64,000 bases of DNA from Macrostomum lignano (taxonomy: Eukaryota). A program made the translations under genes and the position numbers. The DNA is taken from assembly GCA_002269645.1 (NCBI GenBank), contig NIVC01002768.1:1-64000 (forward strand). Direction: 5' to 3'. The notes under the pieces were generated by a model, which saw only the letters and a program-made list of their open reading frames with translations, did no database searches and had not been told where the DNA came from. This document shows positions 1 to 64,000 of the stretch, one piece after another (the first letter of the stretch is position 1; each line of letters opens with the position of its first letter).

Positions 1-302
1 AGTATATAAAAAGACGCTTCTAGACCCAGAGCACTTTTTTAATTACCGTTTTTAAGGGTCTAGAGGGGGGACACGGGGTAAATAAAAAAACACATCTAAA
101 CACCATTAATACATCTAATCACCCATAATCACCCCTAACAATAAAAATCACTTCCCAACACTTCCAAACACTCCCCAACACCCCCTCGCGTCCCCCCTCT
201 TAAGACCTTACAAACGGCCATTAAAATAAGGTCTGATCTAGAAGCGTCTTTTCTATACTACTACTCTATAACCCCTTGCCCGCGCCGCAGGCGCGAAGGG
301 TC
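1..302 (+). repeat. Left terminal inverted repeat of Polinton
   Basis: Matches the reverse complement of 17626-17933 with about 6 substitutions and a few homopolymer indels (by eye). Confidence 0.95.
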
Positions 303-442
303 GGAAAGAATAGAAGCTATTTATAGTCAGCTCACCTACCCACCCAACATTCCATTTAGACCAGATTTTAGACCAAACAAAACTAGACTATCGTTTTGGT
401 TTTCGTTTTCAAAAATTTGGTCTAAAATCTGGTCTAAATGGA

Positions 443-879
443 ATGCAGACAATCTTTTTGTTACTAAAAATAGAACAAAAAATGACACACGTTACACATA
501 TGCAAAATCTGAATGAATTGCAGGTAGGAGACCCAGTTGAATACCGAGGTGAGGGGCTTTTTGATGTGGTTGGAACAGCAGCAAATTTTGTTAAAGACAA
601 TATGGGGCTTATAGGGCAAGCTGGCTCTGCAGCAGGCTCTATAACAAATGCTGTAAAAGGAGGAATTGAAGCAGCTAGAGCGGCAGAAGAACTAAAGAAA
701 TTGAGAGATTTTAACGACACCCTCTCACAAATAAATGCAATAAAAGATTTAAAGCTGGCACAAGCCGCACAACCAACAGAAACCCCACGAAAAGCGCACC
801 AATAAGTAATAAAGATATTCAGGATTTTAATAAAATGTTAAATACTATTAAAGGTGGAAAAGGATTAAAGAAATTTTAA
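443..879 (+). CDS. Small putative virion core protein (one apparent frameshift near 795)
   Basis: ORF 443-805 is Gly/Ala-rich and amphipathic. Adding one A in the AAAA run extends it to APISNKDIQDFNKMLNTIKGGKGLKKF* (879). Contains GEG/KGG motifs resembling protease sites. True start may be 482 or 500. Confidence 0.5.
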
Positions 880-889
880 CAATATAAAA

Positions 890-1873
890 ATGGACTCAGT
901 TAATGATGATGAAACCGGTTATATTTTATAGGAGAAATTGTAGATACTTTAGATCTTGATGATAATAAGCAAACCACACACATGTTAAAAAGATTGGATC
1001 GATTAGGTAAAAAGTTTGACTACGACATCGATACATTTAAACTCGCAGCAAAATATGCACAAGAAGGAAGGCCAATATCCTTTAAGAATCGCGGCAGAAA
1101 TTATAGGTTGACAGACTCCGATGTGAAATTTTTAATGGAGACTCACACTAAAAAGGACGGCGGATTACTACCCATTCTACCGCTTCTTTTAGGACTTGGC
1201 GCAGCTGGAGCAGTCGGTTTAGCCGGAAAAAGAATTCATGATAATGTAAAACAGCTAGGAGAGTTAAGAGCGAAACAGGGGGGAATCTTGCCCCTTGCAG
1301 CTTTGCTCCAATAATTTTTGCAGGAATTGGAGCAGCTGGAGGAGTTGCTGGCGGAGCAGCTGGAATTGCAAAAGCAGTAAATGACAAAAAAGCTGCGGAC
1401 GAAAAAGCTAAAAGAGAGGCCGAATTTCAAAGACAGCAAATAACGCAGGACGCACAATTTAAACAAAACTTATCGATACAATTAATAGTAGTTCAGCAAC
1501 AGCTGAGCAAAAAAGAAATGCAGAAGCTAGGTTATCAGCTGGAAAAGGTTTACTAAGGATCAAATCATGGCAATGGTTTACTAAAAGGAACAACCCAAGG
1601 AAGTGGAGTTGTCGCAGATAAACTACATGAATTTGGCAAACTTTAGAAAAAACGGGAGAGAAAGCTAAAGGATTTTTTGACAATATTGGATCCAATTTTA
1701 GACCAGCTGTTCAGAAAATTTTTAATAAATTAGGAAAAGATTTTAATATCATTGAAAAACACGACGGAAGCGGATTATATCTCGAAATGAGACCAAAAGC
1801 AGGTTCAGGAATTTTCTTAAATTCAAACGTTATGGGCAATGGATTGCTATTACCAAAAGCAGATCTCGAATAG
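890..1873 (+). CDS. Adenovirus protein X-like core/membrane-active precursor, broken by several single-base indels
   Basis: Two GG|(L/I)LP hydrophobic segments (DGGLLPILPLLLGLGAAG; QGGILPLAALL[P]IIFAGIGAAGG) resemble adenovirus pX GG|xLP. Downstream frames give repeated GxG motifs (GSGLYL, GSGIFL, GNGLLL). Start ATG at 890 follows TATAAAA. Confidence 0.55.
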
Positions 1874-1957
1874 GCTCCTGGGGGGAGGGTCTGGACACCA
1901 AAAACACAAAATTAAAAAATCAATAATTCAAACATTATATAAATTTTATTCTATAAA

Positions 1958-4900
1958 ATGGAAGCAATTTTAGCTCAAATCGACAACCCTGAACTTAGAG
2001 CACAATTAATAGCTCAAATCGATGCACAACGAATTGCCGATAGGGCTGAAATAGAAGCAAGAATTAGGGCAGAAAATGAGATACGTTTAGAAAGACAATT
2101 AAATGATATTAATAACCCCAACCACAAGGACAAAATGGAGCTGAAGTAATATATATAGATATAGATATAAATACAAATTATAAAGAATATTTTAAACAAA
2201 TGAAAGATAAATTAAAGACTATTAAACAATTATACTATAAGGCCAAATAACAAACGACAGCCAATTAAGTATAAAATAGAAGTTGAAACAGAATTTAAAA
2301 AACCAAATATTCTTAATGCAAATTCAGAAATTGAAGTAATAAATAACTTTTCACAAGAATCATATAAAACATTATTATCAATGGGAAATTACAACAATCA
2401 ATTCGATCAAATAGAAGCTGAGTTTGATGAATGGATAGATAAGATGACAGAAAACGGATCTGGGTTTATATTTGTATTCATGTAATTCAGCAATAGTAAA
2501 GATTGCACCTATAGAAATTCTTAAAGGACGATCACATATGAAGCTCAAATTTAAATCACCTATGATTATAAATCCAGACAATAAAGATAATAAATGTTTA
2601 TTATGGTGTTTATTAATTCATAAATATCACAATCAAGTAGAATCACACATTAATAAAATATATAATTATAGACAATATGAGGATGAAATAATAATGAAAA
2701 ACATATCATACCCAGTAGCAATAGATGATATATATAAGATTGAAAAAATGAATGGTTTAAATATTAATGTGTTTACAATTGAAGAACCAAAAGATCTAGA
2801 AGAAATTTTAACCGATCCAGAATGGTATAAGAAAAGGTGTTATCTTGTTAAGCCAGCAACTGATATAACAGCACCAGATCAAATCGATCTTTTGTACATG
2901 CAGCGCGAAAATGAAACACATTATATATACATAAAAGATATTAGTTCTTTTTTAAGAGAAAATAGAAATAGATATCCACTATGTAGAAATTGTTTTACAT
3001 TTAAAAAGGATGAAACAGCTCTTAAAAACCACCAACGATTTTGTTTAGATCACAAATTTACTAATGCTATAATGCCAGCATCTGAAGATGCAACCCTAAA
3101 GTTCCAACAACATTATATGGCAGTTAAAAAACCAATAGTAATATATGCTGATTTTGAAGCAACAAATGTTCCCTTAAAAGAATCACAGACGGTATCTGAT
3201 GATGGGGAATGCACAAAAAAATTGGCACAACAGTTTCCGAATAGTTATTGTATATATGTACACTCTGTAGCTGATCATATATTTAAATCAAGGATGATTA
3301 CTTACCACGGTAATGATGCAGCTAAGCACATGGCAGAATCATTAGTAAATGTATTTGAATATATTCAAAATCAATATGATAAATTATCAAAAAATATTAA
3401 TATGACAAATAAGGATAGAGACAATTATAAAAATGCAACAAATTGTTTTATGTGCAAAAGATATTTAAGTAAGAAAAATAAGATACGAGAACATTGTCAT
3501 CTAACAGGAAATTATCGAGGGGCAGCATGTAGATCATGTAATGCAAAAGAAGGAAAAGGATGTAAGGAAATACCAGTATTTTTTCATAATGGTTCCGGAT
3601 ATGATTTTCATTTCTTAGTTCGAGAATTGCTTCATTTAGGAAAGGATGAATATGAAATAAATATATTACCTAAAACATCAGAAAATTACATATCAATAAC
3701 ATATGGTAAGAAATACTCCCATCTAGTTTTTCTAGATTCCTTGAGATTCTTATCAACATCTTTAGCAAATGTTGTTTCATCATTAGTTCCAAAACCATGG
3801 GATTTAGAAATAGTAAAGAAAAACTTTCCAATACTATTGAATCGTTTCAAAAAAGAAAAACTATCCGAGGAAGAACTAATGCTATTAACTCGTAAGGGCA
3901 TCTATCCATATGAATATGTAACATCTGAAGACGTATTTTTTCATACCGAATTACCCCCATTGAAAAGTTTTATTCAACATTATCACAAACAAACATAAGT
4001 GAATCGGATTATGAACACGCTCAAAAAGTATGGAAATACTTTAATTGTAAAACATTTAAAGATTATCATAATCTATATCTTAAAGCAGATGTTCTCCTAT
4101 TAGCTGATGCATTTGAAAACTTTAGGAATCATACATATGAGAATTTTAAAATTGATCCCGCATATTGTTTCAGTGCACCGGGATTAACATGGGCTTGTGG
4201 TTTGAAACATACAGATGTTAAGATTGATTTACTAACTGATCATGATATGTTGTTAATGATTGAGAGAGGAATTCGCGGCGGATTCTCGGGTGTACTAGGA
4301 GATAGATATACTAAAGTAAATAATAAATATCTACCAAATTATAATAAAAAAGAAAAATCATCATATGTATTATATCTAGATGCAAACAATTTATACGGTG
4401 GTTGTATGAAACAAAAATTACCAATAGCTGATTTCCAATGGGAAGATGACCCCGATTATTACAAAAATATTCCCGAAGGAAGGGGCTGTATCGTAGAAGT
4501 GGATTTGCAATATACTCGGGAAGCAAAAGCAAAAACATATAAATATCCTTTAGCTCCAGAGCATTGTTCAGTTAATGAAGATGATTTATCACAAACACAA
4601 AAAGATTATCTTAAAGCAGATAATGCAAAACATCTAGCAACAAAAAAATTAATATTAAATTTACATGATAAGAAAAACTATGTAGTGCATTATAAGCTTC
4701 TACAATTTTATGAAAAGCAGGGATTAAAAGTGTCTAAAGTACATCGAACAATATCGTTTATTGAGGAAGATTGGTTAGCTAAATATATTGACTTTAATTC
4801 AAATCAGAGACAGATGTCAAAAACAAATTTTGAGAAAGATTATTGGAAATTAATGAATAATGCTTTTTATGGAAAAACGGTTGAAAATATTAGAGATAGA

Positions 4901-5920
4901 ACCCAATTCCATTTAGAAAAGGATATTGATAAAGCAAAGAAATATTTCTCAAAACCTAACTTTAAAGACTTTATAAAATTTGATGATAACTTTATGGGTA
5001 TTCATATGAGAAATAAAACAACAAAATTTCTTAAACCAATATTTATTGGAATGGTTGTTTTAGATTATGCAAAGCTGGTAATGTATGAATATTATTATGA
5101 TGTTATAAATAAAACATGGCCAGATAACTATCCAATATATGCAGACACCGACAGTTTGGTATTTAAGGTTGAAACAGAGGATCGGGCAAAGCCCGCGAAC
5201 CAAAGGTTCGATGTCTATAAAGATATGGAAAAAATTAAGGATACACTGGATACCTCCGACTATCCGGATAACCATCCTTTAAAATCAGATCAAAATAAAA
5301 AAGTTGTACTTAAAATGAAAGATGAATTAAATAGCAAAATCATAACCGAGTTTATAGCAATAAGATCAAAATGCTATGCATTTAAGGTTTTAGGACAGGA
5401 GGGAGAGGTAAAAAAAATAAAAGGTGTATCAAGAGCAGCAGTAAAAAAGATAACATTTGATGATTATAAAAACGTACTTTTAGATTACCTTAATACAATT
5501 GAAAATTATCATGCTCCACAATATCGATTAAATTCAGATAAGCATCAGATGTTTGTCATCGAGACAGATAAAAAAACATTAAGTCCATTTGATGATAAAA
5601 GATATTTAGATGATAAAATTAAAACATATCCATATGGTTTAAAAGAAGAGATAAAAAATATGATAAAAGATAAAAAACAAAAAGAAGATATAATAAGTAA
5701 ATATAATGAATACAAAGCGGCAATAAATAATTATTATTACGATTGTGATTGTGAATCCGAATGTGATTGTGAATATAATACATTTCTAGAATATGAAAAA
5801 GATATAGATAATTATTATTCAACATTTCCAAAAGAACTTAAAAAATTAAATAAGGAAAAAGTCTTGAATAACTGGAAGAGATTAACAGAAAAATTACTTA
5901 TCGGGTCTGTAAAAAACTAA
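1958..5920 (+). CDS. polB: Protein-primed family B DNA polymerase (pPolB), interrupted by frameshifts at about 2134, 2228, 2472 and 3957
   Basis: Motifs: ENGSGF (N-terminal region), CxxC...EHCHLTGNYRGAACxxCN, exonuclease FHNGSGYDFHF and FLDSLRFL, RKGIYPYEY, A YLDANNLYG, B KLMNNAFYGK, C YADTDS. Region 3960-4200 reads through in a shifted frame (IEKFYSTLSQTNISESDYEHAQKVW...). The 1958 start is inferred by frameshift repair. Confidence 0.93.
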
Positions 5921-6253
5921 AGCATGTAATTGTTTGAGCAAATCATTAACTTCAATTTCATATATTATTGAGCACCAATTATCCTCACAGTCGGCAGGGT
6001 AACTTAAACAATCCTTTATTTTTTTCCTAAGTTTTTTTATTTTTCTAACCAATCTATCTATTTCAATTTCAATTACTATTTCAGCATAAACAATATCTTG
6101 TCTTAAAAAACGTTTTCTTTTATCTATCTCATATCGGATGGGAAACATATCGTCCCCATACTCATGATATTTCTGAGATATAATTATATTTATTTTTTTA
6201 TTAATATCATTAAGTTCACGCTCTTTAGTGATAAGGATTTTTATCGTATCCAT
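5894..6253 (-). CDS. Hypothetical Polinton accessory protein (119 aa)
   Basis: Open ORF, tightly packed between viral genes; no recognised motif. Confidence 0.5.
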   Translation of the reverse strand: MDTIKILITKERELNDINKKINIIISQKYHEYGDDMFPIRYEIDKRKRFLRQDIVYAEIVIEIEIDRLVRKIKKLRKKIKDCLSYPADCEDNWCSIIYEIEVNDLLKQLHALVFYRPDK

Positions 6254-6281
6254 TTTCTTATAAAAAATTTAGTCTTCGTCG

Positions 6282-6635
6282 TCATCCTCCCAAACAAGCC
6301 AATTTTACAGTCCTATCACTCTTTTTATTATTTGTTTGTTTTAGTTTAAATTGCAATCCACCCTCGTTGCAGTATTTCATAACAAACGCTTTAGGTTTAT
6401 TAATAACTAAAACAGGAAAATTTTTAACATCATCTCCGCTTAGACATAAAATTTTTTGCCCATCTAATTGTAAAAATATTGATTGAAGCCCAATAAATTT
6501 AACCTGTCTCAAACATATAATATTATATTCTTTATTCTCCAACATATTGGGTGTGAGATAATTAATCACATTAGAATCGGTTTTGAACCAGCTCTCCATT
6601 TTTAATCTAAAAAAATAAAAAAAAATGAAAGACAT
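6282..6635 (-). CDS. Hypothetical Polinton accessory protein (~105-117 aa)
   Basis: Open ORF; probable start at MESWF after TAAAAATG. Confidence 0.5.
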   Translation of the reverse strand: MSFIFFYFFRLKMESWFKTDSNVINYLTPNMLENKEYNIICLRQVKFIGLQSIFLQLDGQKILCLSGDDVKNFPVLVINKPKAFVMKYCNEGGLQFKLKQTNNKKSDRTVKLACLGG

Positions 6636-7137
6636 TTACGAATGTAATAAATGTAATGTGACTATGCACAGAGGGCAAACAGCAAACGGAGATATATATC
6701 ATATGTGTTATTCATGTTCTAAAATATATCAATTTGAAAAAACAAAAAAGATTGAAAACTCATATTACTATTTTAAAAACACAATTTTAAGAAATCTTAC
6801 AAGAGACATTTCTGATCCAATTTTAATTCCCGGAAATAATGTTTATTTATATAATAACTTTTTCCATTTAAATAAAGGAAAGGGATTAAGTTCGAAAGAC
6901 TCTGAAAGGATTTTAATTTTAGTTGGATATTATTTCAATTTTCTTATTCGAGAGAATACAAAGTTTATAAGGATAGGTAACATACCTAACGAAATGTTAT
7001 TGAAAAAGTCATTGGAATTTTTATGTATTGATAAAAAATTTAAACCTAGGATCAGAAGAGAGTTACCACTTTGGGAAGAAAATATAACATATGCATTAAA
7101 TAAATTAAACAACATTAAGTTCTACAGCACTTCCTGA
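6625..7137 (+). CDS. Hypothetical protein with N-terminal C4 zinc ribbon
   Basis: CNKC...CYSC; ATG follows an A run. Confidence 0.55.
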   Translation: MKDIYECNKCNVTMHRGQTANGDIYHMCYSCSKIYQFEKTKKIENSYYYFKNTILRNLTRDISDPILIPGNNVYLYNNFFHLNKGKGLSSKDSERILILVGYYFNFLIRENTKFIRIGNIPNEMLLKKSLEFLCIDKKFKPRIRRELPLWEENITYALNKLNNIKFYSTS

Positions 7138-7760
7138 CCGCGGACTTTGTGCCCCAGTAGCAATAGTTTCAGGTTCGTAAATGCCTAATGTTTCTATAGG
7201 TGGAGCTTTGGGTTTATCGAGTCTCAACTCTTTTAATTCCATATCGGTAAAAGTTTCAACATCTAAAATTCTATTTCTATCTTTTAAATATTTTTCATAT
7301 AATTCAACCGCGGTTGATAATTCATGAATCGTTATCTCTCCGTCATCCAATATTTTTTGCACATATAAATATAATTGATTTTTATATTGCTTGGCAACAT
7401 CTCTTAAAGATTTATATTTTTCCTTTCTTTTTTTAAGATATAATTTAATTGCTAAAAGTATTGATAAGTTCTGATCAATTCAAAACCTGATATTGAGCCA
7501 ATTGAAATACCTAAAAATAATTGAGATAAATTAAGAGTTGGAATAGATTGTAAAATACCTAAAACGATTACACATAACATTGATAAGCTTCCAAATCCAA
7601 TATTGAAAAAATCCATATTTCTTATATGGTTTGAAACTCTTCTTACTTTTTTAGTATATAAATCATAATCATAATTTATTCGATCAACATTACTTAACAT
7701 CTGACCTTTACGTTGGTTGAACCGGTCGCGTTCCCATTTATCTGCTTCAGATACCGACAT
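7105..7760 (-). CDS. Putative membrane protein (two hydrophobic helices plus ILDDGEITIHEL motif), frameshift near 7470
   Basis: ORFs 7452-7760 and 7105-7362 join through the frame LSILLAIKLYLKKRKEKYKSLRD...VQKILDDGEIT. Confidence 0.55.
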
Positions 7761-8071
7761 TCTCGTCTATTTTTAATAGCACCAAAATGAATTCCCCACG
7801 CTCTTTGGGATTTGCCCGAGCTTAATAGGTATTGTATTGGAGTTATTCTTTCTTTTTTCTCCCATTTAAATCCTATTTTCCAAAACTCTTGAAGTATAAT
7901 ATGATTTTTTAATAACTTAATTAATTCTTGAAGCTTCTTATTATCCTGAACATTTACAGTACTAAATAAAAATTTGGTATGAGATTTGAATGTTTTTATA
8001 TTTGATTCTTGTTTAGGAATAGGAATAATAACATTATTTTGCCGCATCGATGGAGTTCTACTAAAAGCCAT
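7694..8071 (-). CDS. Hypothetical Polinton protein (125 aa)
   Basis: Open ORF with CTATATAAAATG start context. Confidence 0.5.
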   Translation of the reverse strand: MAFSRTPSMRQNNVIIPIPKQESNIKTFKSHTKFLFSTVNVQDNKKLQELIKLLKNHIILQEFWKIGFKWEKKERITPIQYLLSSGKSQRAWGIHFGAIKNRRECRYLKQINGNATGSTNVKVRC

Positions 8072-8141
8072 TTTATATAGAAATATTTAATATTATAACG
8101 CGTATTTCGATACGATTTTGGTTCGCGACTTAGCTTTAGCC

Positions 8142-10186
8142 TTAGGCGATTTCGGTTTGTGGCCGTTCCAAATATGCGGTCGCAGCAAAATCATATCCTG
8201 CTGATGTGCTACCACAAACGGCTGCACCACGAATAAAATGTGCGGCATCTGCTCCTCCAGTTCGAGCACCAAAACCCATAAGAGTTCCCGTTTTATCTAA
8301 ATCTCCCCAAGTTCCACTATCATATGTAAAAAAGTTTTGCCCAATTAGCGTATATGTATTAGCTGATACATTGTATGTGCTTATTTGATACCAAACTCTT
8401 TGATTTAAAATATTAATTTCAAAAAGATGCCAATCGCCGTTATCAATATTAGCATAGGTTATAGTTTGATCTGCGTCATTAAGAACATCATTACGAGCTG
8501 TTGCACCGTCTGATTTTATATTGCTCCAAACAACCCCAACTCTATCATGCCATTCACTCGCAAACACAATCAAGCCGGCGCGGGTTGTTAACCCGGATCC
8601 AAATTCACTTGTTGGACGTTCGTGACAATATGCATAAAACCAAACCGCATCAGCACCATTCCTGTAGCATTAGCAACTCGGAAATAGAAGGAGGCGGAGA
8701 TATTACGAAAATGGGTGAAATTAAATTGCAACGCTCCAGACTGACCACTTGCTTCATCAGTAATTCTAGCTCCATTTTGATAATCAATATAAGTAGCGCT
8801 ACCAACAAAACTTCCAGTTGGAAAAATATCACCGGCTGTGGTTGGGTTTTGATATCCAGTCCAATTGCAAATTACAGGCTCGTACAAAGCGGCATCGATT
8901 GCAGGTATTCCATCCAATTTTATTTTATCGTTAAAAGACATTCGGCCATCCGCCGTTTGTGTTACTCGCGTATCAACATAACCTTTAGTAACAACAGAAC
9001 TGTTATTGTTTATAGTAGAGATATTAGTAATTGTATTACCTCCCATATCAATTGATTGATTAACCACTCCCAAATTTAAATCAAGAATTGTAAACGTCTG
9101 TCTATAAATCTGGAAGGTTGACAGACCCGGGTTGGTTGAACCCGAGGTTGATGTAAGACAGAACAATCTGAAATATGAATATGTTTTATCAAAATTTTGT
9201 GTGACATTAATTGTTTGAGTTGAGTTATTTATTGCTACAGAACTATCCGCAGGTATTAATACGTCCCAACTTGTATTGTCATTACTTCCCTCAAATCGCC
9301 ATGATGCTGGGTGCTCGGTTGAAGGTGATGGCCTACCACGTAAATCAATTTTATAACACATTATTGCGGAAGGGCATTGGACTTGAATCCAATAATCGGT
9401 TTGAGTATTATTTGTTGCCCAATCTGTTGAATCATTTCCATCAAACGCTTTCCAACTTGCAAAATCAGTTGTATTAAATGCAGTGCTTGCGGTTATTGCA
9501 AAACCATTTCCACTCCAATCTGCCATGGTAGGTATGTGACCAGTTTCAACCGTTTGGAATCGATCTTGTTTTGGGGCTCCACCCCCAACTAAATTATCAA
9601 CCTCCGTTTTGGTATAGGAATCAGTTATATCTCTTTTTAAATTTAAGGAATTATCAACTTCAGTTTTGCTATAAGAATCAGTTATATCTCTTTTTAAATT
9701 TAGGGAATTATCAACTTCGGTTTTGGTATAGGAATCAGTTATATCTCTTTTTAAATTTAGGGAATTATCAACTTCAGTTTTGGTATAGGAATCAGCAACA
9801 TTCCGTTTTAAATTTAGGGAATTATCAACTTCGGTTTTGGTATAAGAATCGGCCGTATTGCGTTTTAAATTTAATGAATCATCTATTTGAGTTCGAGAAT
9901 AAGAATCAGTTATATCTCTTTTTAAATTTAACCCATTGTCAACCTCTGTTTTTGTATATGAATCGGCTACGTTCCGTTTTAAATTTAGGGAATTATCTAT
10001 TTGAGTTTTGGTATAGGAATCTGCAACATTTCTTTTTAAATTTAGTTTAGTATCAACTTCACTTTTTTTATAACCTTCATCTTCATTAATATATCGGTTA
10101 TCTCCGAATGTAACACTTATTCCACCAGAAGTACCACCACCAGTACTTGATGTTCCGTTCCATGAGGGTGTTCCAGAAAATAACAT
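8142..10186 (-). CDS. Fibre/receptor-binding protein: 19-aa repeat shaft, F5/8C discoidin-like domain and L-type lectin-like domain; frameshift near 8658
   Basis: Eight and a half YTKTEVDNSLNLKR(D/N)xxDS repeats. Discoidin-like AFDGNDSTDWAT...WIQV...WRFEGSND. One added A joins the C-terminal ORF via GNGADAVWFYAY...WHLFEINI (concanavalin-like). Confidence 0.7.
9592..10072 (-). repeat. 57-bp coding tandem repeat (fibre shaft)
   Basis: About 8.5 copies of the 19-aa unit. Confidence 0.9.
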
Positions 10187-10196
10187 TTTTTACTGT

Positions 10197-10636
10197 CTAT
10201 TTTATAGAGTCTAAAATCATCTTAAATACTTCGGGGTTTACACGAGCTTCATTCGAAAGTCGATATAAAAAATACAACGCCGCTTGCCCGCAATAACTTT
10301 TATCAAAGGTTTGAAATTGTTCGTGATGATCTCCACATAAACGATTTTTAGTATGATTAAATTTATCTTTTATTTCCTGTAACGGAGGAAGCGCGTATGA
10401 ATCAAAAAAATAAACAAGTTTTGGTTTTGAATAAACTGCTGACCAATGAACACCATTTTCTTTTGTTGTTTCAATATTAACAATGAAACATCCATATTGT
10501 GGTAAGTCTTTGATCTCATCTCGCATAACACATCTGAATGGTTTTATTTTTAACTGCCTCGCCCAATTTGTTAATTCGATATTGCTTGTTGTGTCCGTTC
10601 CATATCTTGTTTAAAATCATCCCACGTCATGGTCAT
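10197..10636 (-). CDS. Adenain-like cysteine maturation protease, frameshift near 10600
   Basis: Catalytic H (GVHW), D (FFDSYA), Q and C (QTFDKSYCG). N-terminal TSNIELTNWARQL lies in the same frame upstream of the listed ORF. Confidence 0.88.
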
Positions 10637-10637
10637 T

Positions 10638-10844
10638 TTATGTTCCTGAAAAACTCTTGGTTTTAGTTAGTTTCGTAGGTGTGGGTTTTAACAATTCCTT
10701 TCTTATTTTATCAGCTTGTAACTGCCTTAATTTTGCTAGTTCTAGTTCGTAATTATCTTCAGCTTTTTTAACTTTTTCTGATTGTTTTTTTATTAAATTA
10801 TTATTATCGTGCTTTGCACGCGAACATGTTGTTCGATTACCCAT
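10638..10844 (-). CDS. Small basic coiled-coil protein
   Basis: Start MGNRTT after AAAAATG; Lys-rich; contains one hairpin module in frame. Confidence 0.45.
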   Translation of the reverse strand: MGNRTTCSRAKHDNNNLIKKQSEKVKKAEDNYELELAKLRQLQADKIRKELLKPTPTKLTKTKSFSGT

Positions 10845-10888
10845 TTTTACTATAGGAAACGGACAAAGTCCGTGAACCAAAGGTTCGA

Positions 10889-11673
10889 TCAAACCTGTTT
10901 TATACGTAAAATTATTGTTATTGATTGCCCACCAAAACTTATTAATCTATCGCTTTCATCTACAATCCTAATATAAATTGATTGAACGCTATATTGATTT
11001 AAAGGATAATATATTGGGGTTTGGGGTGCAACAATCATTTTCTCTCCAATTGGAACAGCAAGAAATGGGATTGAATAAATAATTCCACGTTGAACCAAAA
11101 CTCCGTTATCGTCTGTTATATAACCACCGTTTGAAATGTCGGTTGTTATATTAATTGTATTTACTCCACCCTCTATATTTCCAACTGTATCACCGGTGCT
11201 TGATGTGGTAACTATTCGGGAATTAAATCCAAGTATGGTTCTGAGTGAATTTGCAATTGTGAAATCAACCTGATATCCGGATCCTAGTGATAGTGTGAAT
11301 CTGCCAGACGGTAAATCAACACCTATAACAATTGCTCCTGCTACCCAATCACCATTAGTTGTTAATTCTCCTTCTATATAAGCATTCAAATCAGTATAGC
11401 TATACGCTCCTGGGTAACGCTAAATGTTGTCCAATTGGCTCCGGAATCTTTAGAATATCTAAATTGATTATTTGTTGCATTAATTAATTGAGGCATGTTG
11501 AAAACCGAAAATAGTATTAAACCTATTTGATAACTTAGGCTTTGATCAAGTTGTAATGGATCGCGCAATTGAATCCGTTGCTCGCTGGTTGTCATTATAA
11601 ACTGTAATGTTGTACTAAATTTTGAATTAGTTCGATCTACCAATTGTTTTATAGTATTTAAATTTGTAGTCAT
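10889..11673 (-). CDS. Minor capsid protein (penton, single jelly-roll), frameshift near 11413
   Basis: One added C gives VTPGAYSYTDLNAYIEG. Typical Polinton mCP features: LRTILGF, INITTDISNGGY, PIYYPL, IRIVDESDRLISFGGQSITIIL. Confidence 0.85.
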
Positions 11674-11790
11674 TTTTATAGTGGGAAATTAATCGGACGA
11701 AGTCCGATCGTTCCGAAGGTACGCGTGCTATGCACGATCGAACGAAGTTCGCGACCCTATGGGGGGGCGATCGTACCGAAGGTACGCGTG

Positions 11791-12591
11791 CTATGCACGA
11801 TCCTCTTCTTCCTCATTATCTTCTTTTATCAAATTTGTTAAAATTCTATGTTTCCTTTCTAACCTCGGATTGATATAAATATGTTTGTATTGGCTATCAT
11901 CCCAAATTTTTTTACACATACTTTTAAATGGTTTTGCATCCAACCCAGGATTAAATCTAGCGTGTATATTTTGTAAATCATAATTATCTAAATCAAACAT
12001 TACACAACAACTTGCATTCTTTTTTATAATCGATTCTAATTCTCTAAAGGATTGAGTAAGATAAAAAGCTCCAATTCCATCTCCTCTACCACTAACAAAA
12101 ATTTCCTTTTGCAATTCTTGATCACCGTCATTAATACAATCATCAAAAATAATTAGTGTTTTATCATGTTTTGGAATTTGATCATAGGCTAATCGGGTTG
12201 ATACTCTAACAGTTGGGGCTCGATCGGACGAAGTCCGCGACCCTTCGGGGCGATCGGTGATGTTTTCTGGCTGTTGTGCCATTGTTTTACATAAATCCTC
12301 AATGTCTGCTAGATTAAATCGCGGTTCGTCATCATCCTCATATTGCTCATATGCTCTTAACATTCTAAACAAGACATCTTTTTTTAATTTGTTTTTTAAT
12401 CCATGTTTAAGAAATTCATAATATTTTATTCTAGGTTTATTAGTATAAATTATTAAATTATTATAGTCTAACATTCCATCTGTTGTTAATAAATCGTAAA
12501 CAAAGTGTGTTTTTCCTTTACCTGATCCTCCGATTACTAAACAAAGAAAAGGATCATTTGGAAATATTTTATTGTGTTTTGCCTTTACCAT
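11791..12591 (-). CDS. A32/FtsK-family DNA packaging ATPase
   Basis: Walker A GGSGKGKT, Walker B LIIFDD, and SGRGDGIGAFYLTQS. Confidence 0.92.
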   Translation of the reverse strand: MVKAKHNKIFPNDPFLCLVIGGSGKGKTHFVYDLLTTDGMLDYNNLIIYTNKPRIKYYEFLKHGLKNKLKKDVLFRMLRAYEQYEDDDEPRFNLADIEDLCKTMAQQPENITDRPEGSRTSSDRAPTVRVSTRLAYDQIPKHDKTLIIFDDCINDGDQELQKEIFVSGRGDGIGAFYLTQSFRELESIIKKNASCCVMFDLDNYDLQNIHARFNPGLDAKPFKSMCKKIWDDSQYKHIYINPRLERKHRILTNLIKEDNEEEEDRA

Positions 12592-12675
12592 TTTTAAAGA
12601 AATAATTTAAATAGGCGCGACGGTCGGAGACCTGCGACACTAAAGTGGTGCGACGTGCTTTGCACTGCACTCATT

Positions 12676-14148
12676 TTACAATGGTGCGTCCCGAACAATC
12701 GTGCCATCAGCTTTAGCAATTGACATATATTCCTCTAGAAACAATACGTGGGCGTCAAGTGCCTGATTACCGGTTTTATTAATCTCTAACATATAATTAA
12801 GTCCAATATTGGCTACGTTTTCTTTCTGTGCCGTTAGATCATAAACAACCACTGGATGAATGTTTAGAAACTCTGTGGGTGTGTACTGAGGGACGGCATA
12901 CGCTTCATTTTTAGCATAATCTTGATAATATTTTATAAAATCATTAACATTATTATTTGCTATATTTAAATTTAGGGGGTCTTTAACCGGATAATATTGA
13001 TCATCAACCTGCAGGCGGATATTCTGAACATTAAACTCGTTAATAGCTGCAGCCGCATTGTCTGTTGCGGTGGCTGCTTGTTCTGCTATGGCACCGGATT
13101 GAAGCCAATATAAATCCCCATTTGCTCTTTTACTCCTTCTATTTGTTATCTTAAACCAAACAAAAATATATCTCACCCGACGTTTTGATGTCAGTATTTG
13201 CCACTGGAATGAATCCTGGTTATTATTAATGGTTCGCATAAAATGTCGACGATTCAAATAAAATATTTCCTGATCATGCGTTAACTGATTATCGATGTGT
13301 TTTAAAAGTGGGGCTGTTACCTCAATAGTTGGTACGACTAATTGAATTGAATCTATACGAACTGCTATATCGGTTGAAATTGAGGTTCCATAAAGTATCC
13401 TAGGCTGATATCCACCAGATATTTGCAACTGTATCCCAAATTTTAATCCTTTCCATACCCGATTTGGTGAGAAGAACCCAAATAGCGGGAAGATTGAAAA
13501 GTCCTGCTCATATGCTGTTGCTGTGGTTAAAACCGCGACTGGGAATTTATTCTGACGATCTATAAAACCAGTATTAATATCTTTTGTATTAGTCATAGTG
13601 GTTACAACTGGAACTATGTTTGTATTAAGGTAAACAATTAGCGCTGCAGTATCTGCACCGGCTGCGTTTTGTACATTAGGGAAAACTACTGCTTGACCGT
13701 TACCTTTATCCGGCATCCACCCAACATTATCACCAACTTGTTTTGATAAATAAGTATAATTTAAATGTTTCAAAACTCCATTAATCTCTGCGGGGTTTGA
13801 TGATGTCTCAACCTCAGCACCATTAACAGTTAGTTGAGCTTGGGAAAAACATTTATAAAACCAATCATTTTCTATTATTATTCCGGATCGATCTGCGATA
13901 TCTCCGGCTGCAAGAGCAGTTCCATCATTTCTAGTATATAACCATCTAACACGGAAAAATGCATTTTTCATATCCAATATAGTGTTGGTTGCGCCGATGT
14001 CAAAAGTTACCGTTCCAGTAGTAAAGTTATTTGAATTATCACTTGTTGGTAGGGTATAATTTAAATCTCTTGCTCTGACCTCATTAATATACTGTCGGTG
14101 CTTTTTGAAATGAAATTTATCACTCCACATAGTTTTTGTTTCAGCCAT
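12676..14148 (-). CDS. Major capsid protein (double jelly-roll, hexon-like)
   Basis: Intact 490-aa beta-rich ORF next to the ATPase and mCP; Polinton MCP-like segments (QAQLTVNGAEVE, LQVDDQYYP, PVVVYDLTAQKE). Confidence 0.85.
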   Translation of the reverse strand: MAETKTMWSDKFHFKKHRQYINEVRARDLNYTLPTSDNSNNFTTGTVTFDIGATNTILDMKNAFFRVRWLYTRNDGTALAAGDIADRSGIIIENDWFYKCFSQAQLTVNGAEVETSSNPAEINGVLKHLNYTYLSKQVGDNVGWMPDKGNGQAVVFPNVQNAAGADTAALIVYLNTNIVPVVTTMTNTKDINTGFIDRQNKFPVAVLTTATAYEQDFSIFPLFGFFSPNRVWKGLKFGIQLQISGGYQPRILYGTSISTDIAVRIDSIQLVVPTIEVTAPLLKHIDNQLTHDQEIFYLNRRHFMRTINNNQDSFQWQILTSKRRVRYIFVWFKITNRRSKRANGDLYWLQSGAIAEQAATATDNAAAAINEFNVQNIRLQVDDQYYPVKDPLNLNIANNNVNDFIKYYQDYAKNEAYAVPQYTPTEFLNIHPVVVYDLTAQKENVANIGLNYMLEINKTGNQALDAHVLFLEEYMSIAKADGTIVRDAPL

Positions 14149-14182
14149 TTTTTTAAGTTAAAAAAGTTTTTTATGTTAAAAA

Positions 14183-14854
14183 ATGAGTCAATTTATGGAC
14201 GTTGATGGAGAGTTAGCGATTTATAAAGAGAAGCAAAGATATTCTGATTTTGTTAGAAATTTACAAAAAAGAAAGTTAGGAATACAATTAGCTGGTGAAA
14301 GATTTGCTGCTCCTTTTGTTAATCCTATTACTGGGAAAATTAGTGAACTAGAAAAAACAGATAAAGATCTTCTGGAAAAAATTGCTAAAAATACGGAGCC
14401 AAAAGAGGATGAAATTTTGGATGAGCCGCCAGCTTATGATGTTGATCAAGCTCAATTGAGAGTTGCAGAGATTAGGGCTGCAGAAAGGGGTGGAGTTGAT
14501 GAATATCCGAGAGCTGCACCAACTAGTATTGCTGTGACAGATTTAGGTAATAATAATTATCGAATTGGTGGAGTTGATAAAAATCGAAATGAACTATATA
14601 GAGAATTGGGCGGAGCATATAATATTGTTATGAACCCTAGGGTAAAATTTAACCCTGAATTATATACTAGGGATGAATTAGTAAGTGCAAAAATTTTTTA
14701 TGATGAGTTGGGAGTAAGAGCTGCTAAAAATACCAGCTTGTATAAAAGGATTGTTAATTCTATAAATAACAAACCAGCTGTTGGAGAAGGATTTAAAACA
14801 CCGCGAAAACTTGTTTTAGCTGCTGCGAAAGCTGCTGGACATACTGGAGTTTAA
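14183..14854 (+). CDS. Hypothetical conserved-type Polinton protein (223 aa)
   Basis: Intact ORF divergent from the MCP gene; ends near a GEGF motif. Confidence 0.6.
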   Translation: MSQFMDVDGELAIYKEKQRYSDFVRNLQKRKLGIQLAGERFAAPFVNPITGKISELEKTDKDLLEKIAKNTEPKEDEILDEPPAYDVDQAQLRVAEIRAAERGGVDEYPRAAPTSIAVTDLGNNNYRIGGVDKNRNELYRELGGAYNIVMNPRVKFNPELYTRDELVSAKIFYDELGVRAAKNTSLYKRIVNSINNKPAVGEGFKTPRKLVLAAAKAAGHTGV

Positions 14855-14881
14855 TTAATTGTTAAATTTATTTTTTATAAA

Positions 14882-15484
14882 ATGGAACCTAAAAAGATTT
14901 GTATTAAGTGTAAACAAGAAAAACCAATGACGAAAGAATTTTATTTTTGGAGAAATGATTCAAAAAAATTTAGAAATGATTGTCGATCTTGTCATAATAC
15001 CTCATCTACTATTTGGATGAAAAACAATAAAGATAAATTTAATGAATATAGAAAAAACAAGTATCACAATGATGATAATTACAAACATATTGTTTTAATT
15101 AGAAATAGAATAAATTGGGCGTTGAAAAATTTTAATGACAAGGACTATATCTCATATCTTGATTGCACAAAAGAATTCTTTTTTGATTGGTTAAATTTCA
15201 CAAGAAAATATTATGTTTCAAAAGATTATACTGGAAATTTAGATATTGATCATTTCATTCCCGCTTCTTCGTTTAGTTACAAAGATGAAGATCAGATGAA
15301 AAAGTCTGAACATTGGACAAATAAAAGATACTTAACTAGCGTAGATAATAACTATAAAAAAGTTAAACAACCAACCATTGAAGAGTTTGCAAAACAATTG
15401 GTGCTATCATGTATTTTTAAGGCTATTAAAAATGAGCAATCATGCGACGCATGCGAACCGAAGGTTCGACCAATTAGTATTTGA
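14882..15484 (+). CDS. Free-standing HNH (His-Me finger) homing-type endonuclease with N-terminal CxxC...CxxC zinc ribbon
   Basis: CIKC...CRSC, then DIDHFIPASSF...HWTNKRYLTSVDNNYKK (DH...N...N core). Intact, with its own TATAAAATG start. Confidence 0.8.
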   Translation: MEPKKICIKCKQEKPMTKEFYFWRNDSKKFRNDCRSCHNTSSTIWMKNNKDKFNEYRKNKYHNDDNYKHIVLIRNRINWALKNFNDKDYISYLDCTKEFFFDWLNFTRKYYVSKDYTGNLDIDHFIPASSFSYKDEDQMKKSEHWTNKRYLTSVDNNYKKVKQPTIEEFAKQLVLSCIFKAIKNEQSCDACEPKVRPISI

Positions 15485-17042
15485 AGGAGGATTTTTAGAC
15501 TTACAAAAAGGATTAACAAGCTTACCACCAATATTTACTACTGGGAGGTATACGGGTGAGCTACACCTGCCATCAATGAACTTCACAGGTTATCCCGTGG
15601 CCTGAGTGGTAGAAGCAAAGCTACTGCTAGTCACTATTAGTGGCGATGTCTCCAAATTGCGTGAAACCCGTCATACAGCTTCAAGTACCACTTCAATTGA
15701 GAAATCTTTTGAAGGAACAGAGGTAACTCCTCTTCCCAAAGGTAACAAGCTTGAAGACATGGTGGCAATGCGCAGCCAAGCTCCTAAGTATTTTAAATAT
15801 AAGGAGAAGGTTCAGAGAGCAGACGGAGATGGGCGGTAATTATCGCCGCTTAAGGTGTGCTCCAGCCTCTTTCGAAAGATTGAGGGTAAACTACCCGGCA
15901 CTCGCTTAGATTTGAGATTAAATCCTGACAATACTCCAAAATCTGATTCAATTCCAATAAATGGGATTGATTGGTTAGCATACTATCACGACTTAGCATA
16001 TAGAGATGCTGACAAGAACCCGCCCGAGGAAGCATTAAGATTAAAACATGAAGCCGATCAAAAAATGATTCAAGGATTAGATAACTTGCAGGGATTATCG
16101 GTAGGTCAAAAATTAACTAGGTGGATGGTTAAAAAGATCTTGCAGTCTAAAGTTAAATTTGGTTTGGGAATTAATTATAATCAACATGGAAATAATTGTG
16201 TTGAGTGTTTGTTGTTAAGTGGCGGCGGGTTAAGTTCTGATGAGGCAAAGATTCTTCATAAAGAATATCGAAAACCTAAATTTTATAGAAAAATCATGAA
16301 CTTCAAAAAGAATGAAATTTGGTATGCTGATTTAATGTCGATGCCGAACGAAAGAGGATATAAATATATCTTAACCATATTAGATGGTTTTACTCGATAC
16401 GCGTGGGCTGTTCCTTTAAAATCCAAAAAGGGAGAGGAGGTTGCTGCTGCTTTTAGAAGTCTTGGAGAAAAAAGTGAAAGGTTGTGTGTTGACGAAGGAA
16501 AAGAATTTTACAATCCTCACATGTATAAATTGTATCATTTTGAAAAAGGAAAAGAAAGGAAAAAAGACGCGAATGGGGAGTATATTAATAAAATTTATTC
16601 TATTTATGGAGAGAGTAAAAACGCATTAATAGAAAGATTTAATCGAACTTTAGGTAAGAAATTATGGTTTCAGTTTAGTCTTAATGGTAACCAAAAGTGG
16701 GTAAAAATATTACCAGACGTAGTGAAAGATTATAACAATTCATATCATTCGGCGATAAAGATGACTCCTCAACAAGCTTATAACAATCCTGAAAATGTTA
16801 GGGTTACTTTTGGAGATTTTGAAAAAAAGAAAACTAAAGGTTTTAAGGTTGGTGATTCTGTTTATATCTATAAATGGAAAGATAAGTTTGAAAAGGGAAG
16901 AAAAGGATATTGGAAAATAAGTGAGAAATTTACCATCAGTAAAGTTTTAAATACAAATCCTACAACCTATATAATTGCTGATAAGGATGGTGAAGAAATA
17001 TTGGGTTCTTTTTATGAGAACCAGATAATGTCTGCGAACTAA
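15432..17042 (+). CDS. Parvovirus-type PLA2 / retroviral-like DDE integrase fusion; join(15432..15590,15894..17042)
   Basis: Splicing restores GELHLPSMNFTG|PGTRL and links it to the PLA2 YYHDLAY...EAD. Integrase WYADL, LCVDEGKEF and IERFNRTL supply D,D,E; C-terminal FKVGDSV is SH3-like. Confidence 0.9.
15591..15893 (+). ncRNA. Group I self-splicing intron (303 nt, IC1-like with P5abc, ORF-less)
   Basis: P1 CAGGU/GCCUG with U.G at the 5' splice site. P3 UGUCUCC/GGAGAUG, P4 UUGCGU/GCGCAG, P5a CUUCAAG/CUUGAAG, P6a CUCCU/AGGAG, P7 GAGAGCA/UGCUCC, P8 GGCGGU/AUCGCC, P9 with a GAAA loop. Removal restores the conserved PLA2 motif in frame. Confidence 0.92.
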
Positions 17043-17052
17043 GTTCAAACAG

Positions 17053-17277
17053 TTACTTAAGACAACATGGTAGTAAATTTTTTATTACAAACAAAAACAA
17101 TATTATTACTATAATTGTTACTAATATTATTATTGACATTTGTTCAACTGTTATCAAACTTAAATTTTCATTAAGTTCATTAATTGGAACATTTCCGATG
17201 TAGGAATAGTTTACCTTCATTTTTTTATATATATTTTTCACAATAAATGTCGTTTCTGTTATAGAATAATAGTTCAT
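17053..17277 (-). CDS. Small single-pass membrane protein
   Basis: C-terminal hydrophobic stretch IIILVTIIVIILFLFVI. Confidence 0.45.
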   Translation of the reverse strand: MNYYSITETTFIVKNIYKKMKVNYSYIGNVPINELNENLSLITVEQMSIIILVTIIVIILFLFVIKNLLPCCLK

Positions 17278-17293
17278 TTTTTAAATATTTTTT

Positions 17294-17608
17294 TCACATA
17301 AATATTTCACTTTCATTCTCTGAATCACTGGTTTCATATGAACTATTTGTTGATTCGGAATCTGTTGATTTAACCTCCCAATCATCCGAATTTAAATAAT
17401 CTCCAAGTTGAAATATTAACTCACCCTCTTGTTCTAAATCATACATCTCATCTAGCTCTAATGGATAAAGTTTTAGGTCGTGCTTGTCGTCATATTTTAA
17501 ATAAACTTCATCAATTATTCCATTCAAAATATGTTGTTTTATTATCTCTGCATTTTTAGCAACAGTCTCAAAAGTATCACTAACAGAAAAGGTGTAAACT
17601 CGGGTCAT
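17294..17608 (-). CDS. Small acidic protein
   Basis: Open ORF adjacent to the right TIR; Asp/Glu/Ser-rich tail. Confidence 0.5.
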   Translation of the reverse strand: MTRVYTFSVSDTFETVAKNAEIIKQHILNGIIDEVYLKYDDKHDLKLYPLELDEMYDLEQEGELIFQLGDYLNSDDWEVKSTDSESTNSSYETSDSENESEIFM

Positions 17609-17625
17609 TTTTAGTAACAGAAAAA

Positions 17626-17933
17626 GACCCTTCGCGCCTGCGGCGCGGGCAAGGGGTTATAGAGTAGTAGTATATAAAAAGACGCTTCTAGATCAGACCT
17701 TATTTTAATGACCGTTTTTATGGTCTTAAGAGGGGGGACGCGAGGGGGGTGTTGGGGAGTGTTTGGAAGTGTTGGGAAGTGATTTTTATTGTTAGGGGTG
17801 ATTATGGGTGATTAGATGTGTTAAGGGTGTTTAGATGTGTTTTTTTATTTACCCCCCGTGTCCCCCCTCTAGACCCTTAAAACGGTAATTAAAAAAGTGC
17901 TCTGGGTCTAGAAGCGTCTTTTTATATACTACT
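17626..17933 (-). repeat. Right terminal inverted repeat of Polinton
   Basis: Reverse complement of 1-302 plus the terminal AGT; ends ...TATATACTACT. Confidence 0.95.
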
Positions 17934-18472
17934 AACGTACCTGTGCTCGAACGGTCGCAAAGCATGTCGATGTGGCTCATCTCGGCTGCATCCATCGCAT
18001 CGGCCATGATCACCAAGCCGGGCTCGCTGTCACACTTGGCCTTGCTCGGCTTCCAGAACTTAATTCCGGGGTACAGCTTGTACTTTGTCCCACAAAAGTC
18101 GTCGCCATAGCCAGAGGGACACAGAGCGCCAGCTCGAAGTCGTTGGTCCTCACGGTGGACGAACACGCGACCTCGCTTGCTGCAGTCGCAGTCGCGCACT
18201 TGCTTGCTGCACCGATCGAACACGAACAGCCGACAGACACGGGAGCTCGTAGCCGTCTCCATGGTGAACGCCTTGCACAGGGGCTCCGATCTGCACTGAA
18301 TGGAGCAGTCGAGCTCGGTGCGAGCTCGCGGCATGACTTTGACGAACTCGTCTCGGATGCACAGGAATCCTTCGATTGCGTTGAACTCGTCCTTCATGTG
18401 GCAGGCGCTCCCTGGAACCGGCCGAGTAGCCAGCATGAGGCCGAGGAGTGTCCGGAGCAGAGCCGGCCACAT
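17934..18472 (-). pseudogene. Secreted PAN/apple plus C-type-lectin-like protein, 5' part, interrupted by the Polinton
   Basis: Signal peptide MWPALLRTLLGLMLA. PAN-like CSIQCRSEPLCKAF...CRL; CTL-like start CPSGY...CGTKYKLY...W..SKAKC. The frame runs straight into the TIR at 17933. Confidence 0.65.
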
Positions 18473-19189
18473 CGCTTTCAGGTGTTTTAAACGAGTGATC
18501 AATTTGGTAAGATATCGCTTGAAAGAGAAGATGCTACGTCGAGGTAGCAACGGGAAGTCCTGAGTTTTATGTCTAGCTTGCTCAATCAATTTATGTGCTT
18601 TCTGTGGGTTTCAAGGAGCTTGTCATGCAGGTGCTTGCAGATAGTTCCTAGTTTGGTGAGTGTTAACAACTGGTACGACCTGAACAGCCCTTCCAGGGAA
18701 GAGAATGTGAGCCATGAATTCTGGCTGCTTAAGTCCTTCAGTCCTGCCAGTCTTCAAGAATTTTTTCCAGAATCCACTTCTTCTCATCCTATTGTTTTCA
18801 ACTACTTGGTTTCCTCACAAAAATCAACGGCAGTCGTAATTTTTGGGCCAGACACCTTGCGTCTACGGCCTATGTGAACAAAATAGCGACAAGTGTAGCT
18901 GGTGGGCGAAAAATGTATCTGAAGTGAGCAGAAGAAGCGACAGGGTAAGCATTTGGCCAAGAGCCCTTGTTGACTCTGTAGAGAATACTTCTCTTGCAGT
19001 CTACAAGAATTCTGAGCATTGTGGGTGGCAATAGACGACGATGTTAAACTCCCCAACTTGTGCTCTGTCAGCGGTGTCGTTTACCTGGTTATTTTTTACT
19101 AATTTCATCGTATGGCTTGTACGTGACAAATGTATACTTCGTCGTTCAAGGGGTGCTCCCTTGCTTGTTCCTTTGTGCTTGCTGTGCTC

Positions 19190-19500
19190 CACGAGCGAGT
19201 CACGCGGGTCACCAGTGCGGCACTGTATATCGCAGCACAGGTCGGATCCGTTCAATCGACCTGTTTGTTGCGCCGTCGGAGACTTCAGCTGGCAGGCCAC
19301 ATCATCCGCGCCGAGTCATACTGCCCACAGCCGGTGCAGGAGGTGCTGCTGCTGATGCTGCAGGCACCCTACCGGCGGGGGCAGGCGCGCACTCGGCGTT
19401 TCGTCGACTGCCTGCTGGCCGACGCTGGCGTCCCGGATTCGGTCGGCGGCGTGGCGTTCGTTCACGACCTGGCCCAGAATAGGCGCGCCCTGTGATACTG
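19190..19500 (+). mobile_element. 3' fragment of an RTE/RTE-X-like LINE
   Basis: RRRRLQLAGHIIR...RRGQARTRRFVDCLLADAG resembles the RTE ORF C-terminus. Confidence 0.6.
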
Positions 19501-19523
19501 ACTTCTAAAGATTCTGACAGTGA

Positions 19524-19536
19524 ATTTTGTTGTTAC

Positions 19537-19572
<36 letters not shown>

Positions 19573-19654
19573 CGTTGTTGCTGTTGTTGCTGTTTTTGCT
19601 GCTGTTGTTGTTGTTGTTGTTGCTGTTGTTGTTGCTGTGTGTGTGTGTGTGTGT
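19524..19654. repeat. (TTG)n/(GT)n microsatellite, the 3' tail of the adjacent LINE
   Basis: Direct reading. Confidence 0.95.
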
Positions 19655-19940
19655 GCCTCGGACCGGAGCTCTCAGGTGATCCACTGCGGGTGGGCCACCC
19701 TCAAGAACCCTATCACCATGTTCTCCTCGCGCAGATCCTTCAGTTCACGCAGACCAGTGTGCTGCCGAAGCCCGTCCCAACGCGCGCACGACCACCAGTG
19801 GTCTTTATCTTCTATGTCACCGCAGTCCTCGCAAACGCCTTCTGCTTCCAGACCAATCTTCTGCCTCCAGTACTTAGTGAGTCTGCAGTGACCAGACCTG
19901 AGCTGGGCTAAGATGGAAGCAACTTTCCTGCCACATTCTG
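19655..19940 (-). mobile_element. 5'-truncated LINE 3' end (CCHC knuckle), copy A
   Basis: Minus strand reads LAQLRSGHCRLTKYWRQKIG...CEDCGDIEDKDHWWSC, followed by a (CA)n(CAA)n tail. Confidence 0.8.
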
Positions 19941-19961
19941 TTGTTGCTGTTGTTGTTGCTT

Positions 19962-22900
19962 GCGGAAGGTGGTCTAGGGCTGCCTATGCAGGCAGTCCAA
20001 GAACCTAGCCACCAGATCGCCATCGGCCAAGTCCTCCAGTTGGTGTAGGTCCGTCGCGTGCCGAGCTCCGGCCAGGGCCGGACATTCGAGGAAGTGGTCC
20101 TTGTCTTCTAAGAGGTCGCACCGGAGGCATCTGCTATCCTCCCTAGTGCCTATTCGGTGCTGATAGTACGCCGTAGAGGGATCGTGACCGGCACGCATTT
20201 GAGCTATGGAAACCTGCAGCGCGCGAGGTCGAGCAGGCATCGAGGGGGTCTTGCTGTAGACCCTCCTCAGCCGGTCATTCAGGAGAGGCTTATAGTTGAT
20301 GAGACGGCGTATACGGCTTCGGGCGGCCTCGATGTCGATCCCTAGGAGATCCTGAAGGAGCAGACAGGCGTTCTTTGCCTCGGTGTCGGCTCTCTCGTTG
20401 CCAGGAGTCCCAGAATGACCTGGGATCCACTGCAGGACCACGTCGGCATGGCTCTCCACCTGCGTCAGCTTGCGCTTGAGCGACTCGAGCAGAGGGTTCA
20501 GGGAGTGCTGCCGACCTTTGAGCGCCGCGATGGCCGATTGACTGTCGGTGAGGATCAGGGCCGAGTCCTGCTTAGTCTCAAGGATGTGGTCCAGGGCGAG
20601 GTGCAGAGCTGAGAGTTCAGCTTGGAACGAGCTACACCAGCGCCCGGTAGCAGCTCCCTCAATCCAAACCACCTGGCCCGTAGTAGGGGCGACTGCCACA
20701 CAGGCTGCCCCTCCATTCTCCGTTCCTTCGGAAGCAGATCCGTCAGTGAAATAGTGGATCTTGCGGTCGCCCCATGATTTAATGGTGTCTTCCGTCGCTG
20801 ACCGCCTGGTCTCAGGCGGATCGTTCCTGGAGATCGGCTGAGTCAGGTGTTCGCAAAGGGTGACCCGATCCTCGATTCTCGGAAGCCAGGGCTTGTTTCT
20901 GATCCAGTTCGATTCCCGGCGTGGGCAATGCAGAATCTGCTCGGATTCCAGCTTGGCTTGATCCCGGAGACCTTTGTTAGCTTTGAGCCTGCGCCGGCCT
21001 TGGTCTTCGCAAAGGCTGCGCCAAGGGTCGTGGGCTGGCCGCCGGAGGGCCTTCTCGACAGCCAGTAGGGCTCTTCTGTGTCCTTCAACGGAAATGGGAA
21101 CGGTTTCGAGTTCGAGGTAGACGGCCTCCTCCGGAGCGGTTTTAGGGAGGCCGGCCACGATTCTGAGCGCTGCCCTTTGAGCCCGTTCGAGTTCGTTCAA
21201 CCGGCTTTTGGATAGCCAAGGTAGCCAGGCCGCAGCCGCGTGCCATATGACGGATTCGACCATGGCGGTGTACATACGCATCAGCAGCTTGCGGTCCCAG
21301 CCCCAGCTCCTTTGTGCTAGCGCTCTCACGATGTTGGTGCGCTTGGCCATCTTTTCTTTGACCGTTTTGACTTGTTGAGCAAAGATGAGTCCACGGTCAA
21401 TCCAGATACCGAGGTATTTGAGCGACTCCGTGAAGCGAAGTTGGGTGCCGGCTAGACGGAGATCTGGTGGCCGGTCAAAGTCGGCCCGGTTCCTAGAGAA
21501 GAGGCACGCCTGGGTTTTAGCTGGATGACCGAGATGCGGAGGTCTCTGGTCCAGGTTTCGATGAAGTCCAGGGCGCTCTGCAGCTTACTGGTGAGGTTCT
21601 GAATGCTACTGTCGGTAGTCCATAGGCAGAGGTCGTCTGCGAATCCTCCAAGTTGGACTTCAGTTTCAGGGAAGCCAGTCCAATCATTGACGTAAAGGAG
21701 GAAAAGAACCGGGGAGCACACCGCTCCCTGGGGAACTCCACTGGTGATGCGGCGCCACTTCCCGGTGGTGTTGCCGATTTTGGCACTGATGGTTCTACCT
21801 TCCAGAAAATTGGCTAGCCAATGCGTCATACGATCGGGCATGTCTTCGTCCATCATTCGATTAATGAGCTTGTCGTGCCACACCGTGTCAAAGGCTTTGG
21901 AGCAGTCGAGGGCGATAGCCGCGGTCTTTAGGGGAGGTTTGCGTTCCCACCCGTCTTGGATCGATTGGACCAGACGGGCGACCTGCTCCTCACAGCTGCG
22001 GCCTCTTTGGAAGCCCGCTTGCCAATGTTTGAGGATGTTGAAGGTCTCAATCCAGTGGAAGAGGCGGTCTAGGACCATGCGTTCCATTATCTTGGCGCAG
22101 ATCGAAGTGAGACTGACAGGTCTATAACTATCGCAGCTCTGCGGGTCTTTACCGTCCTTCAAGAGGGGCACTACTATAGCTTGTTTCCAGATGCCAGGAC
22201 AGTGGCCAATCTTCCAGTTACGGTTGAAGAGTTTGAGCCAGGCTTCCGTCCAGCTTTCTGGCAGGTGCTTGAAGAAGGCTGCCTCTATCTTGTCCGGCCC
22301 TCCTTTCTTGCTGATGTCCAGGTGGTCGATAGCTCTCACGAGTTCACTCTTGGTGAAGGGGGCGTCGTAGTCGCTGGCATGCGGGTGATAGGCACTCAGG
22401 CGAATGGAGGTGAGTTTCTTGTAGCGGCGATCACCCGGTTGTTGGTCGGGTCTGCAGACCTTGGCAAAGTGTCTGCCAAACGCTTCGGCCTTTTGTTTGT
22501 CAGTCTTACATTCTTTGCCCTGGACCAAGAGGGTCTCGTTGGGGGTCGCCCCGTTATTACCCGTGTTCAAACATTTAATGGTCCTCCAGACAGCCTTAGG
22601 GTCGGAGGAGGAGGAGATTTTGTCGAGGTACTCTCTCCAGAACTGAGCTTTCTTCTCAGCGCACCGACTGGTCAGCTCTTGGGTCTTCATGTTCCAGTCC
22701 TCGACCGGGCCTCCCCGTCTACGGAGGTTGTTTCTCTTATCTCTCAGCTGGGAAAGTTCCTCGTCCCAGAAGGGGCGGTTACGAGGGGAGACTTTCTTCA
22801 GCGGGATGGATTCATTGGCCGCTTGCTTCATAGTCGTACAGAGCCGGGCAATCTGCTGTTTAATAGTGCCGGTGTTCAGGTCAACAGAGTGCTCCTCAAG

Positions 22901-23065
22901 GTAGGAGTGATAGCGGTTCCAGTCGGCCTTCTTCCAGGCCCAGGAAAACCTGGGTTCTTTGGCCAGGGCCGGGCGGATACCATGAATCGTGATAAGAATC
23001 GGCTTATGGTCAGAACCCAGCTCCGGCAGGACAGTCCAAGAGCACCGCCCAGCTAGGGATCTGCT
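19962..23065 (-). mobile_element. I-group LINE (APE C-terminus, RT, RNase H, CCHC), 5'-truncated, copy B
   Basis: LGSDHKPILI, YRPVSLTS, GVPQGAVCSP, FADD; RNase H YFTDGS, TDSQSA, WIPGH..GNERAD; CLRC...H..C. One frameshift near 21515; (CAA)n tail. Confidence 0.93.
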
Positions 23066-23201
23066 ATTGTTGTTGTTGCTGTTGTTGTTGCTGTTGTTGA
23101 TTTTGCTGTTGTTGTTGTTGTTGCTGTTGTTGTTGTTGTCGTTGTTGCTGTTGTTGTTTTTGCTGTTGTTGTTTTTTCTGTTGTTTTTTTATTATTTTTT
23201 A

Positions 23202-23583
23202 TTAGAGGCAGGGGGGTTGTGTGCACCCTGGCGCACTTTCAGCGACATCATCAAACAACCGGCGAGAGGCATTACTGCCCATTCTGACGACTCCCCTGAG
23301 CAGGCACACAAGCTACGTACGCAGATATAAGATACGTACTGTACGCAGTCATACGCACAGGCACACACTCACACAGGAGTGTACAGCGGCCCTAACTTTA
23401 TTTATCGTTAGGCATGTACACTTCACTGCGCCTTGGGGGGTTGGCTCCCAAGGCCGTTAATTGCACGAGCAGAGCCAAGCCGAGATTCCAATTCAGCCCC
23501 AAATTAATGTGACTGCGCTTGGAATCGAGCCTGGGTCGCTGGCACACCAGAGCCTGCGCTAGACCGCTGGGCTACGGCCCCCC
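23202..23583 (-). mobile_element. tRNA-derived SINE, full length, inside the (CAA)n array
   Basis: Head GGGGGCCGTAGCCCAGCGG (A box) and GGCTCGATTCC (B box); body shared with copies at 28073 and 54186. Confidence 0.85.
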
Positions 23584-23611
23584 TTTTCGTTGTTGCTGTT
23601 GTTGTTGTTTG

Positions 23612-26272
23612 CGGTGAGCATCTCACAGGGCCCGCCAGTCGACGGCTCCCAGGAGCTGCGCCACCATGTCACCACGTGCAAAGTCGCTCAGATTAGTGAC
23701 GCCGTTGTTGCGTCAAATTGCTTCGAGCTTAGGGCAGGTCCAGAGGTGGAATTGGTCCGGGACATCCAGGCAAAGACGGTGATGTCGGTGCGGTTGCGAT
23801 AGTAGTTGGAGTCAGGGCAGTGGCCTGCTCTGACCTGCGCCACGAGGATTTGTTGGCGACGCGGTCCCTGATGGAAGGAGATCGTTTTACCATAGACCTC
23901 GGCCATGTGCCCTTGAAGGGTTGGGCGGTACTTGAGATGATGGCGGATGCGCTCTTTAGCAGCTGCAAGGGTAATTTCGGACTCGTCTTGAGGCAGTGTG
24001 GCCGCGAGCTTGGCCTCTACGTCGAATAGTTCGTTACCGGGCACTCCCGAATGTCCCGGAACCCATTGCAGGGTAATCTTCGTGTGCATGGCTGCGTTAG
24101 CGAGGAGATCTTTAACTTGCTCAAGCCGCAGGTTGAGGGTTGGACGGTCAGCTTTGATGGCGGCGATGGCGCTCTGGCTGTCGGTCAGTATGACGGCATG
24201 GCGCGGTTCGGAGCTGATAATGTCTTCCAGGGCGAGCTTGATGGCCATTAATTCGGCTTCGTAGGAGTTGCACCAGCGACCAGCTGCTGCGTGCCCGCGG
24301 CGACGGCTGGTGCCATCATGATCGAGGAGGATCCAAGCGGCTCCGCCGTTTTCGACCCCTCCGGTGGCCGAGCCATCGGTGTAGTAGGTGCAGGATCCTG
24401 GGCAGCGTTGCTCAATGGCTGCAAGAGCTTGTTCAGTCGAAATGGCTCCCAGGTCTGGCAGGTCGGTGAAACAGTTGATGCCCTGGTCGACGAGTGAGGT
24501 CCAGGGTGTACGGCGAGCAAGGTGGACGGGCATACGCGGGAGCGGCATCATGGAATCGCAGATGCGCCTCGCTTGTTCGCGCAGGCCTCTGAAGGCCGCG
24601 AGTCGGACGTTCGAGTGTTTTTCACAGATCTGGCGAAACGGGTCACTGAGAGGGCGACGGATGGCTTTCTCGTAGGTGAGCAGAGCACGCCTGCGGGCCT
24701 CAACGCTGATAGGGTCGACCTGAGCCTCCAGGTAAATAGCTTCCGTGGGGGTCGATCGTAGCAGGCCGGTGATGGTGCGCAACACCTCCCTTTGGGCGCG
24801 GTCAAGTTCATCCAGGCGAGTCTTGGACAACCAGGGCGTCCAGGCCGATGCAGCATGCCAGATCACTGACTCGACCAAAGCACGGTAGACTTTGAGGAGG
24901 AGGAGGCGATCCCATCCCCAATCCCGTTTTGCTAAAGCTTTGATGATGGCAGTTCGACGGAGCATTTTGTCCTTGATTTCGCTCAGATGTTTGTCGAAAA
25001 GAAGTCCGCGGTCAATCCAGACCCCGAGGAACTTCAGCGCCGGCTTACTGAGGATAGGACGCCCAAGCAACGAGAGATGAACGGTGGTGTCTCGATCGGC
25101 TCGGTTGCGAGAGAACAGGCAGTATTCAGTCTTTGAAGGGTTGAGTTCGATGCGAATATTTTTGGCCCACTTTTCGATAAGGTGGAGGGCCCTTTGAATG
25201 CGCTCACGGACATCTGTGATATTCCTGCCGGAGGCCCAGATGGCGAGGTCGTCCGCGTATCCACTGTAATCGACCTCTTGGACGATGTAGTCAGCCCAGG
25301 CGTTGATGTAGAGGAGGAACAGGACCGGGGAGCTGTCGGCGCCTTGCGGGACGCCCTCCCTGAGCCTGCACCATCTGCCGATGGTGCTGCCAATGCGGAC
25401 CGCGATCTGCCTGCCCTCCAGGAAGCTAGCAAACCATCTCACCATACAAGCCGGCAGTCCCTCATCCATTAGACGGGAGATAAGCAGGGTCCTCCAGACG
25501 CGGTCAAAAGCGCGCGAGCAGTCGATCAGAACTGCAAGGGTCTTCAGGTGCGAGGACTGTTCCCAACCGTCCTGGATGGCCTGGACCAGCCGGGCCACTT
25601 GCTCCTCGCAGCTGCGGCCACGCTGGAAACCGGCTTGCCAGGGAAGGATTTTATTGTGATGCTCCAGCCAGTGAAAGAGACGGTCTAGGATCAACCTTTC
25701 CAGGATTTTACAGCAGATAGAGGTGAGGCTGACGGGACGGTAGCTTCCACATTCTTTGGGGTCTTTCCCTTCCTTCAGCAGCGGGATGATGACGGCCTTT
25801 TTCCAATTTCCTGGGCAATGGCCGATGCTCCAGCAGCGATTAAAGATCTTCAGCCAGGCATTGAGCCAGGAATCAGGGAGATTGATGAAGAAAGCAGCTT
25901 CGATGCCATCAGGACCGCATTTTTTACCAGGATCGAGCTTGTCGATGGCCCTCCTCAGCTCTCCTGTAGTGAAAGGACGGTGGTAGTTCAGGTCGTCAGA
26001 GTGGTAATTAGCCAGCCTGTTGGCAGTGTTGACCTTAAACTTGCGGTCAGCAACGTCATGACGAAGGGAGCTGATGTCTTTGTAGTAGCGGCCGAAGGCG
26101 TTAGCCTTGTCTTTGTCGGTGCACAGTTAGCGTCCGTCAACAACCAGAATTTCATTGGGGTTCGACCCTTGTCCTCCGTTGTTGAGGCACTTGATTGTTC
26201 TCCAGGTCTGTTTGGGGTCGGAGGATTCTGACAGTTTGTGCACGTACTCCTTCCAGAACGCTCTTTTCTTGA
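23612..26272 (-). mobile_element. I-group LINE (RT, RNase H, CCHC), 5'-truncated, copy C, a diverged relative of B
   Basis: GVPQGADSSP, YADD, YYTDGS, WVPGHSGVPGNE. Premature TAA near 26128 and a 3' frameshift; (CAA)n tail. Confidence 0.92.
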
Positions 26273-26425
26273 GCTGTTGTTGCTGTTGTTGTTGTTGTTG
26301 TTGTTGTTATTGTTGCTGTTGTTGTTGTTGTTGTTGTTTTTGTTGTTGTTGTTTCTGTTGTTGCTGTTCCTGTTGCTGTTGCTGTTGTTGTTTTTGTTTT
26401 GTTTTTTCGCAATGCTGTTGTTGGC

Positions 26426-26886
26426 GCTGTCTGATTCGGGCAAACTCGGCTCACTAAAGTTGCAGGAACGCATTCCATAGCCGGCGACCGGCCTCCGGCT
26501 CGCGGTAGAGGTCGCTCAGGCTGGTCACGCCGAGCTGTCGTCGTTCCCGGTCCAGTGCAGGGCATTCTGTGGCCACGTGCACGTTCGTTTGTTCGCCAAG
26601 CTCGCAGTGCTGGCAGGTCGCCGATGTAGCAAGGCCGATGCGGTTTGCGTACGCCGCCAGCTTGGTACTGTGGCCAACGCGGAAGCGCACGTATTCGGCC
26701 CTCTCCGCCACCGGCCATCTGGCTTCGGTGCGCCACTTGGGGCCGCCGGCGCCGTACGTCGCCTCCGACCTGGCGTGCCTCCAGCCGCTGCGTCTCTGCA
26801 GGTGGGTCCTGATCTCCAGCTTAGCTGCTTCAGCCGTCCAGCCTGGTCCATCCGGGCCGTTTAGGGGGCGGCCCTTGGCCGCCATG
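26426..26886 (-). mobile_element. 5'-truncated LINE 3' end (CCHC), copy D
   Basis: RFRVGHSTKLAAYANRIG...CQHCELGEQTNVHVATEC; long (CAA)n tail at 26274-26425. Confidence 0.8.
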
Positions 26887-27138
26887 CTGTTGTTGTTGTT
26901 GTTATTGTTGTGCTAATCTAAACTGTGACAGGATGAACTTTAATTCTGTATTGGAAATTGTTAGGACAACGCGTAGTTTGCACTCGTGAAAGAAGAAACA
27001 AGTTTTTTCAGCGTTTGTTAAATTTGTTGTTGTTCGGTGCTTGTTTATTTGAGTGAGAAAATAAACATTTGAAACATTTTAATCCAACAAAAATTTGTTA
27101 TTTTTCTTGTCAAAAATAAAAATCAATCAATCTGGCGC

Positions 27139-30100
27139 TCACCACTGAGCATCGCTGCTCAGCGGGTCCGCGACGATTCTCTGATGGATTTCCAAGAACA
27201 GCGGCACGTAGGTTAAAAATTCCAGGAAATCAATGTGGCCTTTCTTCTCGCGTGTCAGCTTGCGCATCACCTGATTGAATAGGGGAATAATATTGTTTAT
27301 AATAAATCTGCGTTAATCTCTACTTTTTAGTACTGGGTAGAGCGTGACTTTTCTGTTCGATTCCTGTTTAACCCTCTTCTGTGTGCGTTGCGTTTTTCAA
27401 TCCACACAGTCCCTGAATCAGTGGTCTCCTCTCCCATCCCAGTCCCTGAATCACCCACCCCAGTCCCTGAATCACCCACCCCAGTCCCTGAATCATCCAC
27501 CCATCCGTCCCTGAATCACCCACCCCAGTCCCTGAATCACCCACCCCAGTACCTAATTCACCCACCCCAGTCCCTGAATCACCCATCCCAATCCCTGAAT
27601 CACCCACCCCAGTCCCTGAATCACCCACCCCAGTCCCTGAATAACCCACCCCAGTCCCTGAATCACCCTCCCCACACCCTTAATCAGCTTTCCCAGTCCC
27701 TGAATCAGTGGTCTCCTTTCCCACCCAGCCCCTGAATCAGTCCCCAAATTCCTAGAATCTTACCGATCCAAAATGTTCGTCCTTGAGATTTCCAGCCAGG
27801 AGTTCCACTGCCAGGCCCTCGATTGGAATGCAGCCGGGAGGCGCGGTGCCGCCCGACTCCAGCAGGTGGAACAGCTCTCGACACCGGTCGATCTTGAAGT
27901 CCAGAGCGTCGAAGTCAACCTTGTTGACCAGCTTGCGGAGCATCGGTCTGCGAAAGGCGATTTGGAAGTTTTATGGGACTTTGTGCGCATTCTGACATCC
28001 GGAAGGTCAGTGAGTCTTAGGCGTGTATTATAACTTGGCGTCCTGGAGTTGGTGAGCTGTCGGTTTAGTTAGTTGGAGGCAGGGGGAGGCTGTGCGCACC
28101 CTGACGCACTTTCTGCGACATTGTCGCACAACCGGCGAGAGGCATTACTGCCCATTCTGCCGACTCCCCTGAGCAGGCACACAAGCTACGTACGCAGATA
28201 TAAGATAAGTACTGCACGCAGTCATACGCACAGGCACACACTCACACAGGAGTGTACAGCGGCCCTAACTTTATTTATCGTTAGGCATGTACTCTTCACT
28301 GTGCCTTGGGGGTTGGCCCTCAATGGCGTTAATTGCACGAGCAGAGCCAAGCCGAGATTCCAATTTAGCCTCAAATTAATGTGACTGCACTTGGAATCGA
28401 GGGTTGGTTTTTTTGTATTGTTCAGAATCGACTGAGCCCTCTTGTGGCTCGCTTCCATCCCGGGGCTTTTAGGGATCCAGTATATATATGGTAGGCTCTT
28501 ATTTTCGAATTTATATAAGCTCTGAGCTCCCCTCCCGCATCCGCCCGCTCACTCCAGCTGCACAATCTTCTCGCTGAGCGCCGCCACAATGCTGAATAGT
28601 CGGAAGTTCAGGCGGCAATGGCCTGGCAGTCTCAGCAGGCGGTGCACGTACTGCAGCTCGCGCCGGCTGATCAGGTGGCCGTTCACTTCGCTGAGCGCCT
28701 GCTCCAGCATCTCCGAGTTCAGCTCCAGATCGATGTCCGGCCGCAGCTTCTGGTAGATCAGCGACTGCTCCCTGCGGAAGGCTTCGTCCTCAGCGACGGC
28801 TATCGACTCCTCCACTTCAACGAGGCCACCGCCGCTAGTGGGAGGAGCGCGCGGCCGACGCCGCAGCTGCTGCCTGAGGAGTTCGCGGCTGCCCAGGGCG
28901 GCCAGCTGGCGGATGGCCTCTCGGGTGTCGGCCAGCCGACTGTCCACGTGTTCAGCCAGCTGGCGGCACCGCTCCAGCCGGGCCGCCTGGCGCTGCGCCT
29001 CAGGCATCGCCTCGATTGTTGCCAGCTGCCTTGGCGTCAGCAGCCGATGAGCGGCCATCGGTGCTGGCGGAGTCGCTTGCGATGTACTTTTATGATCAGC
29101 GCCATGGCTGGCCCGCGCCACTGCTGCTAGCACCGGCGCCAGGACCTCGTGATAGCGCTCCAGCGCCAGGCGGGACAGCAGCGCCTCGCGCTCCGCTTCG
29201 AGCTCCGCCGCCTCGGATTGATGGCGCTGCTGTCTCTCCAGCAGCCGATTAAAGATGAAGCGCTGCTTGGACAGCTCGGAGTCGCAGGGGCAGCGGAGCT
29301 TTTAGGAGCAGCGGAGAATGTGAGGGCCAGGATTTGATTGCTTTGATATTTAGAGAGACTCAGCAGCTCATTTAGCGCAATCCACCGATTGACTCACCGA
29401 TTCGCTGGCCGACGCGGTGCCGAGCTGACCGATCTGCAGTTTCCTGGTCAGCCGCGCGAGCTCCGCCTCGGTCAGGGCGCCGCCAACACGGGACTGCAGC
29501 TGGCGGTGGTACAGCTCCTCGGTTGACAGCTCTGCCATTGATGGGCCTCCGTCAGTGGCGGCCGGTGCCATTGGCGAGGAGGAGCTCGCCGAAACTGCGG
29601 CGCGCCGTCCGGATGCCGCCGATCCCGTCGTCGAGGAGCTTTCCCTGGTCTTGGCGGAGGCGGCAACCGCTCTTTCTGCCGCGGCCAGCTCCGCCTGCTC
29701 CGCAATGTCCCTGTAGGGCTCGTATCGGAACGGTTGCTTAGCAACAACCCGTCGGAAAACCGCCTCGTAAGCCGGCAGCCGGTGCGCGTGCACGATGCAG
29801 TAGCGGGAGAGAAAGTCCAGCGGCGAATCCGACAAAGCGGACGCCGAGTCCTCCGTCGAGTTCTCGGTGGAAGCCGCCCGAGCTGGGAGCTGCGGAAGCC
29901 GCCTGGACTTTGGTCGCGGTGGCGGCGGCGGTATTCTCGGGGTTCGGCCGTGACCAGCCAGCCTGGAGAATTGAGCGCGGCGCCAGGCTTTGTAAGATTT
30001 TCTGCTTCTGCTGCCAAGGAGAGCCGGCAGTCTGCTGCTCTGACTGACTGTCTGCATCTTCCTCTCCTTCCTGCTGTTGCTGCTTTTGCAGTTTCTGCTT

Positions 30101-30140
30101 CTCCCGGCGCTGCTCTGTGCAAATTTCAGCTGTTTCAATA
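27139..30140 (-). CDS. Multi-exon host gene, uncharacterised protein with C-terminal EF-hand-like segments
   Basis: Exons 27139-27270, 27764-27947, 28556-~29300 and ~29397-~30140. GT-AG junctions are in phase at the last two introns (QLE|PMLRK; FGS|VMRK...[18 protein letters not shown]). 5' structure is uncertain. Confidence 0.65.
27410..27740. repeat. 21-bp minisatellite (CCAGTCCCTGAATCACCCACC) in an intron
   Basis: Direct reading. Confidence 0.9.
28073..28401 (-). mobile_element. tRNA-SINE copy, head truncated, intronic
   Basis: Closely matches 23202-23530. Confidence 0.85.
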
Positions 30141-30534
30141 TTTACGCGTGCCCTTCTGCTTTTAGTGAAAATACGCGTTGCACCCAGTTGCTATGGACTC
30201 GTCTGTAGACTATTTATTTCTCAGCTTCTGCCTCTCCGGCAGGAAATCGATAAGCTAAAAGCATTCTAGTTCTTGCTTAGCAGGCCAGCGGAGAAGCGCC
30301 TAGGCAAATCTTTTTCTTGTCTTAGGCAGGACAATAGCCAGAACAAAGTTTCTTTGCATGACAGCAAAGACAAAGGAGCTGGTCGAATTTCTGGGCAGCT
30401 TTCTTCTTGATGTTGGAATCCTCTTTATGCTGTCTGAGTCTCATTTTCAGAGATCTAGCTTGGGGAATGCAACCGTAAAAGTGCTTACCGCTGTCAGGTG
30501 GTGAGGAATCAGGGGCATTGGGGGAATTGCGACA

Positions 30535-31285
30535 GGGAACCGGGATAACAATGGGGAACCGGGGATTAACAATGGGGAACCGGGGATTAACTATGAGGAA
30601 CCGGGGATTAACTATGGAGAACCGGGGATTAACAATGGGGAACCGGGGATTAACAATGGGGAACCGGGGATTAACTATGAGGAACCGGGGATTAACAATG
30701 GGGAACGGGGATTAACTATGAGGAACCGGTTATTAACAATGAGGAACCGGTAAATTACAAGGCTGGGAACCGGTGATTAACTATGAGGAACCGGGGATTA
30801 ACAATGGGGAACTGGTGATTAACAATGGGGAACCGGTGATTAACAATGGGGAACCGGTGATTAACAATGGGGAACCGGTGATTAACAATGAGGAACCGGG
30901 GATTAACCTGAGGAACCGGTGATTAGCAATGAAGAACCAGTAAATTATAAGACTGGAAACCAGTGATTAAAAATGAGGAACCGGTAATTAACAATGAGGA
31001 ACCGGTGATTAACAATGAGGAACCGGTTATTAACAATGAGGAACCGGTTATTAACAATGAGGAACCGGTGATTAACAATGAGGAAACGGTGATTAACAAT
31101 TAGGAACCGGTGATTAACAATGAGGAACCGGTGATTAACAATGAGGAACCGGTGATTAACAATTAGGAACCGGTGATTAACAATTAGGAACCGGTGATTA
31201 ACAATGAGGAACCGGTGATTAACAATTAGGAACCGGTGATTAACAATTAGGAACCGGTGATTAACAATGAGGAAACGGTGATTAC
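30535..31285. repeat. ~21-bp minisatellite (AACAATG(G/A)GGAACCGG(G/T)GATT)
   Basis: Direct reading. Confidence 0.92.
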
Positions 31286-31342
31286 ATGTCGCAGAGAAAG
31301 TTGCAAAATGATATTATAGTGAATAATTCGCCCCTAAGCTTG

Positions 31343-34290
31343 TCACCTGACAGGCGCTCCTCTCTGCGGAGGCGGTGCCCGTCGCTGCGGGACCGGCGGC
31401 AGCTGAGGCAGCGGCGGCAGTGACACTGGGGGCGGGCGCTTCGAGTCCGAGTTCACGGACACAGTTCTCTGCAAAATTGATAAAGAAATTTTTTCACAGC
31501 CGTTCCATGTTGGCGCCAGGTAAGAGACGTGAAGCTGCTCATTTGAGTTCTCAGTTGCCATCCTTACTTGGAGGGAGACTTTGCCGATTTGGATTTTGAA
31601 AGTGCCACTCCGAATTCTGAAAGTGCCACTCCGAATCCTGAATGTGCCACTCTGGATCCTGAAAGTGCCACTCTGCATCCTGAAAGTGCCACTCCGAATC
31701 CTGAAAGTGCCACTCCGAATCCTGAAAGTGCCACTCCGAATCTTGAAAGTGCCACTCCGAATCTTCAAAGTGCCACTCCGAATCCTGAAAGTGCCACTCT
31801 GCATCCTGAAAGTGCCACTCCAAATCTTGAAAGTGCCACTCCGAATCCTGAAAGTGCCACTCTGCATCCTGAAAGTGCCACTCCAAATCTTGAAAGTGCC
31901 ACTCCGAATCCTGAAAGTGCCACTCTGCATCCTGAAAGTGCCACTCCGAATCCTGAAAGTGCCACTCCGAATCCTGAAAGTGCCACTCTGCATCCTGAAA
32001 GTGCCACTCTGCATCCTGAAAGTGCCACTCTGCATCCTGAAAGTGCCACTCTGCATCCTGAAAGTGCCACTCTGCATCCTGAAAGTGCCACTCCGAATCC
32101 TGAAGTTGCCACTCCTAATCCCAAATACGCCACTCCGAATCCTGAATGCTACTTGAAATGAAAGCCAGCAACCATAAGGAAACTTACTGTCAGCAGCTGA
32201 GGCGGCGGTGGCACGGGCGGCGCATCCTCTTGTTCATCATCCCCATCGACTTCCGACGAAGCTGCAGAATCGTCTTCATTTCGGGGAAGTGAAATTTAAC
32301 ATGCGAGTTTGGTTGTCAATGCGGAATAAATTTATACGGTAAACTTAATTGTGAAATTGCATATTGTAGAGGTAAACTCGTGAATTCGTGAGCTTTTCAA
32401 GATGGAAAAAACGAAAACAATGTTTTCTACTCTTAGTAGGAAATTACGCTCATGCACTCGTAAAAAAGGGTTGGTCAGGAACGAATTTAATAAAAATCGA
32501 TTGAGCGGATGGGCAAATTATGGGAATGAATGGTGAATTTTGCTTCATCTTTTGAGAAATTCTTCCCACCAGGATGCGTCCGACTAATGGTGACACCAGC
32601 CTCAGCAGCTTGATACTCTGGTGACTCCGGCACTGGTGATCGCTTATCCGATGCAGGCTCAGGACTTGAGACTGAAACAGATCTGTCCCGGTCCATCGGC
32701 GAGTCCGAGTGGGATTTCAGAGGCGTGTCCCGTGAGTCCGAGTGGGATTTCAGAGGCGTGTCCCGTGAGTCTGAGTGGGATTTCAGAGGCGTGTCCCGAT
32801 CCATCGGGGAGTCCGAGTGGGATTTCAGAGGCGTGTCCCGATCCATCGGGGAGTCCGAGTGGGATTTCAGAGGCGTGTCCCGATCCATCGGGGAGTCCGA
32901 GTGGGATTTCAGAGGCGTGTCCCGATCCATCGGGGAGTCCGAGTGGGATTTCAGAGGCGTGTCCCGTGAGTCCCGTGAGTCCGAGTGGGATTTCATAGGC
33001 GTGTCCCGGTCCATCGGGGAGTCCGAGTGGGATTTCAGAGGCGTGTCCCGTTCTATCGTCGGGGGCGAGGTCGAGGGCGGGGTCGAGGGCGAGGGCGAGG
33101 GCGGGGTCGAGGGCGAGGGCGAGGGCGAGGAACTGAAGCAGGAGTTCTGCTCTTCGTAACAGAGAATCCCCATCACAGTTTCCGGCCGATCCGGCTGCTC
33201 GGCACTCGTCGAGCTCAAACTGGCGGACGGCGCCGAAATTGAAAAAGTCGCCGACAGCGACGAAGATTTCGATGAAAGCTCGGAGTTCAAAGCTTCGTCA
33301 GCCAACTCAATTGACTTTCCCATCGGATCTGAGTAGGATTCAAGTTTTTTTGACTGGCAAATTCATTTTGTTTGTGCTGCAGCTGAGGCTTTGGGCTCGT
33401 AAACTGCGGCAAATCAAGGCGCTAAGCTGACCTGCCGACAGGGCCTTGGGGGCTGGCCCTCACGGGCGAGAATGGCACAGCAAGCCCCATCCGTATGCTT
33501 TAATCAGGTTCAAGGTATTGACCCAACTGAACTCCGCACCTGCACCATCGCCATGGTGATCCTCCGTTTCTGCTTCCGTCATCTGATTTGGCTTCCTGCA
33601 AGTGCACCAGTCAATGCGGTCACTGTGCCTGTCTCGAATATGGGAGATTCACGCAAAAATGCTTACGCTTCGCTCTCCCCGTGAACTGTCACTTTCTTGG
33701 AGAAAGCCACCTTCTTCTGGTGCGGTTCCGCTGCCGCCTTCGCGAGTCTGGCCGCCTCCCGCTTCTCCTGCTGCAATTGCAATTAAAACTTTTTTCTTCC
33801 TCAGAGCCTCAGTGTAGCGCCTGTCAACCTCAGAGCTTCCGCATTGCATTGAAAGCTTCCAGAATCAAAGCTTCCACAATCAAAGCTTCCACAATCAAAG
33901 CTTCCACAATCAAAGCCTCCACAAATCAAAGCTTCCACAATCAAAGCCTCCACAAATCAAAGCTTCCACAATCAAAGCTTCCACAATCAAAGCTTCCACA
34001 ATCAAAGCTTCCACAATCAAAGCTTCCACAATCAAAGCTTCCACAATCAAAGCCTCCACAATCAAAGCTTCCATCCTCAAATCCGCCAGCCCAGCTGTCT
34101 CCATAGCAACGCACGCGTCTCCGCAGGATCACGGCCGGGTCTATAAAGGTGAGCTTTCTTTGCTGCGCCGGCTTGATGAGCACCGGCGCCGGTTTGACCA
34201 GCTTGAACTGGCGATTCTTGGAAAACGGGTCCCGCGAAATCGTGGGCCTCCGCCTCGGCTGCGACTTGAAAAACATTGGCTCTGAAAGCG
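31343..34290 (-). CDS. Probable multi-exon host gene, low-complexity acidic/Ser-Pro protein
   Basis: GC-rich exon-like blocks (31343-31540, 32185-32290, 32560-33320, 33670-33840, 34100-34280) between minisatellite introns; no recognisable domain. Confidence 0.35.
31605..32150. repeat. 21-bp minisatellite (CCTGAAAGTGCCACTCCGAAT)
   Basis: Direct reading. Confidence 0.92.
32700..33050. repeat. 42-bp repeat, possibly coding (RDTPLKSHSDSPMD)
   Basis: Repeat lies inside the 32487-33323 minus-strand ORF. Confidence 0.8.
33850..34078. repeat. 15-bp minisatellite (CAAAGCTTCCACAAT)
   Basis: Direct reading. Confidence 0.9.
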
Positions 34291-34504
34291 GTCAGAAATT
34301 AATTGGTCAGCAGCGTGTATGCGATAAATAGGATTAAAAAATATCCAGCAGCTGATGGTGCATCAATTTTCGTTGTAAATATATGCGAGTAGGAGTCACG
34401 TGGTTGCACAGATGGCATAAAGGTAGCGGGTTTTAGCAAAGCGAAAGCAACATCATGGAGCGGAGGGAAGCCGGTATAGATTAGCAATCCACCCTGTTCC
34501 TTCA

Positions 34505-34885
34505 TTGATGTAGGCTAGATTGGCAATCCATTCTATTCCTTTATTCATTTAGGCTAGATTAGCAATCCATTCTATTCCTTCTTTGATATAGGCTAGATTA
34601 GCAATCCATTCTATTCCTTTATTCATTTAGGCTAGATTAGCAATTCATTCTATTCCTTCATTGATGTAGGCTAGATTAGCAATCCATTCTATTCCTTTAT
34701 TGATGTAGGCTAGATTAGCAATCCATTCTATTCCTTCATTGATGTAGGCTAGACTAACAATCCATTCTATTCCTTCATTGATGTAGGCTAGATTAGCAAT
34801 CCATTCTATTCCTTCATTGATGTAGGCTAGATTAGCAATCCATTCTATTCCTTCATTGATGTAGGCTAGATTAGCAATCCATCCT
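34505..34885. repeat. 39-bp minisatellite
   Basis: GTAGGCTAGATTAGCAATCCATTCTATTCCTTCATTGAT units. Confidence 0.9.
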
Positions 34886-35571
34886 GTTCCTCTCTTCAAT
34901 TCTCTGTACTCTTCTAACCGTGACTAAAATAAAATGCAGCGGGTGTAACTGTACGTACATTTAAACATCAGAAAGCGGACTAACAACAAAACTCTATCAG
35001 CATAGTGCACCTGCAAAATTACGTCAACAACAAGTTGACAGTCACTAAGACAGGCGGGAAAAACCGCAACTAAAAATGCTTAGGGAGGCGAAAAAACCGG
35101 AAGCGGAAGCCGATACCCGACCGGAGCCATCGGTAGGCGCTGGCCGCCAAGCGTCTCTCGGTCGACTCCGCAGCTCCCCGACGATTCTTAGAAAATCTGA
35201 CTAGAAAGGCTGCGGCAGCCGCGGCAGTCGGAACTCTTATCACTGCTGCTCGGCGATGTGACAGTGCGGTGGGTGGCTTTGAGATTAGCAAATAAATGAA
35301 ACATAAAACAGGGGTTCGCAGTCAAGCTTGAACAGCAAAAAGTCAAACAATAAAACACCTTTGCTCCGGAATCTTCTCGCGCGGTTGGGTTCGATTGAGG
35401 CGTTCGACGCGGCCACACTGCTGCGAGGCAAGCGGCCTTTGGTGGCAAATTCAGGTGACGAATTCTCTGTGAAAATTTGGTGAAAGTCAACAAAAATGGT
35501 TGGTGAGTGAGTGAGTGAATATGAGGGAACACGTGACAGAAAGAGGAATCTTTACTTTGTGGTCATATGGA

Positions 35572-36058
35572 CACAATGATGCGGTCCAGTTTCCCTATAT
35601 GACTGGCTGCAATGATGCGGTCCAGTTTCCCTATATGACTGGCTGCAATGATGCGGTCCAGTTTCCCTATATGACTGGCTGCAATGATGCGGTCCAGTTT
35701 CCCTATATGACTGGCTGCAATGATGCAGTCCAGTTTCCCTATATGACTGGCTGCAATGATGCGGTCCAGTTTCCCTATATGACTGGCTGTAATGATGCGG
35801 TCCAGTTTCCCTATATGACTGGCTGCAATGATGCAGTCCAGTTTCCCTATATGACTGGCTGTAATGATGCGGTCCAGTTTCTCTATATGACTGGCTGCAA
35901 TGATGCGGTCCAGTTTCTCTATATGACTGGCTGCAATGATGCGGTCCAGTTTCTCTATATGACTGGCTGCAATGATGCGGTCCAGTTTCCCTATATGACT
36001 GGCTGCAATGATGCGGTCCAGTTCCACATTATCACTGGCTGCAATGATGCGGTCCAGT
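35572..36058. repeat. 36-bp minisatellite
   Basis: GGCTGCAATGATGCGGTCCAGTTTCCCTATATGACT units. Confidence 0.92.
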
Positions 36059-36511
36059 AGTGCAACATCAAACCTTGGAAAAAGTCATGGCTAAGTGATA
36101 CAGAGCCAGTCAGTGCCTCACAAATGCTATAATAGGTATCATACGCCAGGGTGACAGGTAAAGCATGCAATTAAAAAAACTGACTGGATGGCGTACGAGT
36201 GACAGCTGGACAACTCATTAGTGAGGAAACTTATTTGCTCATCCGGGACAAGCTCTAAAGTCTAACTTTGCCTTCTTACGAGGCCTATATGACAGATTTT
36301 GCTGAAAGCAGTCCGATTTGCTTTTAATCGCTGGATAAAATGAATTATGCTGGGCCATCGATTCTGTACTTGCATCGAGGCTTACAGAATGCATTCAACC
36401 CTCTTATTTGTAGCGGTCATGGGGTTGTGACGGACAGCGTATAGGATGATACAAAAGTACATAAATAGGTTCGGGAAATATTGTAAAACTTGTGTGAATA
36501 TCTGGAATTGA

Positions 36512-37408
36512 TTAATGCATGAAAATATAATCGCCCTCACCATCTTCTGCATCCTCCGCTTCGTTAATCGCTTCTGTCGATTTCGTTGCTTCCGCAATTT
36601 TCGTCGTATCCGACTCTCTCGTCTCTTCTGTAGCTTCCGTTGCTTTCGTAGCTTCCGTTGCTTTCGTAGCTTCCGTTGCTTTCGTAGCTTCCGTTGCTTT
36701 CGTAGCTTCCGTTGCTTTCGTAGCTTCCGTTGCTTTCGTAGCTTCCGTTGCTTTCGTAGCTTCCGTTGCTTTCGTAGCTTCCGTTGCTTTCGTAGCTTCC
36801 GTTGCTTTCGTAGCTTCCGTTGCTTTCGTAGCTTCCGTTGCTTTCGTAGCTTCCGTTGCTTTCGTAGCTTCCGTTGCTTTCGTAGCTTCCGTTGCTTTCG
36901 TAGCTTCCGTTGCTTTCGTAGCTTCCGTTGCTTTCGTAGCTTCCGTTGCTTTCGTAGCTTCCGTTGCTTTCGTAGCTTCCGTTGCTTTCGTAGCTTCCGT
37001 TGCTTTCGTAGCTTCCGTTGCTTTCGTAGCTTCCGTTGCTCCCGCCTCTTCAGCTGACTCTGCATTCTCCTGCACCTCCGCCGCCGCCAAATGCAAGGCC
37101 TCAGCCGACCGCTGACTCACCGTCACCTTGATGATGTTGCTGACGCTCATGGCGGCATCCGCATCGCTGATAAACTCGAACTCGTGGCTGCTTCTATCGT
37201 AGTCCTCGAACCAGTTGCTTCCGTCCTCGTCTAAATCGATATTGGCATCGAATTTCTCCCAGTCGAAGCCGTCGCCGCCGCTTCCAGCCTCATCGCAGCC
37301 GACATCCGTCGGCGGAGTTCGTCTGGCGATTCCGCCGCTGCCGCCTTCAGCAGTCCGGCTGTCAGCCTCCGCCATCTCTCTGGCCAGCCAGTCAGGCAGG
37401 GGGATCAC
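36512..37408 (-). CDS. Probable host exon: acidic protein containing an 18-bp (ATEATK)n coding repeat (36630-37040)
   Basis: Non-repeat flanks are open and protein-like (DGFDWEKFDANIDLDEDGSNWFEDYD; EAINEAEDAEDGE). Confidence 0.45.
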   Translation of the reverse strand: MIPLPDWLAREMAEADSRTAEGGSGGIARRTPPTDVGCDEAGSGGDGFDWEKFDANIDLDEDGSNWFEDYDRSSHEFEFISDADAAMSVSNIIKVTVSQRSAEALHLAAAEVQENAESAEEAGATEATKATEATKATEATKATEATKATEATKATEATKATEATKATEATKATEATKATEATKATEATKATEATKATEATKATEATKATEATKATEATKATEATKATEATKATEATKATEATKATEATKATEATKATEATEETRESDTTKIAEATKSTEAINEAEDAEDGEGDYIFMH

Positions 37409-38027
37409 TGGGTGATGAAGGGAGGCAGGACAATGATTGTCTTAAATTCCCGTTCGAAGTAAATGTTTCATGAGGCACTTTTATCCCACTCTGTAGCGAC
37501 CCGTCCCCCACCCGCCTCTCAGCTTTTTTCCCCTTTTCATTCCCGTCATTTATTCCCCATCCCCTTGCCCGTATCCAGCTGTATCCAGGCTGGGACTGCT
37601 GCAGAAGCTTTCATAATTTCGTAATCCCAATCCCCATCCCCTTTCCTTACGATGCAGCCCAGGCCCTCTGCCCAACCGAGAATGTTTCTGACTGGCTTTT
37701 GTTAAAACAGAACTCAATAGAAGATATTGGATTTTTTCGAGAGCGGTTGGGAAATGTTTTGTTTCTAAATTTTTGCCTGCTGTGGCGCGACCGAACGGTT
37801 GCGGGGGTGGCAGCGGGAGACCGATTCACTACATGATTTCTAGGAAGGAATAGCCCATAGCATATAGCAGAAGTGAGGGTTTTGACCATAGACCAGGGGT
37901 CGGCAAACACCGGCCCGCGGGCAATATACATGTACTGCCTGCAAAGCCTCTCTATGAAACTTTGCAATAGCAATCCGGTCCGCTAAACGTTTACATCTCT
38001 TCTCAGCGCTGTTCTCTCTAATCTCCC

Positions 38028-38235
38028 CTCCCCTCTCCTCTCCTCTCCTCTCCTCTCCTCTCCACTCGTCTCCTCTCCTCTCCTCTCCTCTCCTCTCCTC
38101 TCCTCTCCTCTCCTCTCCTCTCCTCTCCTCTCCTCTCCTCTCCTCTCCTCTCCTCTCCTCTCCTCTCTCTCCTCTCCTCTCCTCTACTCTCCTCTCCTCT
38201 CCTCTCCTCTCCTCTCTCCTCTCCTCCCGTCTTCT
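38028..38235. repeat. (CTCCT)n microsatellite
   Basis: Direct reading. Confidence 0.95.
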
Positions 38236-38729
38236 CTTCATTCCCTTTCCTCTCTCACCTGTTCCAGCCCACAGTCATGCCCTAGGTTCTTTACTAGCCA
38301 TTTAGCCCCCCGCTGGGGGGCCTTAAAATGACACCAAATTGCCATGAATCAAACTTTCATCAACCAAAAAAGTTTCCTTCATCAACCCAAAAACCTTTCT
38401 CAATCAGTAAATAGTGCTTATCCTTTCAAGCACAAACTCTTAGTGCATATTTGCTATCCTACTGTGAGTAGAACACTGGCGCACTAAACTCACGGCTCTC
38501 CGATGCCGCTGATGAGGCCGGCGACTCCGACCTGTTTCTGTCGATCTGTCCGGAGCCCCGTCGACGCGGTTGCCGGGCGCCGCTAAGCAGGCGCACCTCT
38601 GAGTCTGTGAGCGCCCTCTGCTGCCGCCAGTTGCCATAGCAACCAACAAGCTGGTCGGCCGGATTTCGATGCAGACTGAAATAATGTTTTTGGTTTAAAA
38701 AAGAATACGAATATTAAGGGATCTTACCA

Positions 38730-39425
38730 ACTTGGCCAGCACCTGTTCAAACTGTCCAGCACCTGTTCAATCTAGCCAGCACCTGTTCAACCTGGCCAGC
38801 ACCTGTTCAACCTAGCCAGCACCCGTTCAACCTGGCCAGCACCTGTTCAAACTGTCCAGCACCTGTTCAATCTAGCCAGCACCTGTTCAACCTTTCTAGC
38901 ACCCGTTCAACCTGGCCAGCACCTGTTCAAACTCTCCAGCACCTGTTCAGTTTAGCCAGCACCTGTTCAACCTAGCCAGCACCTGTTCAACCTGTCCAGC
39001 ACCTGTTCAACCTGTCCAGCACCTGTTCAACCTGTCCAGCACCTGTTCAGTCTGTCCAGCACCTGTTCAGCCTGTCCAGCACCTGTTCAACCGGTCCAGC
39101 ACCTGTTCAACCTGTCCAGCACCTGTTCAACCTGTCCAGCACCTGTTCAACCTGTCCAGCACCTGTTCAACCTGTCCAGCACCTGTTCAACCTGTCCAGC
39201 ACCTGTTCAACCTGTCCAGCACCTGTTCAACCTGTCCAGCACCTGTTCAACCTGTCCAGCACCTGTTCAGTCTGTCCAGCACCTGTTCAGCCTGTCCAGC
39301 ACCTGTTCAACGGGTCCAGCACCTGTTCAACCTGTCCAGCACCTGTTCAACCTGTCCAGCACCTGTTCAACCTGTCCAGCACCTGTTCAACCTGTCCAGC
39401 ACCTGTTCAACCTGGCCAGCACCTG
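38730..39425. repeat. 20-bp minisatellite (CCTGTCCAGCACCTGTTCAA)
   Basis: Direct reading. Confidence 0.93.
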
Positions 39426-39540
39426 TACGCAGGCACCTGTCATACACAGCTCACACAGGGTGTACAGTGGCCCTGACTTTCTAGTCGTCAGGCATGTACA
39501 CTCTGTGCCTTGAATCGCGACCCAAATTAATGCGGCCTAA
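39425..39540 (-). mobile_element. Diverged fragment related to the SINE body
   Basis: GTACAGTGGCCCTGACTTT...GGCATGTACAC...CCAAATTAATG parallels the SINE central region. Confidence 0.5.
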
Positions 39541-40014
39541 GCTACACTAATTTAGCTCAACAATTGTTGCTAGTCTGTTCGGATGACAGTGTGTACTAAA
39601 ATCCACAAAAAGGACACTCCGAACTGATCCTCAACCCCCGGACTCACTGCGGCGCAGTCAGCAGCTCGCAGCCCATGCACAGTCGGCAGCCGTGGCACCA
39701 GCCGGGAAAGACAGTCAGCTGTTGTCGGCTCTGATTTGTTTGCCGCTGACGCAGTCGCTGAGGCGACGTCTTTGGCGCCACCAGCGGCGCCGGCGTGACC
39801 AGGCTGAAGTAGCCGACGGCGGAGCGTCGCCTGCGAGGATTCGGGGCCGAGCTGCCGCTTGCATGGATTCGCAGCTGTTGCTGCTGCAGCCGCTGCCGAT
39901 CCGGTGCCAGGCTGCACTGCTCGCTGTGCACTCGAGGGGCCAGCCTGTGTAGCAGGAAAACGGTTTATTTGTGCGAACCGGGTTTCTGAAGCTGACATTT
40001 TTTGTATGGTTGGG

Positions 40015-40625
40015 GTTGGTGTGTTGCTATAGGTGATCTTTTGATAGGGGTAGGTGTGTTGCTATAGGGGATCTTTTGATAGGGGTAGGTGTGTTGCTAT
40101 AGGAGATCTTTTGATAGGGGTAGGTGTGTTGCTATAGGAGATCTTTTGATAGGGGTAGGTGTGTTGCTATATGAAATCTTTTGATAGGGGTAGGTGTGTT
40201 GCTATAGGGGATCTTTTGATAGGGGTAGGTGTGTTGCTATATGAAATCTTTTGATAGGGGCAGGTGTGTTGCTATAGGAGATCTTTTGATAGGGGTTGGT
40301 GTGTTGCTATAGGAGATCTTTTGATAGGGGTAGGTGTGTTGCTATAGGAGATCTTTTGATTGGGGTAGGTGTGTTGCTATAGGGGATCTTTTGATAGGGT
40401 AGGTGTGTTGCTAGGGTAGATGTGTTGCTAGGGTAGATGTGTTGCTAGGGTAGATGTGTTGCTAGGGTAGATGTGTTGCTAGGGCTAGGTGTGTTGCTAG
40501 GGCTAGGTGTGTTGCTAGGGTAGATGTGTTGCTAGGGTAGGTGTGTTGCTAGGGTAATGCGTTGCTATAGAACTTTTTCTAGGGGTAGGTGTGTCGCTTG
40601 ATATAGATGTGTTGCTAGGGGTAGA
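40015..40625. repeat. Compound minisatellite (~38-bp then ~19-bp units with a shared GGTGTGTTGCTA core)
   Basis: Direct reading. Confidence 0.9.
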
Positions 40626-41454
40626 TCCGTTGCTAGGTTAATTGTGTTGCTAGGAGAGACTTTTCCTGAATTTGAGCATACCGAGTTTGCCGCTCAATGG
40701 GAGTTCGGCGAGCCCGATAGGCCGCGGTGGCACCGGGCAGTGGAGTCAAGCGTACACGGCCATCATCGTTGATGAGGCTTGGGATGCTGAGCGAGCGAGA
40801 GCGTCGAAAAAGCAGCCGGTCAGATGAAGCTGACATATCGATTTGCTTTGATGAAGCCCGAGAACAGCTGCCAGGTTGCCAATTTATTTCCTTTGCATCC
40901 CCATCTTATAAGCTCGCATGATCGCGGCCTGCCCCCATTGAAACCCGTGGCAGCACTGAGACCCGTGCGAGACCCATTGTGCTTAATCCGATTGCTCCGA
41001 TGCCTTTCTGCCAACTTGCAGCACTGCCCCCAGTGCCCCAAATCCCTCCTCTCTCTCCCCGTTGTCTCGCGGGACCAATTCAGCTTCCCGCGTTTCCGCC
41101 ATTCTTTTTCCAAAAACCAGCCTCATCAGGTTCGCTGCCAGCTGCCAGCATTGTTCTTGGCCCGGGACGCCGAGGTGAAAGTGGAGTCTGCGGGGCGGCG
41201 GTCCGGCATTGCGGGGCCAAATCCAGCTGTGTGAAGTACGTCCGCGCCAATCTGCCTATTGTTGGCGCGCTTTGAACTTCCCGGAACCAGGCATGATCCC
41301 CATTGACTCCGCATCCTATATGCAATGGCATGCATTCGTAGGATTTTATGGTTTATTAGACTAAAGCGATTATTAATCCTGCCCTGCTTACTATTCTGTT
41401 GCTATTAAATACAAAATGCTTGCCATAAACTGCTGAACAATATCTTCCACCTTC

Positions 41455-41960
41455 TGTGCCTACCCTCTCTGCCTACCCTCTCTGCCCACCCTCTCTGCCT
41501 ACCCTCTCTGCCTACCCTCTCTGCCTACCCTCTCTGCCCACCCTCTCTGCCTACCCTCTCTGCCTACCCTCTCTGCCTACCCTCTCTGCCTACCCTCTCT
41601 GCCTACCCTCTCTGCCAACCCTCTCTGCCCATCCCTCTCTGCCCACCCTCTCTGCCTACCCTCTCTGCCCACCCTCTCTGCCCACCCTCTCTGCCTACCC
41701 TATCTGCCTACCCTCTCTGCCTACCCTCTCTGCCTACCCTTTCTGACTACCCTCTCTGCCTACCCTCTCTGCCTACCCTCTCTGCCTACCCTCTCTGCCT
41801 ACCCTCTCTGCCTACCCTTTCTGACTACCCTCTCTGCCTACCCTCTCTGCCTACCCTCTCTGCCTACCCTCTCTGCCTACCCTCTCTGCCTACCCTCTCT
41901 GCCTACCCTTTCTGACTACCCTCTCTGCCCACCCTTTCTGTCTTACCCTCTCTGCCTACT
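41455..41960. repeat. 13-bp minisatellite (CCCTCTCTGCCTA)
   Basis: Direct reading. Confidence 0.93.
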
Positions 41961-41977
41961 CTTAGTTAGCACAAAGA

Positions 41978-42110
41978 GCATGGCTGCCATGAGCAATGAG
42001 CATGGCTGCCATGAGCAATGAGCATGACTGCCATGAGCAATGAGCATGACTGCCATGAGCAATGAGCATGACTGCCATGAGCAATGAGCATGACTGCCAT
42101 GAGCAATGAG
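41978..42110. repeat. 22-bp minisatellite (CATGACTGCCATGAGCAATGAG)
   Basis: Direct reading. Confidence 0.9.
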
Positions 42111-44125
42111 CATAGTCGACTGTCGCCTTGAATCAGAGCCAGTGCCCCAAAATACCCGCTCTCTCTCTCTCTTCAGTCCCAGCTCAGATGCATCAAATGT
42201 CAGTCCCGAATTCGTGGGAATTTTCCACAGCTGGCTCGCGAAGCTGCTCCAATATTCGACTGGGTCGAGTGTTGCTTTGCAAGACGCCAGGCCATTATAT
42301 AGGTGCCTGTTGCTTCTCATTCTGTATACTCGTGCATGCAGCTGGAAACACTGTCTTCTTGCACTAGCATGGTTGCCATTGACAACTAAAGAAACAATTT
42401 GTTCCGCTTCATACAGGTGAACTCGTTAACGAGCTTGTTAGCCCTGAGCAGGGCCCGCATCCCATTAATACTCCCAGCTAGGCTCATTGAAGCCCGCTAT
42501 GCCACGGGGTCGCGGCGCTCTAATTAATTAGAGGCTCAGCCCAGGCTGCGTGCCCGCGAATTCGAAGCAGGATGAGCTGCTTTGAAAGGAGGGCTTTGCA
42601 GTGAAGGATGAATAAATATGGCAAGCTATTTTTGGCAGGCTTGGAAATAAGTGAGTTTGCTTCATCGGAATGTCAAAGAATCAGAGGGTGCCTCTTCGCC
42701 TCCTTCATCCGACTATAAAGCTTGTGTTTACCGAACTTCTCGATGCTTTCTGGTGAAATCTCGTATTAAATAGTGCTTTAACTGCAGGTTTATTTTAACA
42801 GTTCAACCTAACTACAAAAAGGGGTCGGGAAATGTTTCTGCATCAAGGGCCAAGGAACCTTGCGCATGGCTGCGGGCCAGATGAGAGAGGATATGAGAGA
42901 AAATAGAGGAGAGAGAAGAAGAAAGAGGAGATGAGAGGTGAGAGGAAAGGCGAGAGGAGAGATGCGATAAAATATAGGAGGAGTGAGTAGAGAGGAAAAG
43001 ATAAGATAGATAAGATGAAAGACGGAAGGAGAGAAGAAATGAGAGAGAAGAGAGAGAGAAGAGAAGAGAAAAGACACAGATGAAGAGGGAAAGAGGCAAG
43101 ATAGAGAAGGTAAGAGGGCTGAGAAGAGACACAAACCTCTTGCCGGATTGCTATTGTAAAGTTTCAAAGGACTCGGAGGCCGGATAGAGAGGCTTCACAG
43201 GCCGTATGTGGCACCTGAACTACAAGAAGTAAAGAAGAAAGAAACGATCACCAAATAATCGATATCACAGACTCCAACTTGGACAATGGAAATTGAATTA
43301 CGCAACACTCGGTGGTTTTCTCAGAAAAGAGTCAGAGACCGGTAAGGAGGTGTATTTGTCGTATCGTTACTACATTTAGTACGCTCTGCTCGAAAGGCAT
43401 AGCGCTGGGTGGGGTTTTGCCATAGACAAATGCGGTCAAGAAAAACAATGTGCAATAGTGCAATGCACTAGCGGTACGGCAACTACACGTTCCTTACCGG
43501 CCTCCAGCTGATTTCTAAGAAAACCAAATGCAGCGTCCTACTTCAGTTGTCCATGAATTCCTAACCAGTGGTGTAATTATATAAGTTTTTGAAAGCGTCA
43601 GCCTTCAATAAATTTTCCAAGAAACGGTGCGTCCAGTCCAACTACAATAGTTTTAGTAATCCTTGACTCGTAATAGATTAACAAACAAATATTGTTGAAC
43701 GTTTTGCATGTCCGAGTAGTTCTATATGCTAGCTAACAGTAGCTAATTAGAATTGTATGGCAGTGAGGAATAGAACATCTACAGAGTCTGCTGGTCTGTG
43801 CATTGTTATACATGAGCTACAATTGACTAACAGTATTGCGTCTAATTTTGGGAACTAAATAAGGACTAAGCGCTTTGCTGCTTACAAGGTTTCAAACAAC
43901 GATACAGACAGGTATTAGGGGAAAATTATAGACATGGACCCCAGATTTTGCAAAGGACTTTGCTAGCAAAATAATAGACAGCTAAGAGGCCTAGACTACA
44001 AATAGTCTCTGGACAGAGGCACTCGTACATTAAATAATGACGATATCAAATAGGTGGGAAATCATTGTCGGCATCCCGTCAACATCCCGTCATCGCGCTC
44101 TCAGAACCGCCTGTCCGCCTAGCCG

Positions 44126-45200
44126 TCAAACGAAGTGCCAGCGGTCAGCGGACTCCGGCATCGGGTAGGGCGGTGCCGGCGGCGGCGCAGCCTCCACGAT
44201 CGCCTCGGCGTCCCTTCGAGTCAGCCGATCAGCGCCAACCTCAGCGGAATCGCCGGTGTGGGCGCAGCTGATGCCGCCGGGGTCCACCGCCCGGCTCATC
44301 ATCGCCCGCCACTGTCGATGAGTCTCGGCGATCACCTCCACGGCCAGAGCTGCGTCGCGAAATTCTTCTTCAAAGGCGAATCGGTTCGGTGACCCTCCTT
44401 GTGGCACCTGGTCGGTGTTGGAGTGAGAGAGGCATGATCGTACAGGATGCAACATACGCTTGTAGCTGCAACGGCACTGGGGGACCCGTGGCAGCCTCCA
44501 ACCCCCCTCGTCCTTTTCCGTTGTGTCCCACCTGCACCTTGCAGCTAAGTCAAGTACCAAAACCAGTGCCTCATAGAGAAATTAACACGTATCTACTAGT
44601 ATCTACCTTGTAATTGCGAAACCAACTCAATGTAGCCTCCAGCAGGCCAGGCATGTACAGTTGCACATCGTCAACATCCTGCAGCTTGTCGGCAATGGGA
44701 TCCTGCGTATCGATTGCCAGCACCTTCCAGTCGGTCTCGCCCTCGTCGATGAGGCCTAGCAGGCCCAGCGGTCGGACGCGAAGCACGGAGCCTCTGGTGC
44801 TCAACCGGCTGCCGATCTCGCAGACGTCCAGTGGGTCATTGTCACCAGCGGCACCTGTGCGGATGTCCGTGTGGCCGGGATCCTCCCAGGTCTGCGGCAG
44901 AGCGCCGTAGTTCCACAGGTAGCCCCGGTAGGGGAACACGCTGTCAACAAAGCGTACACAGCCGCGTTTAACATCCTGCTTGATGGGGTTCAGTGGCTCA
45001 GATTTGCTGATCTCCATTTTGGCGCTCGTCCATCTGGGTATCTCCACCACCATGTGAACCTCCGTCTGCTCGGGATTCGCGTACAGTGGGATGTCGTGAA
45101 ATGGCGATACCGGTCCATCCGGTCCGGTAAAGTACATTGCGTAATCTGTCGAATAGAGCGAGCCCCGTTCAATCACGCCGTACGGTCCTCCGGATGACAT
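44126..45200 (-). CDS. PPA1: Soluble inorganic pyrophosphatase (family I); join(44126..44407,44607..45200)
   Basis: SPFHDIPL, VEIPRW, NYGALPQTWEDP, GDNDPLDVCEIG, DEGETDWK, WFRNYK|VP; GT-AG intron in phase 0. Confidence 0.95.
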
Positions 45201-47102
45201 TGTAAGCAAGGTTTAACAATTCGATTCCTGCAAAATAAATTAGAATGAAGCCCAACCTTGACAAATTTAAATTTAATCAGGTATTCACGAATGATATCGC
45301 TGATATAACGGATAACGCTAATATTACTAAACGTACCAGATTGACGATTAGGAAGTGATTCGCTACCAACTAGATCGGAAACATATATGCATACAGGCTA
45401 GTAAGCCTAGATATTATTTAAAGCTAGTATTCCCCTAACTTCCAATCATGTCGAATCCGAATGCTCTAGTCGAATCGAATGATATGATGGCAACCAATGG
45501 TAGCGAGGCAAGAAGCTACAGGAATGTGTATACTCGCACATGTGCTTGCACGCTGTTTGTACTCGTATGCGCTGGCTAGCTATCGCAGTGTCGCAACAAC
45601 AAGTAGACCTCTTTGAACAAACATTATAAATCAACATAAATTTTCTGATTTTGATTGCGCATGTACGAGCGTAGCTATTTTGAAGGCAAAATAGACAGAT
45701 TTGCTCTTTTTAAACTAAAAGTTACAATTAGTATTCAATAGAGAGTGGATTATGAGGATCCTAGTGAGAATATCACTTCTCTGACCTTCTATATATCATC
45801 GCTTTTAGGATTTTCAATAACCTGAGTGACCAATGGGCCAGCAAGGTACCATATATCAACGAAAGGGGTTCCATAAATGCACATACATGTGTATAGATCA
45901 GCTCAGCGGAAGTCATTGCCTATACGTGTAGTCATTAGGGCTGGTGGTCTGCTAGACTGGAGGCCTGTGGCGGCGCCATTTTTTTAACCGGCCTTCGCAG
46001 GCATTCTCCCATCTCACAAAGTGGATCCTTAAATTATTTTCTCCCAAACCAGGACAAAGTAAAGTCTGGATACTACTTGCATCGCTTATACATGCACATG
46101 CAAGCACTACTATAAGCAAAACACCGAGCTACATGTACGTCACAAAGGATTACATAAGAATGTAAGAATGAACACAGGACGCTCCACTCGAGCTAAGTGT
46201 ACATATTTTCAGAAGTCCTGCAGGGTAAATGAATGAGTCTAGAATGTATGTACTGTTTAATGCTATCTAATGAAGCCTCGATCACAGATCCTGTATGCAT
46301 CTAAAATTTTCATGAAGCTTTTTCTTCGACACGCGCCAGCCGACGTCGATCGTGATTATTATTTCATAGGTTTCATGGTTCTGCGTGCATGTATCAAGAG
46401 CAGCTGGTTTTTGCCATCATGACGATGTACGGTGAGACTAAGGCTGCTTTGGACGGTGGACAGTTTATCGGACTTCTTCGAGACATCCTCTGGGTCGTTC
46501 CAGGGAGATACGTACATGTTATTAGTTTCGTTCTTGTTCTGATGCCTGACTGGGTGATGTGGACTGCTTTCCAACGATGACGGCTTTCTGCTGCGGCGAC
46601 GCGTGGGTTGACGCAGACCGGAGATGTGGCTCAGCGTCAGCAAAATTGGTATACTAATGCTATTATTTAGGCTGTTTTCTGCTGTTTTTAGTTGATTAAA
46701 GTTTCTTTTTTGGATTGTTTTCCAATAGTAGTCTTCGTCTCAGGTTCAGGTTTGAACTTCTGACTTCGTAATTACCCCATTGGCTAGAAATCAACCATGC
46801 TGGAGCTTCTACTGGCTGACCCGTCTGGGCATCCGAAAGTTAGCAAAACCACTTGAATTAATTTGGCCTTTTGGCGCAGCATTTGCTTTTGATTCTGCAA
46901 TTGCATAGTCGTCGTTATCAACGAGTTATCGCTGATAAAATTTAAAGGAAATTGGAATTGTCAAGTCATTTTTGTGCGAACTCTTATTCGAATTGAATAA
47001 ATCTCCTAAGCAGATCTTCAACGCCGGTTATCAGCGTCGCGGACAGTAGAATATACAAATTTTTGCGCCTCATTAACACGAAAATACCTAATCATGACTT
47101 AC

Positions 47103-49882
47103 ATGAAGCCTGGAAAGAAAAAGAACAAGAATGTTTCATACTTTTCTAATGAATACATCATTACCAATCATGGCGATATCGTTAGCTTTATTGCTATGAT
47201 TATTGTTCTGGGACTGATGTTTCAGGTAATGTAAAACCTAAAAGGTGATATTTTTCGTATATTTTGTGTTGTCTGGGCTTGATGGCTGGTATATTTCCTG
47301 AATATGGCACTTAAATATTTATTGGTATTTTGTATTGTTATTACTTGGTATTTGTAAGACAAGAAAATTAACTCACAACTCAGGATTTCTAAAATCGTCA
47401 ATTCCAAAAATACATAGGTAATTATCTTAAATAAAACTTGGGGCTTTTGGGGGTTTGCAAAAATATCTATATAGCCTTTTGCTCTATAAAACATAATTTA
47501 CCAGACATCAATTTAGCTTGTTGCGTTTATATTATATTTAGATAATAATAAAAGAAATTTGGCCACAAATTTAAGCTCAGTTAAACTTTGGCCTATTCAG
47601 TTTAAATGAATAGGCTTAGACTTAGCTATAGCCATAAAACTATTCTATGACTATGTTTGATATCCTTAGTTTTTATAATAGGGGCCTATAAAAAATTGCA
47701 AGTTTTTTTAGGCCCCTATATCTATATGCAGTATGATTATAAAATTATAATTTAGATTGTTTACAATCTTTTTCTAGATTTATCTTAATTCATTATAGCC
47801 TATATGGCTATATTATATTTAATATTTATAATCTTTAAAATATAATATTTAAAAGATTAAATAAATCTGACTAATATTTAACTCCTTATCATTTTTATAG
47901 TGACCCTAAATATCTTTTTGTTTGTCTGAATGTTAAAGATAGATTTTTTGATAGTATGTTTATTAAAAGGTTAAATCTCCTTGTTATAACCAAAGGTATT
48001 TTTATAAATAGCAATTTAGTGCACTTAAAGAAATTATTAGCATGTAAATATACAAAGACTCAAGTGTCTGCAACACAATTTTATTTGCAATAGTTGATTT
48101 TATTCTAGTTTATTTTATCTTTATTCCAGTGTATTTGTACTATCTAGCATATTTTGACCTTTAATTATAATAGGGATAAATCTTATCTTCTCATTGCTAC
48201 AAAGGATAGACAAGTTAGTCAACTTTAGCTCCAAAGATATAATAGAACTTTCAAATATAAGAGAAGTAATAGAGTTTGTTTAGAATTATTTGAGAAACCT
48301 TGCCTTTCATTAAATATCTATTATTATATTTTATCTTAAGAGTTTTAATTTTTTCTCCAACTTTTTGATCCAATTTTTAATAGAATAAAAAAATGACATA
48401 AAATATACAGTATATCTTATTCCCTCTGCAAAATTTTAGTTTACAGCTCCAATTGCTAAGCTGTTCATCATTATCCAGCACAATGCTACTGTCAATGGTA
48501 AGGTTGAATCATTTTATTCATTTTCAATTTCTATAAATCACTTGGCATCTAAGCTTATTAATATACATTGCTTGCAAATATTCAACCAGCCACTACTGAA
48601 GTGGACAAGGACACCCCTATGTACACTACTGGACGGCGTGACCTATTGGCTGTCATATTCTACACCCTGATTGCCATTGTCATCCACGCTGTCATTCAAG
48701 AATACATTCTGGACAAGGTGAACAGGAAGCTGCACTTGTCCAAGACTAAGCACAGCAAGGTGAACGAGAGCGGCCACCTGGCCCTGTTCTACATCATTAG
48801 CGCCGTCTGGGGTGCTAATATCATCTATAGAGAGCGCCTGTTCGTGTCTGTGCCGTCTCTGTGGGAGGGATATCCGCACATGTATATGTCTTTCTGGTTC
48901 AAGTTCTATTTTATCTGCCAGATCTGCTATTGGCTGCACTGCTTCCCGGAGCTCTACTTCCAGGTTTGTGTGCTATTCAATTTGATTAATAACTGTACAA
49001 GCTCGGAGATGTATTAAAGTACACAGCAACTCGTGCCTGTCTCTGATCAAAATCTCAACCTAAAAACCTAAATCTTTAGCGCATCAAGAAAGACGAGATG
49101 CCCAGCCGAGTGACCTATTACTCCATCTACCTGGTGTGCATACTGGGTGCCTACCTGCTCCATTTTAATCGGCTGGCCATTGTGCTGCTAGTTGTGCACT
49201 ATTTTGTTGAGTCAATCTATCACGCCTCGCGTCTGTTCTATTTTTTCGGCAAAACCGATGTTGCCAAGGCCGGCTTCCTAGTGTGGGACGTGCTGTTTGT
49301 CCTTGTCCGCGTCCTGTCCGTGGCCCTGGCCTTCATCACCTTCATGCTGGGATTGGAGCGCAGCGCCGTTGACTCCGTGGCCTGGCGCGAGGGCAATTTC
49401 AATACGCGCCTGGTTCGGGTCAACTGCCTGATGCTGCTCTGCCTGCTGCAGGGCTACCTAATGTGGAATTTCATTACCTTCCATATCAAACGCATTCGCG
49501 AGTACATTAGCCAGAGAGCGAGCCGCAGTCCCAGGAAGCAGCAGAAGAAAAGTAAGTTTGATTGGCTGCATAGACCCTGTGTATTGAAATCTCTATTGTT
49601 TCGTGGCTAATTTAAAAAATCTAATCATTGCTTTTTAGCGTTTTTTCTTTTAGTTCTACTATGAGTAGAGTAGTGAATAAAAATCAATACATTAACAGTA
49701 AATGACTCCAAACGAATTAATTAGTCTATAAGTGTCTGGAGAAACTTCCTTAATCCTTTGCAGTGGGTGGCGGCAAGTCCAAGGCCGACGGCGAACAGCA
49801 GCAGGACGGTGGCGGCGCCGCCACCAACGAGCTCACGGAGGTTGACCGGGACCTGCACGAGCAGAGGAAGAAGCGGGCTTGA
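47103..49882 (+). CDS. TRAM1: Translocating chain-associated membrane protein; exons 47103-47225, 48440-48497, 48590-48963, 49080-49551, 49764-49882
   Basis: NHGDIVS, HAVIQEYILDKVNRKLHLSKTKHSKVNESG, LWEGYPH, QICYWLHCFPELYFQ (TLC domain); all introns GT-AG and in phase. Confidence 0.93.
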
Positions 49883-50299
49883 GCAAGGCCGCAGTGGCGC
49901 CGATCTGTTTGTTGATTGAGGAAGGCTCTGAACTGATATTGGAATGCTTTAGGATTGAAGTAGAGTCTTAGGTGATAATCGAATTCAAACTAATAGAAAA
50001 ATTATTTCACTCATTAGTAATTCGCTACTGTATGCCTAGCGATTATAAATCTTCTTAATACAAATTCTCCAAGTCTTAGAAACTTTGCTCGTTTCGCAAA
50101 TATAAATACCGATCGGGGTTATTTTATTGTCATCTGCTGCTTTTCATTCTCTTACGCTAATTGGAATTTATTAAGAACATTATTGATTTGGAAATTTTTG
50201 AAACTCATCGTTAATTCTTTCTTTAGTTAATTTTTCCGTTTGTTTTTGACTGTTTTGTCTCAATCTGCATCTCTCTTTTTGGTTTTGCTCGCTATTGCT

Positions 50300-50596
50300 C
50301 ATACATGCGCAACGTCCAAAATTCGGTCGGCCGTGCGACTTAGTTTTAACAAAAATGCGACGTAGTTTTTGGCCAAAAATGCGACTTACATGTAAAAAAA
50401 CCCTAAAGCAAAATTAACGCAACTTTGGGTAAACGGCGGGAGTAACTATGACTGTCTTATCAGGCAAAAATGCCTCGTCAGCTACTTAGTACTACTGCGT
50501 GGGTATTTTTTGGGTGGGCATTTTTGCGACTTCCTTGGTTGGCTGCCAAATCAGTCGGCCGGATCGGCCGACTCGGCCGACTGTTGCGCATGTATG
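50300..50596. mobile_element. MITE with 14-bp TIR (CATACATGCGCAAC) and 8-bp TSD (CTATTGCT), hAT- or P-like
   Basis: TSD at 50292-50299 and 50597-50604; subterminal GTCGGCCG and TGCGAC repeats. Confidence 0.85.
50427..50490 (+). other. 28S rRNA-derived fragment (R2/I-PpoI target region) inside the MITE
   Basis: GGGTAAACGGCGGGAGTAACTATGACT is identical to the conserved LSU sequence as I recall it; it continues AAATGCCTCGTCA after a substituted block. Confidence 0.85.
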
Positions 50597-51894
50597 CTAT
50601 TGCTTAGTTTATTTTGCTCTGGTGTCGGTCACTTATAATTATTCCCCCATCTAATTACTTGACCTTGTACTGCACTATGTATTTTGTGTTTATTAATATT
50701 CTATTTATTTGTTATTTATTGGCTGTCGCCGTATCCGCAGCCTTTATCCGACGGTGTCTGTTGTTCTTTGTGTTTTTTTCTTTAAGAATGTGGATTTTTT
50801 CTCCATATATATGCATATGAATTCTGCTATTAACCTTGCTTTTCAGTTTCGTCTTATTTGATAAAAAAGACAGTTTAATTTGGCTCTAGTGGGCATCAAC
50901 ATTAACACAATGCCTGTTAAGGTAACTCTGTGTTTTAATGTGTGCAGTCTGCCGATAACTTGTTCGTTTTCTTTGTTCTGGTCTCCGTGTACTAATCAGT
51001 TACATTTATGTTATAGCTATTTCGTGTAATTTATCACTATGTTATGAGCAGCCCTAGTGTGCGTGTTGTTTACAATAAGTTGTTATTACTGTATTCGGGG
51101 GTTTAACAGACAGGCAGAGTTTGGCTAAGATCACAGGCACTTAGATGGGCCACTCAGCACATTTGCGTGCAAGCTACTTTCAGTTCAGTAGCAAGTTAAA
51201 CTGAAGCATTTTAATGTATTTTTAAAGACAAGGTTCATTTATTGGCTCTTACCCCCCAAGCTTCAAACCCTCAAACTCCACACAGAACTTCTACCCCTGT
51301 CATTCTTTTACCTTCTTTGATTGTTCCAGCCTAAATCTGCCTTGTACATTTCAGTGGCTAATGTACATTATTGCTGAACCAATTAGCAAGCTGTTTTCGT
51401 CTGCAAGCTTGGGCTTCTAAACTTATCAATGTCAGCTGCTTTTATTTTTATAAAATAGCTTATGTATTCTTCTTTGCTACTGAACTGAAAGTAGAAAGCT
51501 GTTTTACCTAGTATATATGCCTGAGTGGCCCATCTAGTTATTCGAGTATCTGCGGCTAAGATTAGCAATCCAGTGACTATTTTCCCGAATTGACTTCCTG
51601 CTTAAGCTGAAGTGTTTAGTGTTGTCCCAGGTGTCCCGATCCGATTCAGTAGCTTCGCAGATTGTTGCCTTCTTGGCGCCTTTGTTGTTTGAGATTGTCT
51701 GGAGTAAATAAAAACGGAAATGATCCCATCTTTGCTGTTTAATTGGATATTTACTTGGTTGGTGTCTTTATTTATTTATCGTTTTGAATATTTGTCTTAT
51801 GACAGGTTTCAATTCTTCATCAGTCGAATGAAACTATTTTAAAACATCGTCTACAATATACCCTGTCCTATCTATATCTTCTGGTCCAGAACTG

Positions 51895-53685
51895 CCCATA
51901 TCCCAGTCCAGAGTCATCCCTTATCCCAGTCTAATCCTCCCAAATCCCAGTCTAAATCATCCCTTATTACAGTCTAAATCATCCCATATCCCAGTCTAAT
52001 CTTCCCATATCCCAGTCTAAATCATCCCAATTCCCAGTCTAATCCTCCAAAATCCCAGTCTAATCCTCTCATATCCCAGTCTAAATCATCCCACATCCCA
52101 GTCCAGAACCATCCCACACCCCAGTCCAGAACCATCCCACACCCCAGTCCAGAACCATCCCACACCCCGGTCCAGAACCATCCCACACCCCGGTCCAGAA
52201 CCATCCCACACATCGGTCCAGAACCATCCCACACCCCGGTCCAAAACCATCCCACATCCCAGTCCAGAACCATCTCACACCCCATTCCAAAACCATCCCA
52301 CATCCCAGTCCAAGACCATCCCACATCCCAGTCCAGAACCATCCCACATCCCAGTCCAAGACCATCCCACATCCCAGTCCAGAAACATCCCACATCCCAG
52401 TCCAGAACCATCCCACATCCCAGTCCAGAACCATCCCACATCCCAGTCCAAGACCATCCCACATCCCAGTCCAAAACCATCCCACATCCCAGTCCAAGAC
52501 CATCCCACATCCCAGTCCAGAACCATCCCACATTTCAGTCCAGAAACATCCCACATCCCAGTCCAAAACCATCCCACATCCCAGTCCAGAACCATCCCAC
52601 ATCCCAGTCCAAGACAATCCTACATCCCAGTCCAGAACCATCCCACACCCCAGTCCAAAACCATCCCACATCCCAGTCCAAGACCATCCCACATCTCAGT
52701 CCAAAACCATCCCACATCCCAGTCCAGAAACATCCCACATCCCAGTCCAAGACCATCCCACATCCCAGTCCAGAACCATCCCACATCCCAGTCCAAGACC
52801 ATCCATCCCACATCTCAGTCCAAGACCATCCCACACCCCAGTCCAAGACCATCCCACATCCCAGTCCAGAAACATCCCACATCCCAGTCCAAGACCATCC
52901 ATCCCACATCTCAGTCCAAGACCATCCCACATCTCAGTCCAAAACCATCCCACATCCCAGTCCAAGACCATCCCACATCTCAGTCCAAAACCATCCCACA
53001 TCCCAGTCCAGAAACATCCCACATCCCAGTCCAAGACCATCCCACATCCCAGTCCAAGACCATCCCACATCCCAGTCCAAAACCATGCCACATCCCAGTC
53101 CAAGACCATCCCACATCCCAGTCCAGAACCATCCCACATTCCAGTCCAGAACCATCCCATATCCCAGTCCAAAACCATCCCACATCCCAGTCCAAGACTA
53201 TCCCACACCCTAGTCCAAAACCATCCCACATCCCAGTCCAAAACCATCCCACATCTCAGTCCAGAACCATCCCACATCCCAGTCCAAGACCATCCATCCC
53301 ACATCCCAGTCCAAGACCATCCCACATCCCAGTCCAAAACCATCCCACATCCCAGTCCAAAACCATCCCACATCTCAGTCCAAAACCATCCCACATCTCA
53401 GTCCAAAACCATCCCACATCCCAGTCCAAGACCATCCCACATCCCAGTCCAGAACCATCCCACATTCCAGTCCAGAACCATCCCATATCCCAGTCCAAAA
53501 CCATCCCACATCTCAGTCCAAAACCATCCCACATCCCAGTCTAGAAACATCCCATATCCCAGTCCAGAACCATCCCATATCCCAGTCCAAAACCATCCCA
53601 CATCTCAGTCCAAAACCATCCCACATCCCAGTCTAGAAACATCCCATATCCCAGTCCAGAACCATCCCACATCTCAGTCCAAGAC
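51895..53685. repeat. 20-bp minisatellite (CCATCCCACATCCCAGTCCA+2-3 nt)
   Basis: Direct reading; source of the W/G-rich spurious ORFs. Confidence 0.95.
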
Positions 53686-53730
53686 ATTGTATTCCGCAAT
53701 CCAGAGCTGCACTGAAACTGAGCATCAGCC

Positions 53731-55524
53731 ATGGGCACCTCAAGCGACGAATCCACCTGGGTAGCCTGGTACTGCGGCCTCCGCGGCAACGAATACTTCT
53801 GCGAAGTTGACGAAGAGTTCATTAACGACCGGTTCAACCTCACCGGCCTGGCAGAACAGGTGCCAAATTACCGGGATGCCCTGGCACACATCACGGACGC
53901 CGGGGCGGACGACGAACTGATGATGGATGACCGGCCGGGCGGTTCGGACGCGCTCGAACAGTCGGCCGAGCTGCTCTACGGTCTAATTCATTCGCGATAT
54001 ATTCTCACTAACCGAGGCATTGCCCAAATGATTGAGAAATGGCTGCGAGGCGACTTTTCCACTTGTCCGCGTGTGTTCTGCGAGGGACAACCAGTTATGC
54101 CTATAGGTGAGCGCTGAGGGAGTCTGTAGAGTGGATAGGGGTAGCAGCACCAGCTGGTTGGGATGGAGGCTGGCAGGTTGGGGGAGGGGCCGTAGCCCAA
54201 TGGTCTGGCGTGGCGCTCTGATGTGCCAGCGGCCCAGGCTCGATTCCAAGTGCAGTCACATTAATTTGGGGCTTAAACTGGAATCTCGGCTCGGCATTTC
54301 TCGTGCAATTAACGGCCTTGAAGGCCAACCCCCAAGGCACAGTGAAGTGTACCTGCCTAACGATAAATAAAGTTAGGGCCGCTGTACACTCCTGTGTGAG
54401 TGTGTGCCTGTGCGTATGACTGCGTACGTATCCGCGCGCTTGTGTGCCTGCTCAGGGGAGTCGGCGGAATGGGCAGCAATGCCTCTCGCCGGTTGTGCGA
54501 CAATGTCGCTTGCAGTGCGCCAGGGTGCGCACAGGCCATTTCCCAGTCCCAGTCCTAGGAAAGATCAGAGAGTGTGGGATGAGAGGTAGGGTACAGATCA
54601 GAGAGTAGGGGATGAGAGTTAGGGACAGATCAGAGAGTAGGGGATGAGAGGTAGGGGTCAGATCAGAGAGTAGGGGATGAGAGGTAGGGGTCAGACCAGA
54701 GAGTAGAGGATGAGAGGTAGGGAGTAATGAGAGAGTGGGGGATGAGAAGTAGGGAGTGATAAGAGAGAGGGGAATGAGAGGTAGCGGACAGATCAGAGAG
54801 TAGGGGATGAGAGGTACGGAGTGATAAGAGAGTGGGGAATGAGAGGTAAGGGACAGATCAGAGAGTGGGATGAGAGGTAGGGGACAGATCAGAGAGTGGG
54901 ATGAGAGGTAGGGGACAGATCAGAGAGTAGGGGATGAGTGGTAGGGGACAGATCAGAGAGTGGGGGACGAGAAGTAGGGAGTAATAAGAGAGTGGGGGAT
55001 GAGTGGTAGGGGACAGATCAGAGAGTGGAGGCGAGAAGTAGGGAGTAATAAGAGAGTTGGGGATGAGAGGTAAAGGCAGGAGGGTAGCAACATCACAACC
55101 GAGGATTCAAGAAGTCCGATCGATTGAACCTCCGAAAAGCCTTAGTAACCGTCCCACTTACCGCTGACTCGCAGGCCTCTCTGACCTGCCTGGCGAGGCC
55201 ACAGTGAAGCTATACTGCCCTAAATGCCGCGACGTGTACATGCCTACCGCGTCGCGCTATCGACACATCGACGGGGCCTACTTTGGCACGGGGTTTCCCC
55301 ATATGCTATTTTTAGTTCACCCGGAATACCGGCCCAAACGGCCGGCCAATCAGTTCGTGCCCAGGCTATACGGATTTAAAGTGCACCCGCTGGCTTATCA
55401 TCTGCAGTATCAGGCCGCTTCCAACTCGGCGGCCGCCGCTGCTACCGGCCCGGTTACAGTTGGAGCTATTAAAGGCGACGGGCCCGTGTCTGCACCTGTT
55501 GCTGGCCAACTTAATCACCAGTAA
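53731..55524 (+). CDS. CSNK2B: Casein kinase II beta subunit; join(53731..54106,55175..55524)
   Basis: [42 protein letters not shown]...LYCPKC zinc ribbon, [13 protein letters not shown]; phase-1 GT-AG intron. Confidence 0.96.
54186..54536 (+). mobile_element. tRNA-SINE copy in the CSNK2B intron
   Basis: A box TAGCCCAATGG and B box GGCTCGATTCC; body matches the other copies. Confidence 0.87.
54560..55075. repeat. Purine-rich ~38-bp minisatellite in the CSNK2B intron
   Basis: GATCAGAGAGTAGGGGATGAGAGGTAGGGG-type units. Confidence 0.85.
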
Positions 55525-56054
55525 TTGAATTTGATGTGTGTATTCGCTGACTTTGTCTCTAGCGAATCTCTAGTTAGTTTGGTAATCTGTCATATGCATG
55601 TAATTGGAATGGAATTCGTTCTTTCTTTATTGCGCCACGGATGTTGTAGAATTTTCTAAAGCTATTCGTGAGGCTGCAATTCCCCCTGACAACGGAGCAA
55701 AATCTTCCTGTTATTAAAAATGCCCCATATCTTAATAGATTAGTGAAAACTGGTTAATTTATTGGATTTTTTGCGATTTTTTTCCTGTTCGTTTATTTTG
55801 AAAGCGGTTTTCTCTTAGCACATATGTTTATTAGTTGAATATCGTTATTAAATTTACTGTTTGTGTCTTGAATGTGTCTGCATTTATGCATAACTTGTAT
55901 TACGCTACTATAAGTATTATTAAAGTTATTGTAGCATTCTGTTTGCATTGCTTGCCGAACAAGCTAACAGCAGTTGCACTGTAAACTTTCATGAGCAAGT
56001 TTCACAAGCTAGCCAAGTTTGATGCCAAGTGTCAAGGTATTGCAGCCTTGTTAA

Positions 56055-57265
56055 GGGTGAGATTACTGGGATATTGCAGCCTTAAGGGTGGATTCCAGGG
56101 ATATTGCAGCCTTGTTAAGCGTGAGATTCCAGGGATATTGCAGCCTTGTTAAGCGTGAGATTCCAGGCATATTGCAGCCTTGTTAAGCGTGAGATTTCAG
56201 GGATATTGCAGCCTTGTTAAGCGTGAGATTCCAGGGATATTGCAGCCTTGTTAAGCGTGAGATTCCAGGGATATTGCAGCCTTGTTAAGCGTGAGATTTC
56301 AGGGATATTGCAGCCTTGTTAAGCGTGAGATTCCAGGGATATTGCAGCCTTGTTAAGCGTGAGATTCCAGGGATATTGCAGCCTTGTTAAGCGTGAGATT
56401 CCAGGGATATTGCAGCCTTGTTAAGCGTGAGATTCCAGGCATATTGCAGCCTTGTTAAGCGTGAGATTTCAGGGATATTGCAGCCTTGTTAAGCGTGAGA
56501 TTCCAGGCATATTGCAGCCTTGTTAAGCGTGAGATTTCAGGGATATTGCAGCCTTGAGTGTGAGATTTCAGGGATTCTAGTCTGAAAGGTGAGATTCCAG
56601 GGATTCTAGTCTGAAAGGTGAGATTTCAGGGATTCTAGTCTGAAAGGTGAGATTTCAGGGATTCTAGTCTGAAAGGTGAGATTCCAGGGATTCTAGTCTG
56701 AAAGATGAGATTTCAGGGATTCTAGTCTGAAAGGTGAGATTCCAGGGATTCTAGTCTGAAAGATGAGATTTCAGGGATTCTAGTCTGAAAGGTGAGATTT
56801 CAGGGATTCTAGTCTGAAAGGTGAGATTTCAGGGATTCTAGTCTGAAAGGTGAGATTCCAGGGATTCTAGTCTGAAAGGTGAGATTTCAGGGATTCTAGT
56901 CTGAAAGGGGAGATTTCAGGGATTCTAGTCTGAAAGGTGAGATTCCAGGGATTCTAGTCTGAAAGGTGAGATTCCAGGGATTCTAGTCTGAAAGATGAGA
57001 TTTCAGGGATTCTAGTCTGAAAGGTGAGATTCCAGGGATTCTAGTCTGAAAGATGAGATTTCAGGGATTCTAGTCTGAAAGGTGAGATTTCAGGGATTCT
57101 AGTCTGAAAGGTGAGATTTCAGGGATTCTAGTCTGAAAGGTGAGATTCCAGGGATTCTAGTCTGAAAGGTGAGATTCCAGGGATTCTAGTCTGAAAGGTG
57201 AGATTCCAGGGATTCTAGTCTGAAAGGTGAGATTTCAGGGATTCTAGTCTGAAAGGTGAGATTCC
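56055..57265. repeat. Two adjacent minisatellites (~35-bp then ~29-bp) sharing a GTGAGATT(T/C)CAGGGAT core
   Basis: Direct reading. Confidence 0.93.
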
Positions 57266-57819
57266 GATAGCTCCCTGTGTTAGGATTTAAAGAGCAGTTT
57301 GACTGACGAGTGCACCAATATTATTCGCGCTTTCACCCGGCACATATCGATACAATGATTTGTATTAATATGTAGATAAATGCTTCTCTTTATAACCTTT
57401 ACTTCTTGTAGTTAAAATATAAAACATTAGCAGTTTAAAAAAATATTGCGTTACACCTAAGTACGAAGCTTTACGAGCTACAATGTCACTGTTTAACAAA
57501 ATCAGCTAATCTGCATTGATACTCGTATTTGCAGACCACAAGATGGCTCATCTTTTATCCGGTTAGCACTCCATGCTTTAGCTATGCTGATTGTTTGCAG
57601 TGTTCGAGTAATTTTGTTTTAGTGGCGTTGACTGGTTGTGATAAATATACATATTTACGAGATAAGTTTATTCAGCTCTCAATATACATTTAAAATATAA
57701 TTTCTCGCGCATTTTCTATTAAAAATATGATGACAAAACATTTCAATTTCAGTTTTGTATTTCACAAAAAAAAATGAGAACGTTGGTTTTTTCTCCCAGT
57801 TTTTTTATTGCTATTTAGA

Positions 57820-58945
57820 GATGCTTGCTATCTGGGGGGGGGGGGTGCTTGCTAACCATGGGGGATGCTTGCTATCTAGGGGGATGCTTGCTATCTGGGG
57901 GGATGCTTGCTATCTGGGGGGGGGGGGGTGCTTGCTAACCATGGGGGATGCTTGCTATCTGGGGGGGGTGCTTGCTAACCATGGGGATGCTTGCTATCTA
58001 GGGGGATGCTTGCTATCTGGGGGGGGTGCTTGCTAACCATGGGGGATGCTTGCTATCTAGGGGGATGCTTGCTATCTGGGGGGGGGTGCTTGCTAACCAT
58101 GGGGGATGCTTGCTATCTAGGGGGATGCTTGCTATCTGGGGGGGGGTGCTTGCTAACCATGGGGGATGCTTGCTATCTAGGGGGATGCTTGCTATCTGGG
58201 GGGGGGGTGCTTGCTAACCATGGGGGATGCTTGCTATCTAGGGGGATGCTTGCTATCTGGGGGGGGTGCTTGCTAACCATGGGGGATGCTTGCTATCTAG
58301 GGGGATGCTTGCTATCTGGGGGGGGGTGCTTGCTAACCATGGGGGATGCTTGCTATCTAGGGGGATGCTTGCTATCTGGGGGGATGCTTGCTATCTGATG
58401 CTTGCTATCTGAGGGATGCTTGCTATCTGGGAGGATGCTTGCTATCTGGGGGATGCTTGCTATCTGGGGAATGCTTGCTATCTAGGGGATGCTTGCCATC
58501 TGGGGGATGCTTGCCATCTGGGGGATGCTTGCACTATCTAGGGGGATGCTTGCTATCTAGCTTGCTATCTAGGGGGATGCTTGCCATCTGGGGGATGCTT
58601 GCTATCTGGGGGATGCTTGCTATCTAGGGGGATGCTTGCTATCTGTGGGGATGCTTGCTATCTGATGCTTGCTATCTGAGGGATGCTTGCTATCTGGGAG
58701 GATGCTTGCTATCTGGGGGATGCTTGCTATCTGGGGAATGCTTGCTATCTAGGGGATGCTTGCCATCTGGGGGATGCTTGCACTATCTAGGGGGATGCTT
58801 GCTATCTAGCTTGCTATCTAGGGGGATGCTTGCCATCTGGGGGATGCTTGCTATCTAGGGGGATGCTTGCCATCTGGGGGATGCTTGCCATCTGGGGGAT
58901 GCTTGCCATCTGGGGGATGCTTGCCATCTGGGGGATGCTTGCTAT
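57820..58945. repeat. ~19-bp minisatellite (GGGGATGCTTGCTATCT) with higher-order units
   Basis: Direct reading. Confidence 0.92.
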
Positions 58946-60273
58946 TGATGGGTTTCGACCTTCGGGCTCCTTGTTAGGGAAGCCTTCGGGCCTCAGGCTC
59001 AGAAATAAATCAATTAGAGACCTGGCCCCCCACTCCTGTCAGATGGTCAGCCCCATGGTAGCTTGATCGTGTGGCGAGCAGTCTAGGTCCTATAGCTAAG
59101 AGAGGGACAGCGAGAGACGAGCAGGGAGAATTTTGAAAGTAGAAATTAGCTAATCCGCAGATCAACTAACTTGCTGCCACCAGCCCGTGCGCCCTGGCTC
59201 ACCACACCGGGACTCTCGAAATCGGGCTTCCGACTAGAAGGGGCTTTGCACTTACCTGCCAACTAGTGTCTTTTTGCTGTCAATCTCGAAGTCATAGGGA
59301 CATAGGGAGTCATAGGAAGTCATAGGAGTCATAGGGACATAGGAAGTCATAGGGATAAGGGACACTGCTGGGACTAGATCGCGTTGGCCATGCAGGTACA
59401 GAGGGGACTTGTGCAGGGGATTCTTGCGGTGGCGAGTCTATGAGGTAGCTACATGTACTATTACATTGCTAAATACGAAGATATGTACTTTTAGCCTTCA
59501 ACGCGCCAACTAGCCTCTCATAGCGCTGATGATAGGCTAACTCGAACTTCAGAGACCGCATGATTCATTTACCCGAGCCGCTTGGCTACCCTAGAGTGCA
59601 CAAAGTACATCTCTGGCGCCGATTCTGCACTTTTGGCAGTTTTGCTCACTGATTTGTTAGATTGGTCGACTGAGAACTGCCTTGCCATTGGTCCACTGTG
59701 ACCGGCGCCTACTAGCTTAGCTACTCATCTGAGCCATCGGCGAACAAAGAAATAAAGCCGACAAAGATAACTGTTAGATTTCACCTTCTCCTTAGTTCAC
59801 TTCGCACTTTAGATTGAATTGAAGTCTTAGACTACTAGCAGTATTATTGAATGATTCCTGCCTCAGCAACAGCACTACTGAACAAAATGAGCAAAAGTGT
59901 GCGCCTAATTCAGCTACTGCAACAGGGGACAGAAAAGGGATCACCCAATCAAGCAAGTCTAGGTAGCCTCTCACCCAACCAATCAGAAACTCAACAGCCG
60001 GAGACCAGGTATTCCACAGTGACCGAATCGGCTCGATGCTCTGCAGCTGTAGACTCGGGATGATGCTGTCACAATCTTCGCTGTTAGCTAGCAGGTGATG
60101 CTCTTAACTGGATGTTCGCTGCTGTCGACCGGGGGACTCGTCCTTGATGATGATGGGGGAAGTTGCAATCCGGGAATCAAGAAACGACGGTCGTGCTCCG
60201 GGAACCAGAAGTTGCGCGCTGGGCCCGAGCCAAAGTAAGAAGAAGTAGTCTCCGAGCGGGCCAAAAACTCCGG

Positions 60274-60377
60274 TTTAAATAGCCGCCAACTGGACCGCAG
60301 TTTGTTATAACGGAACACGTCGATTCTGATTGGCTGAGCCGTTTTGTTAAAATGAGCGCCGAATTTTCTGATTGGCT
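60274..60377 (-). promoter_or_regulatory. Candidate Pol II promoter: two CCAAT boxes plus a TATA-like element
   Basis: AGCCAATCAG at 60326-60335 and 60368-60377 (minus strand); TATTTAAA at 60274-60281. Confidence 0.4.
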
Positions 60378-60994
60378 AAGCTCGTTGCTACCCAGAATCA
60401 CGTGACCGAGAGATCCTATCAGTTCCCACAGGGTCGTAAAAAGATGACAGGTGCGGCCATAAATCACTCAAAATCGCAACAAAATGATTTATGACTTTTC
60501 GCGTAGGATTGACAGAAATTAATGAAAAAATATACATTAGAAAGCTCTTATTAAATAGAAAGTGAAGATAATGAAGAGAAATCGCTAATCGCTAATCCCA
60601 AGGTACTTTTAGGGGTAAAACGCATAGCTGTCAAAGCTGTCACACGCTTGAGTGAATCCGAACAATAGGCTCTGACCTCATAAATCTTGATGGCCTGTCA
60701 AAATGATGAGAAAAAAGCTACCGCCCGCATCCTCTCAGACCATCTGGCGCCCGCTTCAACACTGAGTGAGGCGCAGGTGGCTGTCAGATCAGCTTCGAAA
60801 GCGATGATTTATGACCCAAAAAGCTGCGCCTATGTTATTATGACTACTAGTATGGCCAGACATTATATCTAGTATAGATTCTATGAAAATTCGCAGAAAA
60901 AGGATAAAAATGCCCACTGCCCACTGTTAGTAGGCAAGTAAGTTTAGAGCCCATGTGCTAGCGCGGGATTTGGGAAAAAGTGCGTCCTCATCAC

Positions 60995-61435
60995 TATGAT
61001 GCTATCTGAGGGGTGCTTGCTATCTGGGAATGATTGCTATCTTGGGGATGCTTGCTATCTGGGGGATGCTTGCTATCTGGGGGATGCTTGCTATCTGAGG
61101 GGTGCTTGCTATCTGAGGGGTGCTTGCTATCTGAGGGGTGCTTGCTATCTGGGAATGATTGCTATCTTGGGGATGCTTGCTATCTTGGGGATGCTTGCTA
61201 TCTGGGGGATGCTTGCTATCTGGGGGATGCTTGCTATCTGAGGGGTGCTTGCTATCTGAGGGGTGCCTGTTATTTGGGGGGTGCTTGCTATCTGGGGGTG
61301 CGCTAGCTATCCAGGGATCCTTGCTATTTAGGGATGCTTGCTATCTGGGGGATGCGCTAGCTATCCAGGGATCCTTGCTATTTAGGGATGCTTGCTATCT
61401 GGGGGATGCTTGCTATCTGGGAGATACTTGCTATC
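60995..61435. repeat. Second array of the GGATGCTTGCTATCT minisatellite family
   Basis: Same unit as 57820-58945. Confidence 0.9.
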
Positions 61436-62349
61436 TTTGTGAAGGCTTTATTTTGTGTCCTTTTGATACTTTTAGAAAAAAGCGATTCATAGCAAACTGT
61501 CAGTGACAGTTTTATTCGAATAGGGTGATTTATAAAACTGAAGAAGGAATTGGTTCTTAAGAAAATGTGCTTTTTAATTGATTTGTATGAATAATTTTGC
61601 TCCTTGCTAATTCGCCGCCCCGAAGGGGGGCACTAGATAGCTAGTTTTTCTACTAAAGAAAGCCGTTGCAAAACTTGATAGTGTATTGTGCATTGAATCA
61701 GGCCTTCAGTGAGTTTCTATCATACGAAGCAGTGTCTCCCTCTTGATTAAACCATTATGAAATCCGTTGTGAGAAGCATTATGCATTATGAAATCCCTTG
61801 ATGGAGTTTTCGTCATGAACTGTTTCTAGCTTGTGAAACGCCACCTTAGAATCTGTTTGTTCACAAATTTCTTCAATTCCAATACACTACTAAAAGTAGT
61901 ATGCTCTTGTCTGCCTCAATGTTTAGAGAGATTATTAAAAAATATGGATTTTTTTACAATAAGATACTGTTTACAACAATGCTTGCGAGGCACAAACAAA
62001 TTTTTGCTTGAACTTCGATCGTAGCTCAAGCAATCAGGTATGCAGTTTGCAATATTCAATACACTTTATTGCATTTTAATTTCCTGCTCTTATTCCACAA
62101 AAGTGCATATGCGTGCACTAGTGCGCATCTGCAATTTGAGCCTGCAAAATGCCTGGCGAGGTTTTTGGCACCTGTCCAAACCAAGACAGAGTGCAGAAGA
62201 GAATTGGCATTGGTTTTGCGGGCTGACAAGCAATGTGGACCCACATGTAGTCGAGGCTTTGATTTGATGCCCCCTCAAGCGCCCCATAAAGAGCCCTCAA
62301 AATGCTCAAACGCTCAGAGGGTGCCCCAAGACGTAAAAAGCGCCCCCAA

Positions 62350-64000
62350 AGCTTACCAAAGGCATCCCTCAACGCTCCCCCAAAAGCTCCCCCTCAAGGC
62401 TCCCCCAAAAGCTCCCCCTCAAAGCTCCCCTCAAAGCTCCCCCTCAAAACTCCCCCAAAAGCTCCCTCAAAGCTTCCCCTCAAAGCTCCCCCTCAAAGCT
62501 CCCCTCAAAGCTCCCCTCAAAGCTCCCCCTCAAAGCTCCCCTCAAAGCTCCCCCTCAAAGCTCCCCCAAAAGCTCCCCCTCAAAGCTCCCCTCAAAGCTC
62601 CCCTCAAAGCTCCTCCTCAAAGCTCCCATCAAAGCTTCCCCTCAAAGCTCCTCCTCAAAGCTCCCCTCAAAGCTCCCCCAAAAGCTCCCCCTCAAAGCTC
62701 CCCCTCAAGGCTCCCCCAAAAGCTCCCCCTCAAAGCTCCCCCTCAAGGCTCCCCCAAAAGCTCCCCCCTCAAAGCTCCCCTCGAAGCTCCCCTCAAAGCT
62801 CCCCCTCAAAGCTCCCCTCAAAGCTCCCCCTCAAAACTCCCCCAAAAGCTCCCTCAAAGCTTCCCCTCAAAGCTCCCCCAAAAGCTCCCCCTCAAAGCTC
62901 CCCTCAAAGCTCCCCTCAAAGCTCCTCCTCAAAGCTCCCATCAAAGCTTCCCCTCAAAGCTCCCCCTCGAAGCTCCCCTCAAAGCTCCCCCAAAAGCTCC
63001 CCCAAAAGCTTGCCCTCAAAGCTCCCCTCAAAGCTCCCCCAAAAGCTCCCCCTCAAAGCTCCCCCTCAAAGCTCGCCTCAAAGCTCCCCCTCAAGGCTCC
63101 CCCAAAAGCTCCCCCTCAAAGCTCCCCTTAAAGCTCCCCTCAAAGCTCCTCCTCAAAGCTCCCATCAAAGCTTCCCCTCAAAGCTCCCCCTCGAAGCTCC
63201 CCTCAAAGCTCCCCCTCGAAGCTTCCCTCAAAGCTCCCCCAAAAGCTCCCCCAAAAGCTCGCCCTCAAAGCTCCCCTCAAAGCTCCCCCAAAAGCTCCCC
63301 CTCAAAGCTCGCCTCAAAGCTCCCTCTCAAAGCTCCCCCTCAAGGCTCCCCCAAAAGCTCCCCCCTCAAAGCTTCCCCTCAAAGCTCCCCCTCCAAGCTC
63401 CCCCTCAAAGCTCCCCCTCAAAGCTCCCCCTCAAAGCTACCCCAAAAGCTCCCCTCAAAGCTCCCTTCAAAGCTCCCTTCAAAGCTCCCCTCAAAGCTCC
63501 TCCTCAAAGCTCCCCTCAAAGCTCCCCTCAAAGCTCCCCCTCAAAGCTCTCGTCAAAGCTCCCCCTCAAAGCTCCCCTCAAAGCTCCCCCTCAAAGCTCT
63601 CGTCAAAGCTCCCCCTCAAAGCTCCCCCTCAAAGCTCCCCTCAAAGCTCCCCCTCAAAGCTCTCGTCAAAGCTCCCCCTCAAAGCTCCCCTCAAAGCTCC
63701 CCCTCAAAGCTCTCGTCAAAGCTCCCCCTCAAAGCTCCCCCTCAAAGCTACCCCAAAAGCTCCCCCTCAAAGCTACCCCAAAAGCTCCCCCTCAAAGCTC
63801 CCTTCAAAGCTCCCTTCAAAGCTCCCCTCAAAGCTCCTCCTCAAAGCTCCCCTCAAAGCTCCCCTCAAAGCTCCCCCTCAAAGCTCTCGTCAAAGCTCCC
63901 CCTCAAAGCTCCCCCTCAAAGCTACCCCAAAAGCTCCCCCTCAACGCTCCCCCAAAAGCTCGCCCTCAAGGCTACCCCAAAAGCTCCCCCAAAAGCTTCT
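62350..64000. repeat. 12-14-bp minisatellite (AAAGCTCCCCCTC), runs off the window end
   Basis: Direct reading. Confidence 0.95.

What the first reader, a model, noticed from the sequence alone, without database searches (positions are those of the whole stretch)
14882..15893. Free-standing HNH endonuclease next to an ORF-less intron: candidate collaborative-homing cassette in a eukaryotic virus
Seen: an intact Zn-ribbon plus HNH ORF (14882-15484) with its own TATAAAATG start ends 106 nt upstream of the intron insertion site and overlaps the first codons of the host gene. The intron itself encodes no protein. Established: in phages (e.g. the cyanophage S-PM2 psbA intron with F-CphI) a free-standing endonuclease cuts the intron-less allele, the intron protects its own allele, and both spread together. 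Inference: the same partnership may operate among Polintons, which would require co-infection or recombination between active viral genomes or integrated copies.
Basis: partly seen in the sequence, partly recalled or inferred. Interest (0 to 1): 0.87.

Follow-up and report, generated by a model that had tools for sequence, protein, structure and literature searches.

The report
Intron shields virus from restriction enzyme
A family of viruses integrated in a eukaryote's chromosomes has purged a five-letter DNA word from its whole genome and splits the one copy it cannot lose with a self-splicing intron, apparently to survive a restriction-type enzyme that many copies carry; the HNH gene noticed first is an alternative tenant of that enzyme's gene slot.

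Summary
A 17.9-kb Polinton carries an HNH gene (14882-15484) and an ORF-less group I intron (15591-15893) in the Gly|Pro calcium loop of a PLA2-integrase fusion gene.

The HNH is probably not the intron's main partner. Among 139 sister loci in this genome, the slot holds the HNH (100; 3 lack the intron) or an Eco47II-like PD-(D/E)XK nuclease (37; all have the intron). In a second Polinton family and in one metagenomic contig, that nuclease sits inside the intron at the same site.

Eco47II is predicted to cut GGNCC, and the intron splits exactly GGT|CC. GGNCC is absent from three whole elements (0 against 12.4, 12.0 and 10.4 expected). It is the most depleted of about 9,000 words in both families, and it reappears at the junction in 13 of 13 intron-less loci. 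No methyltransferase was found.

Best reading: a restriction-type enzyme whose self-protection is site avoidance plus an intron. The HNH belongs to a giant-virus intron homing family; its target is unknown. Most family-1 introns end in A instead of G. Cleavage and splicing are inferred, not shown.

The parts
1..17934 (.). Polinton (family 1) with terminal inverted repeats 1-302 / 17626-17930; contains no GGNCC
14183..14854 (+). 223-aa gene of unknown function forming the left border of the nuclease slot
14876..14884 (+). TATAAAATG start motif shared with other element genes
14882..15484 (+). Slot gene, here Zn-ribbon + HNH endonuclease (C7/C10/C34/C37; D123-H124, N147, N156); replaced by an Eco47II-like nuclease in 37 of 139 sister loci
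15432..15590 (+). Exon 1 of the PLA2-integrase fusion gene; its last 30 nt are the most variable window of the gene
15441..15470 (+). 30-nt hairpin repeat, polymorphic insertion in the HNH/exon-1 overlap
15588..15590 (+). 5' part (GGT, Gly codon) of the only GGNCC word; its U forms the U.G pair of P1 with the guide sequence 15600-15604
15591..15893 (+). ORF-less group I intron, 303 nt; P7 15815-15821/15858-15863 with canonical G-binding pair; P9.0 15864-15865/15891-15892; terminal nucleotide A15893
15894..15895 (+). 3' part (CC of the Pro codon) of the split GGNCC word
15894..17042 (+). Exon 2: parvovirus-like PLA2 domain (PF08398, E 0.013, below cut-off) fused to rve integrase (PF00665, E 1.6e-7)

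Best explanation
The cassette is a methylase-free restriction-and-intron system. These Polintons carry, or recombine with relatives that carry, a small Eco47II/EcoO109I-like endonuclease that cuts GGNCC (inferred). Instead of methylating, the elements have removed every GGNCC from their roughly 18-kb genome (shown). One site cannot be removed by synonymous change, because the Gly-Pro of the PLA2 calcium loop can only be written GGN-CCN. The group I intron splits it in DNA (shown) and restores it in RNA (inferred). When related genomes meet in a cell, intron-less ones are cut exactly at the insertion site and are lost or repaired from the intron-bearing copy, which is homing (inferred). Unrelated viruses and host DNA would be cut at many sites. 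In family 2 the enzyme gene lies inside the intron; in family 1 it lies free in the slot just upstream. The window's copy carries an HNH homing-type nuclease in that slot instead. It stays immune to the GGNCC cutter without producing it. The HNH most likely drives its own spread from a longer target close by, the hypervariable end of exon 1 being the best candidate, whether or not the intron is present (inferred, weak).
For: Slot occupancy HNH 100, Eco47II-like 37, unidentified 2 of 139; no locus holds both. The Eco47II-like gene is 60% identical to an ORF inside the intron at the same site in family 2 (25 of 25 fetched loci carry that intron, 11 with a 228-aa frame) and is intronic in metagenomic contig L171. 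PF09553 matches 23 of 23 aligned members, the first member below the cut-off. Best fold match EcoO109I, Z 9.8, rmsd 3.6, 166 aligned; Foldseek E 1.7e-4. An Eco47II homologue is predicted to cut GGNCC (PMC10305163 passage). GGNCC is 0 in the window element (expected 12.4; 0 of 1000 codon shuffles as low) but 134 in the 46-kb flank; 0 in a whole family-2 element (expected 12.0); 0 in a family-1 copy carrying the enzyme (expected 10.4). It ranks first of 8840 and of 9580 under-expected words in the two families. Gly-Pro occurs 0 times in 4325 aa, expected 6.8. The word sits at the junction in 3 of 3 and 10 of 10 intron-less loci. Controls: none of 45 other viral loci with expectation >=8 is below O/E 0.34, and an intron-less PLA2 locus has 9 against 8.9. 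Both giant-virus homologues examined have a C5 methylase next door; none was seen in the Polinton ORFs. Enzyme alleles show pN/pS 0.25. The splice-dependent PLA2 part shows pN/pS 0.09.
Against: No cleavage or splicing was shown; the site is inferred from family and fold. No spliced joint appeared in 4 contig-only runs, and one contig spans the 3' splice site unspliced (RNA status is a guess, so inconclusive). Only 3 intron-less family-1 loci exist, so 0 of 37 enzyme-bearing intron-less loci is not significant by itself. A GGNCC cutter would be lethal to host chromatin, so it needs tight control that I could not see. Intron-less family-2 alleles persist in the same genome (10 loci). The slot is no more mobile on an integrase tree than nearby SNPs (0.71 against medians 0.44-0.68), so directional homing is not demonstrated. 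Copies are related and not independent; only two families are independent tests of avoidance. The methylase search covered listed ORFs only, and not every family-2 ORF was scanned.
Confidence: 0.7

Rival explanations
1. One reading: the HNH itself cuts the intron-less junction, the intron protects, and both home together. It could hold in addition to the best explanation.
For: 97 of 100 HNH loci have the intron. HNH-family members lie inside related group I introns of other viruses in 3 loci read in full, with family hits in 16 of 81 loci. Catalytic residues are conserved. Diversity peaks on both sides of the junction (pi 0.226 in the last 30 nt of exon 1; 0.134 and 0.121 in the first exon-2 windows). 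The 3 intron-less HNH loci have exon-1 ends unlike the window's, so they could be resistant alleles.
Against: The intron is near fixation whatever fills the slot (37 of 37 with the other enzyme). All 3 intron-less loci carry an HNH, 2 of them intact and with a GGT end at the junction. HNH allele classes show no clean exclusion of exon-1 classes. GGNCC avoidance is not explained.
Confidence: 0.2
2. GGNCC avoidance and the intron are a defence against an outside enzyme, such as the Eco47II-like restriction-modification systems of co-infecting giant viruses; the Polinton's own copy is a captured, secondary passenger.
For: Giant-virus contigs encode Eco47II-like enzymes with methylases. HNH-bearing copies keep the avoidance without the enzyme.
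Against: The Polinton enzyme is intact in 24 of 37 loci and under purifying selection. It sits in or beside the very intron that splits its predicted site, in two families and an unrelated contig.
Confidence: 0.12
3. Intron and nucleases are neutral or decaying passengers shuffled by ordinary recombination, and the A-ending intron is dead.
For: The whole region is mosaic. 83 of 112 type-A introns lack the terminal G. No spliced joint was seen. HNH pN/pS is 0.46-0.67 over most of its length.
Against: It does not explain complete GGNCC loss in two families. A-ending copies show pN/pS 0.088 in the splice-dependent PLA2 part and keep the P9.0 dinucleotide in 29 of 29 haplotypes against 9 of 15 G-ending ones (Fisher p 0.0007).
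Confidence: 0.05

Closest known systems
Collaborative homing (cyanophage psbA intron / F-CphI; Zeng 2009, Bonocora and Shub 2009; seen only through citing passages in PMC11296320 and PMC2988022)
   Same: ORF-less group I intron beside a free-standing nuclease aimed at the insertion site; the free-standing and the intron-encoded state both exist here for the same enzyme family.
   Different: Nuclear-integrated eukaryotic virus; the best-supported partner is a short-site restriction-type enzyme; two unrelated nucleases alternate in one slot; genome-wide site purge.
Type II restriction-modification, Eco47II family (PF09553); EcoO109I and AvaII folds
   Same: Family match, fold, and predicted GGNCC site; giant-virus homologues have a C5 methylase.
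   Different: No methylase seen; protection by avoidance plus an intron; 160-170 aa minimal enzyme.
PacI (methylase-free restriction enzyme protected by absence of its site; PMC5714182 passage)
   Same: Self-protection by site absence.
   Different: PacI is an HNH rare cutter in a bacterium; here a frequent cutter with one unavoidable site hidden by an intron.
PD-(D/E)XK intron homing endonuclease I-Ssp6803I (family named in PMC3943268 passages; long target recalled)
   Same: Restriction-enzyme fold encoded in a group I intron.
   Different: Long unique target against an apparent 5-bp site; other lineage and host gene.
Giant-virus group I introns with HNH/GIY-YIG enzymes (Bodo saltans virus, PMC5871332 passages) and group I introns of protist Polinton-like viruses (PMC12220804 passages)
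   Same: Related intron core and HNH family; intron masking of a nuclease target proposed as a competition weapon.
   Different: The Polinton-like-virus introns were reported only in protist hosts and without an annotated enzyme; no restriction-type enzyme or avoidance in the passages read.
Intronless homing / marker exclusion (SegF; Bacillus HMU phage intron enzymes; PMC2988022 passages)
   Same: Likely mode of the HNH: cuts a neighbouring gene of rivals and drags flanks along.
   Different: Target untested here.

Membership tests
Group I intron (RF00028) | Covariance-model score above the gathering threshold | tested here: met
   59.8 bits against 50
Group I intron (RF00028) | U.G pair at the 5' splice site in P1; P7 with G-C guanosine site | tested here: met
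   compensatory P7 pairs against family 2 and L171 read
Group I intron (RF00028) | Terminal G | tested here: not met
   A15893; 83 of 112 type-A copies end in A, 29 in G; all 25 family-2 copies end in G. Precedent: coral ND5-717 lacks the G yet ligates exons (PMC6545197 passage)
Group I intron (RF00028) | Splicing | tested here: inconclusive
   no joint in 4 contig runs; indirect support from selection
HNH (His-Me finger) endonuclease | beta-beta-alpha motif with D-H..N..N | tested here: met
HNH (His-Me finger) endonuclease | Significant match to a solved HNH fold | tested here: inconclusive
   top Foldseek rows are HNH domains but none has E<=0.001; Z 5.3 to Hpy99I covers residues 1-43 only
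Collaborative-homing pair, HNH + intron | Nuclease and intron co-occur | tested here: inconclusive
   97 of 100 HNH loci have the intron, but 37 intron loci carry another enzyme and all 3 intron-less loci carry the HNH
Collaborative-homing pair, HNH + intron | Nuclease cuts the intron-less allele only | not testable with these tools
   needs a cleavage assay
Eco47II family (PF09553), slot alternative | Profile and fold match with PD-(D/E)XK residues | tested here: met
   23 of 23 members hit, best E 2.6e-8, slot copy itself E 0.002 below cut-off; EcoO109I fold
Type II restriction-modification system | Cognate methyltransferase | tested here: not met
   none among ORFs examined; present beside 2 of 2 giant-virus homologues scanned
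Type II restriction-modification system | Cleavage of GGNCC | not testable with these tools
   avoidance statistics only
Polinton / alpha-adintovirus type | Terminal inverted repeats, rve integrase, A32 ATPase, PLA2-like gene, PolB, capsid | tested here: met
   repeats, integrase, ATPase and weak PLA2 hit; PolB and capsid labels rest on recalled motifs, size and position, not on a family hit

The most novel reading that the evidence does not exclude
Polintons of a probably animal host run a restriction system in which a self-splicing intron replaces the methyltransferase: a GGNCC cutter of giant-virus or bacterial type, genome-wide purge of the site, and a ribozyme masking the one site that coding forces. 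The same enzyme is caught both inside the intron and free beside it, competing with an HNH for one slot, and a group I intron ending in A is spliced from a nuclear protein-coding mRNA.
Probability: 0.6. Interest if true: 0.93.

Novelty: new variant of a known kind. Interest (0 to 1): 0.86.

Why it matters
It shows a way for a restriction enzyme to exist without methylation, and gives a selective reason for an intron to become obligatory. [quoted passage not shown] It implies that integrated Polintons still meet, recombine and compete as viruses. A 2013 review says nuclear group I introns are found exclusively in rRNA genes of microbial eukaryotes (PMC3679873 passage). They have since been reported in protist Polinton-like viruses (PMC12220804), and here more than 150 fetched copies interrupt a protein gene in a probably animal genome. 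Natural A-ending and G-ending alleles of one ribozyme make 3' splice-site choice directly testable.

Tried and rejected
Word-index search for HNH relatives: none. IMG/VR scan with the HNH: none. The exhaustive profile search found 2447. Pfam for the HNH: no hit. RNA evidence: no RNA holder on record; 4 of 23 listed runs laid, contigs only, no splice joint. Avoided word for the HNH: nothing beyond GGNCC stands out. Exclusion between HNH allele and exon-1 class: none clean. Slot more mobile than flanks: pairwise correlations hint at it (outer flanks rho 0.74-0.76, inner segments 0.43-0.65), but the tree test does not (20 changes against 25.4 shuffled, similar to nearby SNPs); not claimed. MFE folding of the intron is only z -2.2. 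An in-frame G nine bases upstream as the 3' splice site was considered; it lies in the P9 stem and P9.0 conservation favours the A, but it is not excluded. Other Polinton families of this genome as avoidance controls were not reached (the ATPase search returned only family 1). PLA2 profile against PDB: no significant hit. Earlier scan notes: none. Two primary papers were not held.

Full report
1. Observation. Bases 1-17934 form an AT-rich element with terminal inverted repeats of about 300 nt, an A32 ATPase and an rve integrase: a Polinton. PolB and capsid labels are from recalled motifs and size. Rfam finds a group I intron (59.8 bits). Intron-less sister alleles fix its bounds at 15591-15893. 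The host gene is a parvovirus-like PLA2 domain fused to the integrase, and the intron interrupts the G|P-G calcium loop (role recalled; PLA2X described in PMC8502044 passages). The host is a eukaryote with a 764-Mb assembly. An animal is likely but not shown: a flanking pyrophosphatase scores best with entries I recall as human and schistosome.

2. Sister copies. I fetched 160 loci from the top DNA hits (20 of 43 matches) and the PLA2 hits (150 of 500 candidates were scored). Ten were duplicates and 11 belong to a second family, leaving 139 family-1 loci. The 20 are biased towards HNH plus intron. Result: HNH 100 (80 with intron type A, 17 type B, 3 without intron; 2 are C-terminal remnants), a different 160-170-aa gene 37 (30 type A, 7 type B, none without), 2 truncated. 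The two genes use the same start motif and end at the host gene's start, and no locus holds both. I did not fetch the surroundings of about nine further HNH places.

3. The other slot gene. All 23 aligned members hit PF09553 Eco47II (the slot copy itself below cut-off). Its model (pLDDT 91) matches EcoO109I best (Z 9.8, rmsd 3.6, 166 residues; Foldseek E 1.7e-4; AvaII next). In family 2 a 60% identical ORF lies inside a related intron at the same site; all 25 loci fetched have this intron, ending in G. Metagenomic contig L171 shows the same nesting in another PLA2-integrase gene. About 11 of 18 aligned database homologues run on into intron-core-like sequence (read by eye). Two of two giant-virus homologues scanned have a C5 methyltransferase next door; none was seen in Polinton ORFs.

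4. The site. An Eco47II homologue is predicted to cut GGNCC (PMC10305163 passages; the EcoO109I and AvaII sites are recalled as GGNCC-type). Gly-Pro can only be coded GGN-CCN, and the intron splits GGT|CC. GGNCC occurs 0 times in the window element (Markov expectation 12.4; codon shuffles mean 12.1, 0 of 1000 as low) and 134 times in the flank, and Gly-Pro 0 times in 4325 aa. It occurs 0 times in a whole family-2 element (12.0 expected; CCNGG 20) and in a family-1 copy with the enzyme (10.4 expected). It is the most depleted of 8840 and 9580 under-expected words in the two families (p 3.9e-6 and 2.6e-6). In the loci: 0 in 99 kb of enzyme-bearing and 3 (one locus) in 253 kb of HNH-plus-intron sequence, with 11 loci left out because of host DNA or insertions. 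It lies at the junction in 3 of 3 and 10 of 10 intron-less loci, and is absent from 24 of 25 intron-bearing family-2 loci. Against a perfect picture: intron-less family-2 elements have a second site near the left end, and one has a third. Controls: 45 other viral loci with expectation >=8 range from O/E 0.34 to 1.78, and an intron-less PLA2 locus has 9 against 8.9. CCNGG is also somewhat low in family 1 (10 against 18.1).

5. The HNH. Zinc ligands and D-H..N..N are conserved. PHROG endonuclease-VII/HNH hits and weak HNH-domain fold matches support the label. The family profile hits 16 of 81 viral loci (80 fetched by an intron motif, one by PLA2); in three read in full the ORF lies inside the intron (26-31% identity, so family level only). 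Alleles are 55-100% identical, with pN/pS 0.46-0.67 except the C-terminus (0.12). The last 30 nt of exon 1 are the most diverse window of the host gene (pi 0.226; exon-1 pN/pS 0.36 against 0.09). A 5-bp cutter cannot explain that, but a long-site enzyme could. I found no avoided word and no clean allele-exon exclusion.

6. Mobility. Copies with near-identical flanks differ in slot gene. Slot, intron type and terminal base change 20, 17 and 15 times on an integrase tree of 111 rows, but nearby SNPs are about as mosaic. Recombination is shown; directional homing is not.

7. The ribozyme. P1, P7 (with pairs changed on both sides relative to family 2 and L171) and P9.0 are present. 83 of 112 type-A copies end in A. 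These keep P9.0 in 29 of 29 haplotypes (9 of 15 for G), and their splice-dependent PLA2 part has pN/pS 0.088 (recombination may contribute). A coral mitochondrial intron without the terminal G ligates exons in vivo (PMC6545197 passage). No spliced joint was seen in 4 contig runs of uncertain RNA status.

8. Mechanism. Shown: anatomy, alternation of the two enzymes, the intronic state, avoidance, and the position of the site. Inferred: GGNCC cleavage, splicing, homing during co-infection or reactivation, degradation of host or rival DNA (as reported for chlorovirus enzymes, PMC5714182 passage), and silencing in the integrated state. Confidence 0.7.

9. Literature. Passages only were read, no whole texts and no supplements: PMC10748475, PMC8502044, PMC11296320, PMC12220804, PMC3679873, PMC6545197, PMC10305163, 10.64898/2026.10.13.758929, PMC2988022, PMC5871332, PMC5714182, PMC3943268. 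Zeng 2009, Bonocora and Shub 2009 and Shen 2010 were seen only as citations. Searches listed no paper on a PLA2 intron, an Eco47II-like enzyme or site avoidance in Polintons. Subscription journals are largely missing, and the supplementary tables of PMC12220804 could list related introns. Group I introns and free-standing nucleases in protist Polinton-like viruses are known, and collaborative homing has been speculated for this virus group.

10. Verdict. Real and more unusual than flagged, but with a different main partner: a new variant joining intron homing with methylase-free restriction. Interest 0.86.

Noticed in passing
window 15893; 112 type-A copies: The intron ends in A in 83 copies and in G in 29. 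A-ending haplotypes always keep the P9.0 dinucleotide (29 of 29 against 9 of 15), suggesting functional splicing without the terminal G.
   Followed up: partly
L063 about 1667-2000 and 23 other loci: A second intron type at the same 5' splice site shares peripheral helices with type A but has a different catalytic core (RF00028 30.7 bits, below threshold). Its 3' end is ambiguous, and no candidate G gives the plain G-P-G loop.
   Followed up: partly
window 5183-5212, 10860-10889, 12225-12254, 15441-15470: A family of about 30-nt hairpin repeats lies in several Polinton ORFs and, as similar sequence, in intron P5 of family 2; many family-1 introns are 30 nt longer. Resembles small mobile palindromic elements.
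   Followed up: partly
window 2538-5920, 10197-10526, 11386-11673: PolB is in two frames, and the protease-like and minor-capsid-like ORFs are shorter than in sister copy C77 (1324, 175 and 261 aa there); mutation or assembly error.
   Followed up: no
L085, L134, L102, L114: An acidic 153-155-aa ORF of unknown kind stands upstream of the HNH or its remnant; the two divergent intron-less copies have it.
   Followed up: no
L206/L208/L216 against L212: Intron-less family-2 elements are about 98% identical to intron-bearing ones downstream of the junction but have a different left end (about 70% in the repeat) with a second GGNCC, so they look recombinant at the junction.
   Followed up: partly
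L226, L287, L304, L271, L288: Giant-virus capsid and other genes with several related group I introns, some with the HNH family inserted in the P5 region.
   Followed up: partly
window 8588-10186: Fibre-like gene with eight 57-nt repeats and an F5/8 type C domain.
   Followed up: no
window 342-450: Perfect 30-bp-arm hairpin just inside the left terminal repeat.
   Followed up: no
window 19974-26126; 44574-45212; 48562-49607: Host flank: RT-RNase H retroelement, an inorganic pyrophosphatase exon and a TLC-domain gene.
   Followed up: partly
L116: An insertion of about 830 nt inside a type-B intron, not a nuclease gene by inspection.
   Followed up: no

Follow-up and report, generated by a model that had tools for sequence, protein, structure and literature searches.

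In the available text of one review, nuclear group I introns are confined to the rRNA genes of microbial eukaryotes (PMC3679873). Two further sources, as far as their accessible text goes, describe them in endogenous viruses, namely in protist Polinton-like viruses of Rhodomonas, Paulinella and Desmodesmus (PMC12220804) and in a punuivirus endogenous element, an endogenous giant virus of Chlamydomonas, whose capsid gene has an IC1 intron (10.64898/2026.10.09.758095). Excerpts from work on viral conflict describe introns with homing endonucleases in the interference competition of Bodo saltans virus (PMC5871332), and the intron nuclease of phage PhiPA3 gp210 as a weapon against a co-infecting relative (PMC11620839). 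A proposal from 2009, as cited in the available part of PMC11296320, regards a free-standing nuclease beside an ORF-less intron as the forerunner of intron-encoded genes. Parvovirus-type PLA2 is known from animal Polintons as the PLA2X genes of adintoviruses, and in the accessible text of that paper the word 'intron' occurs once, in another context, with no comparable case (PMC8502044). Across the main texts of a mostly open-access literature, no report was found of an animal Polinton with a group I intron or of site avoidance by a Polinton.

The locus studied here differs from the protist Polinton-like virus and punuivirus introns, as far as the same excerpts describe them, in its animal host, its PLA2-integrase gene, an accompanying nuclease, empty alleles and a purge of the word GGNCC. 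The initial annotation had considered a ribozyme intron that interrupts a protein-coding gene of an animal Polinton to be undescribed or very rare; none is reported from animal Polintons, but novelty is limited to animals because the nuclear endogenous viruses of protists and algae already have introns in protein genes (PMC12220804; 10.64898/2026.10.09.758095). In common with what is described of Bodo saltans virus and PhiPA3 are an intron that would mask the target, a nuclease that would harm a co-infecting relative and ORF-less introns that would use enzymes supplied in trans. The enzymes of those two systems are, in the same texts, HNH or GIY-YIG proteins acting at one locus, whereas the one found here is restriction-like, with an apparent four-base site and a purge extending over the whole element. 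The layout of the 2009 proposal, as cited, recurs here, with the difference that both states occur in one genome, within one nuclease family (58-73% identical) and in an animal virus (PMC11296320). In contrast to adintovirus PLA2X as described in the available text, PLA2 is here fused to an integrase and split by the intron (PMC8502044).

The window, i.e. the whole 64,000-nt stretch of DNA that was analysed, begins with a Polinton/adintovirus-type element (1..17934, no strand assigned) bounded by TIRs at 1-302 and 17626-17934, and a target-site duplication check places its left end at the contig start. Profile searches of its ORFs matched a Pox_A32 ATPase and an rve integrase, pPolB was assigned from sister copies that match PF03175, and the protease and capsid genes, which gave no clean Pfam match, are presumed from size, position and motifs. 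The element thus has TIRs, pPolB, rve integrase, ATPase and presumed protease and capsid genes, in keeping with its first description as a Polinton. In the window copy pPolB (2448-5920) is broken into two ORFs and has an Endonuclease_7 domain inserted, comparable with the HNH insertion described in nematode pPolB2. A fibre-like gene at 8588-10189 combines 57-nt tandem repeats with an F5/8 type C domain and likely contains a frameshift near 8600. Palindromic repeats of ~30 nt are dispersed in the element (5183, 10808, 10860, 12225, 15441 and 11705-11802), one of them slightly upstream of the intron, and the host flank at 19974-26126 contains RT-RNase H retroelements, present in two copies, along with long simple repeats.

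The PLA2-integrase gene lies on the plus strand in two exons. Exon 1 (15432..15590; 159 nt, 53 whole codons) runs from ATG to ...NFTG and ends in a Gly codon whose U makes the splice-site wobble. Exon 2 (15894..17042; 382 codons from PGT) encodes the remainder of a parvovirus-type PLA2-like domain, which PF08398 matches below its cut-off (E 0.0015), as well as an rve integrase, matched by PF00665 slightly under cut-off (E 1.6e-7). Between them is a 303-nt IC1-like group I intron on the plus strand with no internal ORF and a final A (15591..15893). RF00028 aligns with 15581-15884 over the full model at 59.8 bits (E 7.1e-14), above the gathering cut-off of 50 bits, a match that went undetected when the whole window was scanned with the fast filters of Rfam; by plain folding the insert has a z-score of -1.75, and 5/100 shuffles fold equally well. 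By frame arithmetic, removal of the insert restores the host reading frame and rejoins FTG with PGT. A translated insert was rejected because read-through from exon 1 meets a stop at codon 58, the fifth codon of the insert. Spliceosomal splicing was likewise rejected, as AG-ending copies would go out of frame and the window copy has no AG, and so was a 3' splice site at 15884, which falls within P9.

All hand-defined helices (P1, P2, P2.1, P3, P4, P5abc, P6-P8, P9, P9.0 and P10) pair with zero non-standard pairs, including every helix named in the initial annotation. P1 with the internal guide sequence occupies 15586..15604 and contains the U15590.G15600 wobble; it is followed by P2 and P2.1 (15607..15644), the P4-P5abc-P6 domain (15657..15810) with GAAA as loop L5b, and P7 (15815-15821 with 15858-15863, region 15815..15863), which encloses P8 and the 3' strand of P3. 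P7 has the variant form GAGAGCA/UGCUCC and retains the G-C guanosine-binding pair. P9.0, P9 with its GAAA loop and the terminal A (15864..15893) were placed by Rfam alignment, helix check and copy variants, the register of the L9 GAAA being chosen by the alignment and favoured by the variants. Identification as a group I intron is thus based on a covariance score above gathering, the U.G pair of P1, the P3-P9 core and the G-C pair of P7. P2.1, the P5abc extension and IC1-type P4/P6/P7 sequences are present and make the intron IC1-like.

The intron is not confined to the window. In a DNA search for copies, in which the best 40 of 189 candidates were scored, all 20 fetched loci contained the insert (297-303 nt). 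A genome search with RF00028 scored 28 places, each of which exceeds the cut-off and lies within the PLA2-integrase gene of another family (family B), whose 836-895-nt intron occupies the identical codon (25/28 loci with a mapped junction). Motif-anchored comparison of family B with the family of the window copy (family A) revealed three double-sided pair changes in P7 and G-C in place of the U.G of P4, consistent with the covariation first proposed from the window alone. Among 20 further stretches chosen as empty or divergent, seven (L049-L055) are empty at exactly the codon boundary of the intron. Three belong to family A, with an exon 2 that is 90-94% identical in nucleotides, and four to family B, of which three were compared (94-97%). 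Alleles with and without the intron therefore occur in the same genome, and the empty ones share the predicted boundaries to the codon. A separate 'family C' was rejected, its members being family-B copies with an empty site (94-97% identical). One empty locus (L055, G000:C1874) has two exon-1-like segments ~740 nt apart, 5' of the empty site. Filled alleles are also suggested in other samples, because database proteins P0184, P0211, P0214, P0215 and P0202 start in the apparent 3' end of the intron.

The core at this codon is not always the same. In an RF00028 test on eight sister loci two matched, one above the cut-off, and there was no match for a second intron type or for the metagenomic locus L199 described below, so the status of introns missed by Rfam is taken from hand-checked helices (P6 of L059 left out). 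The second type (L056, L059:1291-1620 and L060) has the same 5' site and a compensated P1, and has P2, P2.1 and P5abc in common with the window intron around a different core; because of this combination and the missing Rfam match it may be a chimera. The 3' site predicted from its P9.0 would put exon 2 in the wrong reading frame; a further two G positions keep the frame, and duplex energies favour none of the candidates. About 25 further genome matches resemble this type, and with L199 included three different cores occupy the PLA2 codon. Decayed copies contain further insertions in or beside the intron and nuclease (L056:1650-2460; G000:C986 and C954), and a ~110-nt hairpin with Polinton-like terminal motifs, possibly a miniature element, lies upstream of family B at L022:2940-3040.

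A terminal G is near-universal in group I introns, with a known exception, and the window intron was filed as an A-ending variant because it lacks this G. The window copy ends in A; of the 30 family-A copies examined, 22 likewise have A as their final base and 8 have G, while family B has G in 27/28 (the remaining one unmapped). The window intron, its terminal A notwithstanding, would be spliced out of the RNA, with guanosine attack at U15590 and ligation to 15894 guided by P9.0 and P10. A precedent in animals is the hexacoral mitochondrial ND5-717 intron, which, in the available text, ends in A and has its exons ligated in vivo; that intron is mitochondrial, obligatory and giant, whereas the one in the window is nuclear, optional and 303 nt long (PMC6545197).

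Alternatively, the system may be real and the A-ending copies may no longer splice, spreading through helpers in trans or an integrase started internally. In-frame ATGs do occur downstream within exon 2, and L063 has such an ORF. No spliced form was seen, which together with the near-universal G would fit this reading; the joined 15590-15894 sequence, proposed at the outset as a target for RNA reads, is absent from four sequencing runs, but the blank carries no information, as X20, a large run among the four, also lacks the expected empty DNA alleles. One contig from a presumed-RNA run spans the 3' junction unspliced. Loss of splicing is nevertheless unlikely in view of the coral precedent (PMC6545197) and of the A ending itself, which recurs across copies with diverged exons and an intact P9.0. 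In 11 A-ending copies, pairs of which are not independent, the intron p-distance is 0.063 against synonymous exon distances of 0.35 and 0.43, which would mean constraint or recent homing and argues for a ribozyme that is functional or has moved recently. In the same copies dN/dS is 0.19 for exon 1 and 0.057 for the PLA2 part of exon 2, although the exon signal could predate the intron.

While the window intron has no nuclease ORF in a peripheral loop, family-B introns house an ORF of at least 158 codons in the P2.1 loop, with nuclease matches in 28/28 loci (e.g. intronic form L022:1820-2293). A free-standing form, 58-73% identical, lies directly upstream of exon 1 in 7/13 intron-bearing family-A stretches (e.g. 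L063:637-1119). The window copy has in this slot a Zn-finger/HNH (EndoVII-like) endonuclease gene (14882..15484, plus strand; PHROG 1035 endonuclease VII, E 3e-6), immediately 5' of the PLA2 gene. The family-B ORF matches Pfam RE_Eco47II at 25.9 bits, which just reaches the cut-off (E 8.7e-6), and all five further homologs tested hit this family too; a PDB sequence search with the nuclease profile gave no match, and leads from an Atlas search were limited to restriction enzymes and HNH. Its structure model (pLDDT 86.7) has EcoO109I as best Foldseek match (E 1.3e-4), and VIA-align gives Z 9.7 with this enzyme (rmsd 3.6, 154 aligned) against 6.5 for the runner-up. Intronic and free-standing forms both retain the catalytic residues E49, D65 and E76-x-K78 of a PD-(D/E)xK nuclease, a class to which the homing enzyme I-Ssp6803I also belongs. 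Between the two forms synonymous sites are saturated and pN is 0.22, and the nuclease is under purifying selection. In the host genome there are 103 nuclease matches among 116 candidates, all scored, dozens of them with open frames. The free-standing nuclease accompanies a filled site (299-333-nt insert) in 31/34 copies, the other three not being called, and none of 10 empty-site contigs has a nuclease match. Intron-encoded nucleases exist elsewhere too, because database homologs 50-56% identical read on into P4-P5abc sequence.

The partner of this mobile group I intron therefore looks like a restriction enzyme, judged by its family and modelled fold. EcoO109I recognises RGGNCCY (10.1101/2023.10.17.562781), and an Eco47II homolog has been linked, with the authors' reservation, to GGNCC (PMC10305163). 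A nuclease of this kind most likely cuts GGNCC, as far as sequence and model can tell, while the fold match leaves specificity unproven. The Polinton enzyme has family, fold and catalytic motif in common with Eco47II and EcoO109I. It differs from type II restriction-modification in that its gene lies in the ribozyme intron of a eukaryotic element and in its apparent lack of a methyltransferase, no family of which was found among the window ORFs scanned, while one may exist in the family-B and nuclease-bearing elements, which were covered in part.

The same word stands out in the elements themselves. The Gly-Pro of the PLA2 calcium loop spells GGNCC under any codon choice, and the intron splits it; in the whole 17.9-kb Polinton the word occurs 0 times, against 12.5 expected from a Markov model or 21.5+-4.8 in shuffles (0/200 as low). 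It is the sole zero among 1024 four-base words, the next lowest ratio being 0.55, and related G..C words are mildly depleted (0.55-0.6). Two 9-kb family-B stretches also contain none (6.3 and 3.6 expected). The element-aligned parts of 67 loci hold three sites outside the junction: the 32 filled family-A loci have none, the 28 family-B loci have two, both in copies with a stop in the nuclease, and the 7 empty loci have one; as the copies are kin, neither these counts nor those of co-occurrence are independent. In two empty loci (L049 and L050) the junction is the sole GGNCC within ~2.9 kb. By contrast, the controls are close to expectation: the host flank has a ratio of 0.89, five further pPolB stretches in the genome of this host contain 39 sites against 44.6, eight loci with an intact GPGT contain 77 against 86.9, and 35 IMG/VR loci contain 271 against 257.8, with 34/35 keeping the word. 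The sole zero among the latter (L217, 2.6 expected) has no PLA2 motif detected. Specificity for GGWCC only or RGGNCCY only was rejected, since W and S forms are both absent. Gly-Pro is scarce throughout the PLA2-integrase family (30 against 79 expected), and a GPG pattern occurs in 31/49 homologs with the PLA2 histidine motif. In P0187, P0188, P0190 and P0192, Gly-Ala replaces Gly-Pro in the loop and there is no Gly-Pro elsewhere, possibly an intron-free escape from the same nuclease. P0201 and the nuclease P0005 have longest contigs of equal length (14527).

These observations probably reflect a three-part system of this clade, consisting of a short-site nuclease without methylase, an element purged of the site, and an intron masking the one site that cannot be recoded. 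The nuclease, encoded in the intron in family B or upstream of the gene in many family-A copies, would cut GGNCC. Instead of methylating its own DNA the element would survive through loss of GGNCC throughout, much as the methylase-less PacI is protected by the absence of its sites, and, differently from Eco47II and EcoO109I, its unavoidable site would be covered by the intron, which interrupts the Gly-Pro GGNCC in DNA and would leave the RNA by splicing. During co-replication the nuclease would cut rival DNA. An empty allele would be repaired from an intron-bearing copy, i.e. homing, because it holds one GGNCC site, while elements of other kinds, rich in sites, would be fragmented, i.e. interference; the window copy, which has no Eco47II-like nuclease, would be an immune bearer of the intron. 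Counting against this view are purged elements that lack the nuclease (the window copy and the partial contig L199), two distant nuclease-bearing loci with no depletion, the mild depletion of related words and the general scarcity of Gly-Pro in the protein family. An enzyme that cuts at four bases is expected, inside an animal nucleus, to harm its host, and the present data give no reason for tolerance; perhaps, as a guess, host DNA is spared through nuclease expression confined to a late replicative phase. We lean, with less assurance, towards the wider view that animal Polintons practise methylase-free restriction of rival or helper DNA through a four-base-specific nuclease, with immunity by site erasure, have recruited at least three group I cores, or else a Gly-Ala loop, for the remaining site, splice with a terminal A and record a transition from restriction to homing.

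Homing endonucleases usually recognise long sites of 14-40 bp that span the insertion point. An ordinary mobile intron with a conventional enzyme and a long junction site, the lack of GGNCC having another or a past cause, would account for intronic and free-standing nucleases at one intron site, which fit classical and collaborative homing, and for the HNH and GIY-YIG genes found in the same slot as the free-standing nuclease. It would also fit two distant nuclease-bearing loci that are not depleted in GGNCC (2 against 2.4 expected and 3 against 3.1). A long-site enzyme, however, exerts no pressure on GGNCC elsewhere, yet GGNCC alone is absent, in W and S forms and from three divergent elements, and both family and fold of the nuclease indicate GGNCC enzymes. 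This explanation is thus distinctly unlikely, and the purge argues instead for a short nuclease site.

The purge could also come from outside, for example through a GGNCC restriction enzyme encoded by a giant virus acting as helper or rival, with the intron as immunity and the element's own nuclease as a minor captured copy. Intron and purge recur together in L199, a replicate in favour of the three-part system and a partial contig of an IMG/VR Polinton unrelated to the window element, whose PLA2-integrase protein is 35% identical. At the same Gly-Pro codon it has a 302-nt intron with the third core, ending in G (L199:2804-3581), preceded by a GIY-YIG gene, and it contains 0 GGNCC against 5.3 expected. 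An Eco47II-like nuclease is absent from both the window and the L199 contig, and still both are purged. Giant-virus relatives exist for the intron cores and for the HNH gene: at least 120 IMG/VR stretches match the core motif, many labelled as giant-virus MAGs, and among 120 of these seven have relatives of the window HNH gene beside group I cores and two have the P7 variant GAGAGCA/UGCUCC. Nine inspected stretches have neighbouring genes that we take to be capsid-like. Six loci (L077, L089, L091, L125, L130 and L135) contain two to four group I cores along with genes presumed to encode giant-virus-like capsids; these cores are of two kinds, and HNH ORFs run into them. The best viral intron identity is ~70-83%, local and over parts, and a viral contig set searched with nuclease, pPolB, PLA2 part and P5abc motif gave no match. 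The acquisition from a large DNA virus suggested at first is therefore plausible, with no donor identified because no viral intron is close. As a source of the purge, an external enzyme has little probability, given the 103 nuclease matches in the host genome, dozens open and under purifying selection, and five unpurged pPolB stretches elsewhere in the same host.

The host of the Polinton is a bilaterian animal. Its 764-Mb genome has at least 150 homeodomain matches, among them what we take, from their motifs, to be Hox3-like and Antp-like ones, and a divergent let-7 hairpin scoring under the cut-off. Chitin_bind_4 matched nothing, in controls either, and so carries no information on the host. 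As the initial annotation had assumed an animal host, it is relevant that intron-bearing copies and animal-type homeoboxes lie together on 0.4-1.2-Mb contigs (C56, C110 and C757), one of these homeoboxes being Antp-like and C757 carrying a Hox-type homeodomain. Many homeobox genes are present in three near-identical copies genome-wide, and element copy counts are inflated by haplotypes or duplication for this reason. An origin of the element in a protist or alga assembled together with the animal is hardly credible and largely refuted by these contigs, although the window's own contig has no demonstrated animal gene and Polinton-like-virus group I introns are, in the accessible text, reported only from protists (PMC12220804).

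The nuclease, the GGNCC purge and the three cores at one codon, none of which the initial annotation had noted, are more surprising than the intron alone. A multicopy intron family in a protein gene of a bilaterian genome extends nuclear group I introns to animals, and ribozyme splicing of a nuclear animal transcript becomes testable. If the wider view is true, group I splicing would here act for the first time on a nuclear protein-coding gene of an animal, with A as the last intron base, and a restriction enzyme would be caught in the course of turning into a homing endonuclease. Because a single genome contains both nuclease forms, alleles with and without the intron, and several cores at the same codon, it allows direct study of how homing introns arise, and the purge predicts the site of the enzyme ahead of experiment. 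The nuclease would also offer a reason for upkeep of the intron, namely immunity, beyond parasitism, and the purge would imply viral replication and competition of these elements in a setting where cutting DNA pays.
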